Assembly (NCBI GenBank): GCA_965248925.1
Contig: CBDFLE010000006.1
Location: forward strand, 224,001-288,000
Direction: 5' to 3'
DNA from: Candidatus Multivoradales bacterium
Lineage (GTDB): Bacteria > Acidobacteriota > Thermoanaerobaculia > Multivoradales > J023
Length of the DNA: 64,000 nucleotides
In this document: positions 1 through 64,000 of the stretch, in pieces
Numbering within the stretch: the first letter of the stretch is position 1
How the letters are laid out: every line of letters starts with the position of its first letter
Program-made: the position numbers and the translations under genes
Notes under the pieces: model-generated
What the model saw: the letters and a program-made list of their open reading frames with translations, nothing else
Told to the model about the DNA's origin: nothing
Databases searched by the model: none

Positions 1-1335
1 AAGGTCTACGACTACGGCGAGGTCGACGGCATCCTATGGTGCGCCATGCAGTACGTTGATGGGCCTACTCTGCGAGCCGAACTCAGGACTCGCGGCCAGA
101 TAGAGCAGCAGCAGGCAATTCGCTTGGTGTTGCCCTTGCTCGAGGGTCTGGAACACAGCCACCGACACGGCATCGTCCATCGGGATGTCAAACCCAGCAA
201 CATCCTGCTGAGCAGCGAGGGGCGCCCCTACTTGATGGACTTCGGCATCGCCAAGTCTACCCATGGCGGCTTGCGCACCATGACCGGTAACGTTCTGGGC
301 ACCCCACACTACATCGCCCCGGAGCAGGTGGCAGGGGGTCAGATCGACGGCCGTGCCGACCTCTATGCGATCTCGGCGACCCTGTACGAACTGCTCAGCG
401 GTCGGCCACCCTTTAGTGGCGAAACAGCGGTCCAGACGATGCTCAAACGCCTCAAGCAAGATCCTGAGCCGCTGGCGAGTCTCTTACCGCAGGTCGACCC
501 CCGACTAGAGGCGGTGGTGCGCCGTGGGCTGGCCCGCGATGCTAGGAAACGCTTCGCCAGCGCCGCCGAGATGCACCACCACCTCGCCGCGCTGCAAAGT
601 GCCAGCAGCGACAACATCTTGGTGCCCCGCGCCCGCGCTCCGCAACGCCGGAGCACCGAAATTAACAGTCTCTCGACCGCCAGTGAAGCGAGCCGCGCCC
701 GGCGCAGTGAATCGAGCGACACGACCATGCGGTTGACGCTGGCCCCGGCAACCCGCCTTTGGCTGCTACTGCTGGCCAGCGCCTTGATCGTCCTGGCCTT
801 GGCCGGTAGGTGGATCTGGCAGCAGCGGCCAGCAGAGACTCCCTTCGCCGACTCGGAAACACAGCTACCGAGACTAGCTGTCCAGGCCGGCGATTCCCGG
901 TCGCCGCCAGCCGTCGGCCCACCGGCAACAACTCAACCACCAGCAGAGGCTCCGCCGCCGAGCAAACCCACCGCCATGGCGGAGCGCCCCTCAACCCGGG
1001 CTGCCACTCCCTCAACCACCGCTGCAAGCAGAGAAGCTAGCGCATCGGCAATCCCTCGCCGCGCCCTGCTGCCACCAAAGATCTTGCAATCCGTAGAGCC
1101 CAAGCTCGACCCGACCCAGGTCGAGCAATGTTCTGGGCAAGAAGTCATCATCACCGTGCGAGTAGGTGAGAACGGCCGTGCCGCAGGTGCCAGAGTTCTG
1201 CGTTCAGGACATCCGACCTGTGCCGAAGCTGCCCGCCGGGCAGCCGAAGCCTACTTTTTTCAACCCGCCAGCGATGCCGCCGGCCAGCCGGTAGCCAGTT
1301 CCATCACGATCTTCATCGGATTCGGAGGCCAATGA
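1..1335 (+). CDS. Ser/Thr protein kinase (5' partial) with TM helix, Pro-rich linker and C-terminal TonB_C-like domain
   Basis: Frame open from base 1 (KVYDYGEVDG). Motifs HRDVKPSNILL, DFGIAK, GTPHYIAPEQ; TM WLLLLASALIVLALAG; C-terminal PPKIL...VIITVRVGENGR...FQPA...GQPV pattern. Confidence 0.9.
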   Translation, partial: KVYDYGEVDGILWCAMQYVDGPTLRAELRTRGQIEQQQAIRLVLPLLEGLEHSHRHGIVHRDVKPSNILLSSEGRPYLMDFGIAKSTHGGLRTMTGNVLGTPHYIAPEQVAGGQIDGRADLYAISATLYELLSGRPPFSGETAVQTMLKRLKQDPEPLASLLPQVDPRLEAVVRRGLARDARKRFASAAEMHHHLAALQSASSDNILVPRARAPQRRSTEINSLSTASEASRARRSESSDTTMRLTLAPATRLWLLLLASALIVLALAGRWIWQQRPAETPFADSETQLPRLAVQAGDSRSPPAVGPPATTQPPAEAPPPSKPTAMAERPSTRAATPSTTAASREASASAIPRRALLPPKILQSVEPKLDPTQVEQCSGQEVIITVRVGENGRAAGARVLRSGHPTCAEAARRAAEAYFFQPASDAAGQPVASSITIFIGFGGQ

Positions 1336-2006
1336 TGCGTACAACAGCTTTCACCATGCTCATTTCGCTTGGACTAGGTGCCTGCGCCTCGGTGGGGCCG
1401 CCAGCGAAACTGATCAGCGTCGAAGTGGTGTCTGAACCCACCGGGGTCGAGGTCACCCTTCGTGGTCGATCAATCGGCCGCACACCCTTGGCATTTGAGG
1501 TAGCCGAACTGAGCGAGATCGTCGAGGTCTCCGCTGCCAACAGCCAGCCCCCCTTGATAGAGCGGCGGATCAAGATGCTGGCGGCCGACCGTGCCCGCAT
1601 CACCCTACGCCTGGGCGACCAACCCACCGCCCTCGCCCAACGCCTCGGCCTGACCCGGATTGTAACTTTCGACAACAACGGTCTAGCCACTTTCGACCTA
1701 GAAAGCGCCGAACTCAGAGAGTCCTTCCTACCCACCCTCGATCAGCAAGCAGACTTGCTTTCCGAGTTCTTCTCCGAGGTCGAGATCTACATCTGTGGCC
1801 ATACCGACACCAGCGGTAGTGACGACTACAACCGCGTGCTATCGCTCAACCGAGCCCGTGCCGTCTCGTCCTATTTGCTATCCCGAGGGGTAGAGGAAGA
1901 GCGCTTCAGAATCCAGGGATTCGGTCCCGACTATCCCCTCGCCCCCAACACCGACGCCGCCGGCCGAGCACTCAACCGCCGCACCGAGATCGTGCTGCCG
2001 GACTAG
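1332..2006 (+). CDS. Lipoprotein with PEGA-like domain and OmpA peptidoglycan-binding domain
   Basis: Lipobox LGAC; SEPTGVEV..G..IGRTP (PEGA); GHTD..G...YN..LS..RA..V and NRRTEI (OmpA C-terminal). ATGA overlap with the kinase gene. Confidence 0.88.
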   Translation: MMRTTAFTMLISLGLGACASVGPPAKLISVEVVSEPTGVEVTLRGRSIGRTPLAFEVAELSEIVEVSAANSQPPLIERRIKMLAADRARITLRLGDQPTALAQRLGLTRIVTFDNNGLATFDLESAELRESFLPTLDQQADLLSEFFSEVEIYICGHTDTSGSDDYNRVLSLNRARAVSSYLLSRGVEEERFRIQGFGPDYPLAPNTDAAGRALNRRTEIVLPD

Positions 2007-2213
2007 CGGGACGAGGGCTTTAGCGTCTGTAGTGGAAGTCTGCCACTTGCGGCAGCGAGCAATTCTTCGTCAGCTCAAGGCGCAAGGACGCAGGAATATC
2101 GGGGAACGCGGCAGGAAGCGCGACGACGCGAGGGGCGATGCATGGGTGGCAGAATACCGGAACCTCTTCCCTCGCGGACCCTCGGCCGCTCCAGCCGCTT
2201 GGCGGTTACCGCT

Positions 2214-3026
2214 TCAGTCGATAATCTCGATCTCGAAGCTGTTCTCGGGTCCAGCGCCAGCAACCTTCGGTACGGCGTAGATCGACACCGTGTAGCGGCC
2301 CACGGGAAGGTGCATCTGCAGCGGGTAGAAATCACCGCCCTGGATCTGCAACGGACCGCTGTGGAACACCCTGCCATCCTCGGCAAGGATCTCTACCGTG
2401 CATTGGGCACAAGCGTCGAGAGGGTTCGCCGGATAAATTTCAGCCACTACGCCGGGATTGAACTGCCACGGCCCACGACGACCGCCACCGCGCTCGGTGC
2501 CGAGATTCACCGCGACCCAATCTGGGGTCACGGTTTGCTGCGACCGCAACTCGCGAACTTGGCGTCCGCTCTCTAACCACAGCAGGGTCGGCAGCACCGC
2601 GGCTAGAACCGCCGCCGCGAGCCATCGCCAACCGCCGCTGCGGCGTCGCGCGGCGGGCGCGGCCAGCGGAGCGGCGACAGGGGTGGCGGGCGGTGACTTG
2701 GGACGTAGCAGATCGACCTCCTCTGCCAACAGCCGGCGGCTCATCCGCGCCAGCTCGAGTTCGGCGGCAATTTCGGGGTCTAGCTCGAGATGTAACTCGA
2801 CCAGCTCACGCTCCTGCTCTGAAATAGGCTCGTCGTGGGCCAGAGCAACCAGAGTCTCGGTGGTCGGGCGACGAGCAAAGAGACTAGCGACAAATGCGGT
2901 GTCAGCCAGATCGGTGCGGCTCTCGACAGACTCCTTGAGCTGCGCGAGAAGCTCATCGCGTTCGCTTTCGGTCAAGCTACCGTTCAGCAACCAGGGGCTG
3001 AGTTCGATGAGTTCTTGTCGATTCAC
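2214..3026 (-). CDS. Putative membrane anti-sigma factor with degenerate zf-HC2-like N-terminus
   Basis: Lies downstream of an ECF sigma gene. ELSPWLLNGSL..ER resembles the zf-HC2 start; single TM WLAAAVLAAVLPTLLW. Confidence 0.65.
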   Translation of the reverse strand: MNRQELIELSPWLLNGSLTESERDELLAQLKESVESRTDLADTAFVASLFARRPTTETLVALAHDEPISEQERELVELHLELDPEIAAELELARMSRRLLAEEVDLLRPKSPPATPVAAPLAAPAARRRSGGWRWLAAAVLAAVLPTLLWLESGRQVRELRSQQTVTPDWVAVNLGTERGGGRRGPWQFNPGVVAEIYPANPLDACAQCTVEILAEDGRVFHSGPLQIQGGDFYPLQMHLPVGRYTVSIYAVPKVAGAGPENSFEIEIID

Positions 3027-3203
3027 GGGACACGCTCCATAACATTTGAGTCGTTCTTGTGTTCTCCCCTCAACTCTCTTAGGCGCCTGACACAGCAGAA
3101 AGTTACAGCCGAGGATGAAGAAACAAGGAAGAATTGTCTAAAGTCATGCATTGCCTTACGGATTTGAGCCAAAAATCTAGACTGAGGGATAAAGCCTGTT
3201 TCT

Positions 3204-3785
3204 TCAGTCCTCGCCGTCGTTCTCCTCACCGTCCTCCTTGGCAAGTCCGAGCAACTCGTCTCGCAGCTCTACGGCCCGCTGGCGGCACCGATTCACCTTC
3301 ACCCGCAGGGTGCCTGATTTAGCACCCAGCCGCTGACTCATCTCGGTGTAGCTCAGGCCGCCAGCAATCATCATCCACAGCTTCTTGCAGTTTTTGTCGA
3401 TCCGCCGCAGCACTTGGCGAATCAAATCGCGATCTTCGAATCGCGCGCGGTCGAAACGTAGATCCGCGATCTCTTCTTCGAGTCCGCTCAACCTGTCATC
3501 GAGTTCCAACCACTGCCAGCGGGATCTGGACCGCAGACGATCCATGCAGGTGCTGATCACCACCCGGCCAAGATAGGATCTGAGCCTGGAGTCACCGCGG
3601 AACCGCCCCCGCTTGAAGATCCGGGTCACTGTCATTAGCAATTCCTGGCACAGATCCTCCCACTCGTCGAAGAGGCGCGAGCGAAAGGGCCAAGCTGCCC
3701 GCTCGACCCATGCCTTAACCTCGGCGACAACTTGCGCGTCGCCATCCAGGAAACGCTGGATCAGCAACTGATCGTCTGGATGCAA
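3204..3785 (-). CDS. ECF-family RNA polymerase sigma factor
   Basis: DDQLLIQRFLDGD, EDLCQE, FRGDSRLRSYL, GLSYTEMSQRLGAKSGTLRVKVNRCR (regions 2 and 4.2). TTG start at 3785 chosen from a purine-rich RBS; the longer ORF overlaps manA. Confidence 0.88.
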   Translation of the reverse strand: MHPDDQLLIQRFLDGDAQVVAEVKAWVERAAWPFRSRLFDEWEDLCQELLMTVTRIFKRGRFRGDSRLRSYLGRVVISTCMDRLRSRSRWQWLELDDRLSGLEEEIADLRFDRARFEDRDLIRQVLRRIDKNCKKLWMMIAGGLSYTEMSQRLGAKSGTLRVKVNRCRQRAVELRDELLGLAKEDGEENDGED

Positions 3786-3882
3786 AAATGCCCCTTCCCG
3801 GTCTTCACTACCGGCTCTTCCGCCGGCTCTCGGGCCAACCTCATCGCCCTCTGCCACCACTCCTGACGGCGGCGATCTTACC

Positions 3883-5106
3883 CTAAGACAGAATTTCTCG
3901 GGATCCAGCCAGCGCCGCCGAGCCAGCGGCGGCGCCAGCGCGGTAAACCCTGCCATCGCCCCGCAGGCTGTAAGACTCGGTCGATGCGGGGACGAAGAAA
4001 GAATCTCCCTGGCAAAACGGCCGCGCAGACTCGCCGGCGGCGGCCAGCTCGCCCTGACCGGCGGTGACCAGCAGGATCTCACCGCCGCCCAACGTCTCCA
4101 CCGCGACTTCCTGCTCAGCGAGCTGCCAGTAATCGAGCACCAGCTGGCCGTCTGGACTGCACACCCGGTGCTGTTGCGGTCCGGCCTTTTGCGGCCGCAG
4201 CAGTTCCACCGGTTGGGGGGCAAAGCGCAAGATGTCGAGCAAGCCGTCCACATCGACATGCTTGGCGGTCAAACCGCCGCGTAGGACATTGTCGGAACTG
4301 CCCATCAGCTCCAAGCCGACACCCTCAAGATAGGCGTGCAAGATACCTGGCCCAGTGTAGACGGCACTGCCCGGCGAGAGTTCAAAGACATGCAGCAAGA
4401 GAGGAGAAATCAGACCTCGGTCGCCGGGATAAGCACGACCTAATCGCCCGATCCAGCTCCAGGCCGGGTCACCGTGCAAGCTGCTCGCCACCGCCAGCAA
4501 ATGCTCGAGCACCACCGCCGTGCGCTGCTCCGACAACTGCCACCAGGCGCGGTAGAAGCTCTCCAAAGCCAGCGCCGGATCACTGGCGTCGAGCAGCACC
4601 GCTTGGGGCAGCAAATCCACCAAGCCAGCCGCCGCCAACAGCTGACGAATCTGACGCGGCGAACGAAAGCCGCGCAGCACCCAAAATGGCTCCAGGGCCA
4701 GCAAGATCTCAGGTTTTGCGTGTGCATCGCGGTAGCTGCGATCCGCCGCGGCCAAGGCCAGGCCGGCGGCGTTGTCACGGTCAAAACCCCGTCGCGCCTG
4801 CTGGGCATTGGGATGGGCCTGAATCGACAGCGGTTCGGCAGCGGCCAGCACTTTAAACAAGAAGGGCAAACTTCCCGAGCTGCGGCCGATCATCGCCTGG
4901 GGAGCCGCGGCAATGACTTCGTCGAGACCGCGCCAATCAGCACCCTCTTCAACCGCTGAGGGCGCCTTCGGATGGTCGCCCAACCAAAGCTCGGCCTGCG
5001 GCTCAGCAGCCGGTTGGCGAGCCCCCAGCAACTTGGCGATGGCGATGCGTGAGCCCCAGGCATAGGGCTGAATCGGGTTGCGCAGTCGGCGGATCGAATG
5101 GGTCAT
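3883..5106 (-). CDS. manA: Mannose-6-phosphate isomerase, class I
   Basis: QPYAWGS, AELWLGDHP, LPFLFKVLAAAEPLSIQAHP, KPE, HAYLEG, SDNVLRGGLT motifs. Confidence 0.95.
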   Translation of the reverse strand: MTHSIRRLRNPIQPYAWGSRIAIAKLLGARQPAAEPQAELWLGDHPKAPSAVEEGADWRGLDEVIAAAPQAMIGRSSGSLPFLFKVLAAAEPLSIQAHPNAQQARRGFDRDNAAGLALAAADRSYRDAHAKPEILLALEPFWVLRGFRSPRQIRQLLAAAGLVDLLPQAVLLDASDPALALESFYRAWWQLSEQRTAVVLEHLLAVASSLHGDPAWSWIGRLGRAYPGDRGLISPLLLHVFELSPGSAVYTGPGILHAYLEGVGLELMGSSDNVLRGGLTAKHVDVDGLLDILRFAPQPVELLRPQKAGPQQHRVCSPDGQLVLDYWQLAEQEVAVETLGGGEILLVTAGQGELAAAGESARPFCQGDSFFVPASTESYSLRGDGRVYRAGAAAGSAALAGSREILS

Positions 5107-5119
5107 GCCGAAGGCTATC

Positions 5120-6874
5120 TCACCGCGGGAAAGTAACGGTGAAAACCGCCCCGCCACTCGGGCCATCGGCGTAGGTGATCTGCCCGCCGTGAGCCACCGC
5201 CAGGGCTCGTACCAGCACCAGACCCAAGCCAACCCCTTCCGGCCCGTCCGCCGCCACCCCGCGCACGAAAGGACGAAATAGCCGGCGGCGCAGCTGGCGG
5301 GAGATACCACGGCCGTTGTCGGCCACCGATAGGGCCACGGCCTTGGCGCTCGCGGTCAGTGACACCCGGATGCGGCGTCCTTTGATATCGCGGGTGTACT
5401 TCTCAGCATTGTCGAGCAGATTCTGGACGATATGGCTTACCGCATCGCGATCGAAAAGCACCGTCGGCAGGTCGTCGGGGGTCTCCAAGACCACTTCAGC
5501 GCCAGCATGCTGCAAAGCCGGTAGCTGACGAGCATAAGCCGAACGCACCGCTGCGCCGAGATCGCCCCGCTGCGGCCGCACCACCATCCCTTGTCGCTCC
5601 AGGCGGGTGAAGCCGAGTACATTGGTTACTACTCGGCCCAGGCGCTCGGCCTCGCTGGCCAAACGACGTGCATAGTCGCGGGATCGCGCCGGATCACCCA
5701 ACCCCTCGGCCAGCATTTCACTGTACAAACGCAGCCCCGCTAGCGGCGTGCGCAATTCGTGCGCGGCGTGGGCGGCGAAACGAGCACGGTCAGCCGCCAG
5801 GCGCTCGCTCTGGTAGACCATGGTCACCACCAACAGGCCGGCCACGGCCGCCGCCAGGCTACTGAACACAAAGAAACGAAGGAAGCGCGACCAAGCCTGG
5901 CGCGCGAGCCGCTCGGCGTCGACACGCGCGCTGCCAGCGTCGAGCCGCACCCCCCAAGGAGTGCCGGCAATAGCCGCCGTCACCCGGTGTTGCTCCTGCC
6001 CCTTGCGCAGCTCAGCGAGCGGAACTATCTCAGCCTCCTCGGCGTAGCTGAGTTCGGCTTGCAGGGTCGAGCGAGAGACCGCAAAGCCCTGGGTCCAATG
6101 GCCGACCGGAGTGTCGACCGCGCGCAGAGCGACCAAGGTCGGCTGGTCACCGATCAGCAGGCCGTGCCAGCGAAAGGGTCCCAGGGTCACAGCTACCTTG
6201 CCAGTAGCAACCGCCGTCACTGGCCGCTGCCGGCAGCCGTTCCCCGCCGGCGCGGTGGCTTGTTGGCGATACTTCAGATCGGCATAGAGCACATTGGCCA
6301 GCAAGTGCTGCTGCCAATCCTGCCGCGATAGCAGCAGCTCCTCGCCAATCGACTCACTGAGCGGCGTCGCCGCCAGATCGTCGAGCCCACCTTCAGCGGC
6401 GGCGAGGAAGGTCACCACCTCTTCCAAATCCATCATCAAGGCACATTGGGTGGCGTCGGTCGACGGCACCCCGAGTTCGGGGAAGTCATCGTTCAGAGTC
6501 GGCAGGCTCAGCCGACCCCTCTCGTCGACCTGGAAGTGGGCATCGACCAGCGGATGCAATGGCCCTTGGGCCAGGGGCGACACCGTCACCGCGTTTCCCT
6601 GGGCGGCGCCACGGGGGTCGTGGTAGAGGTTTTGGTAGTGGTAGAACGGTCGCCGAGTCTCGATCTCGCGCAGAACCTCGAGTCGCGCCGCCAACCGCTC
6701 AGCTTGCTGGATGGCCAGCTGCTGCATCTTGTTCTCGGCGGTCTTCAGCTCCAACTCGACCTGGCGCTCGACCTGGCGGCTGCCAAACGAATACCAGGCA
6801 CCGGTGGGCACAGTGACCGCGACCGTGGTCAGCAACGCCGCCACGGCGGTGCGGCCAAAGCCCCGCGGTATCAC
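5120..6874 (-). CDS. Membrane sensor histidine kinase
   Basis: Two TM helices, H-box AHELRTPL, N-box NLLDNAEKY, DNGRGI and GVGLGL boxes. GTG start overlaps the regulator stop (GTGA). Confidence 0.92.
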   Translation of the reverse strand: MIPRGFGRTAVAALLTTVAVTVPTGAWYSFGSRQVERQVELELKTAENKMQQLAIQQAERLAARLEVLREIETRRPFYHYQNLYHDPRGAAQGNAVTVSPLAQGPLHPLVDAHFQVDERGRLSLPTLNDDFPELGVPSTDATQCALMMDLEEVVTFLAAAEGGLDDLAATPLSESIGEELLLSRQDWQQHLLANVLYADLKYRQQATAPAGNGCRQRPVTAVATGKVAVTLGPFRWHGLLIGDQPTLVALRAVDTPVGHWTQGFAVSRSTLQAELSYAEEAEIVPLAELRKGQEQHRVTAAIAGTPWGVRLDAGSARVDAERLARQAWSRFLRFFVFSSLAAAVAGLLVVTMVYQSERLAADRARFAAHAAHELRTPLAGLRLYSEMLAEGLGDPARSRDYARRLASEAERLGRVVTNVLGFTRLERQGMVVRPQRGDLGAAVRSAYARQLPALQHAGAEVVLETPDDLPTVLFDRDAVSHIVQNLLDNAEKYTRDIKGRRIRVSLTASAKAVALSVADNGRGISRQLRRRLFRPFVRGVAADGPEGVGLGLVLVRALAVAHGGQITYADGPSGGAVFTVTFPR

Positions 6875-7554
6875 TTGCGCTCTCCCCAGGCGTAGCCCAC
6901 CCGCGGCACGGTCACGACAATCACTGGCTGGCTGGGGTCGACCTCGATTTTCTGCCGTAACTTGGCGATGGTCATATCGACGGTGCGGGTCTGCAAGGTA
7001 CCCAGCGTGCCCCAAACCTGCTCTAGTAATTCAGCCCGCGACACGCTGCGCTGGCGATGGCGAAAAAGCCAACGCAAGATGCCGACTTCGCGCGCGGTCA
7101 GGGGTGCCTTGACCCCGTTGCGCTCAACGGTGCAGCGGCCGAGGTCAATCGAGCACCCCTCCACCTCGATCATCTCGGGCTCGGCCGGGGCCGCCGCCGC
7201 CCGCCGCCCCAAGGCTTCGACCCGAGCCAGCAGCTCACGGGCGCCAAACGGTTTGGTCACATAGTCGTCGGCACCGCTCTGTAGGCCGCGAACTTTGTCT
7301 TCCTCGGCGCCACGGGCGGTGAGCATCATGATCGGCAACGCCGGCCGCGCTACCCGCAGGCGGCGACAGACCTCAATGCCGTCGAGCTTCGGCAGCATCA
7401 GGTCGAGCAGCACCAAGTCGTAGGCGGTCTCTCGCCCTTCCTGCACCGCCGCGACCCCATCGGCCACCGCCTCGACCTCGTGGCCGGCTCCGCCGAGCAG
7501 GTCCACCAAGCCCTCGCGCAACACTGGATCGTCTTCTACTAGTAGGATTTTCAT
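6871..7554 (-). CDS. OmpR/PhoB-family response regulator
   Basis: ILLVEDD, DLMLP, GADDYVTKPF, winged-helix RTVDMTIAKLRQKIE..P..I.TV..VGY. Confidence 0.95.
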   Translation of the reverse strand: MKILLVEDDPVLREGLVDLLGGAGHEVEAVADGVAAVQEGRETAYDLVLLDLMLPKLDGIEVCRRLRVARPALPIMMLTARGAEEDKVRGLQSGADDYVTKPFGARELLARVEALGRRAAAAPAEPEMIEVEGCSIDLGRCTVERNGVKAPLTAREVGILRWLFRHRQRSVSRAELLEQVWGTLGTLQTRTVDMTIAKLRQKIEVDPSQPVIVVTVPRVGYAWGERK

Positions 7555-7591
7555 TGCTGCTCTAGCTTAGGTCGCGACCTTCGGCGAGGCC

Positions 7592-7607
7592 GTAAATCGG
7601 TGGTAAA
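7592..7607. promoter_or_regulatory. Possible OmpR-type direct-repeat box (GTAAA-N6-GTAAA) upstream of the response regulator
   Basis: GTAAA at 7592 and 7603 (11-bp period), about 40-50 bp upstream of the regulator start. Confidence 0.3.
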
Positions 7608-7785
7608 ACAGCCGCTCGACCTCCGTCGCGGCGGCGGATAGAGATTCCCTGTCGACGCTGCCCGCGATCTCCGGTGTACTAGAATACCGCTTCCGGATTC
7701 ACCGATCGAGGCACCGCGACGGCAAACGCGGTGGCCAGGCGACATTCGCCGTCGCCAAAGATTTCCACGGGGGCACGCGAAACCC

Positions 7786-8556
7786 ATGCGCTCACTGCTG
7801 GTCTACTGGCTCTTAATGGCTTTGAAACTGGCGACCAAGCCGTTCTATCGCCAACGCTGGATCTGGGTCGGTGACCTGCCGGCCGAGCCTTGGGGCGACT
7901 ATCGGCTGGTGGCGATCCTCAATCACACCAGTCTTTATGAACCGCTGCTGGCCGGCGGGGTGCCGAATAAATTCTTGCGCCGCATGTCGCAGCACGGGGT
8001 CATACCAGTGGCTAGCATCACCACCTCGCGGCCAATCATCGGTCGCTTCTTCAAGATGTTGGCTTCGAACGTGGTGCCGATCAGCCGCGAACGTGACCGC
8101 ACTTGGGCCGATGTCTTGTCGTCGATCGACCCCGATTCGATGGTGATTATCCTGCCCGAAGGACGGATGAAACGCGCCGACGGGCTAGACAAACACGGCC
8201 GGCCACTCAATCTGCGCGGCGGTATCGTCGAATTGCTCGATGCCTTCGGCGAAGGCAAGCTGCTGCTGGCCTACAGCCACGGTCTGCACCACATCCAGGT
8301 CCCTGGGCAGCCGCTGCCGAAGATCTGGAAGACCATTAATCTGCGCCTGGAAGAGATTGATATCGCCGCCTATCGGCAAATGATCCTGGGCCGCTTGAGT
8401 GATCAGAAGCTCGGCCAGGGAGCTTATCGCCGGGCCATGCTGGCGGACCTCACCGTCCGCCGCGACCACTACTGCGATCCCGCCAACGACGATATCGAAC
8501 TACCGTCCTATTCGGCGCCTGAAGAGCGAATCGCCGGGTTGGCGTCGGCTGACTAG
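7786..8556 (+). CDS. Phospholipid/glycerol acyltransferase (PlsC-like)
   Basis: NHTSLYE motif I variant and ILPEGR motif III. Confidence 0.8.
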   Translation: MRSLLVYWLLMALKLATKPFYRQRWIWVGDLPAEPWGDYRLVAILNHTSLYEPLLAGGVPNKFLRRMSQHGVIPVASITTSRPIIGRFFKMLASNVVPISRERDRTWADVLSSIDPDSMVIILPEGRMKRADGLDKHGRPLNLRGGIVELLDAFGEGKLLLAYSHGLHHIQVPGQPLPKIWKTINLRLEEIDIAAYRQMILGRLSDQKLGQGAYRRAMLADLTVRRDHYCDPANDDIELPSYSAPEERIAGLASAD

Positions 8557-8587
8557 TCTGTCTCGACGCTAGTTTCTCGCCAGTCCA

Positions 8588-10012
8588 CTATTCCTCAGCC
8601 AACGCTGCTTGATCTTCCGCCGAGCCTTGGGCCAGGTAGAGTTCGGCCAGCGCACGCACTTCTAACACTACCTGTTGGCGTAAGCGGCGCAGTTCGGCCA
8701 CCCAGCGGCGGCCGCTACTCAGCAGCAAGTACGCGCGAGCTTGGCGCAACAACAGACTGCGGCGCTCATGGAAACGTAACGCCGCCCAGGCCGCCAAGGG
8801 CATCGTCACCGCTACTAGCAGCACCGTCCAGAGGCCAGCGCGAAAGTACGCCCAACTACTGACTGCTCCCCAGACCAACGGATAGAAAAGCAACGAGCCC
8901 AACACTTTGTAAGTCGCCAGCTGGTCTTCCGTCTGGCCAAAATGTCGCGCCGCCCAGCGAATGCCAAAGAACGGGAAAATATTGACCACCGTGCCGAGCG
9001 CAGCCAACGGTAGGAAAATCAGTAGGGTGAAGAGGCTCACCAGCAGGAAACGCAGCACTCGCCGTGGCGGATAGGTTGACGCCACCTGCGAGTCCTGCAA
9101 TCGGTAGGTGTCGAGGCGCTCGTCGTAGCGACGCACCGCCTCAGTGACCTGGGCGAGACGTTCGGGATGCGATTCACTGAGCTGGCGATAGCCGGTCAAG
9201 AAGGCTCGGTCGAGTTCGAAACGATCCTCGAGCGGTGCTGATCGCGGCACCTCCGTAGCGCTGCCCGAGTAGAGCTCGGCGGCCCGTTCGAGCAATCGAC
9301 CTTCCTCCCAACTCTGGTAGTTGAGGGTGACCTCTCCCAGCGCCTGACGCACCCGCTCGGTGAGCCGGCGCACCGCTTCTCGCGGTTCGCGGCCATAGTG
9401 TTCGAGCTCAGCCGAGATCTGCAGTGGCTGCCCAACCCGCACCAATGCCCGCGAGCGAAAACGCCCCTTGTCATCGAAATTCAGACCCACCGGCACGATC
9501 TGCACCCCGAGTGGTCCAAAACGCTCCTCGGCCTCCAAGACGATCCGGCTGACCCCGGTCTTGAGTTCGATCACCGAGGGCTCATTGTGGCTACGACCCT
9601 CGGGAAAGAGGCCGATCGACCCACCCTCCGCCAAAGCCTCATGGCAACTGGCGAAAGTCTCGGAATTCTTCGACGTATCGACCCCATTATCCTGCCGCCG
9701 ATAGACTGGGATCGCCGACGCCAGTTCCAAAAAAGGCCGCACTACCGGATTTTTCCACAGCGTGCTCTTGGCCAGAAATCGCGGCTGGCCGGGCAGAAAA
9801 CCGAGCAGCAATGCAGGATCCACCAAGCCGTTGCGGTGGTTGCCGACGAACACCAAAGGCCCGCTGTGCGGCACCTGCTCGACACCTACCCGTTGCACTT
9901 GGCGGAAGAAACCGACCAAAAGCAGCTTGGCCAACGTCTCGATCAAGCGCCCGGCCCAGGTCGACGCGATGGCTGCCTTAGCTGCGCTCGTCTGCCCGTT
10001 GTTAGGGTTCAT
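8588..10012 (-). CDS. Lysophospholipid acyltransferase family protein with C-terminal TM helices
   Basis: NHRNGLVDP (HX4-5D), FLAKSTLW, FPEGRSH; hydrophobic C-terminus. Confidence 0.85.
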   Translation of the reverse strand: MNPNNGQTSAAKAAIASTWAGRLIETLAKLLLVGFFRQVQRVGVEQVPHSGPLVFVGNHRNGLVDPALLLGFLPGQPRFLAKSTLWKNPVVRPFLELASAIPVYRRQDNGVDTSKNSETFASCHEALAEGGSIGLFPEGRSHNEPSVIELKTGVSRIVLEAEERFGPLGVQIVPVGLNFDDKGRFRSRALVRVGQPLQISAELEHYGREPREAVRRLTERVRQALGEVTLNYQSWEEGRLLERAAELYSGSATEVPRSAPLEDRFELDRAFLTGYRQLSESHPERLAQVTEAVRRYDERLDTYRLQDSQVASTYPPRRVLRFLLVSLFTLLIFLPLAALGTVVNIFPFFGIRWAARHFGQTEDQLATYKVLGSLLFYPLVWGAVSSWAYFRAGLWTVLLVAVTMPLAAWAALRFHERRSLLLRQARAYLLLSSGRRWVAELRRLRQQVVLEVRALAELYLAQGSAEDQAALAEE

Positions 10013-10059
10013 AATGATCTTCCTAGCACGGTCTCGTCTTCCGCGGTGCGATAACCAGC

Positions 10060-13000
10060 TCAGCCACCCTCAGGCAATCGGCCGTAGCTACTCTCGCAGG
10101 CCCGATAACGTAGGTCCGCGGCGCTGCGGGACTCACCCAAAAAGCGTCGACGCTGCTCGGCAGTCAGGCAAGCGTTGGTCTGCTGACGCAACAGCTCGAT
10201 CAGCTGCGGCCAGTCCTTCGCCCACAGGGTCCACAACCGCACCGTATGATCGGCCGAGGCGGTGGCGATGGTCTGGCCATCACGGCTGAAGGTAGCGTCC
10301 CAGACTGGACCCCTGTGACCATCGAGATAAATTGGCTCTGCGGACGGGTCTTCTACCCGCCACACCCTGGCTAAACGATCTTGGGAAGCAGTCACCACTC
10401 GACTGCCGTCCGGACTGAGTGCGGCGCTCCACACCAGCGACTCGTGGCCGGAGAAACGGCCCAGCTCGACACCGTTGCCGACCCCGTCCCAAAGCCGCGC
10501 GGTGCGATCGGCCGAGGCACTGAGAATTTTCGAGTCGTCGTGTTGGAAGACCGCGGTCATCACCTGGTTGGAATGCTCACCCACAACCCTCGCGCCACCC
10601 GATCCATCAGTGTTACGCAGGCGCACGGTACGATCCTCGGAAGCCGACAGTATCTGCGCGTCGTCGCGGCTGAAAGCCACATCGCGGACCCAACTCTGGT
10701 GCTCATCGAAGGTCCGCACCAGCGAGCCGTCCCGCCGCCAGATGGCGATGGTGCCGTCGTAGGAAGCCGTGGCCAACAGCCTGCCGTCGTGGCTGAACTT
10801 GACGCTTAGCACCTTGTCCAGATGGCCCTCGAGGACTATCGGCTCGACACCGCCATCGGCCGGCCATATACGAGCCGTGGAATCGTCGGACGCGGTCACC
10901 ACCGAGCGGTCGTCGGGACTGAATTCGGCACTGCGAATGCGCTCCTCATGCCCTTCCAGGACGACTATCGATGTGAGGCTCTCGGTATCCCAAATCCGCG
11001 CCGTATTGTCGGCTGATCCGGAGACCATGTTCTGCCCGCTATGGCTGAATGCAACGCTCCAGACCTGGTCCGAGTGACCGGCTAGAACCCGCGGGTCAGT
11101 CGGCGGCGCGCTGCGCCAAACGCGAGCTGAATCGTCGTCGGAGGCGGTCGCGATCAAGCTGCCGTCAGGGCTGAAGATAGCTCTTTGCACCCAGCCCTCA
11201 TGACCCTCCAAGAAAACTGGCTCGCTGCGGCCATCGGCTTGCCACAAAGCCGCGCTGCCGTCGTGCGAGGCGGTCAAAATCCGGCGATCATCAGCACTGA
11301 AGGCGACGCCCCGCACCCAATCTTCGTGACCCTCGAGCACTACCGGCTCAGCGCCGCCATCGAGCTGCCAGACCCGCGCCGTATTGTCGGCACCGGCGGT
11401 CGCCAAGCGAGTGCCGTCGGCGGAGAAAGCAGCGGTCCAGACCCATCCCCGGTGGCCCTTGAGCTGCTTGCAGGGCCTCGCACCCTCGACCGCGCAAACC
11501 CACACCCGATAGTCCCGCGAGGTGGTCGCCAGATGGCTGCCGTCGGCGCTCCAGACGCCGTCGAGGACCCAGTCATCATGCCTTGAGACTATTCGTGACC
11601 CGCCGTCCGCGATGCTCCACAGGCGAGCGGTACCATCCCTTGAAACCGACAAGATTCGCTGCCCGTCGGGACTGAACCGAGCTTGCAGCACAGGGCCAGT
11701 ATGGCCCTCCAAGACCACCGGCCCATGGTCGCTCCCAAGGCTGTAGAGCAGCACTGTGCCGGCATGGGTAGCGGCGACCAGCTGGCTCCCATCGGGACTG
11801 AAACGGGCGCTGGAGACGGTGGCTCCAGCTGCACCGAGGACAACCGGATCAGTCCCTGATTCGAGTCCCCAGATCCGTACCGTGCCGTCCGCCGAAGCGC
11901 TGGCCAGACGCCTTCCGGCCGGGTCGAACTCGACCGTCAGAACATCCTTTGTATGGCCGCGGAAAACCCGTGGTTTGCCGATACCACTACTACGAAAAAC
12001 CCGGATTGTTGTGTCGTAAGAGGAGGTCGCGATAAGACTGCCGTCGGGACTGAAATCCAATCCCACCACTGGCCCGCGGTGGCCGTAGAGCACCGACCGC
12101 GGAATTGCCCAACCAGCCACCAACCGCGCCTCTCGGGCACCACCTGCGGGTTCTCTTCCGGGCCAGATCGCCGCACTCTCTAGCAGCAGCAGGGTGCGTG
12201 TGACCGGATCCAACAAATCGCTCGAAGCCTCGACAACCAAAGCCGCTCGGCGCTCGGTCGACAGGTGTTTCGAGCGCAAAGATTCGCGCCACGCCAGCAC
12301 CGCTAGCGCCAGGCAGATCAATGCCGCCACCGCCACGCCTTGCAGCATCAACCGTCGCCGCCGAACCTCCCTCGCTTGCTCACCCGCGCGCAAAGTAGTG
12401 CTGTCCTCGATGAACGAACGTTCTTGCTGCAGCTCCTGTGGCCGATCGTCCAGCCATTGCTCGGCTCGGGCCAGGGCGACACCGCGCAACAGGCCGCCGG
12501 GGTCGCGCTCGGTGCCAAGCCACTGCTGTTGAGCCGCTTGCAGGCGCTTACGCCAATGCAGGAACTCGCGATCTTCGTCGAGCCAACCGCGCAGCTTGCC
12601 CCACGAACGGAACAAGGCCTCGTGGGCGACCTCCAACAGCCGCTGCTCGCCTTCGCCGCGGACCACCAACAGTCGAGCCTTGACGAAGCGGTCGAGCACC
12701 GGCTGCAAGTCTTGGGGCAGGTCCCGCCAGCGCGCCGGCCGGCGGGCGAAGTTGCCTTCAGCATTGATTCTCGACATCGCCAGAAAAGCCCTGCTCAGCT
12801 GCTGTTCCCCCTCTGGCCCGAGCTCGGCGGCGGTGAGCACCGCATCGGCAACCCGCGCCACCGCACCGCTCATGCCACCCAAGCGCCGATAGTCCTCGAT
12901 TCGCAGCCGACCGTCGCCGCCAAAGCGCTCCCAGAGTTCGCGCAAAGCGAAGGCCAGCAGGGGCAGAGACTCCTCGCTGCGAGCATCCTCGACCACCGCC

Positions 13001-14310
13001 TCGACCAGGCCAGGCTCCAGCTCCAAGTCGGCCATCCTGGCCGGCTCGACGATGGTCTGCTTGACCCCGGCGGCAGACAACGGTCCGACCGACAGGGTCG
13101 CCGGCCGCAGATCCAACAGAATCGGAGTCTGTTGAAAAATGGTGTAAGAATCCGAGCGCAGAGTCACCAGGATCTGCACTGGAGAACCCGGCTGATCAGC
13201 CACTTGTCGCAGCAGCAGAAGGAAGCGCCCTGCCGGGCTCTCGGCATCGTGGCCAAGCAATTCTTCGAATTGGTCGACCAGCAGCAGCACCCGCGCCTCA
13301 GCCTGCTCTGTGCGCTCGATCAACACTTGCGCCAATTCGACCAGCGGATGGCCATTCGCCATTCGCGACTCGGCGGCAGACAGTGGCGAGGCCGCGGACC
13401 CATCGACCGCTTCACGGAGCAAGTGCAGATAGCGCAACGCCTCGCGGCTACCCACCTTGGCCAAAGCCCGTTCCAGGTCTAGCAGCGGCCCTTGCAGATC
13501 CTGCGTCGCCTGCTCAGCTGGCCCTTCAGCCGGCTCGTGGGAGGCGCCACCCTGCAAGCGCTGGTAAATCCGCTCCTTGGCACCAGCTTGGTCCAGCGCC
13601 TTGGCCAACACTCGGGCCAACTGCCAGAAAGGATCGTCACCGGGCCGCAACGCATCGAGCACCAGCCAATGTTGCCGGTCGCGGCGCAAGCGAGGCAGCA
13701 ACCCAGCGCGCACCAACGACGACTTCCCACTGCCTGAAGCACCGACCACCACCAGCCAACGCCCGTCGCCGAACTGACGCAGCTGTTGCAAGGTTTCGAG
13801 CCCTTTTTGGATCTCGGCATCGCGGCCAAAGAACACCGCCGCGTCGTCTTCTTGAAAGGCCAGAAGACCAGGATAGGGCGGCCGATCGCCCGGCCAGTCG
13901 AAGGCATTGGCCGGGTCGAGCCCGGCCACCACCAGACCCCGCCACAGCCGCCGCCAACCGCTCTCCCGATCGACGGTCAGATCGATCACCTGGCCAGAGG
14001 TCAGCACCGGATCGAGCTCGCAATCATCGATGCGCAGCGGAAACAGCGCCTTGCCCATCGACTTGGCATGGGTGATCTCAGCAAAGCACCAGCGCGACGC
14101 CATCGAGTGCCGGCTGCACAACACCAGCACAGCCCGGCAGGAGCGCAGTTGACGGTAGAGTTCCTGCTCCCAATCGTGACCGGCGGGAATCCCGTCCGCG
14201 GGATCGAAATCGAGGAACACCGAGCGATGCCCCTGCAACTCAAGCTGCCGGCGTACCTCGGTCGCCCACTCAGCGTCCTGACTGCTGTGACTGATGAAGA
14301 TCGAACTCAA
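10060..14310 (-). CDS. TIR domain - STAND (nSTAND1-like) NTPase - TM - WD40 repeat protein
   Basis: IFISHSSQD...SRWCFAE (TIR_2); PYPGLLAF...FFGR, GASGSGKSSLVRAG (Walker A), LLVDQFEEL (Walker B), LPLLAFAL, EVAHEALF; about 14 GH...W WD40 repeats. Confidence 0.92.
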   Translation of the reverse strand: MSSIFISHSSQDAEWATEVRRQLELQGHRSVFLDFDPADGIPAGHDWEQELYRQLRSCRAVLVLCSRHSMASRWCFAEITHAKSMGKALFPLRIDDCELDPVLTSGQVIDLTVDRESGWRRLWRGLVVAGLDPANAFDWPGDRPPYPGLLAFQEDDAAVFFGRDAEIQKGLETLQQLRQFGDGRWLVVVGASGSGKSSLVRAGLLPRLRRDRQHWLVLDALRPGDDPFWQLARVLAKALDQAGAKERIYQRLQGGASHEPAEGPAEQATQDLQGPLLDLERALAKVGSREALRYLHLLREAVDGSAASPLSAAESRMANGHPLVELAQVLIERTEQAEARVLLLVDQFEELLGHDAESPAGRFLLLLRQVADQPGSPVQILVTLRSDSYTIFQQTPILLDLRPATLSVGPLSAAGVKQTIVEPARMADLELEPGLVEAVVEDARSEESLPLLAFALRELWERFGGDGRLRIEDYRRLGGMSGAVARVADAVLTAAELGPEGEQQLSRAFLAMSRINAEGNFARRPARWRDLPQDLQPVLDRFVKARLLVVRGEGEQRLLEVAHEALFRSWGKLRGWLDEDREFLHWRKRLQAAQQQWLGTERDPGGLLRGVALARAEQWLDDRPQELQQERSFIEDSTTLRAGEQAREVRRRRLMLQGVAVAALICLALAVLAWRESLRSKHLSTERRAALVVEASSDLLDPVTRTLLLLESAAIWPGREPAGGAREARLVAGWAIPRSVLYGHRGPVVGLDFSPDGSLIATSSYDTTIRVFRSSGIGKPRVFRGHTKDVLTVEFDPAGRRLASASADGTVRIWGLESGTDPVVLGAAGATVSSARFSPDGSQLVAATHAGTVLLYSLGSDHGPVVLEGHTGPVLQARFSPDGQRILSVSRDGTARLWSIADGGSRIVSRHDDWVLDGVWSADGSHLATTSRDYRVWVCAVEGARPCKQLKGHRGWVWTAAFSADGTRLATAGADNTARVWQLDGGAEPVVLEGHEDWVRGVAFSADDRRILTASHDGSAALWQADGRSEPVFLEGHEGWVQRAIFSPDGSLIATASDDDSARVWRSAPPTDPRVLAGHSDQVWSVAFSHSGQNMVSGSADNTARIWDTESLTSIVVLEGHEERIRSAEFSPDDRSVVTASDDSTARIWPADGGVEPIVLEGHLDKVLSVKFSHDGRLLATASYDGTIAIWRRDGSLVRTFDEHQSWVRDVAFSRDDAQILSASEDRTVRLRNTDGSGGARVVGEHSNQVMTAVFQHDDSKILSASADRTARLWDGVGNGVELGRFSGHESLVWSAALSPDGSRVVTASQDRLARVWRVEDPSAEPIYLDGHRGPVWDATFSRDGQTIATASADHTVRLWTLWAKDWPQLIELLRQQTNACLTAEQRRRFLGESRSAADLRYRACESSYGRLPEGG

Positions 14311-14381
14311 ACTTGCCCCTCTCCTCCTAAATCACCGTCCACCTCTGATTTCGTTTCCAGATCGAGACCCCAACTCCGCGA

Positions 14382-15050
14382 CTAGCTCGTCTCGGACTCT
14401 AACTCCACCCTCCCGAGCAGCCCAGCCGCCGCCTCGCGAAACGGCCCCGCCCACTCGTGGCCGGCCGCAAAAACGCAGCTCTCGACATTCGCGCCGAGTT
14501 GCTTGAGCACCCCCAGATCGTGGCTCATCTTGGACTCGGTGTACCACTGATCGGCTGTGCCGCGGCCGATCAAGACCGGTGGCAAATAGGGGTGAGATCG
14601 AGCGACATCCGGTGGCACATCACCCGCCAGAACGATCAACCCCTGACTGACATGACGTCCCAAGGCCGCCGCCCTGTAAGCCATCGCCACTCCTTGCGAG
14701 AAACCGGCGAAAACCAGCTGCTCGCCAGCACCGTGCTCACTGCGCAGGAGGTCAATGACACTGGCGACGTAGCTCAGGTTGTCGCTGATCATCAGCTCGC
14801 GATTCTGGCTGGTCATCCAGCTCGCCACCACTTGCCGGCTGCGGCGGTCATAGAAGCGGTGCAGAGCACTGACCGCGATCACCTGCCAGCCCTTGGCTCC
14901 GGGGATCCGGCACAACTGTCCCAAGTGCTGCTCGGCACTCTCGCCATAGCCGTGAAAACCCACCAGTAGCGGCGGGCTCTCACCACACTCGCTGCCCCGT
15001 TCGATCAGGAAACGGCCATGGATGGAGGTCGCGATCGTTTGACTTTGCAA
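14382..15050 (-). CDS. Alpha/beta-hydrolase, phospholipase/carboxylesterase family
   Basis: FHGYG, GFSQG nucleophile elbow, G..D and GHE motifs. Confidence 0.85.
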   Translation of the reverse strand: MQSQTIATSIHGRFLIERGSECGESPPLLVGFHGYGESAEQHLGQLCRIPGAKGWQVIAVSALHRFYDRRSRQVVASWMTSQNRELMISDNLSYVASVIDLLRSEHGAGEQLVFAGFSQGVAMAYRAAALGRHVSQGLIVLAGDVPPDVARSHPYLPPVLIGRGTADQWYTESKMSHDLGVLKQLGANVESCVFAAGHEWAGPFREAAAGLLGRVELESETS

Positions 15051-15073
15051 GATGAATCCTCTCTGAAAGGCGC

Positions 15074-15916
15074 TCAGCTCTGGTCCAACCAGCCGCCGTA
15101 GAGTTCCGGTCGACGGTCGCGAAAAAACAGCTGTCGCGCATGGCTAGCCTGGCACTCAGCGAGGTCGACATCACACAGCAGCAGATCATCTTCGAGCTTG
15201 GCGGCCCGCGCCTGCACCCGGCCAGCGGGGTCGACCACAAACGATTCCCCGGCAAAGGCCAAGGCTCCCTCGATCCCGACTCTATTGCACAGCGCCACGA
15301 AATAGCCGTTTTGAAAAGCAGCGGTGCGAAGCTCGGCCTCATAGAGACCCTCAGGCCACTCGTCGAGGGTGCCAGCCTGCGGAATCGCCACCAAATCGGC
15401 CCCTGCCAGGGCCAGCGCCCGCATGTACTCAGGATAGTGACGGTCATAGCAGATCGCCACCCCAATCTTGCCCACCCGCGTGTCGTAGACCGGCGCCCCA
15501 CGGTCTCCGGGATGGTAGTAGTCCTGCTCGTGAAAACCCTCATAGTCGGTGATGTGTACCATCCGCGTAACACCGAGTAGCGAGCCGTCGGCGTCGAACA
15601 CTGGCGAGCTATCGAAGGTGCGGCCCCGCGAGTCGATCTCGAACAGGTTGAACACCGTCACCAGCTGATGTTGCTGGGCACGCTCAGCCACCCGCTCACA
15701 ACTCGGTCCAGGAATGGTCTCCGCCAGCTCCAGCGCCCCGGCCTCGCCACAGCTGGCGACTTTTTTGAATTGGGGAAAGAAGCGGTCGAGCACCAGCTCG
15801 GGGAAGATCATCAACTCAGCACCGGCCAGGGCGGCACGGTCCATGGCGTCGAGCACCCGCGAGAGGTTCTCGACTCGATCGTCCGACGAGCTGAGCTGGG
15901 CAAGGGCGAGTTTCAT
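15074..15916 (-). CDS. Carbon-nitrogen hydrolase (N-carbamoylputrescine amidase / beta-ureidopropionase-like)
   Basis: FPEL, ICYDRHYPE catalytic Cys motif, NRVG.E, FAGESF..DP.G, FFRDRRPELY. Confidence 0.88.
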   Translation of the reverse strand: MKLALAQLSSSDDRVENLSRVLDAMDRAALAGAELMIFPELVLDRFFPQFKKVASCGEAGALELAETIPGPSCERVAERAQQHQLVTVFNLFEIDSRGRTFDSSPVFDADGSLLGVTRMVHITDYEGFHEQDYYHPGDRGAPVYDTRVGKIGVAICYDRHYPEYMRALALAGADLVAIPQAGTLDEWPEGLYEAELRTAAFQNGYFVALCNRVGIEGALAFAGESFVVDPAGRVQARAAKLEDDLLLCDVDLAECQASHARQLFFRDRRPELYGGWLDQS

Positions 15917-15933
15917 GGTCTGCTGCTCTCCAA

Positions 15934-16734
15934 TCAACCTCGCAACGGCGCACACAGCTCCCGCACCCGCGCTTCGAGCGTGGCCGGTAGATCACCTTCC
16001 CCGGCGTGCTCTTCTACCAGCCGCACTAGCTCGCTGCCGACCACCACGCCGTCGGCTACTTTGGCGATCGCCGCGACTTGCTCGGCGGTGGAGATACCGA
16101 AGCCGACCACCAGGGGATGGGGCAAGCGGCGGCGCAGGCGTTTGATCTCACGCAGGGTTTCGCGCGGTAGCTCGGTGGGCTCGCCGGTGACGCCGAGACG
16201 AGGAATGTAGTAAACGAATCCGGAGGAACTCTTGGCCACCGTCACCGCGCGCTTCTTGCCACTGGTGGGGGCCAGCAGGAAGATCGTATCGAGCCCTTTG
16301 GCGCGCAGTGCCGGTACGTACTCCCTCTGACCCTCCTCCGGCGGCAGGTCGACGCACAGCACTCCATCGACGCCGGACGATGCGGCCTGCTCGGCGAACA
16401 ACTCGATGCCGCGGGCGTGGATCGGATTGAAGTAGGTGAAAAGGACGATCGGCACTTCGAGCTGGCGGCGCTGGCGGGCGACCAACTCGAGAATGCCCGA
16501 CAAGTGAGTTCCCGAGTCTAGTGCCCGCACCGCCGCCCGCTGATTGACCGGGCCGTCGGCGATCGGATCGGAGAAGGGCACTCCTAGTTCGATCAAATCG
16601 GCGCCGCCGCGGGCCAGGGCGGCAATCAACTCGCCGGTGGTCTCAAGATCGGGATCGCCAGCGACCAGAAAGGGGATGAAGGCCGCCCGCTTCTCCGCTT
16701 TGCAGCGAGCGAAGGTCTCACTGATGGCACCCAT
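15934..16734 (-). CDS. trpA: Tryptophan synthase alpha subunit
   Basis: IELGVPFSDPIADGPVNQ, VGFGIS, ADGVVVGS. Confidence 0.97.
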   Translation of the reverse strand: MGAISETFARCKAEKRAAFIPFLVAGDPDLETTGELIAALARGGADLIELGVPFSDPIADGPVNQRAAVRALDSGTHLSGILELVARQRRQLEVPIVLFTYFNPIHARGIELFAEQAASSGVDGVLCVDLPPEEGQREYVPALRAKGLDTIFLLAPTSGKKRAVTVAKSSSGFVYYIPRLGVTGEPTELPRETLREIKRLRRRLPHPLVVGFGISTAEQVAAIAKVADGVVVGSELVRLVEEHAGEGDLPATLEARVRELCAPLRG

Positions 16735-16735
16735 C

Positions 16736-18067
16736 TCAGTCGTCCTCCCGCTGCGCCTGCTCGGCACGGTCTTGTTCGGAACGGTGCTTCTCGACCCCGT
16801 GCCAAGCCTGGCTGGCGGGATGCGCCATGACTTTGGTGGCGCCTTCGCGCCGTGGTTTCTCCGCCTCTGGCCGGGCGTCGTAGGCCAGCACCGATTCGAC
16901 ATCTTTGTCGCCGCGACCCGAGAGATTGACCAACAGGATCTTCTTCGGCGACAGCCGCCCCGCCACCCGCGCGGCATAGGCCAAGGCGTGCGCTGACTCG
17001 AGGGCCGGCAGAATGCCTTCGGTCTTGGCCAGTAGATGGAAGGCGGCGATGGCCTCGGCGTCGGTGGCGCTGTCGTAGCTCACCCTCCCTTCCTGGTGCA
17101 GCTGAACGTGCTCGGGTCCGACCGCCGGATAATCGAGGCCGGCTGAGATCGAGTGGGTACCGGCGACCTGCCCTTCCTCGTCTTGCAGCAACATCGTCCG
17201 AGTGCCATGCAACACTCCCAAGCTGCCGCCGGCAAAACGCGCCGCGTGCTCGCCCAGAGCCTCCCCCGACCCACCAGCTTCTACGCCGACCAGTTTGACC
17301 TTGCTGTCGGCCAAGAAAGCGGTGAACAAGCCAATCGCGTTGCTACCACCCCCGACACAGGCGATCGCGCCGGTGGGCGAGACCGTGCCAGCCTGGCGCT
17401 TGAGCTGACGGCGGGCTTCGTCGCCGATCACCCGATGAAAATCACGCACCATACGTGGGAAGGGGTCGGGACCCAGCACCGAGCCGAGTACGTAGTGGGT
17501 GTCGCCAACGTTCTTCACCCAGTCGCGCATCGCTTCGTTGATGGCGTCCTTGAGCGTCCGGCTCCCCGAGTCCACCGCCTCTACGGTGGCGCCGAGCAGC
17601 TGCATGCGATCAACGTTGAGGCGCTGGCGAACGGTGTCTTCGACCCCCATGTAGATCACGCACTCGAGCCCCAGAAGGGCCGCCGCGGTAGCGGTGGCCA
17701 CCCCATGTTGGCCGGCTCCGGTCTCGGCGATCACCCGCGTCTTGCCCATTTCGCGGGCAAGCAAGGTCTGGCCGATGGCATTATTCAGCTTGTGCGCGCC
17801 AGTGTGCAGCAGGTCTTCGCGCTTCAACCAAATCTGCGCGCCGCCAAGGTGATCCGTGAGCCGCTCGGCAAAGTACAACGGCGTCGGTCGGCCAGCGTAG
17901 TGCAACAAGAGCTGGCGCAACTGCTTCTTGAAGGCCCGCTTGCGACTCAGCCGGTCGTAGGCCCGAGCCAGCTCGGCAACCGGTACCATCAGCGTTTCAG
18001 CCACGAAACGGCCACCGTAGGCGCCGAAATACCCAGCGGCATCAGGCCGGCGATTTGCTCTCGCCAT
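16736..18067 (-). CDS. trpB: Tryptophan synthase beta subunit
   Basis: [16 protein letters not shown] (PLP lysine), [27 protein letters not shown]. Confidence 0.98.
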
Positions 18068-18695
18068 GTCGTATCTCCTCGAAGAGCCGGCGCAGCAGCT
18101 CAGGATCCTTCACTCCAGGAGCGGATTCCACTCCGGAAGCGACGTCGATTCCATAGGGGCGTGCGGCAGCGATCGCGGCCCGCACATTGTCAGGATTGAG
18201 ACCACCAGCGATCAGCACCCGCTTGCTGCCAGTGGCTGCGGCCACCGAAGCGAAGTTCCAAGTTTGGCCGCTGCCGCCATAGAGGGATGGATGGCGGCTG
18301 TCGACCACGAACCCCCAGACCTCGCGGTAGGGCTCGAACAGGGCGCCATCGAACTGCTCTTCGACCCGCAGCGCTTTGATTGCCCGGCGGCCGAAGGGGG
18401 CCAAATCCGCCGGTCCCTCGTCGCCATGAAATTGCAGTAGGTCGAGAGGGACCGCAGCGGCAATCCGCTTTACCTCGGCCACCCCAAGATTGACGAACAC
18501 GCCCACCAAGAGCGCCCGGCCCGCCACCGCTCGGGCGATACCTCGGGCTTGCTCCAGGTCGATCGAGCGGGGGCTTGGAGGGTGGAAGTTGAGACCCAAG
18601 AAGTCGGCGCCGAGATCGACCGCCAGCAGCGCTTCCTCGGGTCGGCGCAAACCGCAGATCTTAACCCGCAGTCGGTCGCGGCTCGGCCCGCTCAC
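18042..18695 (-). CDS. trpF: Phosphoribosylanthranilate isomerase
   Basis: [41 protein letters not shown] start overlaps the trpC stop. Confidence 0.95.
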
Positions 18696-19489
18696 TCGCC
18701 GATCAGCTCGCGCAACTTGGCCCCTGGATCCGGCGCCTTGAGCAGAGCCTCGCCGATCAAGAAGGCGTCGAAACCGACCCGACGCAGCATGTCCAATTCG
18801 CCGATGCCGTGGATACCGCTCTCGGCCACTTTCAAGGCACTGGTCGGGAGGCTCGATTGCAGGGCCATCGAGTGACCGATCTCGACTTTGAAGGTGCGCA
18901 AATCGCGGTTGTTGACCCCGACCAACTCCCACAATTGACCGTCGAGTTTGATCAGATCCGACAAACCGTGAGTTTCGATCAGCGGCACCAAACCATAAGC
19001 TCGAGCCAGCTCGGCATAGCTCTTCAGCTCTTGGCCACTGAAAAGCGCCGCCACCAGGAGAACGGCGGTGGCGCCAGCACGCTTGGCCCAATGCAGCTGG
19101 ATCGGATCGACGATGAAATCCTTGGCGATCGCCGGTAGTCCCGAGACCTCGTGGCAGGCCGCCAACAGTTCGTAGCTGCCGTGGAAGAAATCGGGTTCGA
19201 CCACCACCGACAACGCGGCAGCGCCATTCTTGGCATAAGTACGCGCCATCTCTAGCGGCTCGAACTGATCGACCAGCGAACCCAGGGAGGGAGAGCCCAT
19301 CTTGATTTCGGCGATCACCGCCCGGCCGCGTCGTTCGCGCAGCGCCGCCAGGAAGGCGTTGTTGGCATCGCTGAGCAGCTGGCTGCCGTCGCCAGTGGGC
19401 TGGCGTAGGCGCTCGACGGCACGCATCTTTTCTACCCGGCGACGCCGTTGGTCGGTGATCTGGATCAGAATGTCGGCGACCTGACTCAA
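18692..19489 (-). CDS. trpC: Indole-3-glycerol-phosphate synthase
   Basis: IAEIK.GSPS, KDFIVDPIQ, GVNNRDLRTF, VAESGI. Confidence 0.96.
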   Translation of the reverse strand: MSQVADILIQITDQRRRRVEKMRAVERLRQPTGDGSQLLSDANNAFLAALRERRGRAVIAEIKMGSPSLGSLVDQFEPLEMARTYAKNGAAALSVVVEPDFFHGSYELLAACHEVSGLPAIAKDFIVDPIQLHWAKRAGATAVLLVAALFSGQELKSYAELARAYGLVPLIETHGLSDLIKLDGQLWELVGVNNRDLRTFKVEIGHSMALQSSLPTSALKVAESGIHGIGELDMLRRVGFDAFLIGEALLKAPDPGAKLRELIGE

Positions 19490-19543
19490 ACTGCTCTCCT
19501 TCCCGCCGAGAATTCGGTTGCCCCTGAGGATACCGGAAGCCTC

Positions 19544-20557
19544 TCAAACTGCGAAACCCCGTAAGGCGTCGAGCTTTGCCGATGCCGCGCCACTCTTGAG
19601 GGCGTGCCGAGCAGCAACCAGGCCGGCGTCAAGGTCGGCGGCCACCCCGGCCACCCACAGTGCCGCGCCGGCATTGAGCGCGGTGATATCGGCCAAAGGA
19701 CCCTTCTCACCGGCAAAGATGCGTCGCAGCAAGGCAGCGTTGTCCGTGGCGCTGCCTCCAAGTAGGTCTTGCGGGCGCGCCAACTCGATGCCCAACTCGG
19801 TGGGGTCCAGGTCCCAGACTTGGACTCCTCCGTCGCGCACTTCGGCCACTCGGGTGGGGCCGGTGATGGTGATCTCGTCGAGACCATCGCTGCCGTGCAC
19901 CACCAATGCATGCTCACTGCCCAGCGCAGCCAGCACCTGGCCCACTTTGTCCACCAGGCTGGCGGAATAGACTCCCAGCAGCTGCCGCCTAGCGCCCGCT
20001 GGATTAGTCAGCGGACCGAGCACATTGAAGATCGTACGCAAGCCCAGGGCTTGGCGCACCGGCATCACCTCTTTCATCGCCGGGTGCAGCCTAGGGGCGA
20101 AGAGGAAGGCGATGCCGATTTCGTCGAGGGCGCGGCCGGCGGTCTCGGGTACGGTCTCGATCGACACCCCTAGCGCCGCCAACACATCGGCCGAGCCCGA
20201 CTTGCTCGACACCGAACGATTGCCATGCTTGGCCACCGGCGCGCCAGCCGCCGCTGCCACCAGAGCGGCGGCGGTGGAGATGTTGAAGGTGCCCTTGCCG
20301 TCGCCACCGGTGCCACAGGTGTCGACCGCCTCGGGGCGGTGATGGGAAATGGCGATCACCCGACGGCGCATGGCGGTGGCGGCGCCAGCAATCTCGGCCG
20401 CGGTTTCACCTTTCATCCGCAGGGCGACCAGTAGAGCCGTCTTGTGGACTTCGGACAATTCGCCATCCATCAATCGGCCAAAGAGGGTCTCGACCTGATC
20501 GCTGGTCAGATCCTGGCCGTCGATCAAGCGTTCGAGGGCGGTGTGGGTGTCTATCAT
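19544..20557 (-). CDS. trpD: Anthranilate phosphoribosyltransferase
   Basis: DTCGTGGDGKGTFNIST, KHGNRSVSSKSGSAD, FNVLGPLTNP, DGLDE. Confidence 0.97.
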   Translation of the reverse strand: MIDTHTALERLIDGQDLTSDQVETLFGRLMDGELSEVHKTALLVALRMKGETAAEIAGAATAMRRRVIAISHHRPEAVDTCGTGGDGKGTFNISTAAALVAAAAGAPVAKHGNRSVSSKSGSADVLAALGVSIETVPETAGRALDEIGIAFLFAPRLHPAMKEVMPVRQALGLRTIFNVLGPLTNPAGARRQLLGVYSASLVDKVGQVLAALGSEHALVVHGSDGLDEITITGPTRVAEVRDGGVQVWDLDPTELGIELARPQDLLGGSATDNAALLRRIFAGEKGPLADITALNAGAALWVAGVAADLDAGLVAARHALKSGAASAKLDALRGFAV

Positions 20558-21165
20558 CGGCAACCCTCTTTCGTAGGGGCGCGCGGCTGTGCGCCCTCTT
20601 CCCCACAGAGGTCCAGGAAGTTCCGCAGCAAAGTCGGTCCGTCCGGAGTCAGCACGGATTCGGGATGGAATTGCACCCCCCAATAGGGCAGCTGGCGGTG
20701 GCGCAGGGCCATCAAGGTCTCGTCTTCGCTCCACGCGATAGCCGCCAGCTCCTCAGGAACAGTGCGCGGATTGACCGTCAGGCTGTGGTAGCGGGTCGCC
20801 TGGAAAGGATTGGGCAAGCCAACAAACAGCGGGTCTTCGTCGAAGCGTATTCGCGAAGTCTTGCCATGCATCAGCTCAGCGGCGCCTTCGACCCGCGCGC
20901 CGCAGGAAGTGCCCAGGCATTGATGCCCCAAACAAACCCCGAGTACGGGCAACTCAGGTCGGGCGGCCAGCAAGTCGACACACACCCCAGCGTTCTCCGG
21001 CCGGCCGGGGCCAGGTGAGAGCACCACCCCGCGATCCTGGCGCGCCAGGATCTGCGCCACATCCAGAGCATCGTTGCGCACCACCTCGACCTCGGCACCC
21101 GCTTCGCCGAGCAGCTGCACCAGGTTGTAGGTGAAGGAGTCGTAGTTGTCGATCAGCAGAATCAT
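20554..21165 (-). CDS. trpG: Anthranilate synthase component II (glutamine amidotransferase)
   Basis: IDNYDSFTYNL, LSPGPG, GVCLGHQ, RYHSL, QFHPES. Confidence 0.95.
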   Translation of the reverse strand: MILLIDNYDSFTYNLVQLLGEAGAEVEVVRNDALDVAQILARQDRGVVLSPGPGRPENAGVCVDLLAARPELPVLGVCLGHQCLGTSCGARVEGAAELMHGKTSRIRFDEDPLFVGLPNPFQATRYHSLTVNPRTVPEELAAIAWSEDETLMALRHRQLPYWGVQFHPESVLTPDGPTLLRNFLDLCGEEGAQPRAPTKEGCR

Positions 21166-22625
21166 TCGACTTGCTCCAGCTGGCGCGCCAGCTCTACCGC
21201 GGCGAGCAGGGCCGCTGCCTTGTCCTCGGTCTCACGCTGCTCCAGGCGCGGATCACTGTCGGCGACGATGCCAGCGCCGGCGGTGACCGAGGTTTCGCCA
21301 TCCTTGAACACCAACGTGCGGATGGTGAGGCAGGTGTCGACGTCGCCCGAGAACGACATGTAGCCCACCGCCCCAGCGTAGGGACCCCGGGCCTCGGGCT
21401 CGAGTTGATCGATGATCTGCATGGCGCGAATTTTCGGGGCTCCCGACACCGTACCGGCGGGAAAAGTGGCCAGCAAGGCGTCCAGCGGCGAATGGTCCTT
21501 GGCGAGATCGGCAACCACACTGGAAACGATGTGCATGACGTGGCTGTAACGCTCGATCTCCATGAAGCTGGCCACCTCGACACTGCCGATGGCGGCGACC
21601 CGGCCCAAATCATTGCGGCCCAGATCGACCAGCATGACGTGCTCAGCACGCTCCTTGGGGTCGGCTAGCAGCTCTTCGGCCAACTGCCGATCGGCCGCCG
21701 CGTCGGCACCGCGCGGGCGAGTGCCGGCGATCGGCCGGTTTTCTATTCTGCTGCCAATCTTGCGCACCAGCATCTCTGGCGAAGCACCCACCAGAGTGGC
21801 CTCGGGCAATTCCAACATCACCATATAGGGACTCGGGTTGACCACCCGCAAGGCACGGTAGAGAGCCAGCGCTGGAGGTGAATTCTCCACCGTGAAACGC
21901 CGCGCTAGCACGACCTGGAAGATATCGCCAGCGGTGATGTAGCGCTTCGCCCGGCGCACCGCGGCACGGTAGGACTCGCCGTCGAGGCTGACCCGCGATG
22001 GCAGCAGGTCGGCAGTCTCGCGCTGGCGACAGTCACTAGCCGGCATGGTCACCGCGCGGGTGCTGGCTTCGGCGGTCAGCAGCTGCTCGACCCGGCCCAA
22101 ACGACGCTTGGCGGCACTAGCGCTGACCTCGCCTTCAATCTCGTTGGCCATCACCACCACCCGCTGCCGCGCATGGTCAACGGCCACCACCGTATCGAAA
22201 CGACCCAGCTCGACAATCGGCAGGCCGAAGGGATCCGGCGGCCGCTCGCCCAAGCGCTCGACCAAACGGATAGTGTCGTAGCCGAAGAAACCCACCCAGC
22301 CACCGGTGAAGGGGATCGCGCCGCGCGCCGCCCGCACCCGGCCGAGAATCTCCGCTAGCGCCTCCAGCGGCGGCCCTTCGAAGATCTCCCGCCGCTGCCG
22401 ATAGCGCTCCACCACCACCCGGTTCTCGTACACTCGACAGATCTCCATCGGACCAGCGCCGAGAAAACTAAAGCGCGACACCTGATCGCCCCCGCTCACA
22501 CTCTCGAACAAGAAGCGCACCTTGGAGATGCTCTCGAGCCGGCGGTAGACCGCCAACGGCGTCAAGCTGTCAGCCAGTAGCTCGCGAGCATGGACGGTTG
22601 CCTGGCGTGGCGGCCCCGAGTTCAT
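21162..22625 (-). CDS. trpE: Anthranilate synthase component I
   Basis: GDIFQVVL, NPSPYM, KERAEHVMLVDLGRND, FPAGTVSGAPKIRAM, AGAGIVADS. Confidence 0.96.
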   Translation of the reverse strand: MNSGPPRQATVHARELLADSLTPLAVYRRLESISKVRFLFESVSGGDQVSRFSFLGAGPMEICRVYENRVVVERYRQRREIFEGPPLEALAEILGRVRAARGAIPFTGGWVGFFGYDTIRLVERLGERPPDPFGLPIVELGRFDTVVAVDHARQRVVVMANEIEGEVSASAAKRRLGRVEQLLTAEASTRAVTMPASDCRQRETADLLPSRVSLDGESYRAAVRRAKRYITAGDIFQVVLARRFTVENSPPALALYRALRVVNPSPYMVMLELPEATLVGASPEMLVRKIGSRIENRPIAGTRPRGADAAADRQLAEELLADPKERAEHVMLVDLGRNDLGRVAAIGSVEVASFMEIERYSHVMHIVSSVVADLAKDHSPLDALLATFPAGTVSGAPKIRAMQIIDQLEPEARGPYAGAVGYMSFSGDVDTCLTIRTLVFKDGETSVTAGAGIVADSDPRLEQRETEDKAAALLAAVELARQLEQVE

Positions 22626-23263
22626 TTCGCCACCTCTTCAGGCTGCGGCCCTGACCCTTGATGCCGAGCCCGTAACTTGGCCGCCACCCGTTGCGGATCA
22701 ACCTCCCGCGCGGCCAGTAAGACCAACAAGTGATAAAGCAGGTCGGCAGCCTCATCAGCCAGTTGATCCCCATCTTGGGCCAGCGCCGCGATCACCGTCT
22801 CGGTGGCTTCCTCACCCACCTTCTGTGCCACCCGTTCGATGCCCTGCGCCAGCAACCGTGCGGTGTAGCTTTGCTCAGCATCGGCACCACGGCGCTCGGC
22901 GATCACCCGTGCCAACCAGCCGAGTTCGAGCGTTGCCGGATTGGGCTCGAAACAACTGCGGGTGCCGCGATGGCAGGTCGGACCCGCGGGCCGCGCCCGC
23001 AGCAGCAGAGTGTCGTGATCGCAGTCGGCGCACACCTCGACCACTTCGAGAGTGTTGCCCGAGGTCTCCCCCTTCTGCCACAGGCACTGCCGCGAGCGGC
23101 TCCAGAACCAGGCCCGGCCGGTCGCCAGGGTACGCTCGACCGCTTCCTGGTCGGCCCAGGCCAGCATCAGCACAGCGCCGCTGGTCTCGTCTTGCACCAC
23201 GACTGGCAACAGCCCTCTTGAGTCGTAAGTCAGGGCTGAGGCATCGATCTGATTCGTCTTCAC
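22622..23263 (-). CDS. hisIE: Bifunctional phosphoribosyl-AMP cyclohydrolase / phosphoribosyl-ATP pyrophosphatase
   Basis: [21 protein letters not shown] (HisI); [23 protein letters not shown] (HisE). Confidence 0.96.
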
Positions 23264-24081
23264 GGGCTCACCTCTCGCACCGGAAATCCTTCGTCTCGCA
23301 GATGCCGTTTGACATCGCCAACGCTGTATTGATGCTGATGAAAAATCGACGCCGCCAGCACCGCCGCAGCACCGGCGCCGAGAGCAGCCGCCAGATGGGC
23401 CGGCCGGCCGGCGCCCCCCGAAGCGATCACCGGCACCGCCGTGCGACTGGAGATGGCGGCGAGCAGTTCGAGGTCGTAACCGTCCTGGGTGCCATCGCTG
23501 TCGATCGAGGTCAGCAAGATCTCACCCGCGCCTCGTTCGACCCCTGCGAGGGCCCAGGCGACGGCGTCGAGATCGCGGGCCTGGCGGCCACCGTGGGTGA
23601 CCACTTGCCAGCGCGGAGAACTGGCTGCGGCGGACTCGGCGGGCAAACGCCGGGCATCTACCGACAGCACCACGCATTGGGCACCGAAGCGCCGCGCCAG
23701 CTGGTCGAGCAACTCCGGCTGGTCGAGGGCAGCGGTGTTGATCGCCACCTTGTCGGCGCCGGCCCGCAGCAAGCGTTCAGCATCCGCGACCTGGCGCACG
23801 CCGCCGCCCACCGTCAGCGGTACGAACACTTGCTCGGCGGTACGAGCCACCCATTCGAGATCTGTATCGCGGCGTTCCGGCGCCGCGGTGATGTCGAGAA
23901 AGACAATCTCGTCGGCGCCTTGGCCGGCATAGCGCGCAGCCGCCTCGGCCGGATCGCCCTGGTCGACCAAATTCTGAAACCGCACCCCCTTGACCACCCG
24001 TCCGGCGCGGACATCGAGGCAGGGAATCACCCGAAAAGTGAGCCCGCTGCCGGCGATGCCCCGCGAGTCCAGGGCGCGCAT
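23260..24081 (-). CDS. hisF: Imidazole glycerol phosphate synthase cyclase subunit
   Basis: [49 protein letters not shown]. Confidence 0.97.
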
Positions 24082-24809
24082 CAGGCGTCCTCCGCCGCCG
24101 TCGCGGCGGCCATGGCCTCTGCCAATGAGAAAAGGCCTTCGTAGAGCGCCTTGCCGACAATCGCCCCGGTCACTCCGGCAGTGGTCGCCGCGGCCCGTAA
24201 ATCATCCAGGCTGGCGATGCCGCCGGACACCAGAGCCGGCAAGCCAGTGAGTTCGGCGACCCGGGTGGTAAGGGGCAGATTGGGACCTTCCAGCATGCCG
24301 TCGCAGTCGATATCGGTCACCAAGACCGCTGGGCAGGGCAGCCCCTGCAAGCGCTGGCAGAGTTCCTCCAGACTAACTCCAGCGGCCTCGCGCCAACCGG
24401 CCACACGGGGCTCGCCAGCGGCGGTCTCCACCGCTGGCACCAGCTGACCGGGATGGGCCGTGGCCAGCTGGCGAAAGAGGTCGAAATCGCGGGCCACCAT
24501 CGAACCCAGCACCACCCGTTCACAACCCGCCGCCAGGGCTCGTTCGACCGCCGGCTGATCCTTCAAACCGCCACCGAGTTCGATCCGTGGCTGGCCGCGG
24601 GAAACCAGCTCCTCGATCAACGCGAGCTGCTGCCGCTCACCGAAAGCGGCATCGAGGTCGATCACGTGCACCAGCTCGACACCTTCAGCGGCGTACTCGG
24701 ACAGCACCCACGAGGGATCGAGGCCATAGAGGGTCGTGTGGCGGTCATCACCATGCTCCAGACGCACCACCTGGCCGTGGCGCAGGTCGATTGCCGGAAT
24801 CAGCTGCAC
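24081..24809 (-). CDS. hisA: ProFAR isomerase
   Basis: [44 protein letters not shown]. Confidence 0.95.
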
Positions 24810-25453
24810 CGAGCCTCCTCCCCAGGGTTGGCCAATTCTAAGAAGTTGGCCAACAGCCGCAGGCCCACCGCGCCGCTTTTCTCAGGATGAAACTGGGTGC
24901 CCAGCACTCGGCCACGAGCGGCAATGGCGGCGAAAGCGCTGCCGTGCTCGGTGCGCGCCAAGCAAAGCTCAGCGGGTACTTCGAAGGCCGCGAAACTGTG
25001 GACGAAGTAGACGTAGCTTCCTTCCTCCAGGCCGGCCATCAGTGGATGATCGGCAATCCCCAGCAAGCGATTCCAACCAATATGTGGCAGCGGCACGCCA
25101 GCCGGTAGCTGGCGCACCGTGCCGGGCAGCAAATCGAGGCCATCGGTGCGGCCGAATTCCTCGCCGGCGGTAAACAGCAGTTGATAGCCAACGCAGATGC
25201 CGAGCAGCCAGGCGCCCGCGGCAACCGCCTCCCGCAACGCCAGTTCGAGAGGGCCGCGCAGCGCCTCGCGGGGCGGCTTGAAGGCACCAACTCCGGGCAG
25301 GATCAAGCAGCGGGCAGCGCCGACGACCGCCGGCTCGGCTGAGATCCGCGGATCACTGCCGAGGTGCCGCAGCGCTCGCGCCACATTGCCCAGGTTGCCA
25401 ACCCCGGCATCGATCACCACCACTTGCGGGCGGTCTGTTGCCGACCGGTTCAT
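24800..25453 (-). CDS. hisH: Imidazole glycerol phosphate synthase glutamine amidotransferase subunit
   Basis: GNL, LPGVGAF, GICVGYQ, PHIGWN, YFVHSF, QFHPEKS. Confidence 0.97.
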   Translation of the reverse strand: MNRSATDRPQVVVIDAGVGNLGNVARALRHLGSDPRISAEPAVVGAARCLILPGVGAFKPPREALRGPLELALREAVAAGAWLLGICVGYQLLFTAGEEFGRTDGLDLLPGTVRQLPAGVPLPHIGWNRLLGIADHPLMAGLEEGSYVYFVHSFAAFEVPAELCLARTEHGSAFAAIAARGRVLGTQFHPEKSGAVGLRLLANFLELANPGEEARCS

Positions 25454-26091
25454 TCGCTCAGCGTCCCCTTGGTCGAAGGGACCTCAGCGGCCGTCACTTC
25501 CCCGCCAGCGGTGTTCACCCTCAAGGCCACCGCCTGGCGCAAGGCCAGGGCCACTGCCTTGAACGCCGCCTCAGCGGCATGGTGCGCATTGCGCGCGGTC
25601 AGCACATCGAGATGCAGGGTAAAGCGCCCACGGTCGGCGAAAGCGTGAAAGAAATCGGCGATCAGGGTGAGTGGAAATTCGCCGGTCACCCAGCTATGTT
25701 CGATCTCCGCCGGCACCTGATAGGCGAAAAAACCACGGCCGGAAAGATCCACCACCGCCCGTGCCAAAGCCTCGTCGAGGGGGGCGTAGGCATGGGCAAA
25801 ACGCACCACGCCCCGGCGCTCGCCGAGGGCTTGACGCAGAGCATCTCCGAGAGCGATACCCACATCCTCGACGGTGTGGTGCAGATCGACGTGGACATCC
25901 CCCGCGGCAGAAATATCCAACCCCAACCCACCGTGAGTGGCCAGAGCGTCGAGCATGTGGCCGAAAAAGCCGTTGGGCACTTGCAGCGACTTCTGTTCAG
26001 GGTGGTCGAGATCGAGGGTCAGTTGCACCGAAGTCTCGCCGGTGCGGCGATCGACCGAGGCACGGCGCGGATCGGCTGCTGCGTTGCTCAT
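25450..26091 (-). CDS. hisB: Imidazoleglycerol-phosphate dehydratase
   Basis: R.T.ET, HML, HHTVED, PLDEAL, NAHHAAEAAFKA, PSTKG. Confidence 0.97.
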   Translation of the reverse strand: MSNAAADPRRASVDRRTGETSVQLTLDLDHPEQKSLQVPNGFFGHMLDALATHGGLGLDISAAGDVHVDLHHTVEDVGIALGDALRQALGERRGVVRFAHAYAPLDEALARAVVDLSGRGFFAYQVPAEIEHSWVTGEFPLTLIADFFHAFADRGRFTLHLDVLTARNAHHAAEAAFKAVALALRQAVALRVNTAGGEVTAAEVPSTKGTLSE

Positions 26092-27182
26092 GACGGATCC
26101 TCCGAAGTCGCGGCAAGAATCTCCACCAGCGCAGCACGGGTATCGCGCAACGCCCGGCCATGGCCGACCGAGATTCGCCAGCAGTCACTCAAGCCCGGAT
26201 AGCCGCTGACATCGCGCACCCGAATGCCGCGACCTTCCAAGCCGGCGAGGGTCGCGGCCGCGCGCCGATCGCGGACCAACAAGAAATTAGCCTGGGACGG
26301 GAACACCTCCAGCCCCTGCTCGCTGAGCATTTCCACCCACTGCCGACGCCGGCCGAGGATCACCCGCACTCGCCGCTCGACAGCATCCTTGGCGGCTAGC
26401 GCTACCTCACCGGCCAAAGCGCTCGCTCGACCGACGTTGTAGGGCAGCTTGACCTTGATCAGCTCACTGACCAGGCGCGGATCCGCCAGCAGGTAGCCCA
26501 ACCGCTGCCCGCCCAAGGACCAGGCCTTGGAAAAAGTGCGAAAGATCACCAGGTGGGGATAGAGATCGAGCAGCGGGCGATAGTCGTGACGACAAAATTC
26601 AGCGTAGGCATTGTCGAGCAGTAGCGGCGCTTCCAACCGCTCGAGCAATGCCGCGATCCGGGCCGGCTCGGCGGCGTCGCCAGTCGGATTGTTGGGGCTG
26701 CACAAGATCACCGGCCGGCGAGGGTCGCGCTCGATCTCGGCCGCCAGCTCAGCCAGCGGCAGCCGCAGATCGGCCGCTGGGCCGACGAAGCGCGGCGTGG
26801 CGGCGGCGCGCAGCACGAACATGCGGTAGAGACTGAAGCTGGGCAGCGTCGCCAACACCTCTCCACCGGGCCTGGCCAGCGCCTCCAGCGCCACCCCGAG
26901 CAGCTCGTTCGAACCGTTGCCAACCAAGATACCGGCCGCCGGCCAATCGTTGTGGCGACCGAGAGCAACGCGCAGATCGTCGGCATGAAAATCCGGATAG
27001 TCGGCCCAGGCGGTGGCCAACCAACGCGCCGCGATCCGCCGTTTGATCCGCCCCGGCAGCTCCCAGGGCACTTCGTTCTGGTCCAGCTTGTGACGGCAGG
27101 GGGACAGATCGAGGTGGTATTCCTTCAGCTGGCGCAGTTCGTCGCGCACCAAGATAGCCGGGTCGAGTCGCGCACTGGCCAC
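26088..27182 (-). CDS. hisC: Histidinol-phosphate aminotransferase
   Basis: KLDQNE, GNGSNE, CSPNNPTG, DNAY.EF, RTFSKAW..G.RLGY. Confidence 0.95.
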   Translation of the reverse strand: MASARLDPAILVRDELRQLKEYHLDLSPCRHKLDQNEVPWELPGRIKRRIAARWLATAWADYPDFHADDLRVALGRHNDWPAAGILVGNGSNELLGVALEALARPGGEVLATLPSFSLYRMFVLRAAATPRFVGPAADLRLPLAELAAEIERDPRRPVILCSPNNPTGDAAEPARIAALLERLEAPLLLDNAYAEFCRHDYRPLLDLYPHLVIFRTFSKAWSLGGQRLGYLLADPRLVSELIKVKLPYNVGRASALAGEVALAAKDAVERRVRVILGRRRQWVEMLSEQGLEVFPSQANFLLVRDRRAAATLAGLEGRGIRVRDVSGYPGLSDCWRISVGHGRALRDTRAALVEILAATSEDPS

Positions 27183-27184
27183 CC

Positions 27185-28504
27185 TCAGTCCTCCTCGGGC
27201 GCCACTCGCAGGCGCGCTGAGCGGGCGTGCGCCGGCAGCCCTTCAGCGTCGGCCAGCACCGCGGCGGCCTCGGCGGCGGCGGCGGCGGCGGTGGCCGTGA
27301 AGTGAATTTGGTGACCACGACGAACGAAGTCCTCCACCCCGAGGGCCGAGGCGAAACGCGCCGAACCCGCGGTGGGCAAGACATGGCTTGGGCCGGCGAG
27401 ATAGTCGCCAAAAACTTCCGGCGTCGTCGCCCCGACAAATACCGCCCCAGCCGCCACCACTCGCTCAGCAAGAGTCTCGGCCGCCGCTCCCACCAACTGT
27501 AGATGCTCGGGGGCCAAGCGCTCCACCAGAGCCTGTGCTGCTGCCATGTTGGCCACCACGAACGCGCGCCCGCCCGCCGCCAAGGCAGCGCGGGCAGTCT
27601 TGCGGGTCGGTAGGTCACGCAGCTGGCGCCGCAGCTGGCGATCGACCTGCGAAGCAAAGCGGCGCTGCTCGGTGATCAACACCGCCACCGCCTGCGGATC
27701 GTGCTCGGCCTGGGCCAGCAAGTCGGCGGCGACCCAAGCTGGATCGGCCCCCTGGCTGGCGACGATCACCACCTCGCTAGGACCTGCGAGGCCATCGATC
27801 GCCACGGTTGTCGACACCAGGTGTTTGGCGGCGGTCACCCAGGCATTGCCCGGTCCGACAATCTTGTCCACCCGCTGAATGGTCTCGGTGCCGTAAGCCA
27901 GGGCGGCCACCGCCTGCGCTCCACCCATCCCCCAAACCTCGGTGATGCCCAGCCGACCCAGGGCCCAGCGCAGCGCCGGGTTGGCGGCCAGGGCTTGGGG
28001 CGGGGTCGCCACGACGATCTCCTGCACCCCGGCGAGCCGCGCCGGAATGGCGGTCATCGCCACCGTCGACGGGTAGGCGGCGCGCCCACCCGGCACATAG
28101 AGGCCGACCCGGCGCAGCGGCAGGCGGCGCTCGATCAGCTCGACACCGTCGACTTCTAATTCGAATCCGGGGTGAACTTGTTGCTGGTGATAGCTCTCGA
28201 TCGCCGCCATGGCGCGCTCGAAAGCGGCGACGAAACCGGTCGGCAGAGCGCTATCTTCCCCCTCCCCACCACTCCCGACCGCGGGCACGAAGCGCAGCTC
28301 CTCAACCTGTTTGACACTGACGCCGTCGTACTTCCGCAGCGCTTTCAACAGAGCTTTATCGCCCCTTCGGCGCACCCTGTCCAGCAACCGAGCGGTGCGC
28401 TTGAGCACCACCGGGTCCAGCAGCCGGTCGGCGCGACGGACCAGGGCTTCGATCGCCGCTTGACCGCGCTTCGAAGTCGCCATGCGAATCTGTAGCTCAG
28501 CCAT
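27185..28504 (-). CDS. hisD: Histidinol dehydrogenase
   Basis: GLYVPGG.A.YPST, GGAQAVAALAYGT, KIVGPGN, AGPSE, DLLAQAEHD, APEHL, GPSHVLPT. Confidence 0.97.
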   Translation of the reverse strand: MAELQIRMATSKRGQAAIEALVRRADRLLDPVVLKRTARLLDRVRRRGDKALLKALRKYDGVSVKQVEELRFVPAVGSGGEGEDSALPTGFVAAFERAMAAIESYHQQQVHPGFELEVDGVELIERRLPLRRVGLYVPGGRAAYPSTVAMTAIPARLAGVQEIVVATPPQALAANPALRWALGRLGITEVWGMGGAQAVAALAYGTETIQRVDKIVGPGNAWVTAAKHLVSTTVAIDGLAGPSEVVIVASQGADPAWVAADLLAQAEHDPQAVAVLITEQRRFASQVDRQLRRQLRDLPTRKTARAALAAGGRAFVVANMAAAQALVERLAPEHLQLVGAAAETLAERVVAAGAVFVGATTPEVFGDYLAGPSHVLPTAGSARFASALGVEDFVRRGHQIHFTATAAAAAAEAAAVLADAEGLPAHARSARLRVAPEED

Positions 28505-29150
28505 CTTCCACCTCCCACTGCAGCTCGACCAGGCCGGCTGCTTCGAGCCGATCGAGCCAGCCATTGAGCACCTGACGATGCCTCTGATAGGCCGCCCGAC
28601 CGACCACCAAACAAGGCTGCACCCGACGGGCCACTTCGAGTTCCACCAGACCGTTCTCACGCAGCGTGCCGCCGGTCTGGACGATGTCAAGAGCCACTTC
28701 CGACAGATCCAAAATCGGCCCTAACTCGACCGAGCCGTAGAGCTTGAAAACCTCCGCCCCCCAAGGCTTGGAGCGCAGCCAGCGGCGGGCGGTGCGGGGG
28801 TATTTGCTGGCGAGCCGCAATTGCTGACCGGGCCGCGGCAAAGTGCCCGGACGGCCGATCAGTGACAGCCGACTGCCGCCCTCGGTGAGCCGCGCCGGCA
28901 CCAGCAGATCGCCGCCACCCACCTCCTCCAAGACATCACTGCCGACAATGCCGCAGTCGGCGATGCCGTGGCCAACATAGAGGGGCAGGTCCCAGTCCTT
29001 GAGCAACAGAACCTCGACCCCATCGCCGGGCAACCGCTGCTGCAACTTGCGCCCACTGGTGTCAAGCCCGGCGAAAGTCAGGCCGGCGGCGCGCAGCGCT
29101 TCCAGCGCCGGTCGCTGATTGCGCCCCTTGGGCAGCCCCCAGCGAATCAC
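28497..29150 (-). CDS. hisG: ATP phosphoribosyltransferase, short form
   Basis: GLPKGR, D.P.YV..G.AD.GIVG.DVL.E, ASKYP, KLYGSVELGP, DIVQTG.TLRENGL. GTG start overlaps the hisZ stop. Confidence 0.95.
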   Translation of the reverse strand: MIRWGLPKGRNQRPALEALRAAGLTFAGLDTSGRKLQQRLPGDGVEVLLLKDWDLPLYVGHGIADCGIVGSDVLEEVGGGDLLVPARLTEGGSRLSLIGRPGTLPRPGQQLRLASKYPRTARRWLRSKPWGAEVFKLYGSVELGPILDLSEVALDIVQTGGTLRENGLVELEVARRVQPCLVVGRAAYQRHRQVLNGWLDRLEAAGLVELQWEVEDG

Positions 29151-30139
29151 CGCCCTTCCTCCTCTGCTCCGGACGGAGCCAACCGGCCCAGACTGAGAGA
29201 GAAGCCCGCGGCGGTGACCTCGGCCCCGAGGGTGTAGAATAGGCGATCGTAGCGCCCGCCAGCGCCTATTTCTTGCGACCCCTCGGCAGCATAGGCACGA
29301 AAGATCAGGCCATCGTAGTAGGCCCCCGGCCCGAGTTCGGGACGTAACCTCGGCTCGAGGATCTGGTCGGCGAACTCGGCCAAATCGACCCGCAGCTGCA
29401 ACCTCGGATGGCTCTCTCCAAGCCGCTCCACCAAGACCATTAGCCGCCGCAGCTGCGCTACTGCGATCTCGCCAAGGCACTCGACGTCGGCCGGCACACC
29501 CTCCCGAACCACTTGCAACAACCCTGGCGACATGTCACGCACCGCGGCGCGATCACGGCGTAAGACTGCCGCCGCCAGCCGTCCCACTTGCTCCACTCCA
29601 GACTCTGCCAGCGGCTGATCGAGGGCACCGGCAAAGCCCAGCACCACCAACGGCCGCCGTTGCTCATTGCTGAGCGGTGGGCAAGCCGCTTCTAGCAGGG
29701 CCAAGAAACTCTCAAGCGCAAGCTCTTCGCCAGCCGTACCCTCCATGCCAAGAACTTCGGCTCCCACCTGGTAGAGTTCCCGCTGGCGACCGGCGCGTTC
29801 CTCTTGGTAGCGCAGCACATCGCCGCGGTAGTAGAGCTTCAGCGGCAACTCCAAGAACTGCAACCGTGGCGCCAGCAAGCGGGCTAACATGGGGGTGAAA
29901 TCTCCCCGCAGCGCCAACACCTCCCCGTCGCGGTCCACCAAGCGGTAGAGCTGCTCACGACTAGCCGGACTGAGCAAGGCCTCGTAAGGCGCCAGGTAGT
30001 CCACCACCGGCAGCACAACCTCAGAAAAACCCTCGGCTTCGAGCCTTGCCACCAAACGCTGCTCCAAGGCACGACGACGGCGCGCACTACCCATCATCAA
30101 AGCTTCGACACCGGTCGGCAGAGAAGCAGAGATTCTCAT
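29147..30139 (-). CDS. hisZ: ATP phosphoribosyltransferase regulatory subunit
   Basis: LP.G, LR.DFT...AR, YY.G.V.R, RE..QVGAE, YY.G..F, GGRYD. Sits next to short-form hisG. Confidence 0.92.
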   Translation of the reverse strand: MRISASLPTGVEALMMGSARRRRALEQRLVARLEAEGFSEVVLPVVDYLAPYEALLSPASREQLYRLVDRDGEVLALRGDFTPMLARLLAPRLQFLELPLKLYYRGDVLRYQEERAGRQRELYQVGAEVLGMEGTAGEELALESFLALLEAACPPLSNEQRRPLVVLGFAGALDQPLAESGVEQVGRLAAAVLRRDRAAVRDMSPGLLQVVREGVPADVECLGEIAVAQLRRLMVLVERLGESHPRLQLRVDLAEFADQILEPRLRPELGPGAYYDGLIFRAYAAEGSQEIGAGGRYDRLFYTLGAEVTAAGFSLSLGRLAPSGAEEEGR

Positions 30140-31719
30140 TGCGCCTGCCCCTCCGGCAGGCGCAGCAAGCGGCGCGCAAGATCTTCGTCGAGGCTGTAGC
30201 GGGTCATCAGCAAGAATTGCGGTAGGGCCTGGGCGAACAGCGCCTCACGCCCCGGGACCACGGCTATACCTCGTGCTTCGAGGGCCTCGACCAAGGCAGT
30301 CTCATGTCGACCGTAGACCAAATCCACCACCGTTGCGTCGCTGGCCACGGCCGCTACGTCGAAGGGCAAAGGATCGTTCTCGCCATGGCCCAGTCCGGTC
30401 GCATGGATGATGATGTCGAAACCTGAAGGGTCGAAGGCGTCGAGGGCGACAAAGGGCAAAGCAAGTTCGGTCGAGGCTTTCTTGCCCCGCTCCTCACCGC
30501 GGTTGACCAGTGTGACTCGAGCCCCTTCGAGCTGAAGACCGTAGGCCGCGGCTCGGCCAGCGCCACCACAGCCGACAATCGCCGCCCGGACGCCTCGGAA
30601 AGCCACCCCCCAGCGCCGCAACGGCTCGACAACTCCCTCCGGATCCGTGGTCTCGGCCTCCCACACTTCGCCACTCTTGACCAAGGTGTTGGCGGCGCAG
30701 ATGTGCTGTGCCCGCGGACTCGAGGCACCAGAGACGGCCAGCGCAACTTCCTTGTAAGGGGCGGTCACCGACAGGCCACGCAGCGGAAACCCGAGATCTT
30801 CCAGGCTGCCCGACTCGACAACTTCGATCCAAAAATCACCGAACGACTCGATATGGAACGGCAGATAAAGATAAGGCAAGCCGAGTTCCCGATAAGCACC
30901 GTTGTGCAGCCGCGGCGACAACGAATGCAGCACCGGCCGGCCGGCAATGCCGTAAAGCCCTTCGATCGGCGGCAACTCGGGGAGGCCATAGTCGCGGCGC
31001 AAACGCGCTACCGACAGCTGACCCGGCGCGGCCGGGGTTTCGCTAGCGGATCCGTAGACCCAAGGGCTACCCAGCCGCGGCGCTAGCAGGCGGGTCCAGG
31101 TGGCGATCTCACCCACGCCAAAAGAAATCACATCCTCACGCCCCAGCGAACGCAGCAAGGCCAGCGCGCGGATGCCGTCGCCCGACCCGGCAGCGATCGG
31201 GATCACCTTGTAGTAGCGCGCCTCGGTCGAGGTCATGTGCTCGAAACGCTGACGCAACGCCGTCAAGTGAATCGCCGGACCGTGCCACGAGATCAACCGC
31301 TTGCTCGCCGGCACCTGCACTAGGAGTTCGGGAAAAAGATCCCGCTCAGCTTCCAGATCCACCAGGTCGTAGCCCTCGGCCGCTGCACTCAAGCGCTGCT
31401 GGCGCCGTGCCTTGCCCGCCTCGGATTTGCCACCCTCCGCCCGGCTGCGCAAAGTGTAGAGCAAGCGCCCAGAGAAATGCTGGCGCAGAAACTCGACCTC
31501 GAGATCGCCCACCAAGTCGCCTCGTACTTCGAGCACGTCAGCGAGCTGTGACAGCTCTTTCAGGTCGGCACCGTCACTGGCCGGTGGATGGGTCAGCGTA
31601 GCAACCAGCTCGGTGCGCTGTTGTGGGTCGCGAACGCTCCGACGGTCGTTTCTAGAGCCGTCGTTGCTGACGCTGTCGTCGTTGGATGTGCGATCAGACA
31701 CCAAAAAACCTCTTTCCAT
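30136..31719 (-). CDS. aroDE: Bifunctional type I 3-dehydroquinate dehydratase / shikimate dehydrogenase (AroD-AroE fusion)
   Basis: N-terminal E.R.D, TLRSRAEGG, ISWH, APGQ (DHQase I); C-terminal HSLSPRLHN, SVTAPYKE, ANTL, GCGGAGRAAA, DLVY. Exact start uncertain. Confidence 0.88.
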   Translation of the reverse strand: MERGFLVSDRTSNDDSVSNDGSRNDRRSVRDPQQRTELVATLTHPPASDGADLKELSQLADVLEVRGDLVGDLEVEFLRQHFSGRLLYTLRSRAEGGKSEAGKARRQQRLSAAAEGYDLVDLEAERDLFPELLVQVPASKRLISWHGPAIHLTALRQRFEHMTSTEARYYKVIPIAAGSGDGIRALALLRSLGREDVISFGVGEIATWTRLLAPRLGSPWVYGSASETPAAPGQLSVARLRRDYGLPELPPIEGLYGIAGRPVLHSLSPRLHNGAYRELGLPYLYLPFHIESFGDFWIEVVESGSLEDLGFPLRGLSVTAPYKEVALAVSGASSPRAQHICAANTLVKSGEVWEAETTDPEGVVEPLRRWGVAFRGVRAAIVGCGGAGRAAAYGLQLEGARVTLVNRGEERGKKASTELALPFVALDAFDPSGFDIIIHATGLGHGENDPLPFDVAAVASDATVVDLVYGRHETALVEALEARGIAVVPGREALFAQALPQFLLMTRYSLDEDLARRLLRLPEGQAQ

Positions 31720-31950
31720 GGAATCCGGAAAGAGGTCTCAGGTGCGGCGTTTGCCCTCGTCCCGGATTACGAACGGCCGGGACCCTCGCCCAGCCTAGGA
31801 TCCGTGATGCGCGTGATTCCACCAGCCACAGCACGCCGTGGTGTTCAGGGTCTGGAGGCTTCGCAGATTCGACATCGTCGTTTCCTCGGGAGGCGAAAGG
31901 CGCCTCAAGAGGCGGTGATTACAGCAGCTGGCCCAAGGGCTGTCAAGTTC

Positions 31951-32751
31951 TCATGCCGGCACCAAAAAGGGCCGGAGCAACAACAGATGCAGAGGCTCGG
32001 CCGCCAGCACTGGCGCCAATCGATAGTGCTTTAGCTCGAAAGCTCGGCCCACTTCGCCACTCAGTTCCACCGGTCGCCATTCACGCTCCACGAAATCGGC
32101 CGAAACTATTTCCTGCCCCAGCCAGGCGGCATCGAAATACTCGAACAGGCTGGTCTTAAGCAGTTCCGAGGCGCGCTTGCCGATCAACCTAGAGAAAGCC
32201 CGATTGACAAATAGCAGCTGCCCGAGCCGATCACTAACCACCACCGCCAACGGATCACCCGGCTGCCGCGAGCGGCCCCGAACCTCGGACCAGGCTTGAG
32301 AAAATTCGAATTCAGCACCCCCGTCATGCTGCAGGGTGCGGGCGATCAACGCGGCAGTCACGTCGGTGTGAATGCCAACAAAGTGAGTCAGGCGGCCGGC
32401 CTCGTCCAGTACCGGACTGAGTTTGAGTTCGTCCAAGAAAACCGTGTGATCTTTTCTGTAGTGGCGCAGCAGAGCGCGGCAGCTGACCCCCTCGCCCAGC
32501 GCCCGACGAAGTTGGGCGAGCTGCCTAGAGTCCGTGCCCGAACCTTGTAGAAAAAGACAGTCTCGCCCCAGAACCTCCGCCGCAGCGTAGCCGGTGAGGC
32601 GTTCGAATCCTGGGTTGACATAGATCAGCGACATCTCCGCGGACCTGGCATCAGCCACGGTGACCCCATTACTGACTTCTTTCAACAAGGGTTCTAGCAA
32701 GCCAGAGAGGTTGGACCAAGTCACGGCAATATCTCCGTATAGCTGCCTCAA
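31951..32751 (-). CDS. Stand-alone PAS-PAS protein with degenerate LOV-like first domain
   Basis: LIYVNPGFERLTGYAAAEVLGRDCLFLQG...YRKD...FVGIHTDVT; second PAS LLFVNRAFSRLIG. No output domain seen. Confidence 0.8.
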   Translation of the reverse strand: MRQLYGDIAVTWSNLSGLLEPLLKEVSNGVTVADARSAEMSLIYVNPGFERLTGYAAAEVLGRDCLFLQGSGTDSRQLAQLRRALGEGVSCRALLRHYRKDHTVFLDELKLSPVLDEAGRLTHFVGIHTDVTAALIARTLQHDGGAEFEFSQAWSEVRGRSRQPGDPLAVVVSDRLGQLLFVNRAFSRLIGKRASELLKTSLFEYFDAAWLGQEIVSADFVEREWRPVELSGEVGRAFELKHYRLAPVLAAEPLHLLLLRPFLVPA

Positions 32752-33854
32752 CTACCGGCCATGCCACCAGACGATCGCAGCTGCCGGGCGCTCCTATGAG
32801 CCCTAAAATGCCGCGAACCGGGAGCGAGGAGAGCCTGCTGGCTAGCCGCCGAAGTACCGCGGCCCGGTGCAGAACGCATCAGGCTCAAGGTCTCGTAGAG
32901 ATCGATCAAACGACCCAGAATCAGTGACTTATTGCCGCCATTGCGCAACATCCAATCGAGGTTCTCATCCAGCCCGAAGAGTTCGTCGAGAAGCTCCACC
33001 GAGGTGTAGCTGAGCGGCCCGTAGGGGTCGCCGTCGCCAAGCTGAGAGAATGCCTGGCGAATAACCACCAGATCGTGTTCGGCGAGACCGCGCTCACCAT
33101 TGCTGGAGCGCAAAAGTTCGAGAAACAGCAGCAGCTCGGACAATACCTGCTGCCCTCCTGCTGGCTGCCGCTGACCCCGCAACCACTGGCTCAGGTGATG
33201 TTGGAGCTGCCGGGCTCGTAACCGCTCTTCCGCCTTTAGATGGCAAAAGTCGTCCTGTCCCATCAGCCAGGCCAGCACGTTGCCCACTCGGCGCAAGCGC
33301 CCCTGAAGGTCGGCTCCAGCGGGTCGGCGAGACGGTAAGCGGGCCAGCAGCCGTCCGGTCAGCCGGCGAGCGGCGAACGCTCGCTGGTGCGAATCGCCGC
33401 GAGCCGCCCGCGACTCGACCCCCAACAAATGGCTCAGCCAGCCTTCGAGAAACGATAAGCGAGCGAGCATCCTGCTGCGCACCTGCTCCAAGGCGATCAA
33501 CACCCGGTCGGGGTCAGCCGTTGGGTCATTCAACTGCCCGAGCCGCAGCCCACAAACCCGCAATTCGGCTAACAGAACCAAGCATAGGTCGGACAGGTCA
33601 GCCAGCTGCCGAGGAGTGGCGCCAACTCCCGGACCCGTCGCCGCGTCCAAGGTACGAGTTGACAGCTCATGCAGCAGGCGACAGCAGCGCACCACCACCT
33701 CGATCCTCGCCGGCATCGGCGCAACAGCCTCGCCAGAGGCTTCCGACCCACTCTCCAGCAGCGCACAGCCGCGGACGACATCGATCATTTCAAGCACCTG
33801 GCGCAACCCATCCTGCAACTCAAAAGGTCGCCGGCTCGGCTCTTCGCCGCTCAT
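32748..33854 (-). CDS. Hypothetical helical protein (paralog of 34184..35233)
   Basis: 368-aa ORF sharing blocks with the upstream paralog; its stop overlaps the start of the PAS gene. Confidence 0.75.
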   Translation of the reverse strand: MSGEEPSRRPFELQDGLRQVLEMIDVVRGCALLESGSEASGEAVAPMPARIEVVVRCCRLLHELSTRTLDAATGPGVGATPRQLADLSDLCLVLLAELRVCGLRLGQLNDPTADPDRVLIALEQVRSRMLARLSFLEGWLSHLLGVESRAARGDSHQRAFAARRLTGRLLARLPSRRPAGADLQGRLRRVGNVLAWLMGQDDFCHLKAEERLRARQLQHHLSQWLRGQRQPAGGQQVLSELLLFLELLRSSNGERGLAEHDLVVIRQAFSQLGDGDPYGPLSYTSVELLDELFGLDENLDWMLRNGGNKSLILGRLIDLYETLSLMRSAPGRGTSAASQQALLAPGSRHFRAHRSARQLRSSGGMAGS

Positions 33855-34183
33855 CGCCAGGCCCCAAGATCCAGTCGCCAGACCGCGGGATTCGATGCCA
33901 GAATCATCTCAGTCTCCATCGCCTGACTCCTCCCTGCATAAGAGCATCACACCGCGGTTGCCTGCGCGGAAGGACGCGGCTCTCAGCTGACCGGCTTGAT
34001 GAGGCCAGCACAACTAGGCAGCCGGCCGATCTTCAGCGGCCAGTCCTAGTCAAAACTAGAGGCAAATATGATGAACTAGAAATTCAAAGAGAAAAACCGA
34101 GTGCTTCGCTCGGCAAGAAAAGGCGAGGCAAATGATCTCACGGCGCGCGGCGGGAGGTCAACATCGACCTGGCGCGATCAAGC

Positions 34184-35233
34184 CTAAACCAAACGCAGGT
34201 TTCTGGCCGGCAGGACCTTCGGCCGATCGGCTTCGGTATCAACCGCCAAGGAAGTCACCGACGCCATCGACTGCTCAATCTCGATCAACTTGGCGATCAC
34301 CAAAGTGCGGGCGGCCCCTTGGCGCAGCAAGTTATCCAACGTCTCGTCGAGGCCGAGCAGAGGGTCAAGAATCTCAGCCATCAGCTGCTCAGAGTCGGCC
34401 CCAGCCTCACCACTGCCAAGCTGTTGAATAGCCCGCTCCAAGACTTGCTGGTCGTGCTCGACCAGAGCTGGATGGCGAGCCATGCGCCGCAGCAACTCGC
34501 TGAACACCTGCAACTCATGCCAAATCTGCCGACCGGTGCGCTGATCACGGTCGCCGCGCAGCCAATTGAGGATCATCTCCCGCAACTGCCGGGTCATCAG
34601 CCGGTCCTCGGGACCCAGGCTAGAAAAAGTGGAGTGACCGAGCAGCCAAACCAAGACCGTCCCCGAGCGACACAAAGAAGACTCTAGATCGTTTTCGAAG
34701 TCACCCGAGTCCGGCAACCGAGATTTCAGCTTGGCGACCAGTCGTCGCGCGGCCAAGGAACGGCGGGCCACGTCGATGTGCTGGGTACGCGGCGTGGCTC
34801 CGGAGATCGCACTAAGTCGGACATCCAACGCCCAGAGACCATTGATGGTCTTGGCGCGTGCTCGCTCGAGGGCGATCAGTACCGCCTGGGGATCCAGCTT
34901 GCCCTCGCCAAGCCGACCGAGTCGACGACCGCAGGCCCTCAGATCTGAACGCAGGACAAAGCAAACATCCGTCAGATCCTCGAGTTTCCGTGGCGTCAGG
35001 CTAGCAACAAACGGGCCGGCCGAAGTAGGAGTCAGATGGCAGAGATCACTAATCGCCGCACAAGCCCTAGAGATCAGATCCACCAGCTCTCCGACCACCT
35101 CGCTTGCCTCGAAGGGTTGTCCCCGCTCATAGACCTGAAGCTGGAAGCTCCGCACCTCGACTATCAGGCTGTAGATCGAGTCCAGGACAGCCTCCAAATC
35201 GACTGCCGACGATTGAGGCTGCTCCTTAATCAT
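34184..35233 (-). CDS. Hypothetical helical protein (paralog of 32748..33854)
   Basis: 349-aa ORF; shared blocks DL.D.C.VL..LR.CG.RLG.L, DP..VLIALE, WLRG.R, EHD, GLDE.LD..LR.G. Confidence 0.75.
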   Translation of the reverse strand: MIKEQPQSSAVDLEAVLDSIYSLIVEVRSFQLQVYERGQPFEASEVVGELVDLISRACAAISDLCHLTPTSAGPFVASLTPRKLEDLTDVCFVLRSDLRACGRRLGRLGEGKLDPQAVLIALERARAKTINGLWALDVRLSAISGATPRTQHIDVARRSLAARRLVAKLKSRLPDSGDFENDLESSLCRSGTVLVWLLGHSTFSSLGPEDRLMTRQLREMILNWLRGDRDQRTGRQIWHELQVFSELLRRMARHPALVEHDQQVLERAIQQLGSGEAGADSEQLMAEILDPLLGLDETLDNLLRQGAARTLVIAKLIEIEQSMASVTSLAVDTEADRPKVLPARNLRLV

Positions 35234-35389
35234 CGCGCGCTCCGGCGACTACCCTTCCCGGCTCTCTCACCCAGCTGCTTGGATCGCTTAGACCACCCAT
35301 TCAGGCCCCCCCCCCCTTACGAGCCGTCCGTCCTGACAGCTCTATCGGCTTGGCCTCAAACCTTAGCCGGTGTGGCACGATCTTGCAGG

Positions 35390-36838
35390 TCAGTAATTCT
35401 GGTCTAAACGCCTCAGTAGCCGGCGCACCGTGTCGATCAACTCACCGCGCTGCACTTCCAACTGACCGGGACGCTCAGCCAGCCACTCCTGTCGATCTTC
35501 GATGTCAGCAGCGATATGCCGCCCTACATCCATATCCTTGAGCGTCACGATGCCCTTGGCATGCTCGTCCGAGCCCATCAGCAAGGCGATCGGAATCTCC
35601 AGCTGGTCGGCGTACTTGAGCTGCTTGCCGACATTACGACCGCCGCCGAGGTACAACTCGGCCGGGATGCCAGCGCGACGCAGCTCGAAAGTCATCGCCA
35701 GGTACTCATCGACCAATGAGGGATCCATGCGCGTCACCAACACTCGCGAAGTCGACTTGCGAGTCTGTACCTTGCCGAGATGCTCGAGCGCCGCCAACAG
35801 CCGATCGACCCCGATCGAGGCACCGGTGGCGGGCATCGGCTGCCCCGAGAAACGTTGCACCAAACCGTCGTAGCGGCCGCCACTGAACACCGAGCCAAAC
35901 TGCGGCGCATCGGTCAACACCGCTTCCCAGATCGGTCCGGTGTAATAAGCCAGCCCGCGAGCGATCGACAAGTCGAGCCCGACCTTGTCGTCGCCATAGC
36001 CCAGCGCATATAGATGGCGCGAGATCGTCGCCACGATGCCGATTTCCTGCTCGGCGCCGTCGACCCCGGAAAAAGTCTCCCTCAGCTGTTCGACAACCTC
36101 ATCCCGCGAGCCCTCGACCTGCAAGAACTGGCCGATCTTGTCAACTTGTCCAGCGCCCAATCCAAGGCCGCGAATGCGGTCCCCCGAGCGGTCCGTATAG
36201 CCCTCGGTAAGCTCCAGCCGAACCTTCTCCAACCCCACCTTGTCGAACTTGTCCAGAACGCGGAACACGTCGCTGGCGCGGTCGCTGGAGATCTCTGCGA
36301 AACGCAGCAAGACATTGAGCAAGCCGCGGCTCGAATAGCGCACCCGATAAGCCTCGATACCGAGGGCCTCCAAGGTGTCGCACATACCGGCCAGGATTTC
36401 GGTATCGGCGATCTCCGAAGGCGCTCCCACCGAATCGAGATCGAATTGGATGAATTCGCGAAAGCGCCCCTTGTCGGGCTTATCGCCGCGCCACACTTCG
36501 GCCACTTGATAGCGGCGGAAAGGCCGCGGCAAATCGCGGTGCTGAGAGACAAACCGGGCCAGCGGTACGGTGAGGTCAAAGCGCAGCCCCAGCTCCTCCT
36601 GCTCCCGGTTGCTGACCGTGAAGATCGACTTGGCGGCCTCCTCCCCCGAATCCGCGCCCAGCAGCACATCGAGGTACTCCACCGCCGGGGTCGAGATCGG
36701 CAGAAAGCCATAGCCCTCATAGACCCCCCGAATAGTGTCGATCATCCACTGCCGCGCCAACTGCTGCTGCGGCATCAAATCGCGCAAACCCCGCGACGTT
36801 CTAGGTTTGACTCGCTTCGGCTTGACTCGCTTTGCCAT
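35390..36838 (-). CDS. hisS: Histidine--tRNA ligase
   Basis: G.RD, LRFDLTVPLAR, GRFREFIQFD.D, ARGLAYYTG, SGGRYDGL, G.SIGVDRL, KQLKYAD. Confidence 0.97.
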   Translation of the reverse strand: MAKRVKPKRVKPRTSRGLRDLMPQQQLARQWMIDTIRGVYEGYGFLPISTPAVEYLDVLLGADSGEEAAKSIFTVSNREQEELGLRFDLTVPLARFVSQHRDLPRPFRRYQVAEVWRGDKPDKGRFREFIQFDLDSVGAPSEIADTEILAGMCDTLEALGIEAYRVRYSSRGLLNVLLRFAEISSDRASDVFRVLDKFDKVGLEKVRLELTEGYTDRSGDRIRGLGLGAGQVDKIGQFLQVEGSRDEVVEQLRETFSGVDGAEQEIGIVATISRHLYALGYGDDKVGLDLSIARGLAYYTGPIWEAVLTDAPQFGSVFSGGRYDGLVQRFSGQPMPATGASIGVDRLLAALEHLGKVQTRKSTSRVLVTRMDPSLVDEYLAMTFELRRAGIPAELYLGGGRNVGKQLKYADQLEIPIALLMGSDEHAKGIVTLKDMDVGRHIAADIEDRQEWLAERPGQLEVQRGELIDTVRRLLRRLDQNY

Positions 36839-36976
36839 AAGATCTTCCTCGAAATGCCGGCAATCCATCGGCGGCCAGCCGTGCCGGTCGAGATTGCCGG
36901 AAAAAAGCGCTACGCACGGCAAATTCTAGCAGCCACCGGCCGTGCTGCCCGAAGAGGTCTGCGGTATTGGGGGGGA

Positions 36977-37053
36977 TGGTACTGAAGCCCGGAATTGAAC
37001 CGGGGACCTCTTGATCCACAATCAAGCGCTCTAACCAACTGAGCTACTTCAGC
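36977..37053 (-). tRNA. tRNA-His(GUG), copy 1 (no encoded G-1; U72, A73)
   Basis: Cloverleaf GCTGAAG-TA-GCTC-AGTTGGTTA-GAGC-G-CTTGA-TTGTGGA-TCAAG-AGGTC-CCCGG-TTCAATT-CCGGG-CTTCAGT-A-CCA, with encoded CCA. Confidence 0.97.
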
Positions 37054-37064
37054 GCCGGGGGGCG

Positions 37065-37094
37065 ATGGTAGTCGCTGCGTGCCACCGTTGTAAA
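37065..37094 (-). promoter_or_regulatory. Sigma70-type promoter of tRNA-His copy 1 (probably also hisS)
   Basis: TTTACA-N18-TACCAT on the minus strand; conserved upstream of both tRNA copies while the spacer diverges. Confidence 0.65.
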
Positions 37095-37139
37095 GAGGGC
37101 CGCCGCAAGGGCTGGCGCCGTGCTGCACACATTCAAACC

Positions 37140-37763
37140 TCAGCGAGTCGCTTGAAAATGCATGGCATCGCGGCCCCAGGCCAGCGCTCCGCTCTTCCAC
37201 CCCGCTGACTGGAAGATATCGATCACCTCGATCGGCATGGTGGCCGGCGCCGGCCAGGGAACCCGGAATCCGTTCTTCTTCGGATCGAGGTCGATCGCCA
37301 TACCCCAGGCATGGGTCGACCATGCGGAATCGCTACCGCGCTGTTTGCGGAAAGCGTAGACCCCGCCGTAGAGGTGCATCCTGGCGGCCTCGAGGGAGGC
37401 TCGATCGCCATAGTGATCGCGAATCGCTTCCAGGGCGCCAGTGAGCGAGTCGGCGACCCGGCGGTGGCATCGGGTTCGGGTCACCGTGGTGCCGTGGTCC
37501 CAAGCCAGCAGCATTGGGTACGGCAGGTTGATCATCACCAGATTGTGTTCGCCGGGTTCGCCATAGAACGCTTGCAGAGAGCGTTCGTCGGGCGCTGGCC
37601 AAGGCGACAGCTCAGCGGCTCCCGAGAACCCCGTCTGGGCTCGCCAGGCGGCCTCAGTTTCCGCGCCGGCCCAGCCGTCAATGGCGACGCTCTGCCCTTC
37701 CTTTTGCAGCCAGCGTTGGTTGAGTTCGGCAAAAGACTCGTTGGCTTGGTGCTTCTCAATCAT
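37140..37763 (-). CDS. M15-family peptidoglycan peptidase with degenerate PG-binding N-terminus (endolysin-like)
   Basis: GG.YAFR..RG...WSTHAWG.AIDLD and D.MHFQ zinc motifs; N-terminal Q..L...IDG..G..T..A; AGGAGG RBS upstream of the ATG at 37763. Confidence 0.85.
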   Translation of the reverse strand: MIEKHQANESFAELNQRWLQKEGQSVAIDGWAGAETEAAWRAQTGFSGAAELSPWPAPDERSLQAFYGEPGEHNLVMINLPYPMLLAWDHGTTVTRTRCHRRVADSLTGALEAIRDHYGDRASLEAARMHLYGGVYAFRKQRGSDSAWSTHAWGMAIDLDPKKNGFRVPWPAPATMPIEVIDIFQSAGWKSGALAWGRDAMHFQATR

Positions 37764-37818
37764 CGGCGCCCTCCTTGGCCCGGTCATCGAGTTAGGCTTC
37801 CTGGAGAAGGGGGGGGGA

Positions 37819-37895
37819 TGGTACTGAAGCCCGGAATTGAACCGGGGACCTCTTGATCCACAATCAAGCGCTCTAACCAACTGAGCTACTTCAGC
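37819..37895 (-). tRNA. tRNA-His(GUG), copy 2 (identical to copy 1)
   Basis: Same 77-nt sequence as 36977..37053. Confidence 0.97.
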
Positions 37896-37907
37896 GCCGG
37901 GTGGGCG

Positions 37908-37937
37908 ATGCTAGTCGCTGCATGCGGCGGTTGTAAA
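37908..37937 (-). promoter_or_regulatory. Sigma70-type promoter of tRNA-His copy 2
   Basis: TTTACA-N18-TAGCAT on the minus strand. Confidence 0.65.
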
Positions 37938-38056
37938 GGGTCTGAACCCTGAGCTGCGTCAGCGGTAGCAAATAGGACGAAGGATCGACCTGCTCCTGGA
38001 CTCCCCTCCCACGACAGCCGAACCAGCTGAACCGCCAACCAACCCCGGAGACCCCC

Positions 38057-38785
38057 ATGCAGCCGCAACTCCTCGACCGAGTGTCGATCCTGAGATCCGC
38101 CCATCAAGTAGCCAAGACCGCGCAGCGCAGACGACGGCTTGCCGCACATGCCTCAATCGCCGTCACCCTGCTGAGCTTCGCTTCCCTACCCCTCCAAGCC
38201 GCGGCTGGCGACCGCTGGATTGTCCGCGCGCACGGCCTCATCCTCAGCACTTCAGGAGATCCCGCAGTGGCACCGCGAGAGACCGCCGAGGGAATCGAGC
38301 AGATCAGCCACGAGGTAGGCAACGGTTCAGGCTTCGGGCTCAGCTTGGAATTTCTGATAAATGGCACCTACGGGGAGGAAATAGGCATCTACGACGGCGA
38401 CCTCGACAGCGACTTGAGCATCGACAACGGCTCGCAAATCCGCCTCGACAGTGCCGACACCGGTTGGGAGATATACACCCTGGGTTGCAACTACCACTTC
38501 ACGCCAAGCCCGCGAATCGGCGTCTCCTTGGGCGCCTTCGCCGCCATCACCTTCTTCGACGACACCTTCTTCTTCACCGGCGGCGGCAGCGAAAAGCTGA
38601 CCTTCGACGACGACTACGGCATCGGCCTGAAGGTCGGCCTCGACATCCCCCTCGGCGCCAACAGCGGCTGGCTGTTGACCGCCGAAGGGCGCTATCTATC
38701 GACCATTCTCGAGACCGAAGGCCTGACCCGAGACATCGAAATCAATCCCCTGATCCTCGCGGCAGGGGTGGGCTATCGCTTCTAG
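38057..38785 (+). CDS. OmpW-like outer membrane beta-barrel protein
   Basis: Signal peptide, AGDRWIVRA, NYHF, INPLILAAGVGYRF C-terminal barrel signature. Start may be further downstream. Confidence 0.75.
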   Translation: MQPQLLDRVSILRSAHQVAKTAQRRRRLAAHASIAVTLLSFASLPLQAAAGDRWIVRAHGLILSTSGDPAVAPRETAEGIEQISHEVGNGSGFGLSLEFLINGTYGEEIGIYDGDLDSDLSIDNGSQIRLDSADTGWEIYTLGCNYHFTPSPRIGVSLGAFAAITFFDDTFFFTGGGSEKLTFDDDYGIGLKVGLDIPLGANSGWLLTAEGRYLSTILETEGLTRDIEINPLILAAGVGYRF

Positions 38786-38906
38786 GCGGGGTGGGCGGGG
38801 CTCCGGGCTGGACAGCATCCTGGGCCACTTGATTAGTGCGATCTGAGCGCATATGATTTAGGTGCAAAGAGATGTGCTTGTCGCACACACCAAGAGGAAC
38901 AATGAG

Positions 38907-39128
38907 ATGCGAACCACTATCACCGTCGACGACGTCATCTTCGGCGACCTGATGAACCTCACCCAAGCGAAGTCGAGAAACGAAGCGATCAACACCGCGC
39001 TGGCCGAGTGGGTCCGCAGGCAGAAGATCCAGCGACTCAAGTCGCTGCGAGGAAAGCTCTCGATTGCCGACGATCTTGACGATCGTCGCCAGCTAGAGAT
39101 CGGAGAGGCCAGATCGCTTGGCCGCTGA
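38907..39128 (+). CDS. vapB: Type II antitoxin, VapB (RHH) family
   Basis: MRTTITVDD...K...IN.AL.E..R; overlaps a PIN toxin gene. Confidence 0.85.
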   Translation: MRTTITVDDVIFGDLMNLTQAKSRNEAINTALAEWVRRQKIQRLKSLRGKLSIADDLDDRRQLEIGEARSLGR

Positions 39129-39504
39129 TGTACTTGTCGACTCCTCGGCCTGGATTGAATATTTTCGTCAAAGCGATGGCCTCGTGGGCGACACCATCCT
39201 GCGTCTGCTCGACGCCGACAGGATCGTCCTTTGCGGCATTGTCGAGCTAGAACTGCTGCAGGGTGCGCTGCCCAAAGAACGCCGCATGCTGAAGGAGCTA
39301 CTCCAGGCACTGACCTACGTCGAATCCGAACGCCGAGATTTCGTTGCAGCGGGCGAGGGGTTGGCCCTACTGCGTCGCCGAGGAGTGACCATCCCGGCCA
39401 CCGACGGGCTGATTGCAACTCTCTGTCTACGCCACCGGTTGTCGCTGCTGGCCATTGACTCGCACTTCGACCACTACCCCGAATTGCTACGGCTAGCCAC
39501 TTGA
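39118..39504 (+). CDS. vapC: PIN-domain toxin, VapC family
   Basis: VLVDSSAWIEY, ELLQG, D.LIA, D.HFD acidic PIN residues. Confidence 0.9.
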   Translation: MAADVLVDSSAWIEYFRQSDGLVGDTILRLLDADRIVLCGIVELELLQGALPKERRMLKELLQALTYVESERRDFVAAGEGLALLRRRGVTIPATDGLIATLCLRHRLSLLAIDSHFDHYPELLRLAT

Positions 39505-39613
39505 TCGTCAGCCCAACAAAGAAAAAATCACCAAGCCGCAAGATTGCCCACCCACTCCGCGTCTCTATAGGTGTTTTCGCCATTTGCCAAAAAATCTCTG
39601 GCAAGAACAGTAC

Positions 39614-39635
39614 TTTCCGGATATATTTCCGGATA
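39614..39635 (+). promoter_or_regulatory. Putative TA autoregulatory operator
   Basis: TTTCCGGATA at 39614 and 39626, each with a palindromic TCCGGA core, 20 bp upstream of the antitoxin start. Confidence 0.55.
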
Positions 39636-39654
39636 ACACTTGGGAGACTGTCTC

Positions 39655-39936
39655 ATGACCACCGCCCAGATTCGCGCCCTCAGCACTCACCGTCGCCGCC
39701 TCAAAGAGCGCGGCTTGGCCCGAGTCGAAGTCCAGGCCCGCCGCGACGACGCCGACCTGCTGCGGGCGCTGGCCAGCCGGTTGCGCGACGATCCAGCCGA
39801 TGACCTACGCCACCGCTTGGCGGAGCTACTCTCCAGCCCCAACAAGCCAAGCTTGAAAGCTCTCCTCGCCGCCGCGCCACTCGCAGATCTCGACTTGGAG
39901 CGCCAACGTGATTTGCCTCGGGACATCGAGCTATGA
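39655..39936 (+). CDS. Putative antitoxin
   Basis: HRRRLKERGLARVEV...LKALLAAAPL.DLDLER.RD..RDIEL; ATGA overlap with the PIN toxin. Confidence 0.75.
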   Translation: MTTAQIRALSTHRRRLKERGLARVEVQARRDDADLLRALASRLRDDPADDLRHRLAELLSSPNKPSLKALLAAAPLADLDLERQRDLPRDIEL

Positions 39937-40361
39937 GCCAGACAGCTGGCTATCTTCTCGACACCAACATCATTTCGGAAATCGGCAAGGGTCAGCACTG
40001 CGACCAGCGAGTGGCAGGTTGGTTCGAGAGGCTCGACGACAGCGAACTTCACCTCAGCGTGCTGGTGATTGGCGAAGTTCGCAAAGGGATCGAGTCCCTA
40101 CGGCCGCGAGACGCCGCCCGCGCCGCGGGTATCGAAGCTTGGCTAGGCCAGATCGAGAGGGCCTTCGCCGGCCGCATTCTGCCGATCAACACCCTGGTGG
40201 CCGATCTCTGGGGCCGGCTCGCGGCACGCCGCACCCTGCCGGTCATCGATAGTCTGCTGGCCGCCACCGCCCTCGCCCACGGCCTAGTCTTGGCCACCCG
40301 CAATGTCGATGACCTGATCGACAGCGGCGCCCGGATGTTGAATCCCTTCGAGGAGAGGTGA
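39933..40361 (+). CDS. vapC: PIN-domain toxin, VapC family
   Basis: YLLDTNIISE, GEVRKGI, DSLLAATA..HGL..ATRN..D, NPF. Confidence 0.92.
   Translation: MSQTAGYLLDTNIISEIGKGQHCDQRVAGWFERLDDSELHLSVLVIGEVRKGIESLRPRDAARAAGIEAWLGQIERAFAGRILPINTLVADLWGRLAARRTLPVIDSLLAATALAHGLVLATRNVDDLIDSGARMLNPFEER
40327..40352 (+). repeat. 26-bp exact direct repeat, copy 1 (3' end of vapC)
   Basis: GCGCCCGGATGTTGAATCCCTTCGAG also occurs at 47885..47910. Confidence 0.9.
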
Positions 40362-40483
40362 GATCACCGCAGAAGATCAACGCTCCGAGCCCACAAAAGC
40401 AATTACAGCGCAAGAATCGGATTGGCAGCTCACCGCGGCAGCGGTTTCAATAGGTAGCACCACACCTACCGAGGAGACCCCCT

Positions 40484-40951
40484 ATGTCCTTTCGTATCAC
40501 CGGCCTTTCGCCCCAACCTTTTCGGCACCTGTTCGGGCTGAGCGACGAGGAGCTTACCCAGCACGGCGCGCAGCGCTATATCGCCGACCGCAAGCCAGGC
40601 TTCCCCGACCGGATCGAAATGCGCGACGCCGAACCCGGCGAATCGCTAATTCTAGTCAACTACGTCCACCAAGCCGCCGACACTCCTTTTCGCGCCTGCC
40701 ATGCGGTCTTTGTCCGCGAGGGTGCCGTAGCCGTCTACGACCGGATCGACGAGGTGCCTGAGGTCTTGCGCCTGCGGCAGCTGTCGCTGCGCGCATTCGA
40801 TGCTGACGGCATGCTGATCGACGCCGACTTGGTCCAGGGCGGTGAGCTGGAGATTCCGGTCGAGCGGCTGTTGGCAAACCCGCGGGTCGCCTACATTCAG
40901 GCCCACTACGCCAAACCTGGCTGTTACGCGGCGCGGATCGACCGCGCCTAG
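40484..40951 (+). CDS. DUF1203-family protein
   Basis: FRITGL....F..LF.LSD.EL, PGFP.R...DAE.GE, P..A.HAVF, LSLRAFD, HYAKPGCYAAR. Confidence 0.8.
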   Translation: MSFRITGLSPQPFRHLFGLSDEELTQHGAQRYIADRKPGFPDRIEMRDAEPGESLILVNYVHQAADTPFRACHAVFVREGAVAVYDRIDEVPEVLRLRQLSLRAFDADGMLIDADLVQGGELEIPVERLLANPRVAYIQAHYAKPGCYAARIDRA

Positions 40952-40986
40952 TGCTGCTATGGTCGAGGGCTAGGATCATCACGGTC

Positions 40987-41190
40987 CTAGAACGCCTCAG
41001 ACGTCTCGATCTCGAGTCGCCGTCGATAGTCGAGATCGTCACCAATCGAAGGCTTGCCTCGCAGAGCCTTGAGCTTGTGCTAGCGCGAGAATTCGGCTAG
41101 CACCTAGTCGGTGGCTTCGTCTCTCGACTTTGCCTGGGTGACACGTATCGACTCACAGACAGCGGCGTCGAGAACGACAACAGTGCGGAT
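40987..41190 (-). pseudogene. Decayed vapB antitoxin paralog
   Basis: Reads IRTVVVLD...TQAKSRDEATD*VLAEFSR*HKLKALRGKPSIGDDLDYRRRLEIE against VapB 38907 MRTTITVDD...TQAKSRNEAINTALAEW...RLKSLRGKLSIADDLDDRRQLEIG. ATC in place of the start and two stops. Confidence 0.8.
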
Positions 41191-41246
41191 CTCTATCTCT
41201 ACGAAAAACGCAGCTGTAGCGACTCTAGGCCAGCTGCTACCGGCCC

Positions 41247-41407
41247 TCACCCCACACAAACGTCGACACTCGGCGAGAAGCCGCAGTCGGCACCGACGTT
41301 GTTGGCGCAGGTCAGGCCGGTGGCGCATTGGCCGTCGTTGTCGCAATCGCCCTGCCCGGCGGCGCACGGCCCGCAGTCGCGGCAGTAGTGGCCATGGCCC
41401 AACGGCC
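41247..41407 (-). repeat. Orphan copy of the 3' end (last Cys-rich module and stop) of the choice-of-anchor-B gene
   Basis: 161 bp aligning ungapped to 47921..48081 with about 14 mismatches counted by eye. Confidence 0.9.
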
Positions 41408-41589
41408 TATAGCACGAGATGTGACGTACAACGAGAAAGTACTTACAGAGATTTCGACGCCCTCTTGGGTCTATTGCACCGATATCTTGAAGAAGGTGCG
41501 CAGGAGAACTTCAGACTAGCCAGCACGGTAGGCTGCTCTGAGCAAGCCCCGGAAACTAGGCAGGACAACGCACAGCAGAGCCTCCCACC

Positions 41590-44500
41590 TCACAAACCGT
41601 ACCTGCGGCAAAGCTCTAGAAAGCTTCTATCACTCCATTTCTTGTCTGTTAGTCTCGCGACAATTGGTTCTGCTTCGACCAGCCGCCCAAGGTGGATCAG
41701 AACCTTCGCATACAAGTCCAACAAGCGAGTCTCTTCAGAGTTACGGACTACCGGCTCCAAGCACGCTAAACTACGTAACCAGGAACGTCTGGCTAGACCC
41801 ATTTCCTCCTCGCCCGCTGCTGAAGTTCCCAAGCCAAGATATCCCCATGCCAGCATCCTAAGAACACGGCGATCCTCAGGATATTTCAACAAAAGTCCCT
41901 CCATACTACTTACGACACTCTGAAAGAGTGTGCCAGCTCTTTCAAACTTCTCTTTACGGACAAACACCTCCCCCAATCCAATCCGACACCGTGCGACGGC
42001 GGTATGGTCCAGCCCGAAATAACTCTCCCTGATCTCCAATGCTCTGCGATAGTACTCTTCCGCAAGTTCCAACCGCTCCGTCGCCAAATACACAGCTGCT
42101 AGATTGCTCAAGGGAGAGGCAACGAAAACGCTCGAAGAGCCAAGGGTCTCTACAAATATCTCATGCGCCCTCTCATAAAGCGGCTCAGCCCGGTCGTATT
42201 TACCTAAGAGAAAGTACGTTGATCCAAGATTACTGAGGTTGTGCGCGACGTCCTCATGAGTCCAACCAAGAATACTCACCCGCGTATCTAGAGCCAAGGT
42301 AAGCAACGCAATGGCACGTTCAGAGTTTCCACGCGAGCTTTGGATGAAAGACAGGCCCTCTAGAACAGTAGCGGCTCTTGGATTCTTCTTACCCAGTGTG
42401 GTCTCAAAACTGTGGAGCGCACGACCATAGAGAACCTCAGCCCTGTCAAGACGTTCCTGTTGAGAATAGAGCACAGCAAGATTGTGGAGGCTCGCACCCA
42501 GTTCAGCGTTACCCCCACCGTTTCCCACTTCGGAATCCGCGAGAATCCGTTGATAGAGTTCCTCTGCGAGGTCGTCATCGCCCGCCGAAGAGTAGATCTG
42601 GGCGAGCGTATGCAACAAGTCATAAATAGCGGGATGTTCCGGTTCGAGATAGCTCTCGCGGATACTCAGAGCTCTTTGGCAAAAGCTCATGGCATGTTCG
42701 ATATCACCTGCCTGTAAATAGAGGCTCGCCAACATACCTATAGGCACAGCAAGATCCAAATGACCTCTGCCTAGTGATCTCTCACCAATCCCAATGGCTT
42801 TGAGATACTGCACCTTCGCTTCTCCGATCTTCCCTTTCTCAGCCAGAAGAACGCCTCTGCCAGTACGCAATTTCATCTCCACTATTGGAGACTCGACAGC
42901 TCGCGCCATGGCTTCAAAGCCCTTCGAGAAGAGCTCTTCAGAACGCTGATACTGCCCAAGAAGTCGCTGGAGATCTGCAAAATGCCCGAGCGTGGGAGCC
43001 AACAAGCCGTCGCTAGGAGAGACTCTCTCTTGAATCTCGATCGAACTCTCGAATAGCGACTCTGCCTCGGAATACTCGCCCTTCTCTTGCTTCAGCACTG
43101 CTAACTGGAAGAGGCTAATGGCCACCTCAGAACTATCCGGGCCAAACACCTGCCGGCGCTCTTGCAGAGCCTCCCCTAAAAGCAACTGAGCTCTCTCATG
43201 CAATCCCAGCTTTCGCAAAATGACACCAAGGGTGGTATTCAGCTCCGATCGCCTAATTGGATCCTCTCGAAATGCATGTTTCACATCCATCGCCGCCCGC
43301 TCGACCAACTCGCGAGCAGAGACTGTTCCATCTCGAGCCACAGAAGGGTCGGCTCGGTCGAACAGATGGACTAAAAACAGATTGACCGTCTTGCGCGCGG
43401 CAGCTTCCGACCGAGCGTCGTTAAGTGCCGACCGGGTGGTAATAACAAAGAAAACAACCGAGAGTGAAAAAGCAAGAGCTACCACGGCGCCACGCATATT
43501 CCTCAGCACAAATTTACTAACTCGGTACGGCCAACTCGGATCCCGGGACGACACAGGGTAACCATCCAAGTGCGAACGAATATCACCAGCCATACTTTCA
43601 GCGGAGCCATAGCGCCGCGCTGGATCTTCCTCCAAAGCCTTGAGCACAACACTTTCCAGTTCTCCCCATATCGAGCCGAAACGCCAAGCAGCCAATCGCT
43701 GGACAGGGAGACTGCCAGAAACTGCCTCAAGTGAACCGACCCGCTCAGAAGAATCGCATTCATTCCAAACAGCTTTGCAGAAGTGAGGATCTCGGTACGC
43801 CAATAGCTCGAGAAGAACAACTCCAAGCGAGTAGACATCACTAGTAGTTGTAATCGGCTTGCAATGAATCTGCTCTGGACTAGCATAACTCGACGTCAAG
43901 GGATACGCGCGGGACGACTGGTGCGGACGCGCGGCGTCGTCTATCATCCTTGCAACACCGAAATCTAAGATCTTAGGATCCCCATGCTCCGTCACAAGAA
44001 TATTACTTGGCTTGAGGTCGCCATGAACAATCAAGTTTTGATGAAGGAAGTGGACGGCGGAGCACACTCGACAGAAGAGCTCGAGTATCTGACGTCGTGT
44101 TCGAGTCGAATCAGAACAGTAATCCTTTATTGAAACCCCATCCACATGCTCCATAACCAGGTAAGGCCTGTAATCCGCAGCAACACCCCCATCAATAAGC
44201 CTTGCAATAAAAGGATGCTCAATGCCAGCCAATATCTGACGCTCCTGGAGGAATCGGCGGATCAAAGACGCATCGACGGCTCTCGTATTGACAATCTTGA
44301 CCGCCACTGTCTTCTCAAAGGTTCCATCCTGCCTGGTGGCTTGATAAACAATACCCATTCCTCCCCTACCGATCTCTCTCTCAATCCTATAGGGCCCGAG
44401 ATCCTTAGGTGCTTCCGAAGAACTACCATCGGACAGATCAGGCATCCACTCGACCGCAAGCTCATCATGAGCGATGAGCGATTCGACATCCAAGCGCAAT

Positions 44501-44607
44501 TGAGCACAGTCGGTGGCCTGAGCAAGAAATGCCAGTCTATCCCCGGAAGACATCTCCCGAGCCCTGAAGAAGAGTTCCCTCGCTTCGCTCCATCTGCCGC
44601 CAGTCAC
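41590..44607 (-). CDS. Ser/Thr protein kinase with TM helix and TPR repeats
   Basis: IGRGGMGIVY, VAVK, HGDLKPSN, DFGVA, YASPEQ, DVYSLG; many TPR-10/12-like repeats. GTG start overlaps the ECF stop. Confidence 0.92.
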   Translation of the reverse strand: MTGGRWSEARELFFRAREMSSGDRLAFLAQATDCAQLRLDVESLIAHDELAVEWMPDLSDGSSSEAPKDLGPYRIEREIGRGGMGIVYQATRQDGTFEKTVAVKIVNTRAVDASLIRRFLQERQILAGIEHPFIARLIDGGVAADYRPYLVMEHVDGVSIKDYCSDSTRTRRQILELFCRVCSAVHFLHQNLIVHGDLKPSNILVTEHGDPKILDFGVARMIDDAARPHQSSRAYPLTSSYASPEQIHCKPITTTSDVYSLGVVLLELLAYRDPHFCKAVWNECDSSERVGSLEAVSGSLPVQRLAAWRFGSIWGELESVVLKALEEDPARRYGSAESMAGDIRSHLDGYPVSSRDPSWPYRVSKFVLRNMRGAVVALAFSLSVVFFVITTRSALNDARSEAAARKTVNLFLVHLFDRADPSVARDGTVSARELVERAAMDVKHAFREDPIRRSELNTTLGVILRKLGLHERAQLLLGEALQERRQVFGPDSSEVAISLFQLAVLKQEKGEYSEAESLFESSIEIQERVSPSDGLLAPTLGHFADLQRLLGQYQRSEELFSKGFEAMARAVESPIVEMKLRTGRGVLLAEKGKIGEAKVQYLKAIGIGERSLGRGHLDLAVPIGMLASLYLQAGDIEHAMSFCQRALSIRESYLEPEHPAIYDLLHTLAQIYSSAGDDDLAEELYQRILADSEVGNGGGNAELGASLHNLAVLYSQQERLDRAEVLYGRALHSFETTLGKKNPRAATVLEGLSFIQSSRGNSERAIALLTLALDTRVSILGWTHEDVAHNLSNLGSTYFLLGKYDRAEPLYERAHEIFVETLGSSSVFVASPLSNLAAVYLATERLELAEEYYRRALEIRESYFGLDHTAVARCRIGLGEVFVRKEKFERAGTLFQSVVSSMEGLLLKYPEDRRVLRMLAWGYLGLGTSAAGEEEMGLARRSWLRSLACLEPVVRNSEETRLLDLYAKVLIHLGRLVEAEPIVARLTDKKWSDRSFLELCRRYGL

Positions 44608-45170
44608 CGACGATCTCCAAACAGTTCTCTGTGGAGAAATGCTCGCGCTAACGACCAATCCCGCTTGACCGTCGCAGCTGAAATCTGAAGAACCCCACAG
44701 AGTTCTCTCACGGTAAACCCCGCCAAAAATCGCAAGACCACCACTTTGCATAAACGCGAATCTACTTCCTCCAGACGCCCTAGAGCTTGCGCCAGCTCCA
44801 ACAAGTCGATACTAATAGGATCGGCAGGCAACTCGATTCCCGAGAACGATATCTTATACACATTCCCACCACGTTTCATCGACCCACGACTGCGAGCATG
44901 GTCGACTAATATTTCATACATCTTTACGGCTGCAGCAGCGAAGAATTCCGTCCGGTTCCTCCAAGAGACAGATTTCTCTCCCAGAAACCGAATGCAGGCT
45001 TCGTTTACCAGTGCTGTCGGCTGCAGAGTGTGGCCTGGGCGCTCCCGGCCGAACATCCTCTTGGCGCTCTTTCGTAGATCTTCGTACACCGCGGAAAACA
45101 ACTGATCACGCGCACCTTCATTTCCTTGACGCCACTGCTGAAGTAGTCTCGTTATATTGTTGTCATTCAC
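44604..45170 (-). CDS. ECF sigma factor, kinase-associated (TIGR02999/ECF43-like)
   Basis: ITRLLQQW..G, HTLQPTALVNEA, W.NR..FFAAAA..M..ILVDHAR, LRF.AG, S..TVKRDW..ARA.L. Confidence 0.92.
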   Translation of the reverse strand: MNDNNITRLLQQWRQGNEGARDQLFSAVYEDLRKSAKRMFGRERPGHTLQPTALVNEACIRFLGEKSVSWRNRTEFFAAAAVKMYEILVDHARSRGSMKRGGNVYKISFSGIELPADPISIDLLELAQALGRLEEVDSRLCKVVVLRFLAGFTVRELCGVLQISAATVKRDWSLARAFLHRELFGDRR

Positions 45171-46025
45171 TTCGATTTCTCTCCTGCCTTGCTCGAGAAC
45201 TCAGCGACATCAGCGAACCGCATCCCGGGCGAGAGTGCAACTTGCCCAGATCCCGAGTTCGCGGCAATCCACTTGACTAGAGATCTGCTAAGAATCTCAC
45301 ACTAAGTACTACTTTCCTTCCAAAACGCGTTCGACGGCTGAGAAGACTGGAGATATCGAAATCCACCCAGAGCGAGTGTGTCCACCTCGATTGTCCGCAC
45401 GGCCGAGACTATTCGCAATCAAAATCACTATGCCATTCTAGGGCCTTACTGTCAACAGCCTCTGCGATGCTCTTCACCTCATACTGAGCTGTCGGCTGGG
45501 ACTGGTAGCCCATTGAAGCCGTAGATTTTCTACGCAGGGAACCAATATTGAGGGTGACGATTCAGAATCTTCGTGAGGAGTGAGCCCTTTTCTTGGCAGT
45601 CTGCGCACACATCCTGTAGAGGCTAGGTATCGGACTAGCGAAGAGGGAGGGCCCCTGAACTCTGTGCGGGAAGATTTTGCTAGCTAGTCTGAACACAGAA
45701 GAGGGCGTCCTGCTGGCCACATTGAGACCCAAGTGGGAGGAGGAGTGCATTTTCGCAGATGAAAAGCCGATAAAGGGGCGCTCACAGAACCTCGCAGGCA
45801 CGCTGCGGCCAGGCCCGGCTCTCGACCGTCACCGGTTGGAAGAAAAGCTCGTGCTCGGGAGCCTGATGGCGTTTCACACGGTTGGGAGTCGAAAATGGTT
45901 GGAGGTTGCGAATGGAACGCAGAATTCAGTAGGTGACGAGCGCTCCCATGCGATACAGCTCACACCACGTCGATAGTCCAACGCCACGGCCCACTCAAAC
46001 TCGAACTATCAGAGAAGGAGGATCT

Positions 46026-46412
46026 ATGCGCGCACTACACTTGGGAACATGGCTATTCGTGATGGCGTTCCCGTGCTTTGGTGAGAACCTACGACCGGAG
46101 GAGGTCAGTTCCTCGGACACTCCTCTTTTTGAGGAGAGGGCTCGCCCGGCAGCAAGCGATTCGGACGCAGCCAAGATGCGGGGGAGTCTTGAACTATGCC
46201 GCTCCGTGATCGCCGCCGGCGGCGAGGCGGTCGCTTCTCCCTACCGCCTGGAATCCGTGATGACCCTGAGCGAAGCTGGGCCTATCGGCGGCGGCCGCTA
46301 TCGCTTGGATGTGGGGTTCTTTGCCCTCGAAACACCCTTTGGCATCTTCTCCGACGGCTTCGAGAGCGGCAACACCTCTCGCTGGACCCTAACCATCGCA
46401 TCCCCTCGCTGA
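46026..46412 (+). CDS. Small secreted protein with C-terminal IFSDGFESG motif
   Basis: AGGAGG RBS, signal-peptide-like N-terminus, VIAAGG..S..YRL..G..YRL..GF, IFSDGFESGNTSRW. Confidence 0.7.
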   Translation: MRALHLGTWLFVMAFPCFGENLRPEEVSSSDTPLFEERARPAASDSDAAKMRGSLELCRSVIAAGGEAVASPYRLESVMTLSEAGPIGGGRYRLDVGFFALETPFGIFSDGFESGNTSRWTLTIASPR

Positions 46413-46422
46413 GGAGGTCACT

Positions 46423-47847
46423 ATGATCAAGTGGAAACAGACCCTGTTCTTCGTACTCGTCGTTGCGTTCTTGACCTCTACGGTTGCTGGTGTTCAAGTC
46501 GGCACTTCATTCACCTATCAAGGCAAGCTTCACGACGCGGGCCAGGCGGCCAATGGAGCCTACGATTTCGAGCTGGCGGTGTACGACGACCCTGGTTCTG
46601 CGAGTCCCCTGGAGACTCTCTCCTTCTGTTCCGTAGATCTCCGGGACGGGATATTTACCCTGAACGTCGACTTTGGGCCGGTGTTTGACGGCGAGCGAAG
46701 ATGGTTGGAAGTGGGAGTGACGCTGGCCGGGGACTGCGACGGCTCTACGATCTACACTTTCCTTGATCCGCGACAGGAGATCACCGCGTCGCCCCACTCC
46801 GTGTGGACAATAGAGGCGCTCAACGCCGAGCGGCTCGACGGCCTCGACTCAACTGCGTTTCTTCGGTCCACCGGCACCGCGGTAGCCGAGAATATTGTCC
46901 TGACGGGTACACTGATGCTCGATCCTGGCGCCGCCCTGATATTTTCAGACGGCAGTGTTCAGACCACTGCGGCGTTCCCGTTGGGTCCGACTGTGACCCA
47001 TCCTGAGATCCACCTGCCGGCTTTCCTGACCTGCGGAGACGCGGCCGAAAACGATCCGGCCCAGTGGGCGCCCCTGGCGATTGGCACCTTCCGTTTGCCC
47101 TTGGACGGTTCTTTCTTCGACATCCCCACGAATTTTGCTGGCATCGATGTCGGTCAAGGAATGGGGAGCGTTGCCGCACGCATCCAAACTGCGATACGAG
47201 CAGTCACGGGTGGACAGGAAACTGTGATCTGGAACGGACGCTTCATTATCCACTCCGTCTTAGCGACCTCACAGAGCAGTATCGCACCCTTGGAGTCCAC
47301 TGGCTTCCCGGTGGACATTTCCGGCGCTGGCAGCAGCGCTTGGATGGATTGCGAAACTGGCCGCGGAACGCCGAAGGAAGCCGTCTTGAACCTGCCAGTC
47401 TACGAAGGGCATGTACCTCTGCTTGACGAGAACGGCCAGCTAGACGCCAACTTCCGACCTCCAGCCATCAGGATTGGCGTAGATTCTTTCAATCCAATTT
47501 CTCTTGCTAGCGCAAAGACCGTGGTTCACAATCTAGGGCGAATTCCGAGCCGGATCCGCATCTGGTGGCACGTCGATAGCCTTGTCAGCTCCAACCGCCT
47601 TCTGGGGGAAGGGGTCTACGACGGCTCTTCATATGCCACACTAACAAATGTCGTTGCTAGCACCTTTGGCAATACGCAGACGACCGTAATGAGTACTACC
47701 TCAATGATCATTGTTGGCAAGTCTCAGTTCTCTAACGGTGGTTGGAGCGCGGTCATTGGTGAGAATTCGGAAAACCACTTCCGAATCGACATCGTCCAAT
47801 TCGATGGTCTTAGTAATTCGATCGACTTCGGCTGGGAGGTGCAGTAG
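46423..47847 (+). CDS. Secreted mosaic protein with phage-structural-like segments
   Basis: GAGGAGG RBS, signal peptide, TSFTYQGKL...ANGAYDF domain, LDGLDST.F, F.DGS.QTTA, C-terminal HNLGRIP. Confidence 0.75.
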   Translation: MIKWKQTLFFVLVVAFLTSTVAGVQVGTSFTYQGKLHDAGQAANGAYDFELAVYDDPGSASPLETLSFCSVDLRDGIFTLNVDFGPVFDGERRWLEVGVTLAGDCDGSTIYTFLDPRQEITASPHSVWTIEALNAERLDGLDSTAFLRSTGTAVAENIVLTGTLMLDPGAALIFSDGSVQTTAAFPLGPTVTHPEIHLPAFLTCGDAAENDPAQWAPLAIGTFRLPLDGSFFDIPTNFAGIDVGQGMGSVAARIQTAIRAVTGGQETVIWNGRFIIHSVLATSQSSIAPLESTGFPVDISGAGSSAWMDCETGRGTPKEAVLNLPVYEGHVPLLDENGQLDANFRPPAIRIGVDSFNPISLASAKTVVHNLGRIPSRIRIWWHVDSLVSSNRLLGEGVYDGSSYATLTNVVASTFGNTQTTVMSTTSMIIVGKSQFSNGGWSAVIGENSENHFRIDIVQFDGLSNSIDFGWEVQ

Positions 47848-47884
47848 ACCGGGATCAGATCCAACCGCTGGGCGCCGGAGAACT

Positions 47885-47910
47885 GCGCCCGGATGTTGAA
47901 TCCCTTCGAG
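47885..47910 (+). repeat. 26-bp exact direct repeat, copy 2
   Basis: Identical to 40327..40352. Confidence 0.9.
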
Positions 47911-47920
47911 CTAGCCTGAG

Positions 47921-49789
47921 TCACTCGACGCAGACATCGACGTTGGGCGAGAAGCCAAAGTCGGCACCGGCGTTGTTGGCGCAGGTCAGGCCGGTGGCGC
48001 ATTGGCTGTCGTCGTCGCAATCGCCCTGCCCGGCGGCGCACGGCCCACAGTCGCGGCAGTAGTGGCCATGGCCCAACGGCCAGGGACACACTGCTGGCGG
48101 TGGTGGTGGCGGGCCGTCGCCAGCGACGCAGACGTCAATGTTGGCGTTGAAGCCGAACTGCGCGCCAATGTCGTTGCTGCAAGTCAAACCAGCCCCGCAC
48201 TGCGCGTCGCCATCGCAATCACCCTGGCCGGCCGGGCAAGGGCCGCAATCGCGGCAGTAGTGGCCGTGACCGAGGGGCCAGGGACAGGAGGGTGGCGGTT
48301 CGCCGCCGCCAACCATGCATACGTCAACGTTGGCGTTGAAACCAAACTGTGTGCCGACGTTGTCCACGCAGCTCAGGCCAGTGGCGCATTGGGCGTCGTT
48401 GTCGCAATCACCCTGGCCCGCGGCACAGGGGCCGCAGTCGCGACAGAAGCTGCCGTGCCCCGGAGGCAGACCGCAGCTGGTCGGCCCGGCAGACTCCAGG
48501 TTGTGCCGCAGCACGAAAAGACCGCGGTTGATGTCGCTGACCAGCACGATGCCGCTGTCGGCGATGGGAAAGGCGCTCCAGGCACCGCTGAAATTGGCGC
48601 TGTCGCCCTCGGGATGAGTGTCGAAAAAGGCCACCTCGCTCAATCGCCCCTGACGGATCGGTGCCAGGCTGAGGATCCGCAACCCGCCCATGTAGTTGGC
48701 CTGGTAAGTGTGATCGCCTTGGACGTACTGGTTGTGATCGATCGACGGTCGACCCGCCTGGATGTAGACCTGCGGCGGCGGCGGCGCGTCGAGATCCGAG
48801 AGATCCCAGATGTAAGTTGTGGTCTCGTGGCCGAATCGCTGCTCGTCGAGTTCGTCATCTTGGAGAAAAAAGGCGTGGTCGCCGGTCAAGGAGCCTTGGT
48901 GGACGTAGGCCCGGCCCGCGTAGTCGGTGCGCGACAGCATCCGCGGCGCCGTCTTGTTGGACACATCGACAATGGTCAGGCTGTCGGTGTTGGAGGCAAA
49001 GCAAATCTCGCGCCCCTGATGCTCGGCGTCTGGACCGCGATAGGTCACGCATTCCACGTCGTGGGTGTAGCCATCGTCGGCAAAGCAGCCGACAAACTGC
49101 GGCGACCGCGGTTGGCGGATGTCGATCATGTAGATACCGCCAGCGCAGGTCTCAGGCTCTGTGCCCACGGCGAAGGCAAAACCGGTGTCGGCATTGATCG
49201 CCAAGTTGTGGGCCCGGCGAAAGCCGGCGTGATGGGCGTCTTCGGTGAACTCGCGCGGCGCCGCATTGACGTTGCGCAGGCGGCGCAGGTCGAACACCTG
49301 CATGCCGTGCTCACCGGCAAAATCGGCAACGACAAAGGCATGATCGCGGTAGACCTTGATGTCGCGCCACGCGGAATCCACATCGTGGGTGGCCAAATTG
49401 CCGACGTAGATCGGACTCTCCGGAGCGCTGACATCGACAAAGGAGACGCCGTTCGAGCGCCCGACCAAGGCGTAGTCCTTGCCCGTCTGCGGATCCCGCC
49501 AGCTCCACATGTCGTTGCCAGTGCCACCGCCGATTTCGGCCAGCTGAAGAAACGACACCAAATCGACATTGCGGCAAGGGAAGATATCCGCCATCCCTCC
49601 CTGACAGCTAACCGGCGCGGCCAGGCTGTAGGCGATCTTCGCCATCGCGTCGTGTCCATGGGCGAGGATCGACATCTGCGACGGCGACAGATACTTCTGA
49701 TGCTGCAACATGTCGGGAATGTGGCAGGGGTAGGCGGACAGCGTCCACAGCAACGAAACCAGAACCAGCCAGTAGGTGCGACGCTTCAT
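47921..49789 (-). CDS. Choice-of-anchor-B-like secreted beta-propeller protein with three C-terminal 8-Cys modules
   Basis: Signal peptide; C..G.A..FPC.NVDL, ND.W.W, WRDIKVY, HGMQVFDL, AHN, YTHD..C, HQG.L, DDELDE, IDHN.Y, F.GAWS; three GDCD.D.QC..GL.C modules. Confidence 0.85.
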   Translation of the reverse strand: MKRRTYWLVLVSLLWTLSAYPCHIPDMLQHQKYLSPSQMSILAHGHDAMAKIAYSLAAPVSCQGGMADIFPCRNVDLVSFLQLAEIGGGTGNDMWSWRDPQTGKDYALVGRSNGVSFVDVSAPESPIYVGNLATHDVDSAWRDIKVYRDHAFVVADFAGEHGMQVFDLRRLRNVNAAPREFTEDAHHAGFRRAHNLAINADTGFAFAVGTEPETCAGGIYMIDIRQPRSPQFVGCFADDGYTHDVECVTYRGPDAEHQGREICFASNTDSLTIVDVSNKTAPRMLSRTDYAGRAYVHQGSLTGDHAFFLQDDELDEQRFGHETTTYIWDLSDLDAPPPPQVYIQAGRPSIDHNQYVQGDHTYQANYMGGLRILSLAPIRQGRLSEVAFFDTHPEGDSANFSGAWSAFPIADSGIVLVSDINRGLFVLRHNLESAGPTSCGLPPGHGSFCRDCGPCAAGQGDCDNDAQCATGLSCVDNVGTQFGFNANVDVCMVGGGEPPPSCPWPLGHGHYCRDCGPCPAGQGDCDGDAQCGAGLTCSNDIGAQFGFNANIDVCVAGDGPPPPPPAVCPWPLGHGHYCRDCGPCAAGQGDCDDDSQCATGLTCANNAGADFGFSPNVDVCVE

Positions 49790-50004
49790 CGGGACCTCCA
49801 AAGCGCTTGCGCGCGTAGTACACACACCATAGTAAACGACCAAGTCGCCCAACCACATCCCTGGGACGGATCGCCAGCTGGCGGTGACAAGACTCCGGCT
49901 ACCGTCCAGCCTCGCTTCACGGCCCGATGCTAGAGTCAGTCCACCCTACTTCGACTCGAGATTCCGCTGTCACCAAGCTCATCAGCAGACAAGGATTCAG
50001 TTTG

Positions 50005-50895
50005 ATGAAGATCCTCACCACCCCCGAAGAACGCTTCCAAAATCTGCCCGACTACCCCTTCGAGCCTCACTACGTCGAGATCGCCGACGGCTTGCGGATG
50101 CACTACGTCGACCAAGGGCCGCGAGACAGCGAGCCGATCTTGATGCTCCATGGCGAACCCTCATGGTCGTACCTCTACCGCTTCATGATCCCGCCCTGCG
50201 CCGAGCAACGACGGGTAATTGCCCCGGATCTGATCGGCTTCGGCAAATCGTCCAAGCCAGCGGCGGTGAGCGACTACTCCTATCAACTGCATTTGGACTG
50301 GATGGTCGCCTTCATCGAGCGCCTCGACCTACGGCGTATCACCCTCTTCTGCCAGGACTGGGGAGCGTTGATCGGCCTGCGTTTGGCGGCCGAGCAGGAG
50401 CATCGCTTCGCCCGCATCGTGGTCGGCAACGGCAGCTTGCCCAGCGGCGATCAAGCGCTGCCCGGAGCGTTCAAGATCTGGCGCGCCTTCGCCCTCTATT
50501 CGCCGTGGTTCCCGATCGGCCGGATCCTCAACCTGGGAAGCCGCCGCCAGCTCAGCTCGGCGGAGCGCCGGGCCTATGACGCCCCCTTCCCCAGCAAAGC
50601 CTACAAGGCCGGCGCGCGGGCCTTCCCCGCCCTGGTGCCGACCTCACCCGATAACCCGGCCAGCACCGCCAACCGGCGCGCCTGGAACTATCTGGGAAAC
50701 TGGCGAAAGCCCTTTCTGACCACCTTCTCCAGCGGCGACCCGATCAACCGAGGGGTCGACAAGATCTTGCAGCGGCACATCCCCGGTGCCCAACAGCGCG
50801 ATCATCTCAGGGTGCGCGGCGGCCACTTCCTGCAAGAAGATTCCCCGACCCAGCTGGCGCAGGCGATCTTGCAGTTGATCGAAGAAACTGCCTGA
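50005..50895 (+). CDS. Haloalkane dehalogenase
   Basis: TPEERF.NLPDYPF.PHY, HGEPSWSYLYR, PDLIGFG.S.KP, QDWG nucleophile, AYDAPFP, GHFLQED. Confidence 0.92.
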   Translation: MKILTTPEERFQNLPDYPFEPHYVEIADGLRMHYVDQGPRDSEPILMLHGEPSWSYLYRFMIPPCAEQRRVIAPDLIGFGKSSKPAAVSDYSYQLHLDWMVAFIERLDLRRITLFCQDWGALIGLRLAAEQEHRFARIVVGNGSLPSGDQALPGAFKIWRAFALYSPWFPIGRILNLGSRRQLSSAERRAYDAPFPSKAYKAGARAFPALVPTSPDNPASTANRRAWNYLGNWRKPFLTTFSSGDPINRGVDKILQRHIPGAQQRDHLRVRGGHFLQEDSPTQLAQAILQLIEETA

Positions 50896-50931
50896 AGTAC
50901 TTGATCGCTGCCCCTAGCAGCACAAAGGTAA

Positions 50932-50960
50932 GGAGCCGGGCGCTCTAAACACCCGACTCC
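50932..50960 (-). terminator. Probable intrinsic terminator between convergent genes
   Basis: Minus-strand hairpin GGAGTCGGGTG...CGCCCGGCTCC followed by TTACCTTTG. Confidence 0.55.
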
Positions 50961-50989
50961 AGAGGGACTAGGACGCTGATCCGGGGAGG

Positions 50990-53050
50990 TCAGTCAGCGC
51001 ATTGATGACCGAAGACACCGTCGAGATCGAAGCCATCAGCGGCAACCCCCGCGAAGAAATCACCCGGGTCGCTGATATCGACGATCAGCAGCACCCTGGT
51101 CTCGGCCAGCGGCCCCAAGTCGAGTTCGCCGCTCTGGCACAGACTGCCGAGATCGACCCACTGATAGTTGTCCGGCGACTGGGCGTAGACGGTAATCGCC
51201 TCTGGCGATTGGGCACAGCTCTTGTTGGCAAAGCTGGTCTCGACCACCGTGAGATCAGTACCCGGTCCGTTCAGAATCGCTTGCTCGAACTCCAACTCAA
51301 CCAGGCCACCGTAACCCAGGCTGACGAAGTTCAAGCGATCCATGCCGTCGGGCGCTCCGCGTAGATTGGCCAAGTTCAACCGCTCCGCCTCGACCGCGCT
51401 ACCGTGCCCGGTGACGCCTCCTTTTTTGCCGGCCTTGCCTGGGAAGCAGGCGCCCGCGGGCAGAGCCATCGGCTGCTGCACGGTCTCCGGGCAGATGTTC
51501 ATCGTCATGTCGCCGGTGCCGGAAGAATCCCAGCTCAGCGCGTGGGGCTGCGCCACCACGGTGTAAGCCAGCCAACCACTAGCACCGAAGAGAGTGTTGC
51601 GACCGCTGGCGCCAAAACCCACCTGGAAGGCCGCACCGGTCTGCGAAACCTCAATCTCGGCACCAGCGTAGAGGCCACGGCCGATCATCTTGCCATCGAG
51701 AACCTGGTAATAGTGCCAACCGCCGATGCTGATCGGGCCGCCCAATGAGGCGTAGGCCATCTCGGGCAACGCCAGGTGCGGGCTCCCCGCTGGCGCGCTG
51801 TTGGCGCGCTGGCTGAACTCGAAGCGGAGGTCGAGGATGGCGTTCGCATTGGCAGCACTGTGCACCCGGCCGTAGACCGTCGCTCTGCCCCCCTCGTACT
51901 CCACCAGATCGATCGCGTCGCTGACCACGAAGTCACGGCCAATACCGCTGAGGATGAAGGCGTAGACCCCCAAGTTAGCCGACAGGTAATCGAGATCCGG
52001 CGCCGACTCTTCGATGCAAACCCGCGTGCAATGTTCCAGGTCGAGGTTGAAATCGCCGTTGCCGTCGGTTTGGATCCACCCGTTGTAGGGCTGGCTGTGA
52101 ACCCACCAGGTGAGCCAACTCGAAGCACCGTAGCGGGCGCTCTTACCATTGGCGCCAAAGCCGACCTGGAAGGCCGGGCCACGCTGGCTGATCTCGACCA
52201 CCGCGCCAGCAAAGTCGTCGACACCGGTCAGGGTGCCGCTGAAGTCGCTGTAGTAATGCCAGGTCGAGGAGTCGATCGGGCCACCATTCTCGCTGTAAGC
52301 CGCCGAGACAAGCTCCTTCTTGGGGCTGCCGGCAGGCGCGTTGCGGGTGAAGCCGCTGAGCTGGACATCGACCGCGAACGCCTGAGCAGGGTTCGACTCC
52401 CGGCGGGCGATACCGCTGAGCTGAGCAGTGCCATCAGCGAATTCTTGCAAGTTGCCGGGCTTGCCGTCGAAGACGAAGTCTCTGCCGATGCCCGGTAGCC
52501 ACATCGCGTGACCGCCACCGTGGTGACCCCACTGATCGCCGTCCGCTCGGTCGACGCAGTTCTCGTCCGGCTCGCCAGGCACTTCCGGCGGTTCACCACA
52601 GAGATTGTCGCCCTGGTTGTTGTTGTAACTATCGAGCTGGTCTTTGATCGAGTTGGCCAGATCGCGGTCAGAGCCGGTCGGCCGACTGCCCGGCGGGAAG
52701 GCACCGAGAAAGGCGTCGGCGTCGGCCACCACCGAGTCGATGACCGAACTCGAACCTTCGAGCAGATTCAATTTGGTCGCTACCAGATGCCGGCCCAGGC
52801 GGCTGGCGGCATCAGAGCCACCGTAGCGCAGCAGATTCATCATGCCGTTTTGGTCGTAGGTCGCATCGCCGATCTGCAGGCTGTAGGTATTCCAGTTGCT
52901 GGAGTGATTCTTCCAATACCCCGGCGTCCGTGGACACCAGTCGTCTCCTTGACCGGAGGTCGCAATGGCGGGCTGAGCGAGCGCTATGACTAAGCAGGCG
53001 AGCATGATTAGCATCGATCCATGTCGCTGAGTGGTGTTATTGGGACGCAT
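50990..53050 (-). CDS. Secreted protein: TPGYWKNH domain, two copies of an unassigned ~170-aa domain, and a C-terminal domain
   Basis: Signal peptide; internal repeat ..PGIGRDF...WHYY....G...G...AGA...GPAFQVGFGA.G.N..GAS.WL. Start uncertain. Confidence 0.8.
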   Translation of the reverse strand: MRPNNTTQRHGSMLIMLACLVIALAQPAIATSGQGDDWCPRTPGYWKNHSSNWNTYSLQIGDATYDQNGMMNLLRYGGSDAASRLGRHLVATKLNLLEGSSSVIDSVVADADAFLGAFPPGSRPTGSDRDLANSIKDQLDSYNNNQGDNLCGEPPEVPGEPDENCVDRADGDQWGHHGGGHAMWLPGIGRDFVFDGKPGNLQEFADGTAQLSGIARRESNPAQAFAVDVQLSGFTRNAPAGSPKKELVSAAYSENGGPIDSSTWHYYSDFSGTLTGVDDFAGAVVEISQRGPAFQVGFGANGKSARYGASSWLTWWVHSQPYNGWIQTDGNGDFNLDLEHCTRVCIEESAPDLDYLSANLGVYAFILSGIGRDFVVSDAIDLVEYEGGRATVYGRVHSAANANAILDLRFEFSQRANSAPAGSPHLALPEMAYASLGGPISIGGWHYYQVLDGKMIGRGLYAGAEIEVSQTGAAFQVGFGASGRNTLFGASGWLAYTVVAQPHALSWDSSGTGDMTMNICPETVQQPMALPAGACFPGKAGKKGGVTGHGSAVEAERLNLANLRGAPDGMDRLNFVSLGYGGLVELEFEQAILNGPGTDLTVVETSFANKSCAQSPEAITVYAQSPDNYQWVDLGSLCQSGELDLGPLAETRVLLIVDISDPGDFFAGVAADGFDLDGVFGHQCAD

Positions 53051-53180
53051 CGTTCGTCTCCTCGATTTTCGGTCGCGGCCTGTCTGCCGCGGATTTTCTT
53101 GTTGTGTCATCCCCTTCATTCGCAACCCCCATGCCAACTCTAAACTTCTTCCTAATTCTTGAAACCACATGAGTTAGTGG

Positions 53181-53197
53181 TAAATCTATTAGATTTA
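53181..53197. promoter_or_regulatory. Perfect AT-rich palindrome (putative operator)
   Basis: TAAATCTA-T-TAGATTTA in the AT-rich region upstream of 50990..53050. Confidence 0.5.
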
Positions 53198-53371
53198 TAT
53201 AAGACTATACACAACTGTCAGGCAAGTGTCAGCGAGCTGACGCCACAGTGTCAATAAGAGGCGCAGGCAAGAGTCGAGCGAGTCGTTCGGCAGCTTTTAG
53301 CAGCAACAAATAATCCGCGGGCAGCTGCAAAACCCGCGGATTCAAAGTGAGCAAAGAAATCTGCCTAAGAT

Positions 53372-54666
53372 GACTCTCCTCAACTTGCAGTGGGTACCGG
53401 AGGCTGTAGTTTGATGCCGCCACAGTTGAGGAAGATCATGGCAGAGAGTGCTTGATGGGAGTGGAAACCAAAAGCACGTCGGGCGATCATTCTGATCTTC
53501 CCGTTGATGCCTTCGACGAGTCCATTGGTGAGTCGTGTTCTGATGTAGGCGAGAATGCCGACCCGGTGTTTGCGGATCGTTCGAGCGGCCTTGACAAAGG
53601 GCTTGATCTTAGATCTCGACGCCCAAGCCAGCCATTCTCCAAGTTCCATCTCTGCCCGCCAGGGTTGGCGATAGTCGAGGGCTTGAGCCAACGTCTCCTT
53701 GAGGAGGTAAGCCCGGTACAGCCGCCGGTTCTCAGCTTGGATCTCCGCCAGCTTACTGCGCTGGTTGCGACTCAAGTTCCAAGGATTCTTGAGCAGGACG
53801 TATCGCGTGCTCTTGACGGCTCGGGCCCTCTCGGGATCGATCGCCAGCTCGCGGACGATGCTGACCGTCTCGATCTTCTGGCACTGCTCCTCGCCGAGGA
53901 GTTCGAAGAAGGGCGCCAGAGTCTCGGAACTCTTGCCTTCGCCCGTCCAAACGACGCGACGGCGGTCATGGTCGACGACAATCGTCAAGTACCGATGCCG
54001 CTTACGATAGCTGAACTCATCGATGCCAATCCGGCGCAGGCCCAGGAGGCGCTCAGGATCGAGGCGACGTGCCACGACCCGCTTGACGATCGAACCGACG
54101 GTCTGCCACGAGATGGCGAGGAGTCGTTGGACTTGGGTCTTGTCAGTGACTTGTGCCAGATAAGCGGCCAGCTCTTCAAAGTCGTAGGAGAAGCGGCTAC
54201 CCCGGTCGGCCCATGGCACCTGCTCGACGCGCACACCGCAATCGCGGCAGTTCACCCGCCACGGCTCATGAATCAGCTCCACAGACGCCCGTCCCCACGG
54301 GACATGCCGCCACCGGCGCAGAGGTCGGCGGTCATACCGCGAGGCCTTCCGGCCGCAGTGCCCGCACCGGGAAATACGCCAGGTCGGCCGGACCTGGATC
54401 GCGAGTCCACCCTCGACGGTGAACGCGACGTCTTCGACGTACATCTTCGTGACAGCCAGAAGGCGACGGAATACAGTAGTGATGCGCATGGGGTGACCCT
54501 TCCTCCTCGGTTTTGTAGTACTTCCAAGGAGAACAGGAAATCCTGTGCGTTTTCAACTACTTACAGCCTCATCATTTCGCCATGCTTGCTGCCGGCCGCC
54601 CTCGCCCGTCTACGGGCGGCCGGCAGCAAGTGTGGCGAAATCCACCACTCCTATTTGAGGAGAGCC
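53372..54666 (-). mobile_element. ISL3-family insertion sequence (internally deleted)
   Basis: Imperfect terminal IRs GACTCTCCTCAACTTGCAGTGG and GGCTCTCCTCAAATAGGAGTGG; no target duplication seen. Confidence 0.85.
53380..54489 (-). pseudogene. ISL3-family transposase with in-frame internal deletion
   Basis: Zinc finger (C..C, C..CGV..E.VPWA), IGIDEFSYRKRH.Y and TNGLVEGIN.KI are present. The DM...FDRFH block expected after ETVSI is missing. Confidence 0.75.
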
Positions 54667-54759
54667 GAATTTCTGACAAGGAGTCGAGACCCCTCTGTGC
54701 CAATGTAAGTGAGACACTCAAGTACCGAGAAATTAGTGAGGGTGTGGAGAGCAATCACC

Positions 54760-55173
54760 ATGGCGAGTCCAAGCCACGAGCTGCGAGATATGGGTGCTGA
54801 CCGACCAGATCCCGAGGTAGCTGAGAAGGCGAAGCGGCGGCGGTACAGCGCGTCGTACAAGCTGCGCATCGTCCAGGCCGCCGACGCCTGTAGCAAGCCC
54901 GGCGAGATTGGCGCCCTGCTTCGCCAGGAGGGTCTGTATTCCTCGCTACTGTCGACGTGGCGCCGTCAGCGCGACACGGGAGCTCTGGCCGGTCTGTCGA
55001 AGAAGCGCGGTCGCAAGCGTCGACCGGTCTCTGCCGAGGCCCGCCGCGTCGCGGAGCTTGAGCGTGAGAATGCCCGGCTCAAGCATCAGCTGTACAAAGC
55101 CGAGACGATCATCGATGTCCAAAAAAAACTTTCCCGGCTGCTAGGGATCGAGCCGAGCGAGAGCCAGCCATGA
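54760..55173 (+). CDS. IS3 transposase OrfA
   Basis: RRRYSASYKLRIV..ADAC..PGEIGALLR.EGLYSS.L..WR, LE.EN..L, IIDVQKK. Start uncertain. Confidence 0.85.
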   Translation: MASPSHELRDMGADRPDPEVAEKAKRRRYSASYKLRIVQAADACSKPGEIGALLRQEGLYSSLLSTWRRQRDTGALAGLSKKRGRKRRPVSAEARRVAELERENARLKHQLYKAETIIDVQKKLSRLLGIEPSESQP

Positions 55174-56291
55174 GCGCTGTGGCGCCGCTGGCCGAGACGG
55201 TGGGGGTGCAAGCAGCCTGCGTCGCCTTGGCGGTCCCCAGAGCCACTTTCTATCGCCGCCGTCGGCAGCAGAGCGCAGGGCCGCAGCTATCAACGCGGCC
55301 TCGACCGCCGCTGGCATTGACGCCCGCTGAACGCCAGGAGGTCCTCGATGTGTTGCACTCGGAGCGCTTCGTCGACCGCTCGCCGCGTCAAGTCTGGGCG
55401 GCGCTGCTGGACGAGGATCAGCGCCATATCTGCTCGGTGCGCACCATGTACCGGGTCCTGGAGTCTGAGGGCGAGCTGCGCGAGCGACGCCGTCAGCGGC
55501 GTCATCCCAACTACACCAAGCCCGAACTGCTGGCCACAGGGCCGAACGAGGTGTGGTCGTGGGACATCACCAAGCTCAAGGGCCCGGTGAAGTGGACCCA
55601 CTACTACCTTTACGTAATTCTGGACGTCTTCAGCCGCTACATCGTCGGCTGGATGCTCGCCTGCCGCGAGTCCGGAGGGCTCGCGAAGCGGTTGATCGCC
55701 GACAGTGTTGAGAAGCAAGGTGTTGAGCGAGATCGACTTACCTTGCACTCGGACCGCGGTTCGAGCATGACATCCAAGCCAGTGGCTCTACTGCTGGCCG
55801 ATCTCGGGATGACACGGTCGCTGAACCGGCCCTACACGAGCAACGACAATCCGTTCTCTGAGGCCCAGTTCAAGACGCTCAAGTACCATCCGAGCTTTCC
55901 CGACCGCTTCGGATCACTGGAAGATGCACGAGCATTCTGCCGCTCGTTCATCGGCTGGTACAACACGCAGCACTACCACACAGGACTCGGCTTGTTGACG
56001 CCAGAGACCGTCCACTACGGCCTCACGGCCTCAGTACTGGAGCAACGTCGAGAAGTCCTCGCCGCCGCCTCAGCCGCTCATCCAAGCCGCTTCAAGCGGC
56101 GAGCGCCGGCTTTGCCGGAGCCCAGTGACAAGGTCTGGATCAACCCGCCGACCACCGCCGCCAGCACTGACCCAGTCGATACCGAGAACGTAGTGACACA
56201 CCGCGTACACAACGACGCACCAGGCGAGACCCCTGGCTGCGCGCCCTCGCTGAAAGCGATGGTGCCGGAGCCACTACCGATTCCGTACTAA
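55170..56291 (+). CDS. IS3 transposase OrfB (DDE integrase core)
   Basis: PNEVWSWDITKL, LDVFSRY.VGW, HSDRGS, SNDNPFSEAQFKTLKY, WYN..HYH. Confidence 0.92.
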   Translation: MSAVAPLAETVGVQAACVALAVPRATFYRRRRQQSAGPQLSTRPRPPLALTPAERQEVLDVLHSERFVDRSPRQVWAALLDEDQRHICSVRTMYRVLESEGELRERRRQRRHPNYTKPELLATGPNEVWSWDITKLKGPVKWTHYYLYVILDVFSRYIVGWMLACRESGGLAKRLIADSVEKQGVERDRLTLHSDRGSSMTSKPVALLLADLGMTRSLNRPYTSNDNPFSEAQFKTLKYHPSFPDRFGSLEDARAFCRSFIGWYNTQHYHTGLGLLTPETVHYGLTASVLEQRREVLAAASAAHPSRFKRRAPALPEPSDKVWINPPTTAASTDPVDTENVVTHRVHNDAPGETPGCAPSLKAMVPEPLPIPY

Positions 56292-56362
56292 TTCCCAGAA
56301 GAAAGTGTCTCACTTTCATTGACACATTCCGGACCAGGGTAGCCGGGACCGCGCAACAACTG

Positions 56363-57535
56363 CTAATGAGCCACGGCGGGACACTCACCAAGACGGCCCT
56401 CGCCGTACCCGGCGGGCAGCAGCGACATTGCTGGTGAATGTTGAAGAACGCGGTAACTAAAGCGGCCACTCAGGCCAAAGCCAGAGTGAATGCCACTAGC
56501 ACCGAGGCCGGCCTGAAAAGCTGCGCCGTAGAGTTCCAACTCGAACTCCGCACCGGCGAAGCTGCCAAAGCCGATGAGCTGGCCGGATAGTTTTCGGTAG
56601 AAGTGCATAGCCGCGGGGTCCATCCTTCCGCTGTGCTCAGAGTCAACCTTCGCCTCGACCCGATCGCTCAACAGCCACTCGAGTTCGAGACCGGAATTTG
56701 AGTCTGCCGTGCTACGCAGGATGCCGGTGACCCAAGCGTGTGGCGCCACCAAAGTGTTACCCCGCGGGTAGATCACCAGCTCCCCGTCAGCGAGCCTCAG
56801 GTCGCTGCTGAGCCCGTCCAGGGTGACGGCGAAGGGACCGGCGGAGCCTTGCGGGGTTCCAAGATCTGGCACCACCCGAGCGACGCAAATACGCTCGCAG
56901 AGGTCGAAATCGAGACTGAAGTCGCCGCCGCCTTGGCTCTGAAAATGACCCTGGATAGGCTGGCTAACAACCGTCCAATCGAGCCACGTAGAACCACCAT
57001 AGTTGCGGTTCTTGCCGTTGGCGCCGGCGCCGACTTGAAAGGCCGGACCGCGTTGCTCCAACTCGAGCCGCGCGCCGGCATACTCGTCGACCCCGACCAA
57101 GCTGCCGCTGAAGGCGGTGTAGTAGTGCCAGCCGGCAGGTTCAATCGGGCCACCATGGTCGCTGTAGGCAGCATTGGCCAGCTCACGCTTCGGACTGCCG
57201 ACCGGGGGTTGGGTGGTAGAGCCGGCGAGTACGACGGTAATCCGAAAACCCTCGGCGGGAGCCGAGCGCCGCCGTGCCACGCCGGTGAAGGTAGCGGTGC
57301 CATCGCCATATTCCGAAAATTCAGCCGGTTTGGCTGGATCGAAGATGAAGTCTTGGCCAATGCCCGGCAGCCACATCGCGTAAGCAGCGGTGGCACCGAG
57401 CACCGGATCAGGATAGGCGAGATTGACGCACTTCTGCTCACTCACCGGTCGCGGCCCTGCGGCGGCCAGAGACGGCAAGACGGCGGCAAGCAAAAAGGCG
57501 GTGAACAGCTGCGAACAATGAGCAGTCTGGCGCAT
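56363..57535 (-). CDS. Secreted protein with two copies of the same unassigned domain as 50990..53050
   Basis: Signal peptide; AMWLPGIGQDFIF, GSPKREL...AYS..GGPI...WHYY..FSG.L.GVD.YAGA, RGPAFQVGAGANGKN. Confidence 0.82.
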   Translation of the reverse strand: MRQTAHCSQLFTAFLLAAVLPSLAAAGPRPVSEQKCVNLAYPDPVLGATAAYAMWLPGIGQDFIFDPAKPAEFSEYGDGTATFTGVARRRSAPAEGFRITVVLAGSTTQPPVGSPKRELANAAYSDHGGPIEPAGWHYYTAFSGSLVGVDEYAGARLELEQRGPAFQVGAGANGKNRNYGGSTWLDWTVVSQPIQGHFQSQGGGDFSLDFDLCERICVARVVPDLGTPQGSAGPFAVTLDGLSSDLRLADGELVIYPRGNTLVAPHAWVTGILRSTADSNSGLELEWLLSDRVEAKVDSEHSGRMDPAAMHFYRKLSGQLIGFGSFAGAEFELELYGAAFQAGLGASGIHSGFGLSGRFSYRVLQHSPAMSLLPAGYGEGRLGECPAVAH

Positions 57536-57702
57536 GGGGTTCTTTCCCGTCTTCAACGCGGCCTAAGGAGCACTGGGCCGCTGGGTTCTTGGAGTCGACA
57601 CCAAGAGCCAATGCAACCCGCGGGCCAGCCTTCTCAAGACCTGTAACTATCTGAATCAAAACTCTTTACAGCTCCTATAGAAACTTCCACATAGCTCACT
57701 TC

Positions 57703-57731
57703 AAGGGTGTCAAAGGGTGTCAAAGGGTGTC
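57703..57731. repeat. 10-bp tandem direct repeat (AAGGGTGTCA) x3 in a divergent promoter region
   Basis: tcaagggtgtcaaagggtgtcaaagggtgtc at 57701..57731. Confidence 0.75.
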
Positions 57732-57847
57732 GGCGACAGCTTCCTCGGGTGTCGAGAAGATTTGCGGGCGTGGTATCATGCCGACGTTCACCGGCCACAT
57801 TTTTCGGCTATTCCGGCCACCCCACCGCTCGAGGAGCCCTTTTTCCC

Positions 57848-59517
57848 ATGGCAGAAGAACGTGACGTTCTGGAGATCGACGTACTCTTCGTCGGCGCTGG
57901 CCCAGCCAGCCTGGCGGGCGCCTACCAGCTGGCGAAGCTGATCGAAGAGCACAATGAGAAGGGCGAAGGCGAGTCCATCGAGATCGAGATCGGAGTGCTG
58001 GAAAAGGGCCAGGTGATCGGCGCTCACGCCCTTTCCGGCGCCGTAGTCGACACCTTAGCCTTCGCAGAACTTCTACCCGATTGCTGGCAAGAGGCGCCGT
58101 TCGAGGGAGTGGTCGAGAAGGAGTCCTTCCTCTACCTGAGCGAAAAGCGGCCCTCTCGCTGCCGGTGCCACCGCCGCTCGACAACCGCGGCAAGCGGGTG
58201 GCATCGCTGGGTAAGCTGATGAAGTGGCTGGCGGAAAAGGTCGAAGATGCCGGAGTAGATATCTTCTGCGAATTTCCCGCCACCCAAGCGCTGATCGAAG
58301 ACGGCAAAGTCATCGGCGTGCGCACCGGCGACAAGGGCCTCGATCACCAGGGCAACAAGAAGAGCAACTACGAGCCCGGCGTCGACATCCACGCCCAGGC
58401 CGTGGTCTTGGGCGAGGGCCCGCGCGGCACCCTGGCCAAGCAGCTCGAAGCCCACTTTCCGCTCACCGAAGGCAAGAATCCACAGGTCTACGCCATCGGC
58501 CTGAAAGAGATCTGGCAGCTGCCCGAGCAGCGCCTGGCCCCAGGCGAAGTGATCCACACCATGGGCTGGCCGCTCGACAATGAGACCTTCGGCGGCGCCT
58601 TCATCTACGGCATGCAGGACAATCAGGTGATCATCGGCCTGGTGGTGGGGCTCGACTACACCCACCCGATGCTCGACCCGCACACCGAGTTCCAGCGTTT
58701 CAAGACCCATCCCAAATTCGCCGAGCTGCTGCGCGGCGGCAAGATGGCCTTCTACGGCGCCAAGGCGCTGCCCGAGGGGGGGTGGTACTCGATGCCACGG
58801 CTGTGGGGAGACGGCTTCCTGCTGATCGGCGATTCCGGGGGCTTCCTCAACGGCATGAAACTCAAAGGCATCCACCTGGCGATGAAGAGTGGCATGTTGG
58901 CGGCCGAGACCATCTTCGAGGCGCTCAAAGAAGGCACTGTGACCGAACGGCGGTTGGCCCGCTTCGCAGACAAAGTCGAGGCTAGCTGGATCAAGCAGCA
59001 GATGTGGTCGACGCGCAACTTCCATCAAGGTTTCGAGCACGGTCGCATGTTGGGCTTGCTCAACACCGGCTTGGGCCTCCTCACCGGCGGCCGCGGCTTC
59101 GGCATCTTCGACCGTCTACACGCCGAACCCGGCCATCAGCGGATGCGCCACTTGCACCAAGGCTTAAGCACCCCCCAGCCCCTCGAAGTCGACGGCGAGC
59201 TGACCTTCGACAAGCTTGCCGACCTCTACAACTCCGGCACCGCCCACGACGAAGAGCAGCCCGTCCACCTGTTAGTCGCCGACCCCGAGCATTGCGTCAC
59301 CACCTGCGCCGCCGAATACGACAGCCCCTGCCAGCGCTTCTGCCCGGCCAACGTCTACGAGATCGTCGACCAGCCCGACCACCCCAGCGGCAAGCGCCTA
59401 CAGATCAACGCCAGCAACTGCGTCCACTGCAAAACCTGCGACATCATGGACCCCTACCAGATCATCACCTGGGTGCCCCCAGAAGGCGGCGGCGGGCCGA
59501 ATTACTCGAAGATGTAG
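57848..59517 (+). CDS. Electron transfer flavoprotein-ubiquinone oxidoreductase, split by a -1 frameshift near 58145
   Basis: N-terminal DVLFVGAGPASL, EKG..IGAH.LSGA in one frame; remainder (G.K.LPEGG.YS, KGIHLAMKSG, FCPANVYE, NCVHCKTCDI.DP, PEGGGGPNY) in another. Confidence 0.9.
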
Positions 59518-59616
59518 CGGCTTGATCGCCAAGATCTTCAAGAGCGCTAGAAGGCGACTAGTTATCTGCGCTGAGCCAGGGAGAGTAGGATAGAGGCTGG
59601 CCAAGAGGAGGAACCC

Positions 59617-59814
59617 ATGGCGACCACGGAAATGCTACCGAAGGAGCGCATGCTCCAGACGATCCAAGATCTACCCGAGGATAGCTCCTATGAGGAGCTT
59701 CTGCGCGAGCTGGCGTTTGCCCAGATGATCGAACGCGGTCTAGCGGACGCTGAGGCAGGGCGAACCATCAGCCACCAGGAGATGGGCCGGCGGATTGCCT
59801 CATGGGGAAAGTAA
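59617..59814 (+). CDS. Small putative antitoxin (ParD/RelE-partner type)
   Basis: K..ML..I..LPED.S.EE...IERGLAD.EAGR.ISH.E; overlaps the start of a ParE-like ORF. Confidence 0.75.
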   Translation: MATTEMLPKERMLQTIQDLPEDSSYEELLRELAFAQMIERGLADAEAGRTISHQEMGRRIASWGK

Positions 59815-60035
59815 GGTGGACTAACGAGGCAGAACTCTGGCTGCGCGACATCCACGACTACATCGCCGCCGCCGGGGCACGCATTGGCACCCATCTCGAC
59901 CAACACACCACGCCAATCGGCGACTTCGACATCCTGATCGCGGCCCAGGCCATCGCCTGCGGCTTGATATTGGCAAGCAACAACCTGCGTGAATTCGATC
60001 GCGTCCCTGGTCTGAAGACCGCCAATTGGGTCTGA
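59802..60035 (+). pseudogene. Chimeric toxin remnant: ParE/RelE N-terminus fused to a VapC/PIN C-terminus
   Basis: MGKVRWTNEAELWLRDIHDYIAA (ParE-like), then PIGDFDILIAAQAIACGLILASNNLREFDRVPGLKTANW (VapC-like). Confidence 0.75.
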
Positions 60036-60092
60036 CTCCTGCAACACAGCGACGCATTGAATCGACAGGTTCTCGTCGATCTTGAATCTCGT
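60030..60092 (-). pseudogene. Truncated DUF5615 (PIN-like) toxin remnant
   Basis: ACG (in place of ATG) RFKIDENLSIQCVAVLQES directly downstream of the DUF433 gene, its usual partner. Confidence 0.6.
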
Positions 60093-60098
60093 CGCGAC

Positions 60099-60326
60099 CT
60101 ACGCTGACAGGGGAATGAGCCTCTCGCGGGCAAGCTCAGCAGCGTAGGCCAGCGTCGCCCGAACGGCCTCGGCGGTCACCGGCGGATACGACACCAGGAT
60201 CTCATCGATGCTCTGTCCCACGGCGAAGTTGTCCAGGATCACCGACACCATGACCCGTGTACCAGCAATACACGGCTTCCCGTGGCAAACACTTGGATCG
60301 ACTGAGATGTATTCACGCCAGTTCAT
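60099..60326 (-). CDS. DUF433-family antitoxin
   Basis: ISVDPSVCHGKPCIAGTRV.VS.ILD...G.S.DEIL..YP....V.A.L.YAA. Confidence 0.9.
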   Translation of the reverse strand: MNWREYISVDPSVCHGKPCIAGTRVMVSVILDNFAVGQSIDEILVSYPPVTAEAVRATLAYAAELARERLIPLSA

Positions 60327-60382
60327 CGGGGAACTCCTCCTTGGCATTTTCTACGGTTCTGCGGCTGCCGTCAAACCGCTCG

Positions 60383-60919
60383 GCACGGCCCCTACTTCTG
60401 GCGGCAGGGCCGGCGACCACCACTTCTTCACGTTCCGAGTCGCCAGCGAAAGTCTCAATGCCAGCAGTGGCGACAGGTCCGGCGACAGGAAGACCGCGGT
60501 GTTCGAGCCAAGGGAAGATCTAAATCTCAATGCCAGCAGTGGCGACAGGTCCGGCGACCCCAAGGCCTTCTCGCCATGCTCTCGACCCACCGAAAGTCTC
60601 AATGCCAGCAGTGGCGACAGGTCCGGCGACTCTGGGATCTGTATCGCTAGCTTGACTACAAGCACGTCTCAATGCCAGCAGTGGCGACAGGTCCGGCGAC
60701 AGTAACTGTAGCGCCGAATCGATCTGTGATTCACTTCGTCTCAATGCCAGCAGTGGCGACAGGTCCGGCGACTGTTTCAAACAACTTGCGAGCATTCCGT
60801 TACGGCGGCGGTCTCAATGCCAGCAGTGGCGACAGGTCCGGCGACTTCCGTACTGCTGATCGCCGACCATGGCGGGACTACAAGGTCTCAATGCCAGCAG
60901 TGGCGACAGGTCCGGCGAC
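60383..60919 (-). CRISPR. CRISPR array: 7 repeats of 35 bp plus 1 degenerate trailer repeat, 7 spacers of 34-39 bp
   Basis: Repeats start at 60452, 60524 (1 mismatch), 60596, 60666, 60738, 60811 and 60885; degenerate copy at 60383..60417. Minus-strand consensus GTCGCCGGACCTGTCGCCACTGCTGGCATTGAGAC. Confidence 0.97.
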
Positions 60920-61225
60920 ATCACCCAGTGGAAACCACGAGAAACAAGCGACTTATGACCCCCAATTCGACGGGTGATCGCAAACCACTGGCGATTACCC
61001 CGTTCTGACCCGATTCTGCTCCGAACCAAGCCTCGCAAACTATTGAATCCACAGCGCTTACCTCCTTCCTGCACATGATCATGTGCATCCTATCCGGCTA
61101 AGTCCTTTGTTCTCTGTCATCTGCGCTCCATTTACGCCTCCTTGTTGGCAATTTCTCCAACCACCCGTCGAAACGAGGGGATCCGCTACCTTCTCTCATC
61201 ACCCTCCGCCGATCCTCAGAGCACC
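60920..61225 (-). promoter_or_regulatory. CRISPR leader
   Basis: Lower-GC non-coding stretch between cas2 and the intact end of the array; the degenerate repeat is at the opposite end. Confidence 0.75.
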
Positions 61226-61519
61226 CTAGCGCACCCTCGCCAGCTCTTCGTCCGGTGGCTCGATATCACCAAAACCGACACTCTTCGCCGCGCAGCGAGA
61301 GCACACCCGGTACATCCGCACCGAGCCGTTCTCCTTGATTCGTAGAACCTTCTTCAGCCGATCCCTCAGCTTGGTCACATCAGCCTCCCGCAAGCGGCAT
61401 TCAAACACCGAGTACTGCACCCGCTCGCCCCAACCCTCGAGCACGTCCGCCACCCTACACCGCACTCGGTCCGAACGGATGTCATAGGTCACCAGCCACA
61501 AGTGAGCTGTCGCTGCCAT
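61226..61519 (-). CDS. cas2: CRISPR-associated endoribonuclease Cas2
   Basis: LVTYDI..DR.R..VA..LE.WG.RVQYSVFEC, SVR.Y..C..C. Confidence 0.95.
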   Translation of the reverse strand: MAATAHLWLVTYDIRSDRVRCRVADVLEGWGERVQYSVFECRLREADVTKLRDRLKKVLRIKENGSVRMYRVCSRCAAKSVGFGDIEPPDEELARVR

Positions 61520-64000
61520 CACGCCGGCCTGACCAGCGGCCGATAGCTATCGAGACGGCCGAGGGCAATCTCACGCAGCGCGACCGCTTGCTCGAAAAGA
61601 AAGCCACGATACGAGACCGCCTCCTCGCTGCCCCGCGGGGTGAAGGTATCCAGCAATCGACGCTCGAAGGCCGTGAGATAACGCTTACGCAGATCGCGCG
61701 ACATCCACACGGCGCCACCAGGCTGTAGCTCGAAGTCTTCCTGCCTGGCCTCGCGGCGGCGCAGCAAGGCCAGCGCCAGGCCGTCGACCAACCAGCGGAA
61801 CTCCTCCTGGATATCCGACGCCAGCGAGGGATAGCGGTCACTCCGCTGGTGATAGATGCCGAGATGCGGATTCAGCCCGGCGCTGACCAGGGCGGTTGCG
61901 GCATGCTGAAATAGCAGGTGATAGCCGAAGGAAAGCAGACTGTTGACCGGATCGGTAGGCGGGCGGCGGCGCCGACCTGAAAACTCGAAGCCAGCTGGCA
62001 AGACCTCGGCAAAGCCGGCGAAATACAAGCGTGCCGCGCGTCCCTCCAAGCCGCGCAGGGTGCCGGTGTCGTCAGCCTCCAGCGCGCTCCGTGCCAGACT
62101 GCGGATGGGCCCGGTCACCCCGCGGCCAAGGCCCAGCCGGGCAAGCTGGCTAGCCTGGTTGCGCAGCTTGCCGGCGACAATCACCCGCGCCACGGCCAGG
62201 GCGCGGCGATCATCGGCGAGCAGCACAGCCTGCGCCTGCCAGATCCGCCAATCAGCCGCCGGTGCTGCCACGCCGGCGCGGATCCGGCCGCGAGCATCGC
62301 ACATATAGGTCGGTACGCCACCGATGGCCAGGCGCTCGACGGCGGTCAGAGTGGCCCGGCCGTGACCGAGAATCGTCAGATGCAGAATACCGGCCAGGGG
62401 CAGCCGCTCCCTGGGGCGCGACGGATGCTCGAGTACCAGGGTTTCCTTCTCCACCCGCATCGATGTTTCATGATCACCGAGATAGAGCGGACGCTTGGCC
62501 GGGAAGGCTTCGCGAGCCGGTCCCAGATCGATGTCCTCTAGCGGCGGCGGGCCGCCCTCGGCGCCGCTGCTCGGCCGGCCGAGGCGGCGCAAACGCTCGA
62601 AGGGTACCGCCGCCAGCCATGACATGGCCGGGGGAGGCACCTCTTCCTGTCGGCGCCCGCCATCGTGCTTCGCCTCGTCGATCACCAGCGAGCGACAGAA
62701 CAGATAGCCGAGATAGCCGAAGCCGTCGGCCATTGAGCGCACTGAGGTCTTGCCCTCGTGCAAGGCCAGGCCCAACTCGCCGAGGGCGCGCCGCGCGACT
62801 TGGTGGGCGCGCTCGGCGGCGGCCAGATCCTTGGTCAGCACTACGAAGTCGTCGGCAAAACGGACCAGACGAAAGCCCTCGCCGAGGATCGCTTCGTCAA
62901 AGCGATCCAGAAAGAGGTTGGCGAGCAGCGGTGAGATCGGCGCCCCCTGCGGCAGACCCCGACTACGGCCGATCCGCCGGCCGTCGAAGTAGACCGGCAC
63001 GGTAATCCAATGGCGAATCACCCGCACCAGCGGCTCGAAGGGGAAGAGCGCATCGAGCACCGCGAAGAGGCGATCCCATTCGACAGTGTCAAAGAACGCT
63101 TCGATATCGGCATCGAGCACATAGCGGTAGCCATCCTCCCAAGCTCGCTGAATGGCGCGCGCCGCGCCCTGCCGGGAGAAACCCCTGCGGTAGGCGAACG
63201 ACTCGTCCTCGAGCATCGAATCGATGGCCGGCAACAGCGCCTGGGCGGCGGCGCGCTGGAGCACCCGATCGGCCGCCGTCGGCACCGCCAGCGGCCGCCA
63301 GCCGCCAGACGGCTTGGGAATCGCGCAGCCGGCGAGAGGTTGCGCCCGGTAGCAGCCGTCGAGCAGCGACCCGGCCAGACTTGCGAGAGCTGGCGGCCCG
63401 AGGTCGGCGAGGGACTGTGGGGATTGGTGGTCAACACCCGCGGCCGACGATTGGGTGGCAACGTGTTCGAGTGCCGTGGCCAGCGCGGCCGGCCTGGCGA
63501 CTTCTTGCAAGTAAGTCCGTGCCGGCCGCCACGGCCCCTCACCGTCCGGGCTGCCGGCGAGGCGGAAGCGACCGAAGCCGTAGCGCACGCTCTGACCCAC
63601 ATGGAGATGCTGCAAGAGGGCCAGGAGAGCGCACCAGTCGGGGGTCAAGCCGGCCAGTTCGAGGGTGCCCACCAGCCCTCCCTTGAGCTGGCCTCGGGGC
63701 CGGCCCGGCTTGCCCCCCGGCCGGCCACGGGTGGGCACATCGAGCCACAGCAGAGCCGCCGGGTCGGCGCGGACGGCCGCTGGCATCGCCGGCACCGCCC
63801 CCGGCGACGGCCGCCCCGCCCGCAGGTCGGCAAAGCGCCGCCAGCAGCGGGCGAGGAATGCACCGGCAGGAAAGTAGGTGCTGTCGAAGTGGCCCTTGGG
63901 GCGCTGCCGCGCGCCCCGCGGACGCGGCCGACGGAGCTCCAGGGGAGAGAGGAACTGCAAGGTGGCCACCCCACGCTCGGCGAGTGCCCGCGCGGTGGCC
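61519..64000 (-). CDS. cas1: Cas6 - reverse transcriptase - Cas1 fusion (5' end beyond the window)
   Basis: Frame open to the window end. Cas6-like FLSPL...GGLVG...HVGQSVRYGFGRF; RT AAGVD, IPK..G..RPL.VP...DR..Q, SFAYR.G, DADIEAFFD, GLPQG..ISP.LANL.L, RFADDF; Cas1 LRGLEG, RRPP.DP.N..LSFGY, G..H, LASD..EEFR. Confidence 0.93.
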   Translation of the reverse strand, partial: ATARALAERGVATLQFLSPLELRRPRPRGARQRPKGHFDSTYFPAGAFLARCWRRFADLRAGRPSPGAVPAMPAAVRADPAALLWLDVPTRGRPGGKPGRPRGQLKGGLVGTLELAGLTPDWCALLALLQHLHVGQSVRYGFGRFRLAGSPDGEGPWRPARTYLQEVARPAALATALEHVATQSSAAGVDHQSPQSLADLGPPALASLAGSLLDGCYRAQPLAGCAIPKPSGGWRPLAVPTAADRVLQRAAAQALLPAIDSMLEDESFAYRRGFSRQGAARAIQRAWEDGYRYVLDADIEAFFDTVEWDRLFAVLDALFPFEPLVRVIRHWITVPVYFDGRRIGRSRGLPQGAPISPLLANLFLDRFDEAILGEGFRLVRFADDFVVLTKDLAAAERAHQVARRALGELGLALHEGKTSVRSMADGFGYLGYLFCRSLVIDEAKHDGGRRQEEVPPPAMSWLAAVPFERLRRLGRPSSGAEGGPPPLEDIDLGPAREAFPAKRPLYLGDHETSMRVEKETLVLEHPSRPRERLPLAGILHLTILGHGRATLTAVERLAIGGVPTYMCDARGRIRAGVAAPAADWRIWQAQAVLLADDRRALAVARVIVAGKLRNQASQLARLGLGRGVTGPIRSLARSALEADDTGTLRGLEGRAARLYFAGFAEVLPAGFEFSGRRRRPPTDPVNSLLSFGYHLLFQHAATALVSAGLNPHLGIYHQRSDRYPSLASDIQEEFRWLVDGLALALLRRREARQEDFELQPGGAVWMSRDLRKRYLTAFERRLLDTFTPRGSEEAVSYRGFLFEQAVALREIALGRLDSYRPLVRPA

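Follow-up and report, generated by a model that had tools for sequence, protein, structure and literature searches.

The G-1 of tRNA-His is among the most conserved tRNA identity marks, and in the literature covered its loss in bacteria is ascribed to one alphaproteobacterial clade only. Our comparison with this G-1-less system draws on a 2011 study (PMC3064791) and on Amrine et al. 2014 (PMC3937112). The histidyl-tRNA synthetase (HisRS) of Caulobacter disregards G-1 and recognizes its tRNA by the anticodon, U72, and A73 (PMC3064791). In the RRCH clade, a Gly replaces the motif-2 Gln that reads G-1:C73 (PMC3937112), and alphaproteobacterial HisRS has an insertion in the anticodon-binding domain which reportedly occurs in no other class IIa enzyme (PMC3064791). 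Trypanosoma brucei and Acanthamoeba castellanii are reported to have neither Thg1 nor G-1, with an atypical HisRS that accepts the tRNA (PMC4338351, PMC3561963).

Here we analyzed a tRNA-His and hisS pair in a window (the whole stretch of DNA under analysis, 64,000 nucleotides) from an Acidobacteriota genome. The window pair consists of ordinary housekeeping genes, and its type, although unusual, is already known. A literature search that covered sources outside subscription journals and supplements found no report of a G-1-less tRNA-His or of this HisRS type in Acidobacteriota, Planctomycetota, Bacteroidota, or other non-alphaproteobacterial bacteria. We consider it quite probable that the pair is G-1-independent, is the only one in its genome, and took the place of the canonical pair long ago, most likely as a linked tRNA-hisS unit.

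Arrangement of the locus

The hisS gene (35390..36838, minus strand) encodes 482 amino acids and belongs to the 'delta-G-1' (G-1-independent) clade described below. Its open reading frame spans 35390-36922 on the minus strand, and the start that fits the homologues is the ATG at 36838. Copy 1 of tRNA-His(GUG) (36977..37053, minus strand) is upstream, 138 nt from the hisS ATG, in agreement with the distance of about 140 bp and the shared strand given by an earlier sequence-only reading of this DNA. Copy 2 (37819..37895, minus strand) is identical to copy 1. Both copies are preceded by sigma-70-like promoter sites on the minus strand, TTTACA-18-TACCAT (37065..37094) for copy 1 and possibly hisS too, and TTTACA-18-TAGCAT (37908..37937) for copy 2; the two promoter-like sites observed at the tRNA-His copies compare with 0.6 expected. 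Promoter, tRNA, and a C-run form a direct repeat (36969..37095, with its partner at 37811-37938 and a spacing of 842-843 nt) whose identity is 99% in the tRNA part and 85% in the promoter part. An ORF with a Peptidase_M15_4 domain (37140..37787, minus strand; 215 amino acids from the ATG at 37787), single-copy in the genome, is between the tRNA copies.

There are no terminator-like sites in 35200-38200 and no additional promoter-like site between tRNA copy 1 and hisS, which makes co-transcription of the two genes plausible. The sequence-only reading had placed both behind the same promoter; the promoter-like site is there, and a shared transcript is plausible. In an Rfam search (E≤0.1) for a riboswitch or T-box leader between tRNA and hisS, only the two tRNAs matched. 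Mobility genes such as integrases or transposases were not seen next to the pair, and its G+C content is 0.61 vs 0.62 for the genome. VapBC pairs and a low-G+C stretch are located a few kb from the pair. Further along the minus strand, 5.2 kb downstream of hisS, a hisZ-like HisRS paralogue (29147..30139) heads a row of histidine biosynthesis genes (hisD, hisC, hisB, and hisH at 24800-28690). We rejected hisZ as a member of a transferred unit, since a hisZ-like gene was near hisS in only one scanned related locus (L055).

The window pair is the sole histidine-charging system of the genome, which is 96.9% complete. A single hisS product scored above the TIGR00442 cut-off, the next match being the hisZ-like one, and the only tRNA-His genes among the 48 tRNA genes are the two window copies. 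The idea that the pair is an extra, orthogonal one thus fails, and the second hisS suggested for survey is absent from the window genome at that cut-off. Thg1 (PF04446) gave no match in this 96.9%-complete genome, and the Methanosarcina control was positive.

Type of the HisRS and identity of its tRNA

The hisS product scored 360.5 bits against TIGR00442 (cut-off 286.75) and contains PF13393 (156.6 bits) and the HGTP anticodon-binding domain PF03129 (42.5 bits). Assignment to HisZ was rejected, as the TIGR00443 score of 188.8 bits is below the cut-off of 271.65 and PF03129 is present. The protein is like canonical HisRS (E. coli, Thermus) in being a class IIa enzyme with PF13393 and PF03129 and the same reaction. 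However, its identity to canonical HisRS is ~26-28%, and canonical enzymes differ from it by their motif-2 Gln and by having neither of two insertions found here.

The nearest proteins are from Acidobacteriota/Thermoanaerobaculia/Holophagales MAGs (67-75% identity). In a tblastn search of PLSDB, the best named matches were Rhodobacterales/Rhizobiales HisRS (40-44% identity), and HisRS of Bacteroides, Firmicutes, and gammaproteobacteria reached only 28-34%. The PLSDB plasmids contained no relative above 45% identity, and 17 pattern matches on IMG/VR viral contigs included zero relatives. In an IQ-TREE phylogeny (48 rows), the support values were 100/99 for the window's own clade, 100/100 for the alphaproteobacteria, and 99/99 for their union; a FastTree phylogeny (90 rows) gave a concordant placement. 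The window clade is sister to the alphaproteobacterial clade (Rhodobacterales/Rhizobiales) rather than nested in it, which speaks against an origin out of the alphaproteobacteria. The canonical HisRS of the host phylum group by kinship in the trees with the window HisRS on the far side, so the clustering with them that had been named as the refuting outcome was looked for and did not occur. The low identity (26-28%), the absent Gln, and the different partner tRNA also set the window HisRS apart from them. The next-nearest tree group (35-43% identity) is the eukaryote/archaeon-like type B HisRS of many Acidobacteriota families and Parabacteroides. Type B enzymes are without both insertions, their genomes had g-1/C73 tRNA-His in 8/8 cases examined, and tRNA-His was beside hisS in 0/23 type B loci.

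The first of the two insertions is in the insertion domain, near hisS residues 214-226, and the second, of ~20 residues, is in the anticodon-binding domain, near residues 441-462. In the alignment, both are common only to the window clade and six alphaproteobacterial HisRS; the ~20-residue insertion is absent from the type B, archaeal, Firmicutes, and canonical rows. The insertion and C-terminal peptides quoted in the sequence-only reading are present and align to these shared insertions. In the motif-2 loop (near residues 107-133), Asp122 is at the position of the canonical Gln, which occurs in 10/10 canonical rows, 0/56 window-clade rows, and 0/6 alphaproteobacterial rows. The residue in the window clade is Asp (29 rows), Gly (16), or Lys (10), and the alphaproteobacterial rows have Gly. 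On the evidence of the trees, the two insertions, and the lost motif-2 Gln, the window HisRS belongs to the 'no G-1' kind known from alphaproteobacteria, as had been suggested.

The tRNA was also rightly described as atypical. Both window copies are without a templated G-1:C73 pair (position −1 is C and N73 is A). They carry the Caulobacter-type identity set of G1:U72, A73, and GUG, together with G37, an extra D-loop base (9-nt D-loop), and an encoded CCA. The tRNA-His of Sinorhizobium meliloti has the same feature set and the same 9-nt D-loop. In these searches, the covariance model R1 scored U72/A73 tRNA-His above 94 bits and many other tRNAs at 77-90 bits; canonical tRNA-His were counted by pattern search and not by R1. 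BLAST with canonical tRNA-His in three same-order genomes returned other tRNAs only, and the pattern search did find tRNA-His.

The window system therefore resembles the alphaproteobacterial one in its tRNA (no G-1:C73, with G1:U72, A73, G37, and the 9-nt D-loop) and in its enzyme (both insertions, loss of the motif-2 Gln, no Thg1, sister clade at 99/99). It differs in its acidobacterial host, its separate clade with 40-44% identity, the Asp rather than Gly in motif 2, and the tRNA-His directly upstream of hisS. The 1.5-kb flanks of six alphaproteobacterial hisS loci are without a tRNA gene, and the order is hisS-hisZ-hisG where annotated.

The RNase P should cut the window tRNA-His at +1, as with other tRNAs, because no G-1:C73 pair is templated, and with no Thg1, no G would be added later. 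The HisRS would then charge an ordinary tRNA with a 7-bp acceptor, and the GUG anticodon, U72, and A73 would presumably serve as the recognition marks. These recognition rules are presumably those of Caulobacter HisRS, from which they are taken over at ~40-44% identity. The tRNA-His and hisS may be on one transcript.

A eukaryote-like HisRS might still need G-1, which would be added by an unrecognised enzyme or kept by RNase P opposite A73. Among the solved structures in the PDB, 3net is the closest, followed by cytoplasmic HisRS chains (E 1e-60), and the E. coli and Thermus HisRS matches are far weaker (1e-25 to 1e-27). A73 is the eukaryotic tRNA-His discriminator (PMC3064791), and position −1 is G, opposite A73, in 34/71 related tRNA-His genes, so such relatives may retain G-1. 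However, position −1 is C in the two window copies, the genome has no Thg1 domain, and the motif-2 Gln is lost. The window HisRS also groups with the alphaproteobacterial type, which is G-1-independent by experiment and has the same anticodon-domain insertion. We consider dependence on G-1 very unlikely. The T. brucei and A. castellanii systems differ from the window system in being eukaryotic, and the HisRS chains of T. brucei and T. cruzi match at ~1e-37.

Probable displacement of the canonical pair within the order

The same HisRS type was found in 55/121 sampled genomes of the order (E≤1e-40) at 65-74% identity. It is present in the families f1 (15/15), f62 (6/6), f64 (8/8), and f66 (14/15) and absent from f67 (0/15) and f68 (0/15). 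Other families of the order have a bacterial-type HisRS and a canonical g-1/C73 tRNA-His, which is located in a Pro-Arg-His-Arg tRNA cluster. All 17 genomes read without the window HisRS type contain this cluster with g-1/C73, and all 31 genomes read with the window HisRS type have a Pro-Arg-Arg cluster (C6:2909968-2910311 in G000). In the window genome, the cluster survives and its His member is missing; the displaced canonical tRNA left a visible scar in an Acidobacteriota genome. One MAG (G176) has both pair types.

The ancestral state of the order would be the bacterial-type HisRS with the g-1/C73 tRNA-His in the Pro-Arg-His-Arg cluster. This pair was probably replaced in an ancestor that several families share, most likely via a laterally transferred linked tRNA-hisS unit. 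The original hisS and tRNA-His would have been lost, with Pro-Arg-Arg as what remains of the cluster, and the new pair would since have been inherited vertically as the housekeeping system. Such a history offers a concrete and testable route by which a synthetase and a tRNA identity rule are exchanged together. For the co-transferred module of the sequence-only reading, joint transfer holds up as the best explanation of the linkage, and a recent or mobile module does not, given the genome-like G+C and the lack of copies on the viral contigs and plasmids searched.

Had the transfer been recent, a self-contained alphaproteobacterial module would sit next to the host's own system as an additional, orthogonal pair. 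The tRNA and hisS do adjoin behind a promoter-like site, the insertions are common to the window and alphaproteobacterial HisRS, and the VapBC pairs and low-G+C stretch are only a few kb off. These points are outweighed by several others. The genome contains just one hisS and only the two window copies of tRNA-His, homologues of 65-74% identity occur in 55/121 genomes of the order, the window clade and the alphaproteobacteria are sister groups with 40-44% identity of the window HisRS to the latter, and neither the G+C content nor the absence of visible mobility genes fits a new arrival. The sole hisS, the sole tRNA-His type, the spread in the order, and the tree placement contradict a recent extra module, which we regard as extremely improbable.

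The linkage itself varies among relatives. tRNA-His was within 1.5 kb of hisS in 0/9 loci of the own and two sister families (0/5 in f1), and the hisS flanks are non-syntenic among these loci, indicating that the linkage at the window is not common to its nearest kin. Empty-site comparisons within the genera g134 (G213 vs G183, G193, and G238) and g156 (G257 vs G252 and G267) gave flanks that are too diverged and scattered to reveal an empty site.

This lack of linkage in the nearest kin would suit a history in which the HisRS type is ancestral in the acidobacterial lineage, the tRNA changed in place, and the adjacency arose later for co-expression. Such a course was concluded for the alphaproteobacteria by Ardell and Andersson, with the enzyme alone transferred and the resident tRNA then adapting (as cited in PMC3064791). 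The acceptor stems vary much across lineages with only G1:U72/A73 fixed, and no mobility genes were seen, both of which are consistent with change in place. However, the His slot of the cluster is empty in 31/31 read genomes with no modified tRNA there, the new tRNA-His is at a different genomic place, and the tRNA-hisS arrangement is seen again in loci that carry the labels of seven phyla. We consider change in place unlikely and favor displacement by a linked unit.

Co-variation and linkage beyond the order

MAGs that carry the labels of seven further phyla also contain the same HisRS type and U72/A73 tRNAs. Among 71 tRNA-His genes from 69 sources with the window HisRS type, G1:U72 is found in 67 and G1:C72 in 4, and position 73 is A in 66, G in 5, and C in none. 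With other HisRS types, g-1/C73 was found in all 20 phylum-sample genomes (two unpublished genomes were left out). The enzyme type and the tRNA type co-vary in all genomes examined except G176.

In 50/80 related public loci, a tRNA-His precedes the homologous hisS in the same orientation at a distance of up to 300 nt, indicating that the adjacency at the window is not due to chance; 27 of the 80 have no tRNA in the fetched flank. In the phylum sample, the tRNA is just upstream of hisS in 6/6 loci. The survey of relatives proposed in the sequence-only reading thus returned a mixed answer, with linkage in 50 of the 80 public loci and none in the same-family loci. Given how often the two genes are linked, joint transfer at some stage is the explanation that fits best.

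A broader reading, to which we give slightly less than an even chance, is that the G-1-less system is a widespread, laterally spreading two-gene tRNA-hisS unit which repeatedly displaced the canonical system in at least eight labelled phyla. The alphaproteobacterial system would then be one branch of it, and the G-1-less system would be no alphaproteobacterial peculiarity that 'arose only once'. If this is true, the physical linkage explains an identity switch in one step, and the closest sister lineage found to the alphaproteobacterial system would be in the window's own acidobacterial family.

The use of such a pair in genetic-code engineering, raised by the sequence-only reading, has already been published with the pair of Caulobacter (PMC3064791, PMC3875453). 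For that field, which has used a few alphaproteobacterial pairs, those described here enlarge the natural supply of G-1-independent HisRS/tRNA-His pairs.

The hisS-tRNA-His locus as the sole histidine system

The hisS gene lies on the minus strand of the window (ORF 35390-36922). We prefer the ATG at 36838 as its start, giving 482 aa, because homologues align from residues 1-10 of that form. At 360.5 bits, the product clears the TIGR00442 cut-off of 286.75, and it combines a HisRS catalytic domain with an HGTP anticodon-binding domain. ARAGORN and Rfam place two identical tRNA-His(GUG) genes on the same strand, copy 1 at 36977-37053 and copy 2 at 37819-37895. By sequence, position -1 is C in both, and the acceptor stem, 7 bp long, closes with G1:U72; residue 73 is A, residue 37 is G, the D-loop measures 9 nt and CCA is encoded. 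The sequence-only reading had described a G-1-less tRNA with U72 and A73 next to hisS, and both points held, the ATG standing 138 nt past the end of copy 1 on the same strand. A sigma-70-like site precedes each copy (TTTACA-18 nt-TACCAT or TAGCAT; 2 found against 0.6 expected), and no terminator-like or additional promoter-like site was found between copy 1 and hisS. From this anatomy, copy 1 and hisS would share one transcript, and the tRNA would be freed by RNase P and 3' processing. RNase P would cut at +1, since the G-1:C73 pair is absent.

A direct repeat with 842-nt spacing comprises promoter, tRNA and C-run. The two tRNA copies frame a Peptidase_M15_4 (D-Ala-D-Ala carboxypeptidase-like) ORF (37140-37787, minus strand), which is single-copy in the genome and missing at 11 of 11 related loci checked. 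Upstream of the tRNA genes are an OmpW-like ORF and two VapB/PIN toxin-antitoxin-type pairs (38862-39504 and 39640-40361, plus strand), with a DUF1203 ORF also there; at 41-48 kb the G+C drops to 0.51-0.57 and few ORFs have family matches. Just downstream of hisS, two minus-strand ORFs of 349 and 368 aa (34184-35233 and 32748-33854) had no Pfam or NCBIfam match, and their unaligned translations look alike by eye. Further downstream are a PAS protein, an aroD/aroE fusion and his biosynthesis genes. The row aroD/aroE fusion, hisZ-like, hisD (with an N-terminal extension of ~95 residues), hisC, hisB and hisH occupies 24800-31719 on the minus strand, 3.7-10 kb downstream of hisS. The six alphaproteobacterial loci compared have no tRNA gene in their 1.5-kb flanks and, where annotated, read hisS-hisZ-hisG, an order that the hisZ near hisS in the window recalls; hisZ linkage occurred at only one other locus of type A, the clade of the window's HisRS. 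Around the hisS/tRNA pair the G+C is 0.61, and the contig as a whole has 0.62; a search of IMG/VR contigs found no relative. Nothing here points to recent mobility.

The window spans C6:224001-288000 in an assembly of 7.98 Mb (6 contigs, 96.9% complete). A family search of this genome gave one hisS above the cut-off; the next match was the hisZ-like gene (window 29147-30139), and the remaining HisRS-family matches were weaker and well under the cut-off. Only 2 of the 48 tRNA genes are tRNA-His, both in the window. A tRNA-SeC(TCA) is encoded at C6:1930728-1930827. No Thg1 domain (PF04446, the post-transcriptional G-1 adder) was found in the genome, with a positive control in Methanosarcina. Thus, the assembly holds nothing to encode or add G-1. 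With one hisS and only these two tRNA-His genes, a second, canonical pair is absent from it, and the pair is not the extra module that had been proposed.

Enzyme type and tRNA identity

Among solved structures, 3net matched the window HisRS best (2.5e-67), followed by cytoplasmic HisRS chains (about 1e-60), whereas the E. coli, Thermus and Staphylococcus enzymes reached only 1e-25 to 1e-27. For named comparison we used PLSDB, which contains many chromids. Its best named matches were Rhodobacterales/Rhizobiales HisRS (40-44% identity over 95-97% of the query); identities were 32-34% for Bacteroidales and 28-31% for Firmicutes, haloarchaea and gammaproteobacteria. Trees were built with FastTree (90 rows) and IQ-TREE (LG+C20 PMSF, 48 rows). 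The comparison set held six alphaproteobacterial and five other named HisRS genes, relatives found in public genomes, and, from the host phylum, 23 genes of type B (eukaryote/archaeon-like HisRS of other bacteria) and 10 of the canonical G-1-dependent type. One named gene (L207) was left out because it is broken. In the IQ-TREE tree, type A is monophyletic (100/99), as are the alphaproteobacteria (100/100), and the two are sisters (99/99); FastTree agrees. The sequence-only reading had named clustering with canonical enzymes of the host phylum as counter-evidence, and this was not seen: both trees separate type A plus alphaproteobacteria from type B and place them a long way from canonical bacterial HisRS.

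Two insertions in the alignment are common only to type A and alphaproteobacterial rows, and these are the two stretches that the earlier reading had quoted. The first (~12 residues, about 214-226) is in the insertion domain, and the second (~20 residues, about 441-462) is in the anticodon-binding domain. The latter fits the insert that Yuan et al. describe as having no counterpart in other class IIa anticodon-binding domains and as a possible anticodon reader (PMC3064791). One motif-2 loop position is Gln in 10/10 canonical rows and in 0/56 of type A, which has Asp in 29, Gly in 16 and Lys in 10 (Asp122 in the window); it is Gly in 6/6 alphaproteobacterial rows. The Gln/Gly contrast comes from a figure legend of PMC3937112. 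By its sequence features, the window HisRS is of the alphaproteobacterial G-1-independent kind, and the claim of such an enzyme is borne out by the trees and the shared insertions; at motif-2 the window enzyme lacks the Gln but has Asp in place of the alphaproteobacterial Gly. The origin first put forward was wrong, as the window's clade is a sister of the alphaproteobacteria.

Caulobacter tRNA-His is recognized by the anticodon, U72 and A73, with no gain from G-1 and an effect of D-loop size (PMC3064791), and the window tRNA-His carries all of these elements. A tRNA-His in a Sinorhizobium meliloti record has the same G1:U72, A73, G37 and D-loop but T at -1. By analogy, the window HisRS would read the anticodon, U72 and A73 like the Caulobacter enzyme. 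This kind is already known, and its orthogonal-pair use is in print (PMC3064791; PMC3875453; PMC7590224). Passages of two reviews name only alpha-proteobacteria among bacteria (PMC6471195, PMC9976931), and our full-text search of the freely accessible literature found no report of occurrence elsewhere. The wider multi-lineage pattern is a more interesting lead than the window's pair itself.

Distribution and linkage

MAGs labelled Acidobacteriota, Thermoanaerobaculia or Holophagales supply the nearest proteins (67-75% identity), and the host is not an alphaproteobacterium. In an evenly sampled set of 150 genomes of the phylum, identity to the window HisRS splits in three: type A (49-66%), type B (35-43%) and canonical (26-28%). 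Type A occurs in six genomes and type B in many families. Canonical HisRS occurs in most families, including three same-order genomes and 3/4 other families of the class, the fourth (genome G105) being a separate long branch. A seventh genome (G022, 83% complete) has a U72/A73 tRNA-His near a contig end and no hisS match at E<=1e-10. Enzyme type and tRNA type co-vary: wherever tRNA-His was read in genomes with other HisRS types (16 + 1 + 3 genomes), it has G at -1 and C73. Two unpublished genomes (G024, G049) in the same state were left out of these counts.

The survey of hisS-tRNA synteny called for by the sequence-only reading gave linkage in much of the material. A U72/A73 tRNA-His lies directly upstream of hisS in 6/6 type A genomes of the phylum sample, and tRNA-His adjoins none of 23 type B loci. 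Of the top 80 public-genome loci, tRNA-His is <=300 nt upstream on the same strand in 50, 0.7-2.3 kb upstream in 3 and missing from the flank in 27 (3 of these with <500 nt of flank). The linked loci carry the labels Acidobacteriota, Planctomycetota, Bacteroidota, Nitrospirota, WOR-3 and Coatesbacteria; Ignavibacteriota and Chlorobi appear in addition among the unlinked ones. All five unlinked genomes searched have a U72 tRNA-His elsewhere (A73 in 4, G73 in 1). However, tRNA-His lies <=1.5 kb from hisS in 0 of 9 loci drawn from the window's family (f1; 5), f62 (3) and f64 (1), and the hisS flanks of these loci match scattered places in the window's genome. We collected 71 tRNA-His genes from 69 sources with type A HisRS, some possibly one genome twice; they have G1:U72 (67) or G1:C72 (4), A73 (66), G73 (5) or C73 (0), and G (34), T (21), C (11) or A (5) at -1.

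Probable replacement of the canonical pair in the host's order

In part of the host's order the canonical pair appears to have been replaced (DISPLACEMENT), with a scar. The three same-order genomes carry canonical tRNA-His in the cluster Pro(TGG)-Arg(TCT)-His-Arg(CCG), whereas the window's genome has Pro-Arg-Arg (C6:2909968-2910311) with 55 nt in place of His. Among 121 genomes of the order, 55 have HisRS of the G-1-independent kind at E<=1e-40: f1 15/15, f62 6/6, f64 8/8, f66 14/15, f69 6/10, f63 3/8, f3 1/16 and f2 1/10. At this threshold it was not found in f67 (0/15), f68 (0/15), f65 (0/1) or f70 (0/1). Among the 54 other genomes with this HisRS, 31/31 clusters read are Pro-Arg-Arg; two more (G174, G263) show just Pro-Arg within the stretch fetched. 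All 17 genomes read without it (14 + 3) have Pro-Arg-His-Arg with G-1 and C73. Clusters with His are also found in other classes of the phylum, and canonical HisRS rows group by kinship in both trees. Therefore, the canonical pair is older, and canonical tRNA-His was lost from its cluster.

The state varies even within genera, in g156 (G257 vs G252) and g134 (G213 vs G183 and G193). In these MAGs the types of HisRS and tRNA shift along with the state of the cluster, and the new tRNA adjoins hisS; no empty site was identified in either genus. The tRNA and hisS were probably transferred jointly. The sequence-only reading was thus probably right about transfer as a pair, but the event is old, not recent. 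A linked tRNA-hisS unit would have entered the ancestor of several families, because such an enzyme is useless without its tRNA and adjacency recurs in many lineages.

Among the relatives whose cluster was read, G176 alone has both pair types, a linked type A pair plus the canonical cluster. This MAG (850 contigs, 89% complete; loci C62:1363-2804, C195 (L309) and C158:4132-5448) carries a linked U72/A73 tRNA-His and type A hisS, together with a G-1/C73 tRNA-His in Pro-Arg-His-Arg and a second HisRS above the TIGR00442 cut-off. Either the bin is mixed or one cell harbours two histidine pairs orthogonal to each other. In the same genus, the type A hisS of G206 (C3:1639650-1641054, 10-contig assembly) is broken by TGA stops next to a U72/A73 tRNA-His, either through misassembly or because the gene is defective.

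A different HisRS is found in three members of the window's own family (G241:C38:135509-136990, L226; G253:C30:51339-52784, L227; G268:C97:3833-5302, L228), with 43-49% identity to the window's and 59-61% to Rhodobacterales. The tRNA-His of G253 is likewise G1:U72/A73. In a quick IQ-TREE run, L226-L228 form the sister group of the six alphaproteobacterial rows (SH-aLRT 100 for the joint clade), and no other non-alpha sequence compared lies closer to alphaproteobacterial HisRS.

Follow-up and report, generated by a model that had tools for sequence, protein, structure and literature searches.

The histidine tRNA genes and their surroundings

The window, by which the whole 64-kb stretch of DNA analysed here is meant, contains exactly two tRNA genes according to ARAGORN, both of which are tRNA-His(GTG) genes on the minus strand. 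They flank an open reading frame (ORF) and lie upstream of hisS, the gene for histidyl-tRNA synthetase (HisRS). The features of the locus and its surroundings are as follows:

36977..37053, minus strand: tRNA-His(GTG), copy 1 (ARAGORN; Rfam RF00005, 73.9 bits)
37819..37895, minus strand: tRNA-His(GTG), copy 2 (ARAGORN; Rfam RF00005, 73.9 bits; direct repeat D1)
37065..37094, minus strand: sigma-70-like promoter match of tRNA copy 1, TTTACA-18-TACCAT, inside the duplicated segment (repeat D2); a consensus match only
37908..37937, minus strand: sigma-70-like promoter match of tRNA copy 2, TTTACA-18-TAGCAT; a consensus match only
37140..37763, minus strand: ORF of 207 aa between the tRNA-His copies, with a weak Peptidase_M15_4 match
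35390..36838, minus strand: hisS, HisRS of 482 aa (TIGR00442, 360.5 bits against a cut-off of 286.75)
29147..30139, minus strand: hisZ-like HisRS paralogue, heading a histidine biosynthesis run (hisD, C, B, H, A) further downstream

The G at position -1 of tRNA-His (G-1) is a textbook, near-universal identity element. In the canonical bacterial system of E. coli and T. thermophilus it is encoded in the gene, forms a pair with C73 and is left in place by RNase P. The two genes of the window depart from this pattern. [quoted passage not shown] Position -1 is a C in both copies, hence no G-1 is encoded. The acceptor stem opens with G1:U72, C2:G71 and U3:A70, the discriminator is A73, CCA is encoded in both copies, and the D loop, AGUUGGUUA, comprises 9 nt. 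A sequence-only reading of the same DNA had described a C before G1, a G:U pair at 1:72 and A73 in both genes, which is correct according to ARAGORN, Rfam and the minus-strand reading. While anticodon and enzyme family (TIGR00442) are those of the canonical bacterial system, both G-1 and C73 are missing.

The copies are 100% identical across the tRNA and belong to a duplicated unit of ~128 nt that includes ~45 nt of upstream sequence (85% identity in this part). At both -1 positions the unitigs of four DNA runs show no differences from the assembly, a check that is not independent of the assembly since all four runs stem from one sample. Two promoter-like sites were found against 0.3 expected from shuffles, with the -10 hexamer ending 11–12 nt before the tRNA (11 nt for copy 1). 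The hisS ATG, chosen by N-terminal alignment with relatives, is located 138 nt downstream of copy 1 on the same strand, and no terminator-like site was found between the two. The 207-aa ORF probably is a passenger gene outside the identity system; a Pfam match to PF13539 (E = 2.1e-9) was obtained with a longer version of the ORF (37140–37880), and the 207-aa ORF has no NCBIfam match. Downstream of hisS, an aroD/aroE fusion, hisZ, hisD, hisC, hisB, hisH, hisA and trp genes follow on the same strand. Transposase genes occur ~16 kb from the tRNA-His/hisS locus. Beyond tRNA-His and hisS, synteny with named relatives is nearly nil, with one neighbouring ORF matched in three loci.

Host and genome-wide inventory

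The genome comprises 6 contigs and 7,980,589 bases (62% G+C, 96.92% complete), and the locus resides on a 5.2-Mb contig. ARAGORN detects 48 tRNA genes, with all 20 amino acids and SeC represented; the sole tRNA-His genes among them are the two copies in the window. A 3′-half pattern for CCA-encoding tRNA-His matched the same two places and no others genome-wide, so that neither method revealed the canonical G-1/C73 tRNA-His for which a search had been proposed in the sequence-only reading. When applied to further genomes, pattern matching produced an apparent second GUG tRNA in several of them, which is a tRNA-Leu(GAG); a similar match in the order of the window is a tRNA-Pro(GGG), as read by eye. 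The hisS of the window encodes the single HisRS of the genome that exceeds the family cut-off (TIGR00442, NCBIfam). A Thg1-like guanylyltransferase, also suggested as a search target, was sought across all six reading frames: neither the N-terminal (PF04446) nor the C-terminal (PF14413) Thg1 domain was found in the genome, and the control genome responded. The genome also encodes an RNase P RNA of the bacterial type A (294.7 bits).

For ribosomal protein L2, the closest named relatives (80–83% identity) are metagenome-assembled genomes (MAGs) labelled Acidobacteria, Acidobacteriota or Thermoanaerobaculia, apart from two with deviant labels, "bacterium" and "Deltaproteobacteria bacterium". Those of HisRS (66–75% identity) carry the labels Acidobacteriota, Holophagales or Thermoanaerobaculia. 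On these grounds the host is a member of the Acidobacteriota and not an alphaproteobacterium, which bears out the initial impression that the window does not look alphaproteobacterial.

Distribution within the Acidobacteriota and covariation with HisRS

Full-length tRNA-His genes with U72 and A73 are present in 18 of the 23 members of the window's family and in four genomes of the neighbouring families f2 and f4. Across these 22 loci of the window's order, the base at -1 is G in nine, T in 11, A in one and C in one. Within the same order, families f8 and f9 possess G-1 and C73, i.e., the canonical system, and family f7 combines U72 with G73. Of 401 evenly sampled Acidobacteriota genomes that were searched with tRNA-His 3′-half patterns, 309 matched the general pattern and 14 the A73 version, always with U72. 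The latter are G000, G024, four of seven genomes of f14, both genomes of f22, all three of f68, one of five of f38 and one each of f95 and f102. Including two G73 genomes of f7, a tRNA-His without C73 occurs in at least 16 of the 401 genomes, distributed over nine families, and additional genomes with G73 may exist in the sample.

Covariation with HisRS was examined in 40 chosen Acidobacteriota genomes, 21 with A73 or G73 and 19 for comparison. A HisRS of the window's type was detected in 20 of the 21 (45–74% identity, E <= 1e-109); the lone exception, G061, is 83% complete and has its tRNA at a contig end. In the 19 comparison genomes, of which 12 display C73 directly and seven are known only as not A73, the best HisRS reaches 37% identity to that of the window. 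Canonical Acidobacteriota of the same order or class employ unrelated HisRS types with 27–37% identity.

These data also bear on the notion that both tRNA-His genes and hisS were inserted recently as accessory DNA, or that this stretch was binned wrongly, with the real histidine system hidden in unassembled sequence. The duplication of tRNA-His around an unrelated ORF, the nearby transposase genes and a genome that is not closed at 96.92% completeness would fit such a scenario. It is nevertheless hardly credible given that the locus lies on a contig of 5.2 Mb, with hisS upstream of histidine and tryptophan biosynthesis genes, and that the same tRNA type recurs in the 18 family genomes and the four genomes of the two neighbouring families. 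Moreover, all three tested members of the window's family have a HisRS of the A73-associated clade described below, and the searches of the window's own genome revealed neither a canonical tRNA-His nor a canonical HisRS.

Phylogeny of the histidyl-tRNA synthetase

Among solved structures, the HisRS of the window is closest to 3net (2.5e-67) and then to human cytoplasmic HisRS (~2e-60), whereas structures of the E. coli/T. thermophilus type reach only ~1e-26. Trypanosome HisRS structures (~1e-37) are more distant than the human enzyme. In a plasmid/chromid collection, the best tblastn matches were hisS genes of Rhodobacterales and Rhizobiales (Pseudorhodobacter, Rhodobacter, Ruegeria, Paracoccus, Cereibacter, Sinorhizobium, Shinella and Methylobacterium), with 37.5–44% identity over full-length matches (E 1e-85 to 2e-102); Bacteroidales hisS in this collection attained only 32–34%.

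For phylogenetic analysis, 120 HisRS sequences were extracted from the loci, two partial ones (L084 and L101) were dropped, and thinning at 82% identity left 71 sequences, which together with the window's own gave 72 rows and 487 columns (IQ-TREE, LG+C20 PMSF, careful search). A single clade of 57 of the 72 rows, supported at 100/99, includes the HisRS of the window along with the alphaproteobacterial enzymes. It contains all HisRS associated with an A73 or G73 tRNA-His or taken from loci found with the HisRS of the window, and its members come from Acidobacteriota, Planctomycetota, Bacteroidota/Chlorobiota, Nitrospirota, WOR-3 and Coatesbacteria in addition to alphaproteobacteria. Wherever the tRNA-His of a clade member is readable, position 73 is A, rarely G and never C. 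The HisRS of the window forms a group, supported at 98/85, with the enzymes of two members of its family and of a single named Acidobacteriota MAG. The five alphaproteobacterial enzymes (Rhodobacter, Ruegeria, Paracoccus, Sinorhizobium and Methylobacterium) are monophyletic (100/97), and two Acidobacteriota HisRS, one from the window's own family (G001) and one from G307, join them at 100/100. Because the placement of this alpha-type subclade inside the 57-row clade is supported at only 49/82, no donor or direction of transfer is named. Within the clade, Acidobacteriota are represented by at least five separate lineages, namely a main group, f22, f68, f95 together with f102, and the alpha type; family f1 contains two of them.

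Sequence signature of the synthetase

Canonical bacterial-type enzymes share the motif-2 sequence FRYERPQxGRYR, with Gln in all six aligned. The motif-2 loop of the window's HisRS is WRGDKPDKGRFREF (in a wider reading, WRGDKPDKGRFR), i.e., ERPQxGRYR is replaced by DKPDKGRFR. The Gln has been described as interacting with G-1:C73, and its change to Gly as a hallmark of the alphaproteobacterial group, in portions of PMC3937112. In the window, the former Gln position is occupied by Asp as opposed to the Gly of alphaproteobacterial enzymes. Among 99 members of the clade outside the alpha type (not thinned), this position holds Asp in 50, Gly in 37, Ala in one, Glu in one and Gln in none, and ten have a loop longer by two residues. 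All seven alpha-type enzymes have Gly. Nine enzymes of other types comprise seven with Gln, one with Lys (a Bacillus cereus plasmid copy) and one with Ala. The last of these belongs to a genome with a canonical tRNA-His (G152, G-1/C73), and the link between Gln and C73 thus has exceptions. Two residues ahead of this position, most of the clade carries Lys in place of Arg. Window-type and alpha-type enzymes, the latter including the five alphaproteobacterial HisRS, have in common an insertion of the form G-x-x-D-x-SGD-x-I-x-G and a C-terminal extension, both of which are absent from the other types and may or may not correspond to the peptide insertions ascribed to the published alphaproteobacterial group; a further insertion of ~8–9 residues is carried by the alpha-type enzymes and not by the HisRS of the window.

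Two alternative accounts of the enzyme can be weighed against these features. According to the first, histidine identity in this organism would work as in eukaryotes: the tRNA, like that of yeast or human with A73, would be made without G-1, the missing G would be added by a Thg1-like or an unrelated enzyme, and HisRS would depend on it. A73 is indeed the eukaryotic discriminator (PMC3064791, in part), and the clear relationship of the window's HisRS to eukaryotic cytoplasmic HisRS, which need G-1, counts against G-1-independent charging; the structure comparisons place it nearer to human cytoplasmic HisRS than to the E. coli/T. thermophilus type. One subgroup of the clade, from Planctomycetota, even pairs G1:C72 and A73 with a motif-2 loop that is two residues longer and thereby of human length. 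However, both Thg1 domains are absent from the genome, and the N-terminal one also from five genomes of other phyla (see below). In addition, the enzyme groups at 100/99 with alphaproteobacterial HisRS rather than with other types, the Caulobacter crescentus member of the published alphaproteobacterial group is G-1-independent, and the motif-2 Gln and Arg are both replaced. A eukaryote-like mechanism is thus quite improbable.

The second account holds that an acidobacterial lineage lost G-1:C73 by itself and that its HisRS adapted, any resemblance to the alphaproteobacterial case being analogy. The Asp found in place of the alphaproteobacterial Gly might be read in this way, and according to passages of a 2017 paper (PMC5370408) a broad survey gave no support for a eukaryotic source of HisRS by transfer, with convergence put forward for the alphaproteobacterial case instead. 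Such an independent origin is very improbable in view of the single, strongly supported clade (100/99) uniting window-type and alpha-type HisRS, their common insertion and C-terminal extension, and the KPG-x-GRF loop of the alpha enzymes, which is also present in 37 of the 99 non-alpha-type members. The canonical Acidobacteriota of the same order or class with their unrelated HisRS likewise speak against it.

Gene order and occurrence in other phyla

With the HisRS of the window, 80 named loci were found, 78 of them with an upstream flank of at least 250 nt. A tRNA-His gene stands directly upstream of hisS on the same strand in 50 of the 78, namely in 39 of 44 Acidobacteriota, 4 of 13 Planctomycetota, 3 of 13 Bacteroidota, 1 of 1 each for WOR-3, Coatesbacteria and Nitrospirota, 1 of 2 unclassified loci, and neither in Chlorobiota (0 of 1) nor in Ignavibacteriota (0 of 2). 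The suggestion, made from the window alone, that this identity set may occur in a second phylum was therefore right but too narrow: several phyla possess it, and it travels with HisRS of the same clade. Among 49 classified loci, the 1:72 pair is G1:U72 in 47 and G1:C72 in two, and position 73 is occupied by A 48 times, by G once and never by C. The base at -1 is a G in 32 of the 49, which counts against a simple absence of G-1 everywhere; relatives with an encoded G at this position may retain G-1 opposite A73. Most relatives have C3:G70 in place of the U3:A70 of the window, and the D loop is 7 nt long in some Thermoanaerobaculia relatives.

Five genomes, two of Planctomycetota and one each of Bacteroidota, Nitrospirota and Coatesbacteria, contain one tRNA-His each, with A73 and beside hisS; each has one HisRS over the cut-off, and the Thg1 N-terminal domain was not found in any of the five. 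The adjacent arrangement is not universal, since tRNA-His lies more than 1.5 kb from hisS in 18 relatives of the window's own family with a full-length locus. In the Sinorhizobium and Methylobacterium records, the U72/A73 tRNA-His is likewise far from hisS; in the annotated records of Rhodobacter and Ruegeria, the genes that come after hisS are hisZ and hisG.

Comparison with known systems and proposed mechanism

A divergent HisRS paired with a tRNA-His lacking G-1 was reportedly described for Rhizobiales, Rhodobacterales and Caulobacterales by Ardell and Andersson in 2006 and by Wang and colleagues in 2007. The window resembles this alphaproteobacterial pair in many respects. It has no encoded G-1, and A73, G1:U72, a GUG anticodon and the absence of Thg1 are common to both. 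The 9-nt D loop, a trait that the alphaproteobacterial group combines with an extra U20a, is identical to those of Methylobacterium and Sinorhizobium tRNA-His, and the Methylobacterium tRNA-His is identical to that of the window at 65 of 77 positions. The synthetases fall into the same clade, have lost the motif-2 Gln and possess the same insertion and C-terminal extension. Several differences exist, too. The host belongs to the Acidobacteriota, the HisRS loop contains Asp rather than Gly, and the tRNA gene is directly upstream of hisS, in contrast to its remote position in the two alphaproteobacterial records checked. The third acceptor pair is U:A in the window, which does not conform to the C:G reported as conserved in the published alphaproteobacterial group (PMC3064791, in part).

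The only enzyme of the published alphaproteobacterial group to have been assayed, C. crescentus HisRS, does not require G-1 and reads the anticodon, A73 and U72, as laid out in parts of Yuan et al. 2011 (PMC3064791). Outside bacteria, Acanthamoeba castellanii and Trypanosoma brucei have been reported to combine G-1-independent, anticodon-leaning HisRS with tRNA-His devoid of G-1 and to have no Thg1; their enzymes are, unlike that of the window, eukaryotic cytosolic HisRS described as being of separate origin (both PMC4338351, in part). The eukaryotic Thg1-dependent system resembles the window in having A73, in not encoding G-1 and in its HisRS, which belongs to the broad archaeal/eukaryotic-like group, and differs from it in that no Thg1 was found here and the HisRS sits in a bacterial clade with alphaproteobacterial enzymes.

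Each tRNA-His gene of the window would probably be transcribed from its own promoter, and tRNA-His and hisS may be co-transcribed. Type-A RNase P would probably cut at the normal +1 position, since C-1 cannot pair with A73, and the mature tRNA-His would begin at G1. The adjacent HisRS would then probably charge this tRNA by way of the GUG anticodon, A73 and G1:U72, as the C. crescentus enzyme does. Homology and covariation thus point to charging that is independent of G-1 and to a mature tRNA-His starting at G1. Taken as a whole, the window likely encodes a histidine identity system that is complete and self-sufficient and dispenses with G-1:C73.

Evolutionary implications

The position of tRNA-His directly upstream of hisS in many lineages suggests that the pair behaves like a transferable two-gene cassette, and its patchy distribution, together with a HisRS tree that conflicts with the family labels, suggests that it has replaced the canonical system repeatedly. 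Repeated transfer would also fit with the five or more Acidobacteriota lineages of HisRS and the presence of two of them within family f1. In the most far-reaching form of this reading, a mobile orthogonal cassette has displaced G-1:C73 many times across phyla, the alphaproteobacterial case is one acquisition from, or donation to, other bacteria, and G001 and G307 represent further transfers; we regard this tentatively, at slightly less than even chances.

A single alphaproteobacterial clade was named as the sole bacterial exception to G-1 in 2011 (PMC3245924), and the same statement occurs in sections of a 2015 article (PMC4338351) and of a 2023 review (PMC9976931). No report of a tRNA-His without G-1 in other bacterial phyla was found in the literature searched, in which the founding papers are represented through citations only. 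The window would accordingly contain a known kind of system, a tRNA-His lacking G-1 and a divergent HisRS, with the phyla involved and the often adjacent gene pair as its new aspects.

If the pair spans at least six phyla and is patchily distributed in the Acidobacteriota, the exception to G-1 would be far commoner than thought. The trait would then be weaker as a phylogenetic marker, and genetic-code engineering could draw on a broad range of natural HisRS/tRNA-His pairs that are orthogonal to the E. coli type. The origin of the alphaproteobacterial system would likewise become a testable question of bacterial gene transfer. Should the mobile-cassette reading hold, the alphaproteobacterial case, long seen as a unique synapomorphy or a eukaryotic gift, would be just one transfer.

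Genes around hisS

Downstream of hisS lies a long run of genes on the same strand, which begins with an aroD/aroE fusion and continues with hisZ, hisD, hisC, hisB, hisH and hisA, followed by trpE, trpD and trpC. In Rhodobacter and Ruegeria, hisZ and hisG come immediately after hisS.

18692-31719, minus strand: his/trp run
28497-29480: ORF inside the span of this run

Elsewhere, the window encodes the following:

10060-14310, minus strand: 1416-aa protein combining a TIR domain at its N-terminus with a STAND NTPase (nSTAND1) and numerous WD40 repeats
39640-40361, plus strand: small ORF, then a PIN-domain protein
53380-54489, minus strand: ISL3-family transposase
54709-56291, plus strand: IS3-like pair, HTH_Tnp_1 and rve integrase
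61519-63969, minus strand: 816-aa ORF fusing RVT_1 (reverse transcriptase domain) to Cas1

The architecture of the TIR-nSTAND1-WD40 protein suggests a role in defence or signalling, and the PIN-domain protein with its small ORF resembles a VapBC-type toxin-antitoxin pair. The ISL3-family transposase adjoins the IS3-like pair, the two together spanning 53380-56291.

Two tandem tRNA-His copies with hisS directly downstream are also found in genome G079 (family f14; loci L154/L159). With this second genome, duplication of tRNA-His at the hisS locus is recurrent.

Variants of the tRNA-His/HisRS pair

In a Planctomycetota subgroup of the A73 clade, i.e., the HisRS clade tied to A73/G73 tRNA-His, tRNA-His combines G1:C72 with A73 (L043, L047, L053 and L080, from Phycisphaerae and Planctomycetales MAGs), thereby matching the eukaryotic pattern. 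The motif-2 loop is longer by two residues (DNPYEKRGRF) in ten A73-clade sequences, equalling in length that of human HisRS (DNPAMTRGRY). No Thg1 was found in G433, one genome with such features. A further variant, U72/G73, occurs in G029 and G039 (family f7) and at L088 and at L076 (WOR-3), accompanied by a HisRS of the same clade. G152 (family f46; L181, L196) encodes a canonical tRNA-His (g-1, C73), yet its HisRS, which shares 37% identity with the window's enzyme, represents a third type and carries Ala at the motif-2 Gln position. G152 is an exception to the link between Gln and C73.

Alpha-type HisRS in Acidobacteriota

Two Acidobacteriota, G001 (L179), a member of the window's family f1, and G307 (L180), possess alpha-type enzymes, which cluster with those of Rhodobacterales and Rhizobiales in the HisRS tree (support 100/100) and are ~43-46% identical to the window's HisRS. 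Since G001 belongs to f1, this family harbors two distinct lineages of A73-clade HisRS.

Follow-up and report, generated by a model that had tools for sequence, protein, structure and literature searches.

Cas6-RT-Cas1 modules, which serve as transcript-recording tools, are to our knowledge the sole natural path from RNA sequence to genome-encoded immune memory. [quoted passage not shown] The Thiomicrospira complex (7KFT, 7KFU) has been reconstituted with all three activities (Nat Commun 2021, PMC8102632), and among its mutated residues, D540, K574, H873 and R835, the last is described as mattering most for RNA ligation (PMC8102632). Acquisition of RNA-derived spacers has also been reported for an RT-Cas1 adaptation module of Vibrio vulnificus that accompanies type III-D effectors (NAR 2019, PMC6821258). 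Fusions of Cas6, RT and Cas1 tied to type III effectors make up clade 8 of the RT-CRISPR phylogenies (Toro et al. 2017/2018), or branch 1 (Silas et al. 2017); Acidobacteria go unmentioned in the main text of these papers, whose supplementary tables may list members.

The acidobacterial locus described here reaches the end of the window, by which we mean the whole stretch of 64,000 nt that was analyzed, and very probably serves a type III (III-D-like) CRISPR-Cas system as its module for adaptation and crRNA maturation. Its central gene is a genuine, ordinary member of the known Cas6-RT-Cas1 family. An earlier note, made from the letters of the window, had proposed that one frame joins the three domains, and the gene is indeed a single ORF: on the minus strand it runs free of stops from 61519 to the window end and starts at an ATG farther on, at window-equivalent position 64392, 392 nt of the gene lying past the window, which holds codons 132–957 and the stop. 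The features, in window numbering, are as follows:

60384..60919, minus strand: CRISPR array A, 7 intact 35-nt repeats and 1 degenerate leader-distal repeat, with 7 spacers of 33–39 nt
60920..61225, minus strand: leader, 306 nt, the sequence between cas2 and the first repeat
61070-61087, minus strand: perfect palindrome of 18 nt in the leader sequence
61226..61522, minus strand: cas2, 98 aa (PF09827, E 1.5e-20; TIGR01573, 60 bits against a cut-off of 24.5)
61519..64392, minus strand: Cas6-RT-Cas1 fusion gene, single ORF of 957 aa (64392 is genome position C6:288392)
61519-61521, minus strand: stop codon TGA of the fusion gene
61522..62493, minus strand: Cas1 integrase domain, residues 634–957 (PF01867, E 4.4e-66)
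62494..62667, minus strand: RT-Cas1 linker, residues 576–633, with a conserved SWLAxVPF motif and a disordered stretch
62668..63537, minus strand: RT domain, residues 286–575 (RVT_1, E 6.2e-35)
62848-62859, minus strand: FADD motif, residues 512–515, located in the alignment
63538..64000, minus strand: Cas6 domain, residues 132–285 of about 1–285 (profile match to MMB-1 Cas6), the first 131 residues lying beyond the window
63565-63597, minus strand: G-rich loop GQSVRYGFGRF, residues 266–276, located in the alignment of 72 sequences

The Thiomicrospira protein has the same domain order, a similar length (a 984-residue chain), the FADD motif, a 35-nt repeat and a type III locus as well, and its residues D540 and K574 in the RT and H873 and R835 in Cas1 correspond to D514, K548, H848 and R810 here. 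The two proteins share about 24% identity in a structural alignment and differ in host and G+C content; moreover, the module described here is duplicated and serves three arrays. MMB-1, compared by its Cas6 domain alone, has a homologous N-terminal domain (6DD5, E 1.4e-30) but a III-B (Cmr) effector instead of a III-D-like one, whereas the Vibrio vulnificus system, likened by its description, combines RT-Cas1 with III-D effectors as here. Existing knowledge of the family is unchanged by this locus, which adds an intact, high-G+C member of acidobacterial type with its complete surroundings (effector, accessory genes and three arrays) on a 5.2-Mb contig.

The fusion protein and its relatives

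Profile searches with Pfam, of the kind advised in the earlier note, place the three domains in the order CRISPR_Cas6 (145–275), RVT_1 (358–563) and Cas1 (636–910). The solved Thiomicrospira chain 7kft was matched by the single sequence at E 2.6e-91 and by a profile of 72 homologs at E 5.7e-215, in the latter case from end to end (positions 9–951). An AlphaFold model of the protein (mean pLDDT 88.5) found its best PDB fold match in 7kfu_C of the same complex (E 1.6e-48), with the Cas6-RT lobe matching 7kft_C at a TM of 0.63 on the target. Residue conservation is given below as counts in an alignment of 72 sequences.

The RT core had been described as complete and similar to that of group II introns, and this description holds. 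The catalytic aspartates are all present (D429 and D514 in 72/72, D515 in 71/72), the RT-helix lysine K548 is found in 67/72, and the GsI-IIC RT 6ar1 is matched at E 1.4e-44. The group II RT/maturase model TIGR04416 gave E 3e-66 and 223.9 bits, below its full-length cut-off of 300 bits, which is to be expected when an RT lacks the maturase tail. The FADD found in place of YADD, to which the same note had drawn attention, is real but not unusual: the first residue of motif 5 is F in 22 and Y in 50 of the 72 sequences and the solved Thiomicrospira protein has FADD too, so it is a common family variant and its status as an oddity is ruled out.

A comparable correction applies to the long Pro/Gly-rich linker said to separate RT from Cas1. 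Proline and glycine are indeed abundant (11 P and 7 G among the 70 residues 567–636), but the stretch contains the conserved SWLAxVPF motif, with W592 in 72/72, and predicted disorder in the AlphaFold model (pLDDT < 50) is limited to the 24 residues 608–631, and the idea of a long low-complexity linker was rejected. The Thiomicrospira structure is described with a flexible linker at the corresponding place (PMC8102632).

The Cas1 domain exceeded the TIGR00287 cut-off by far (199.8 bits against 71.7), and its part of the AlphaFold model matched solved Cas1 chains with TM values of 0.83–0.91 (Foldseek). The catalytic E, H and D/E residues earlier recognized by eye are E783, H848, D860 and E863, each invariant in 72/72. 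R810, the counterpart of Thiomicrospira R835, is present, but arginine stands there in only 25/72 relatives, so its role may not be general.

Close relatives occur mostly on short metagenome contigs. The nearest full-length one has 50–51% identity, and an 86%-identical fragment of 570 aa exists; the protein is a divergent member of high G+C, as the earlier note held, with a divergence that is moderate. A profile scan of genome contigs yielded, among the matches listed, relatives of at most 35% identity and many group II intron RTs; these loci were used as references for the tree, and the relatives of 42–51% were not among the matches listed. The tree, a quick IQ-TREE of 57 RT domains selected from 96 homologs and 63 locus ORFs, also took in three rows from the source genome and one from a relative (G006), its references being other than MMB-1 and the labeled clade-8 or clade-11 (Porphyromonas) sequences. 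The RT domain falls in a 13-row clade (SH-aLRT 96), itself nested in a 31-row clade (SH-aLRT 94) that contains all 27 Cas6-RT-Cas1 rows and includes gammaproteobacterial proteins, for example one from Hydrogenovibrio. The placement of the RT called for earlier therefore puts it inside the one clade that holds every Cas6-bearing row, apart from group II intron RTs and plain RT-Cas1 proteins, and we infer that it belongs to clade 8/branch 1.

Arrays, spacers and the source of immune memory

The GTG start of cas2 overlaps the TGA stop of the fusion gene by 4 nt (GTGA), with an ATG directly after it, in agreement with the translational coupling suggested before, and a leader and an array follow, as had also been proposed; they lie on the same strand. 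The repeat of array A, which ends at its 3' side in ATTGAGAC when read in the transcribed sense, recurs in arrays B (8 copies) and C (21 copies), both outside the window; the leaders of arrays A and C are about 90% identical, with the palindrome unchanged. Folding of the repeat RNA gave a weak hairpin that did not rise above shuffled sequences (z 0.52). A promoter scan of 60200–61600 returned a single promoter-like site, at 60374–60346 on the leader-distal end of the array, and none inside the leader.

All 33 spacers of arrays A, B and C are unique and, together with the two intact, near-identical gene copies described below, they are signs of use. Spacers of arrays A and C found no phage source among 50,697 phage records (distant mode, E 0.1). 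Two of the spacers correspond to genes of the host itself, both in mRNA sense, and capture from host DNA would account for them just as well as capture from host transcripts.

By analogy with the characterized relatives from Thiomicrospira and Marinomonas, the integrase would consist of four protomers of the fusion and one Cas2 dimer, and the RT domain would make it possible to convert RNA protospacers, as well as DNA ones, and to ligate them into the repeat next to the leader. By the same analogy, the Cas6 domain would cut the array transcript within each repeat, leaving an 8-nt AUUGAGAC tag for the type III effector, whose genes lie just upstream. We infer from these relatives that the locus would capture spacers from RNA. 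An intact module that nevertheless takes its spacers essentially from DNA in this host, the RT being dispensable for immunity or having another role, seems unlikely to us: RT-Cas1 proteins do integrate DNA as well as RNA (2023 MMB-1 preprint; Thiomicrospira, PMC8102632) and the 33 spacers give no hint of an RNA origin, but D429, D514 and K548 of the RT are under evident constraint, both in the two copies and throughout the family.

The Cas6 domain and its proposed role in crRNA maturation

The lack of any Cas6/RAMP match in the N-terminal region had been named in the earlier note as what would speak against its reading. The 72-homolog profile matched the MMB-1 Cas6 domain 6dd5 over positions 7–277 at E 1.4e-30, in addition to the end-to-end match to 7kft, and the Cas6 identity of this region stands. 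PF10040 (CRISPR_Cas6) scored 24.3 bits on the whole protein, just below its cut-off of 25, and 29.3 bits, above the cut-off, on the same stretch in a six-frame search of the genome; a precomputed match to this family exists for 59 of 96 homologs. The Cas6 C-terminal family PF01881 had no match anywhere in the genome. Within the G-rich loop, G266 and G274 are found in 72/72 and G272 in 70/72, and H36 is kept in 71/72. The active-site arginine R37 of Thiomicrospira Cas6 aligns with C45/Q46 here and so has no arginine counterpart; since, in addition, R occupies position 46 in only 38/72 family members, Cas6 catalysis is not assured. Between sequences so distant, the alignment of helix 1 could be off by one or two residues.

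That the Cas6 domain is structural or regulatory only, crRNAs being processed by another nuclease, appears to us quite improbable. It would accord with the missing arginine and with the existence of a stand-alone Cas6 homolog elsewhere in the genome (C6:4132869-4133240, 66 bits). However, H36 and the G-rich loop are present and conserved, the alignment of helix 1 is open to the shift just mentioned, and the distant homolog is part of another locus whose repeat differs; in the locus of the fusion gene itself, searches with Pfam, NCBIfam, PADLOC and genome profiles found no second cas6.

The effector operon, the second module copy and the surrounding island

The earlier note had placed the effector genes outside the window and, annotating the sequence beyond 64 kb, we found a type III set that begins 50 nt upstream of the fusion gene. 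It comprises three Csm3/Cas7-like genes, a Csm2 (III-D) homolog, a Cas7-Csx10 fusion and a Cas10 with GGDD. The Cas10 (622 aa) was recognized by PADLOC (E 3.3e-37) and by the Pfam Cas10 palm2 model (31 bits against a cut-off of 27), carries its GGDD at residue 357 and has a weak PDB match to 8s9t_C (E 0.004); Pfam gave no match to an HD domain in it. Three PADLOC Cas5_IIId models matched residues 307–689 of the 701-aa Cas7-Csx10 fusion (E 4.3e-26 to 2.7e-24), and the small subunit matched Csm2 (CAS-III-D) of PADLOC at E 6e-10. Judged by these profile matches, the effector module looks like type III-D, and we call it III-D-like because the NCBIfam Csx10 model gave the fusion 84.2 bits, below its cut-off of 177.3. 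A 217-aa protein, whose gene separates the last RAMP gene from the fusion gene, matched no family in Pfam, NCBIfam or PADLOC. The unusual subtype that had been considered possible is thus not what the locus offers: a III-D-like effector is ordinary in kind, RT-linked CRISPR systems being described as mostly of the Csm (III-A/D) class (PMC5541045).

The adaptation module has been duplicated in tandem, and recently, giving two near-identical copies and three arrays for one effector operon. At a distance of 21.6 kb there is a second set of leader, cas2 and fusion gene, about 99.8% identical over a repeated stretch of about 3.5 kb and accompanied by the two further arrays; from the leader to the gene start the copies differ at seven positions, and both fusion genes are intact. 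A repeat of this length and identity is a classic source of misassembly, but that the second copy and the twin layout are an assembly artefact is scarcely credible and was rejected, as the arrays next to the two copies carry different spacers and, in short-read contigs from three runs (probably from the sample behind the assembly), the shared 3087-nt piece forms one contig with a word depth about double that on either side (word depth is not copy number) and with alternative letters at six places, in 100-nt bins where the copies differ, while a 17,741-nt contig links the upstream side of copy 1 to an array look-alike, as expected for array B. What modules of this kind take up in nature could reasonably be studied in this locus, given its tandem copies and host-derived spacers.

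One could go further and see in the island of about 27 kb a working composite of type III-D and CBASS, a natural halfway stage in the recruitment of CBASS components by type III CRISPR; this is a scenario that we regard as doubtful. Two near-identical, RNA-capable adaptation modules would then feed three arrays, the HD-less Cas10 with its intact GGDD would stand beside a CBASS-type oligonucleotide cyclase, and both might signal via one protease chain, leading from a CHAT-SAVED protein, with a SAVED domain like that of Cap4, through a TPR-CHAT protease to an anti-sigma/ECF-sigma pair; the two mRNA-sense spacers against host genes would be traces left when host transcripts were captured. The accessory genes themselves are all present in the island: the CBASS-type oligonucleotide cyclase, which is a SMODS cyclase, CHAT-SAVED, TPR-CHAT and the anti-sigma/ECF-sigma pair. 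In PDB searches, the TPR-CHAT protein matched TPR proteins only, and the CHAT-SAVED protein, which had no match to a solved SAVED-CHAT chain at E 0.01, matched only the SAVED domains of Cap4 (E 1.4e-9).

The fusion gene, cas2 and array A

The fusion gene forms a single minus-strand frame that stays open between 61519 and the window end (ORF list) and, as read from the host genome (8.0 Mb in six contigs), starts at an ATG 392 nt past it. Its 957-aa product carries Cas6, reverse transcriptase (RT) and Cas1 domains in that order. The earlier note had described this finding correctly and well, and the protein is a further member of the Cas6-RT-Cas1 kind, a family itself already known. Domain order, coupling to cas2, the adjoining leader and array and an adjoining type III effector can all be read directly from the sequence.

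Domains of the fusion protein and features beside its gene (window positions)
Residues 145-275: CRISPR_Cas6 (Pfam, 24.3 bits, slightly below the 25-bit cut-off)
Residues 358-563: RVT_1 (Pfam, E 6.2e-35)
Residues 636-910: Cas1 (Pfam, E 4.4e-66)
61226-61522, minus strand: cas2, 98 aa (Pfam E 1.5e-20)
60920-61225: leader, 306 nt, between cas2 and array A
60384-60919: array A, 35-nt repeats, seven of them intact and an eighth, leader-distal one degenerate
60099-60347, minus strand: DUF433 protein (E 1.1e-22)
59802-60035: possible truncated PIN-like ORF (E 0.024)
58081-59517: ETF-ubiquinone oxidoreductase gene

Among NCBIfam models, TIGR00287 (cas1) scores 199.8 bits, above its cut-off, and the group II intron RT/maturase model reaches E 3e-66, under its full-length cut-off. 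The proposed coupling is borne out by a GTGA in which the GTG start of cas2 overlaps the TGA stop of the fusion, with an ATG directly after, and the leader and array follow as described. In the transcribed sense, the array A repeat has the 3' end ATTGAGAC, an 8-nt tag of the kind found on type III crRNAs. The leader contains an 18-nt perfect palindrome (TGCACATGATCATGTGCA; 61070-61087, ~150 nt upstream of the first repeat) that is identical in the leader of array C, another array of the locus, though the two leaders are elsewhere ~90% identical; it may be a protein-binding site. Small genes at 59617-60347 sit between array A and the ETF-ubiquinone oxidoreductase gene, the DUF433 and PIN-like ones looking like toxin-antitoxin remnants.

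Domains, active sites and relatives of the fusion

The N-terminus of the fusion is a Cas6 domain. Its Pfam score falls short on the whole protein, as listed, but the same stretch scores 29.3 bits, above the cut-off, in a six-frame search of the genome. A search of 5.8 billion proteins returned 96 matches to the fusion, most of 940-990 aa and 42-50% identical; 59 of the 96 have a precomputed Cas6 Pfam match. [quoted passage not shown] The Cas6 claim, for which the earlier note had named the lack of such a match as refutation, therefore stands. An AlphaFold2 model built from the alignment (mean pLDDT 88.5, below 50 solely at residues 1-3, 399-404 and 608-631) best matches the Cas6-RT-Cas1/Cas2 complex 7kfu_C (E 1.6e-48) and the Cas6-RT lobe 7kft_C (TM 0.63 on the target), followed by Cas1 and group II RT structures. 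A search with just residues 1-300 gives 284 cluster representatives at E <=0.001, 130 of them at E <=1e-10, among 1.84 billion; subjects of at least 850 aa make up 71 of the best 150 matches, and among the matches listed the alignment mostly starts close to the subject's N-terminus.

Active-site residues, conservation among the 72 members and Thiomicrospira counterparts read off alignments
Cas6 H36: 71/72; counterpart not mapped
Cas6 C45/Q46: R at position 46 in 38/72; R37
RT D429: 72/72; counterpart not mapped
RT D514: 72/72; D540
RT D515: 71/72; counterpart not mapped
RT helix K548: 67/72; K574
Cas1 E783, D860 and E863: each 72/72; counterparts not mapped
Cas1 H848: 72/72; H873
Cas1 R810: R in 25/72; R835

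Mutation of D540, K574, H873, R835 or R37 impaired activity in the Thiomicrospira protein, according to PMC8102632. The RT and Cas1 active sites of our fusion are intact at the sequence level, with D429, D514, E783, H848, D860 and E863 invariant in the family. By contrast, C45/Q46 offers no arginine at the place of the Cas6 active-site R37, so that Cas6 catalysis is predicted as likely but not assured. The FADD of the RT is present as reported, but it is ordinary in this family rather than an oddity, since the 72 members divide into 22 with F and 50 with Y at this motif-5 position and 'FADD motif' is the wording of PMC8102632 for its own protein. Likewise, the linker is indeed rich in proline and glycine (11 P and 7 G in the 70 residues 567-636), but it includes a conserved SWLAxVPF motif (W592 in 72/72) with predicted helices, and disorder is predicted solely at residues 608-631; the solved Thiomicrospira relative also has a flexible RT-Cas1 linker, as far as PMC8102632 describes it.

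We placed the RT by a quick maximum-likelihood analysis of 57 such domains, hand-picked from the 96 homologs and 63 ORFs of fetched loci. All 27 Cas6-RT-Cas1 rows, together with four N-terminally extended truncated ones, form one clade (SH-aLRT 94) that neighbours Chlorobi and alphaproteobacterial RT-Cas1 and lies apart from group II intron RTs. The query belongs to a 13-row subclade (SH-aLRT 96) whose named members are all from Acidobacteria, adjacent to a subclade of gammaproteobacterial fusions, one from Hydrogenovibrio. This placement agrees with clade 8 as defined by Toro et al. and with branch 1 in Silas et al., a name that we infer because the tree holds no labelled reference.

The distribution of the gene is patchy, as expected of a mobile defence module: an intact full-length homolog occurs in just one of 40 relatives' genomes (G006, same family, 51% identical), and four more (G011, G012, G009 and G020) match N-terminal parts only. 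The G006 homolog and P0003, a protein from an 'Acidobacteria bacterium' MAG, have one and the same RT domain. In G006 and G009 (loci L087 and L090; same family), arrays flank the module, or its remnant, on both sides, and their repeats end in TTGAGAC.

A type III-D-like effector and accessory genes

The effector genes lie outside the window, as the earlier note had anticipated, on the same strand as the fusion gene and beginning 50 nt upstream of it.

Effector genes, walking upstream away from the fusion gene (C6, the window's contig, on which the window is C6:224001-288000; L004, a locus beyond the window)
L004:441-1094 = C6:288441-289094, minus strand: 217-aa protein, flanked by the fusion gene and the last RAMP gene
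Csm3/Cas7-like RAMP proteins, three in number (296, 339 and 368 aa)
III-D small subunit, 194 aa (PADLOC Csm2 CAS-III-D, E 6e-10)
Cas7-Csx10 fusion, 701 aa (three Cas5_IIId models, E 4.3e-26 to 2.7e-24)
Cas10, 622 aa (PADLOC E 3.3e-37), GGDD at residue 357

By gene content, the module is type III-D-like. The Cas10 gave no HD-domain match. Pfam, NCBIfam and PADLOC gave no family match for the 217-aa protein, and to see in it a III-D-specific subunit like Csx19 would be guesswork. In the portions of the literature consulted, most RT-linked CRISPR systems belong to the Csm (A/D) class and an HD domain is present in just 3% of the Cas10 proteins from III-D, so this layout is the expected one and the unusual subtype that had been contemplated does not materialise. 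What is unusual is limited to the twinning of the module and to the accessory genes nearby.

Five accessory genes, L004:8557-16989 = C6:296557-304989, minus strand, between the Cas10 operon and array B
CBASS-type SMODS cyclase, 346 aa
CHAT-SAVED protein, 647 aa, CHAT first, SAVED domain closest to Cap4
TPR-CHAT protease, 1157 aa
Membrane protein, 283 aa, with a weak zf-HC2 anti-sigma motif
ECF sigma factor, 222 aa

They recall the SAVED-CHAT/PCaspase/sigma cascade of Haliangium ochraceum, although our locus keeps the cyclase and has another order of domains. By analogy with the Thiomicrospira and Marinomonas work, a Cas1-Cas2 core carrying Cas6-RT lobes would integrate DNA protospacers and, aided by the RT, RNA-derived ones at the leader-proximal repeat, and the Cas6 domain would cut pre-crRNA inside the repeat.

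Twin modules, spacers and other CRISPR loci

Second module and its surroundings, outside the window (loci L004 and L005 of the same genome)
C6:305993-312275: second-module region, including arrays B and C
C6:306526-310028: copy 2 of leader, cas2 and fusion gene, near-identical to copy 1
Array B: 8 units of the array A repeat, lying downstream of copy 2
Array C: 21 units of the array A repeat, lying upstream of copy 2
C6:312276-325091 (L005:4276-17091): three copies of a 2.54-kb insertion element, 99.8-99.9% identical, one inverted

The copies differ at just 7 places within contig positions 284920-288399. Array C, whose leader is ~90% identical to leader A, keeps beside it the last ~100 nt of a third cas2, the remnant of a third adaptation module truncated by the first insertion element, which encodes a 797-aa transposase (Pfam Transposase_29, E 2.5e-76). 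The 3087-nt piece shared by the two copies is one short-read contig with word depths of 34.7, 43.1 and 31.2 in three runs, against 15.4-17.4, 20-25.3 and 13.7-20.7 for its flanks, depth not being copy number. Six variable positions in the contigs share 100-nt bins with inter-copy differences, and a 17,741-nt contig connects the sequence immediately upstream of copy 1 with an array look-alike, at the spacing expected for array B. These contigs, from runs that probably derive from the assembly's own sample, support two copies.

All 33 spacers of the three arrays differ; they measure about 35-40 nt, with a mean G+C of 50% versus 58-75% for the locus. Those of arrays A and C found no match in a phage collection. 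One array C spacer (C6:311139-311175) matches two paralogous genes for a secreted protein at 34 of 35 aligned letters (C6:82685-82719 and C6:2525918-2525952), and another (C6:310635-310670) matches a small ORF at 30 of 33 (C5:91946-91978, on another contig). Both crRNAs would share the sense of the likely mRNA and thus should not pair with it. This pattern would fit capture from the host's own nucleic acid, the self-targeting orientation having been lost, with an RNA and a DNA source fitting equally.

Elsewhere in the genome, a third Cas6-RT-Cas1 gene (C6:1641792-1646840; 43-44% identical), with its Cas1 part in another frame through a frameshift, adjoins a 26-repeat array whose repeat, likewise 35 nt long, is not that of array A and ends in ATTGCGAC. 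At C6:4118001-4133240, an RT ORF, a Cas1 ORF and a stand-alone Cas6 adjoin a 25-repeat array, and at C5:1993786-2009701 a plain Cas1 adjoins three arrays of ~110, 14 and 23 repeats with a 32-nt repeat.
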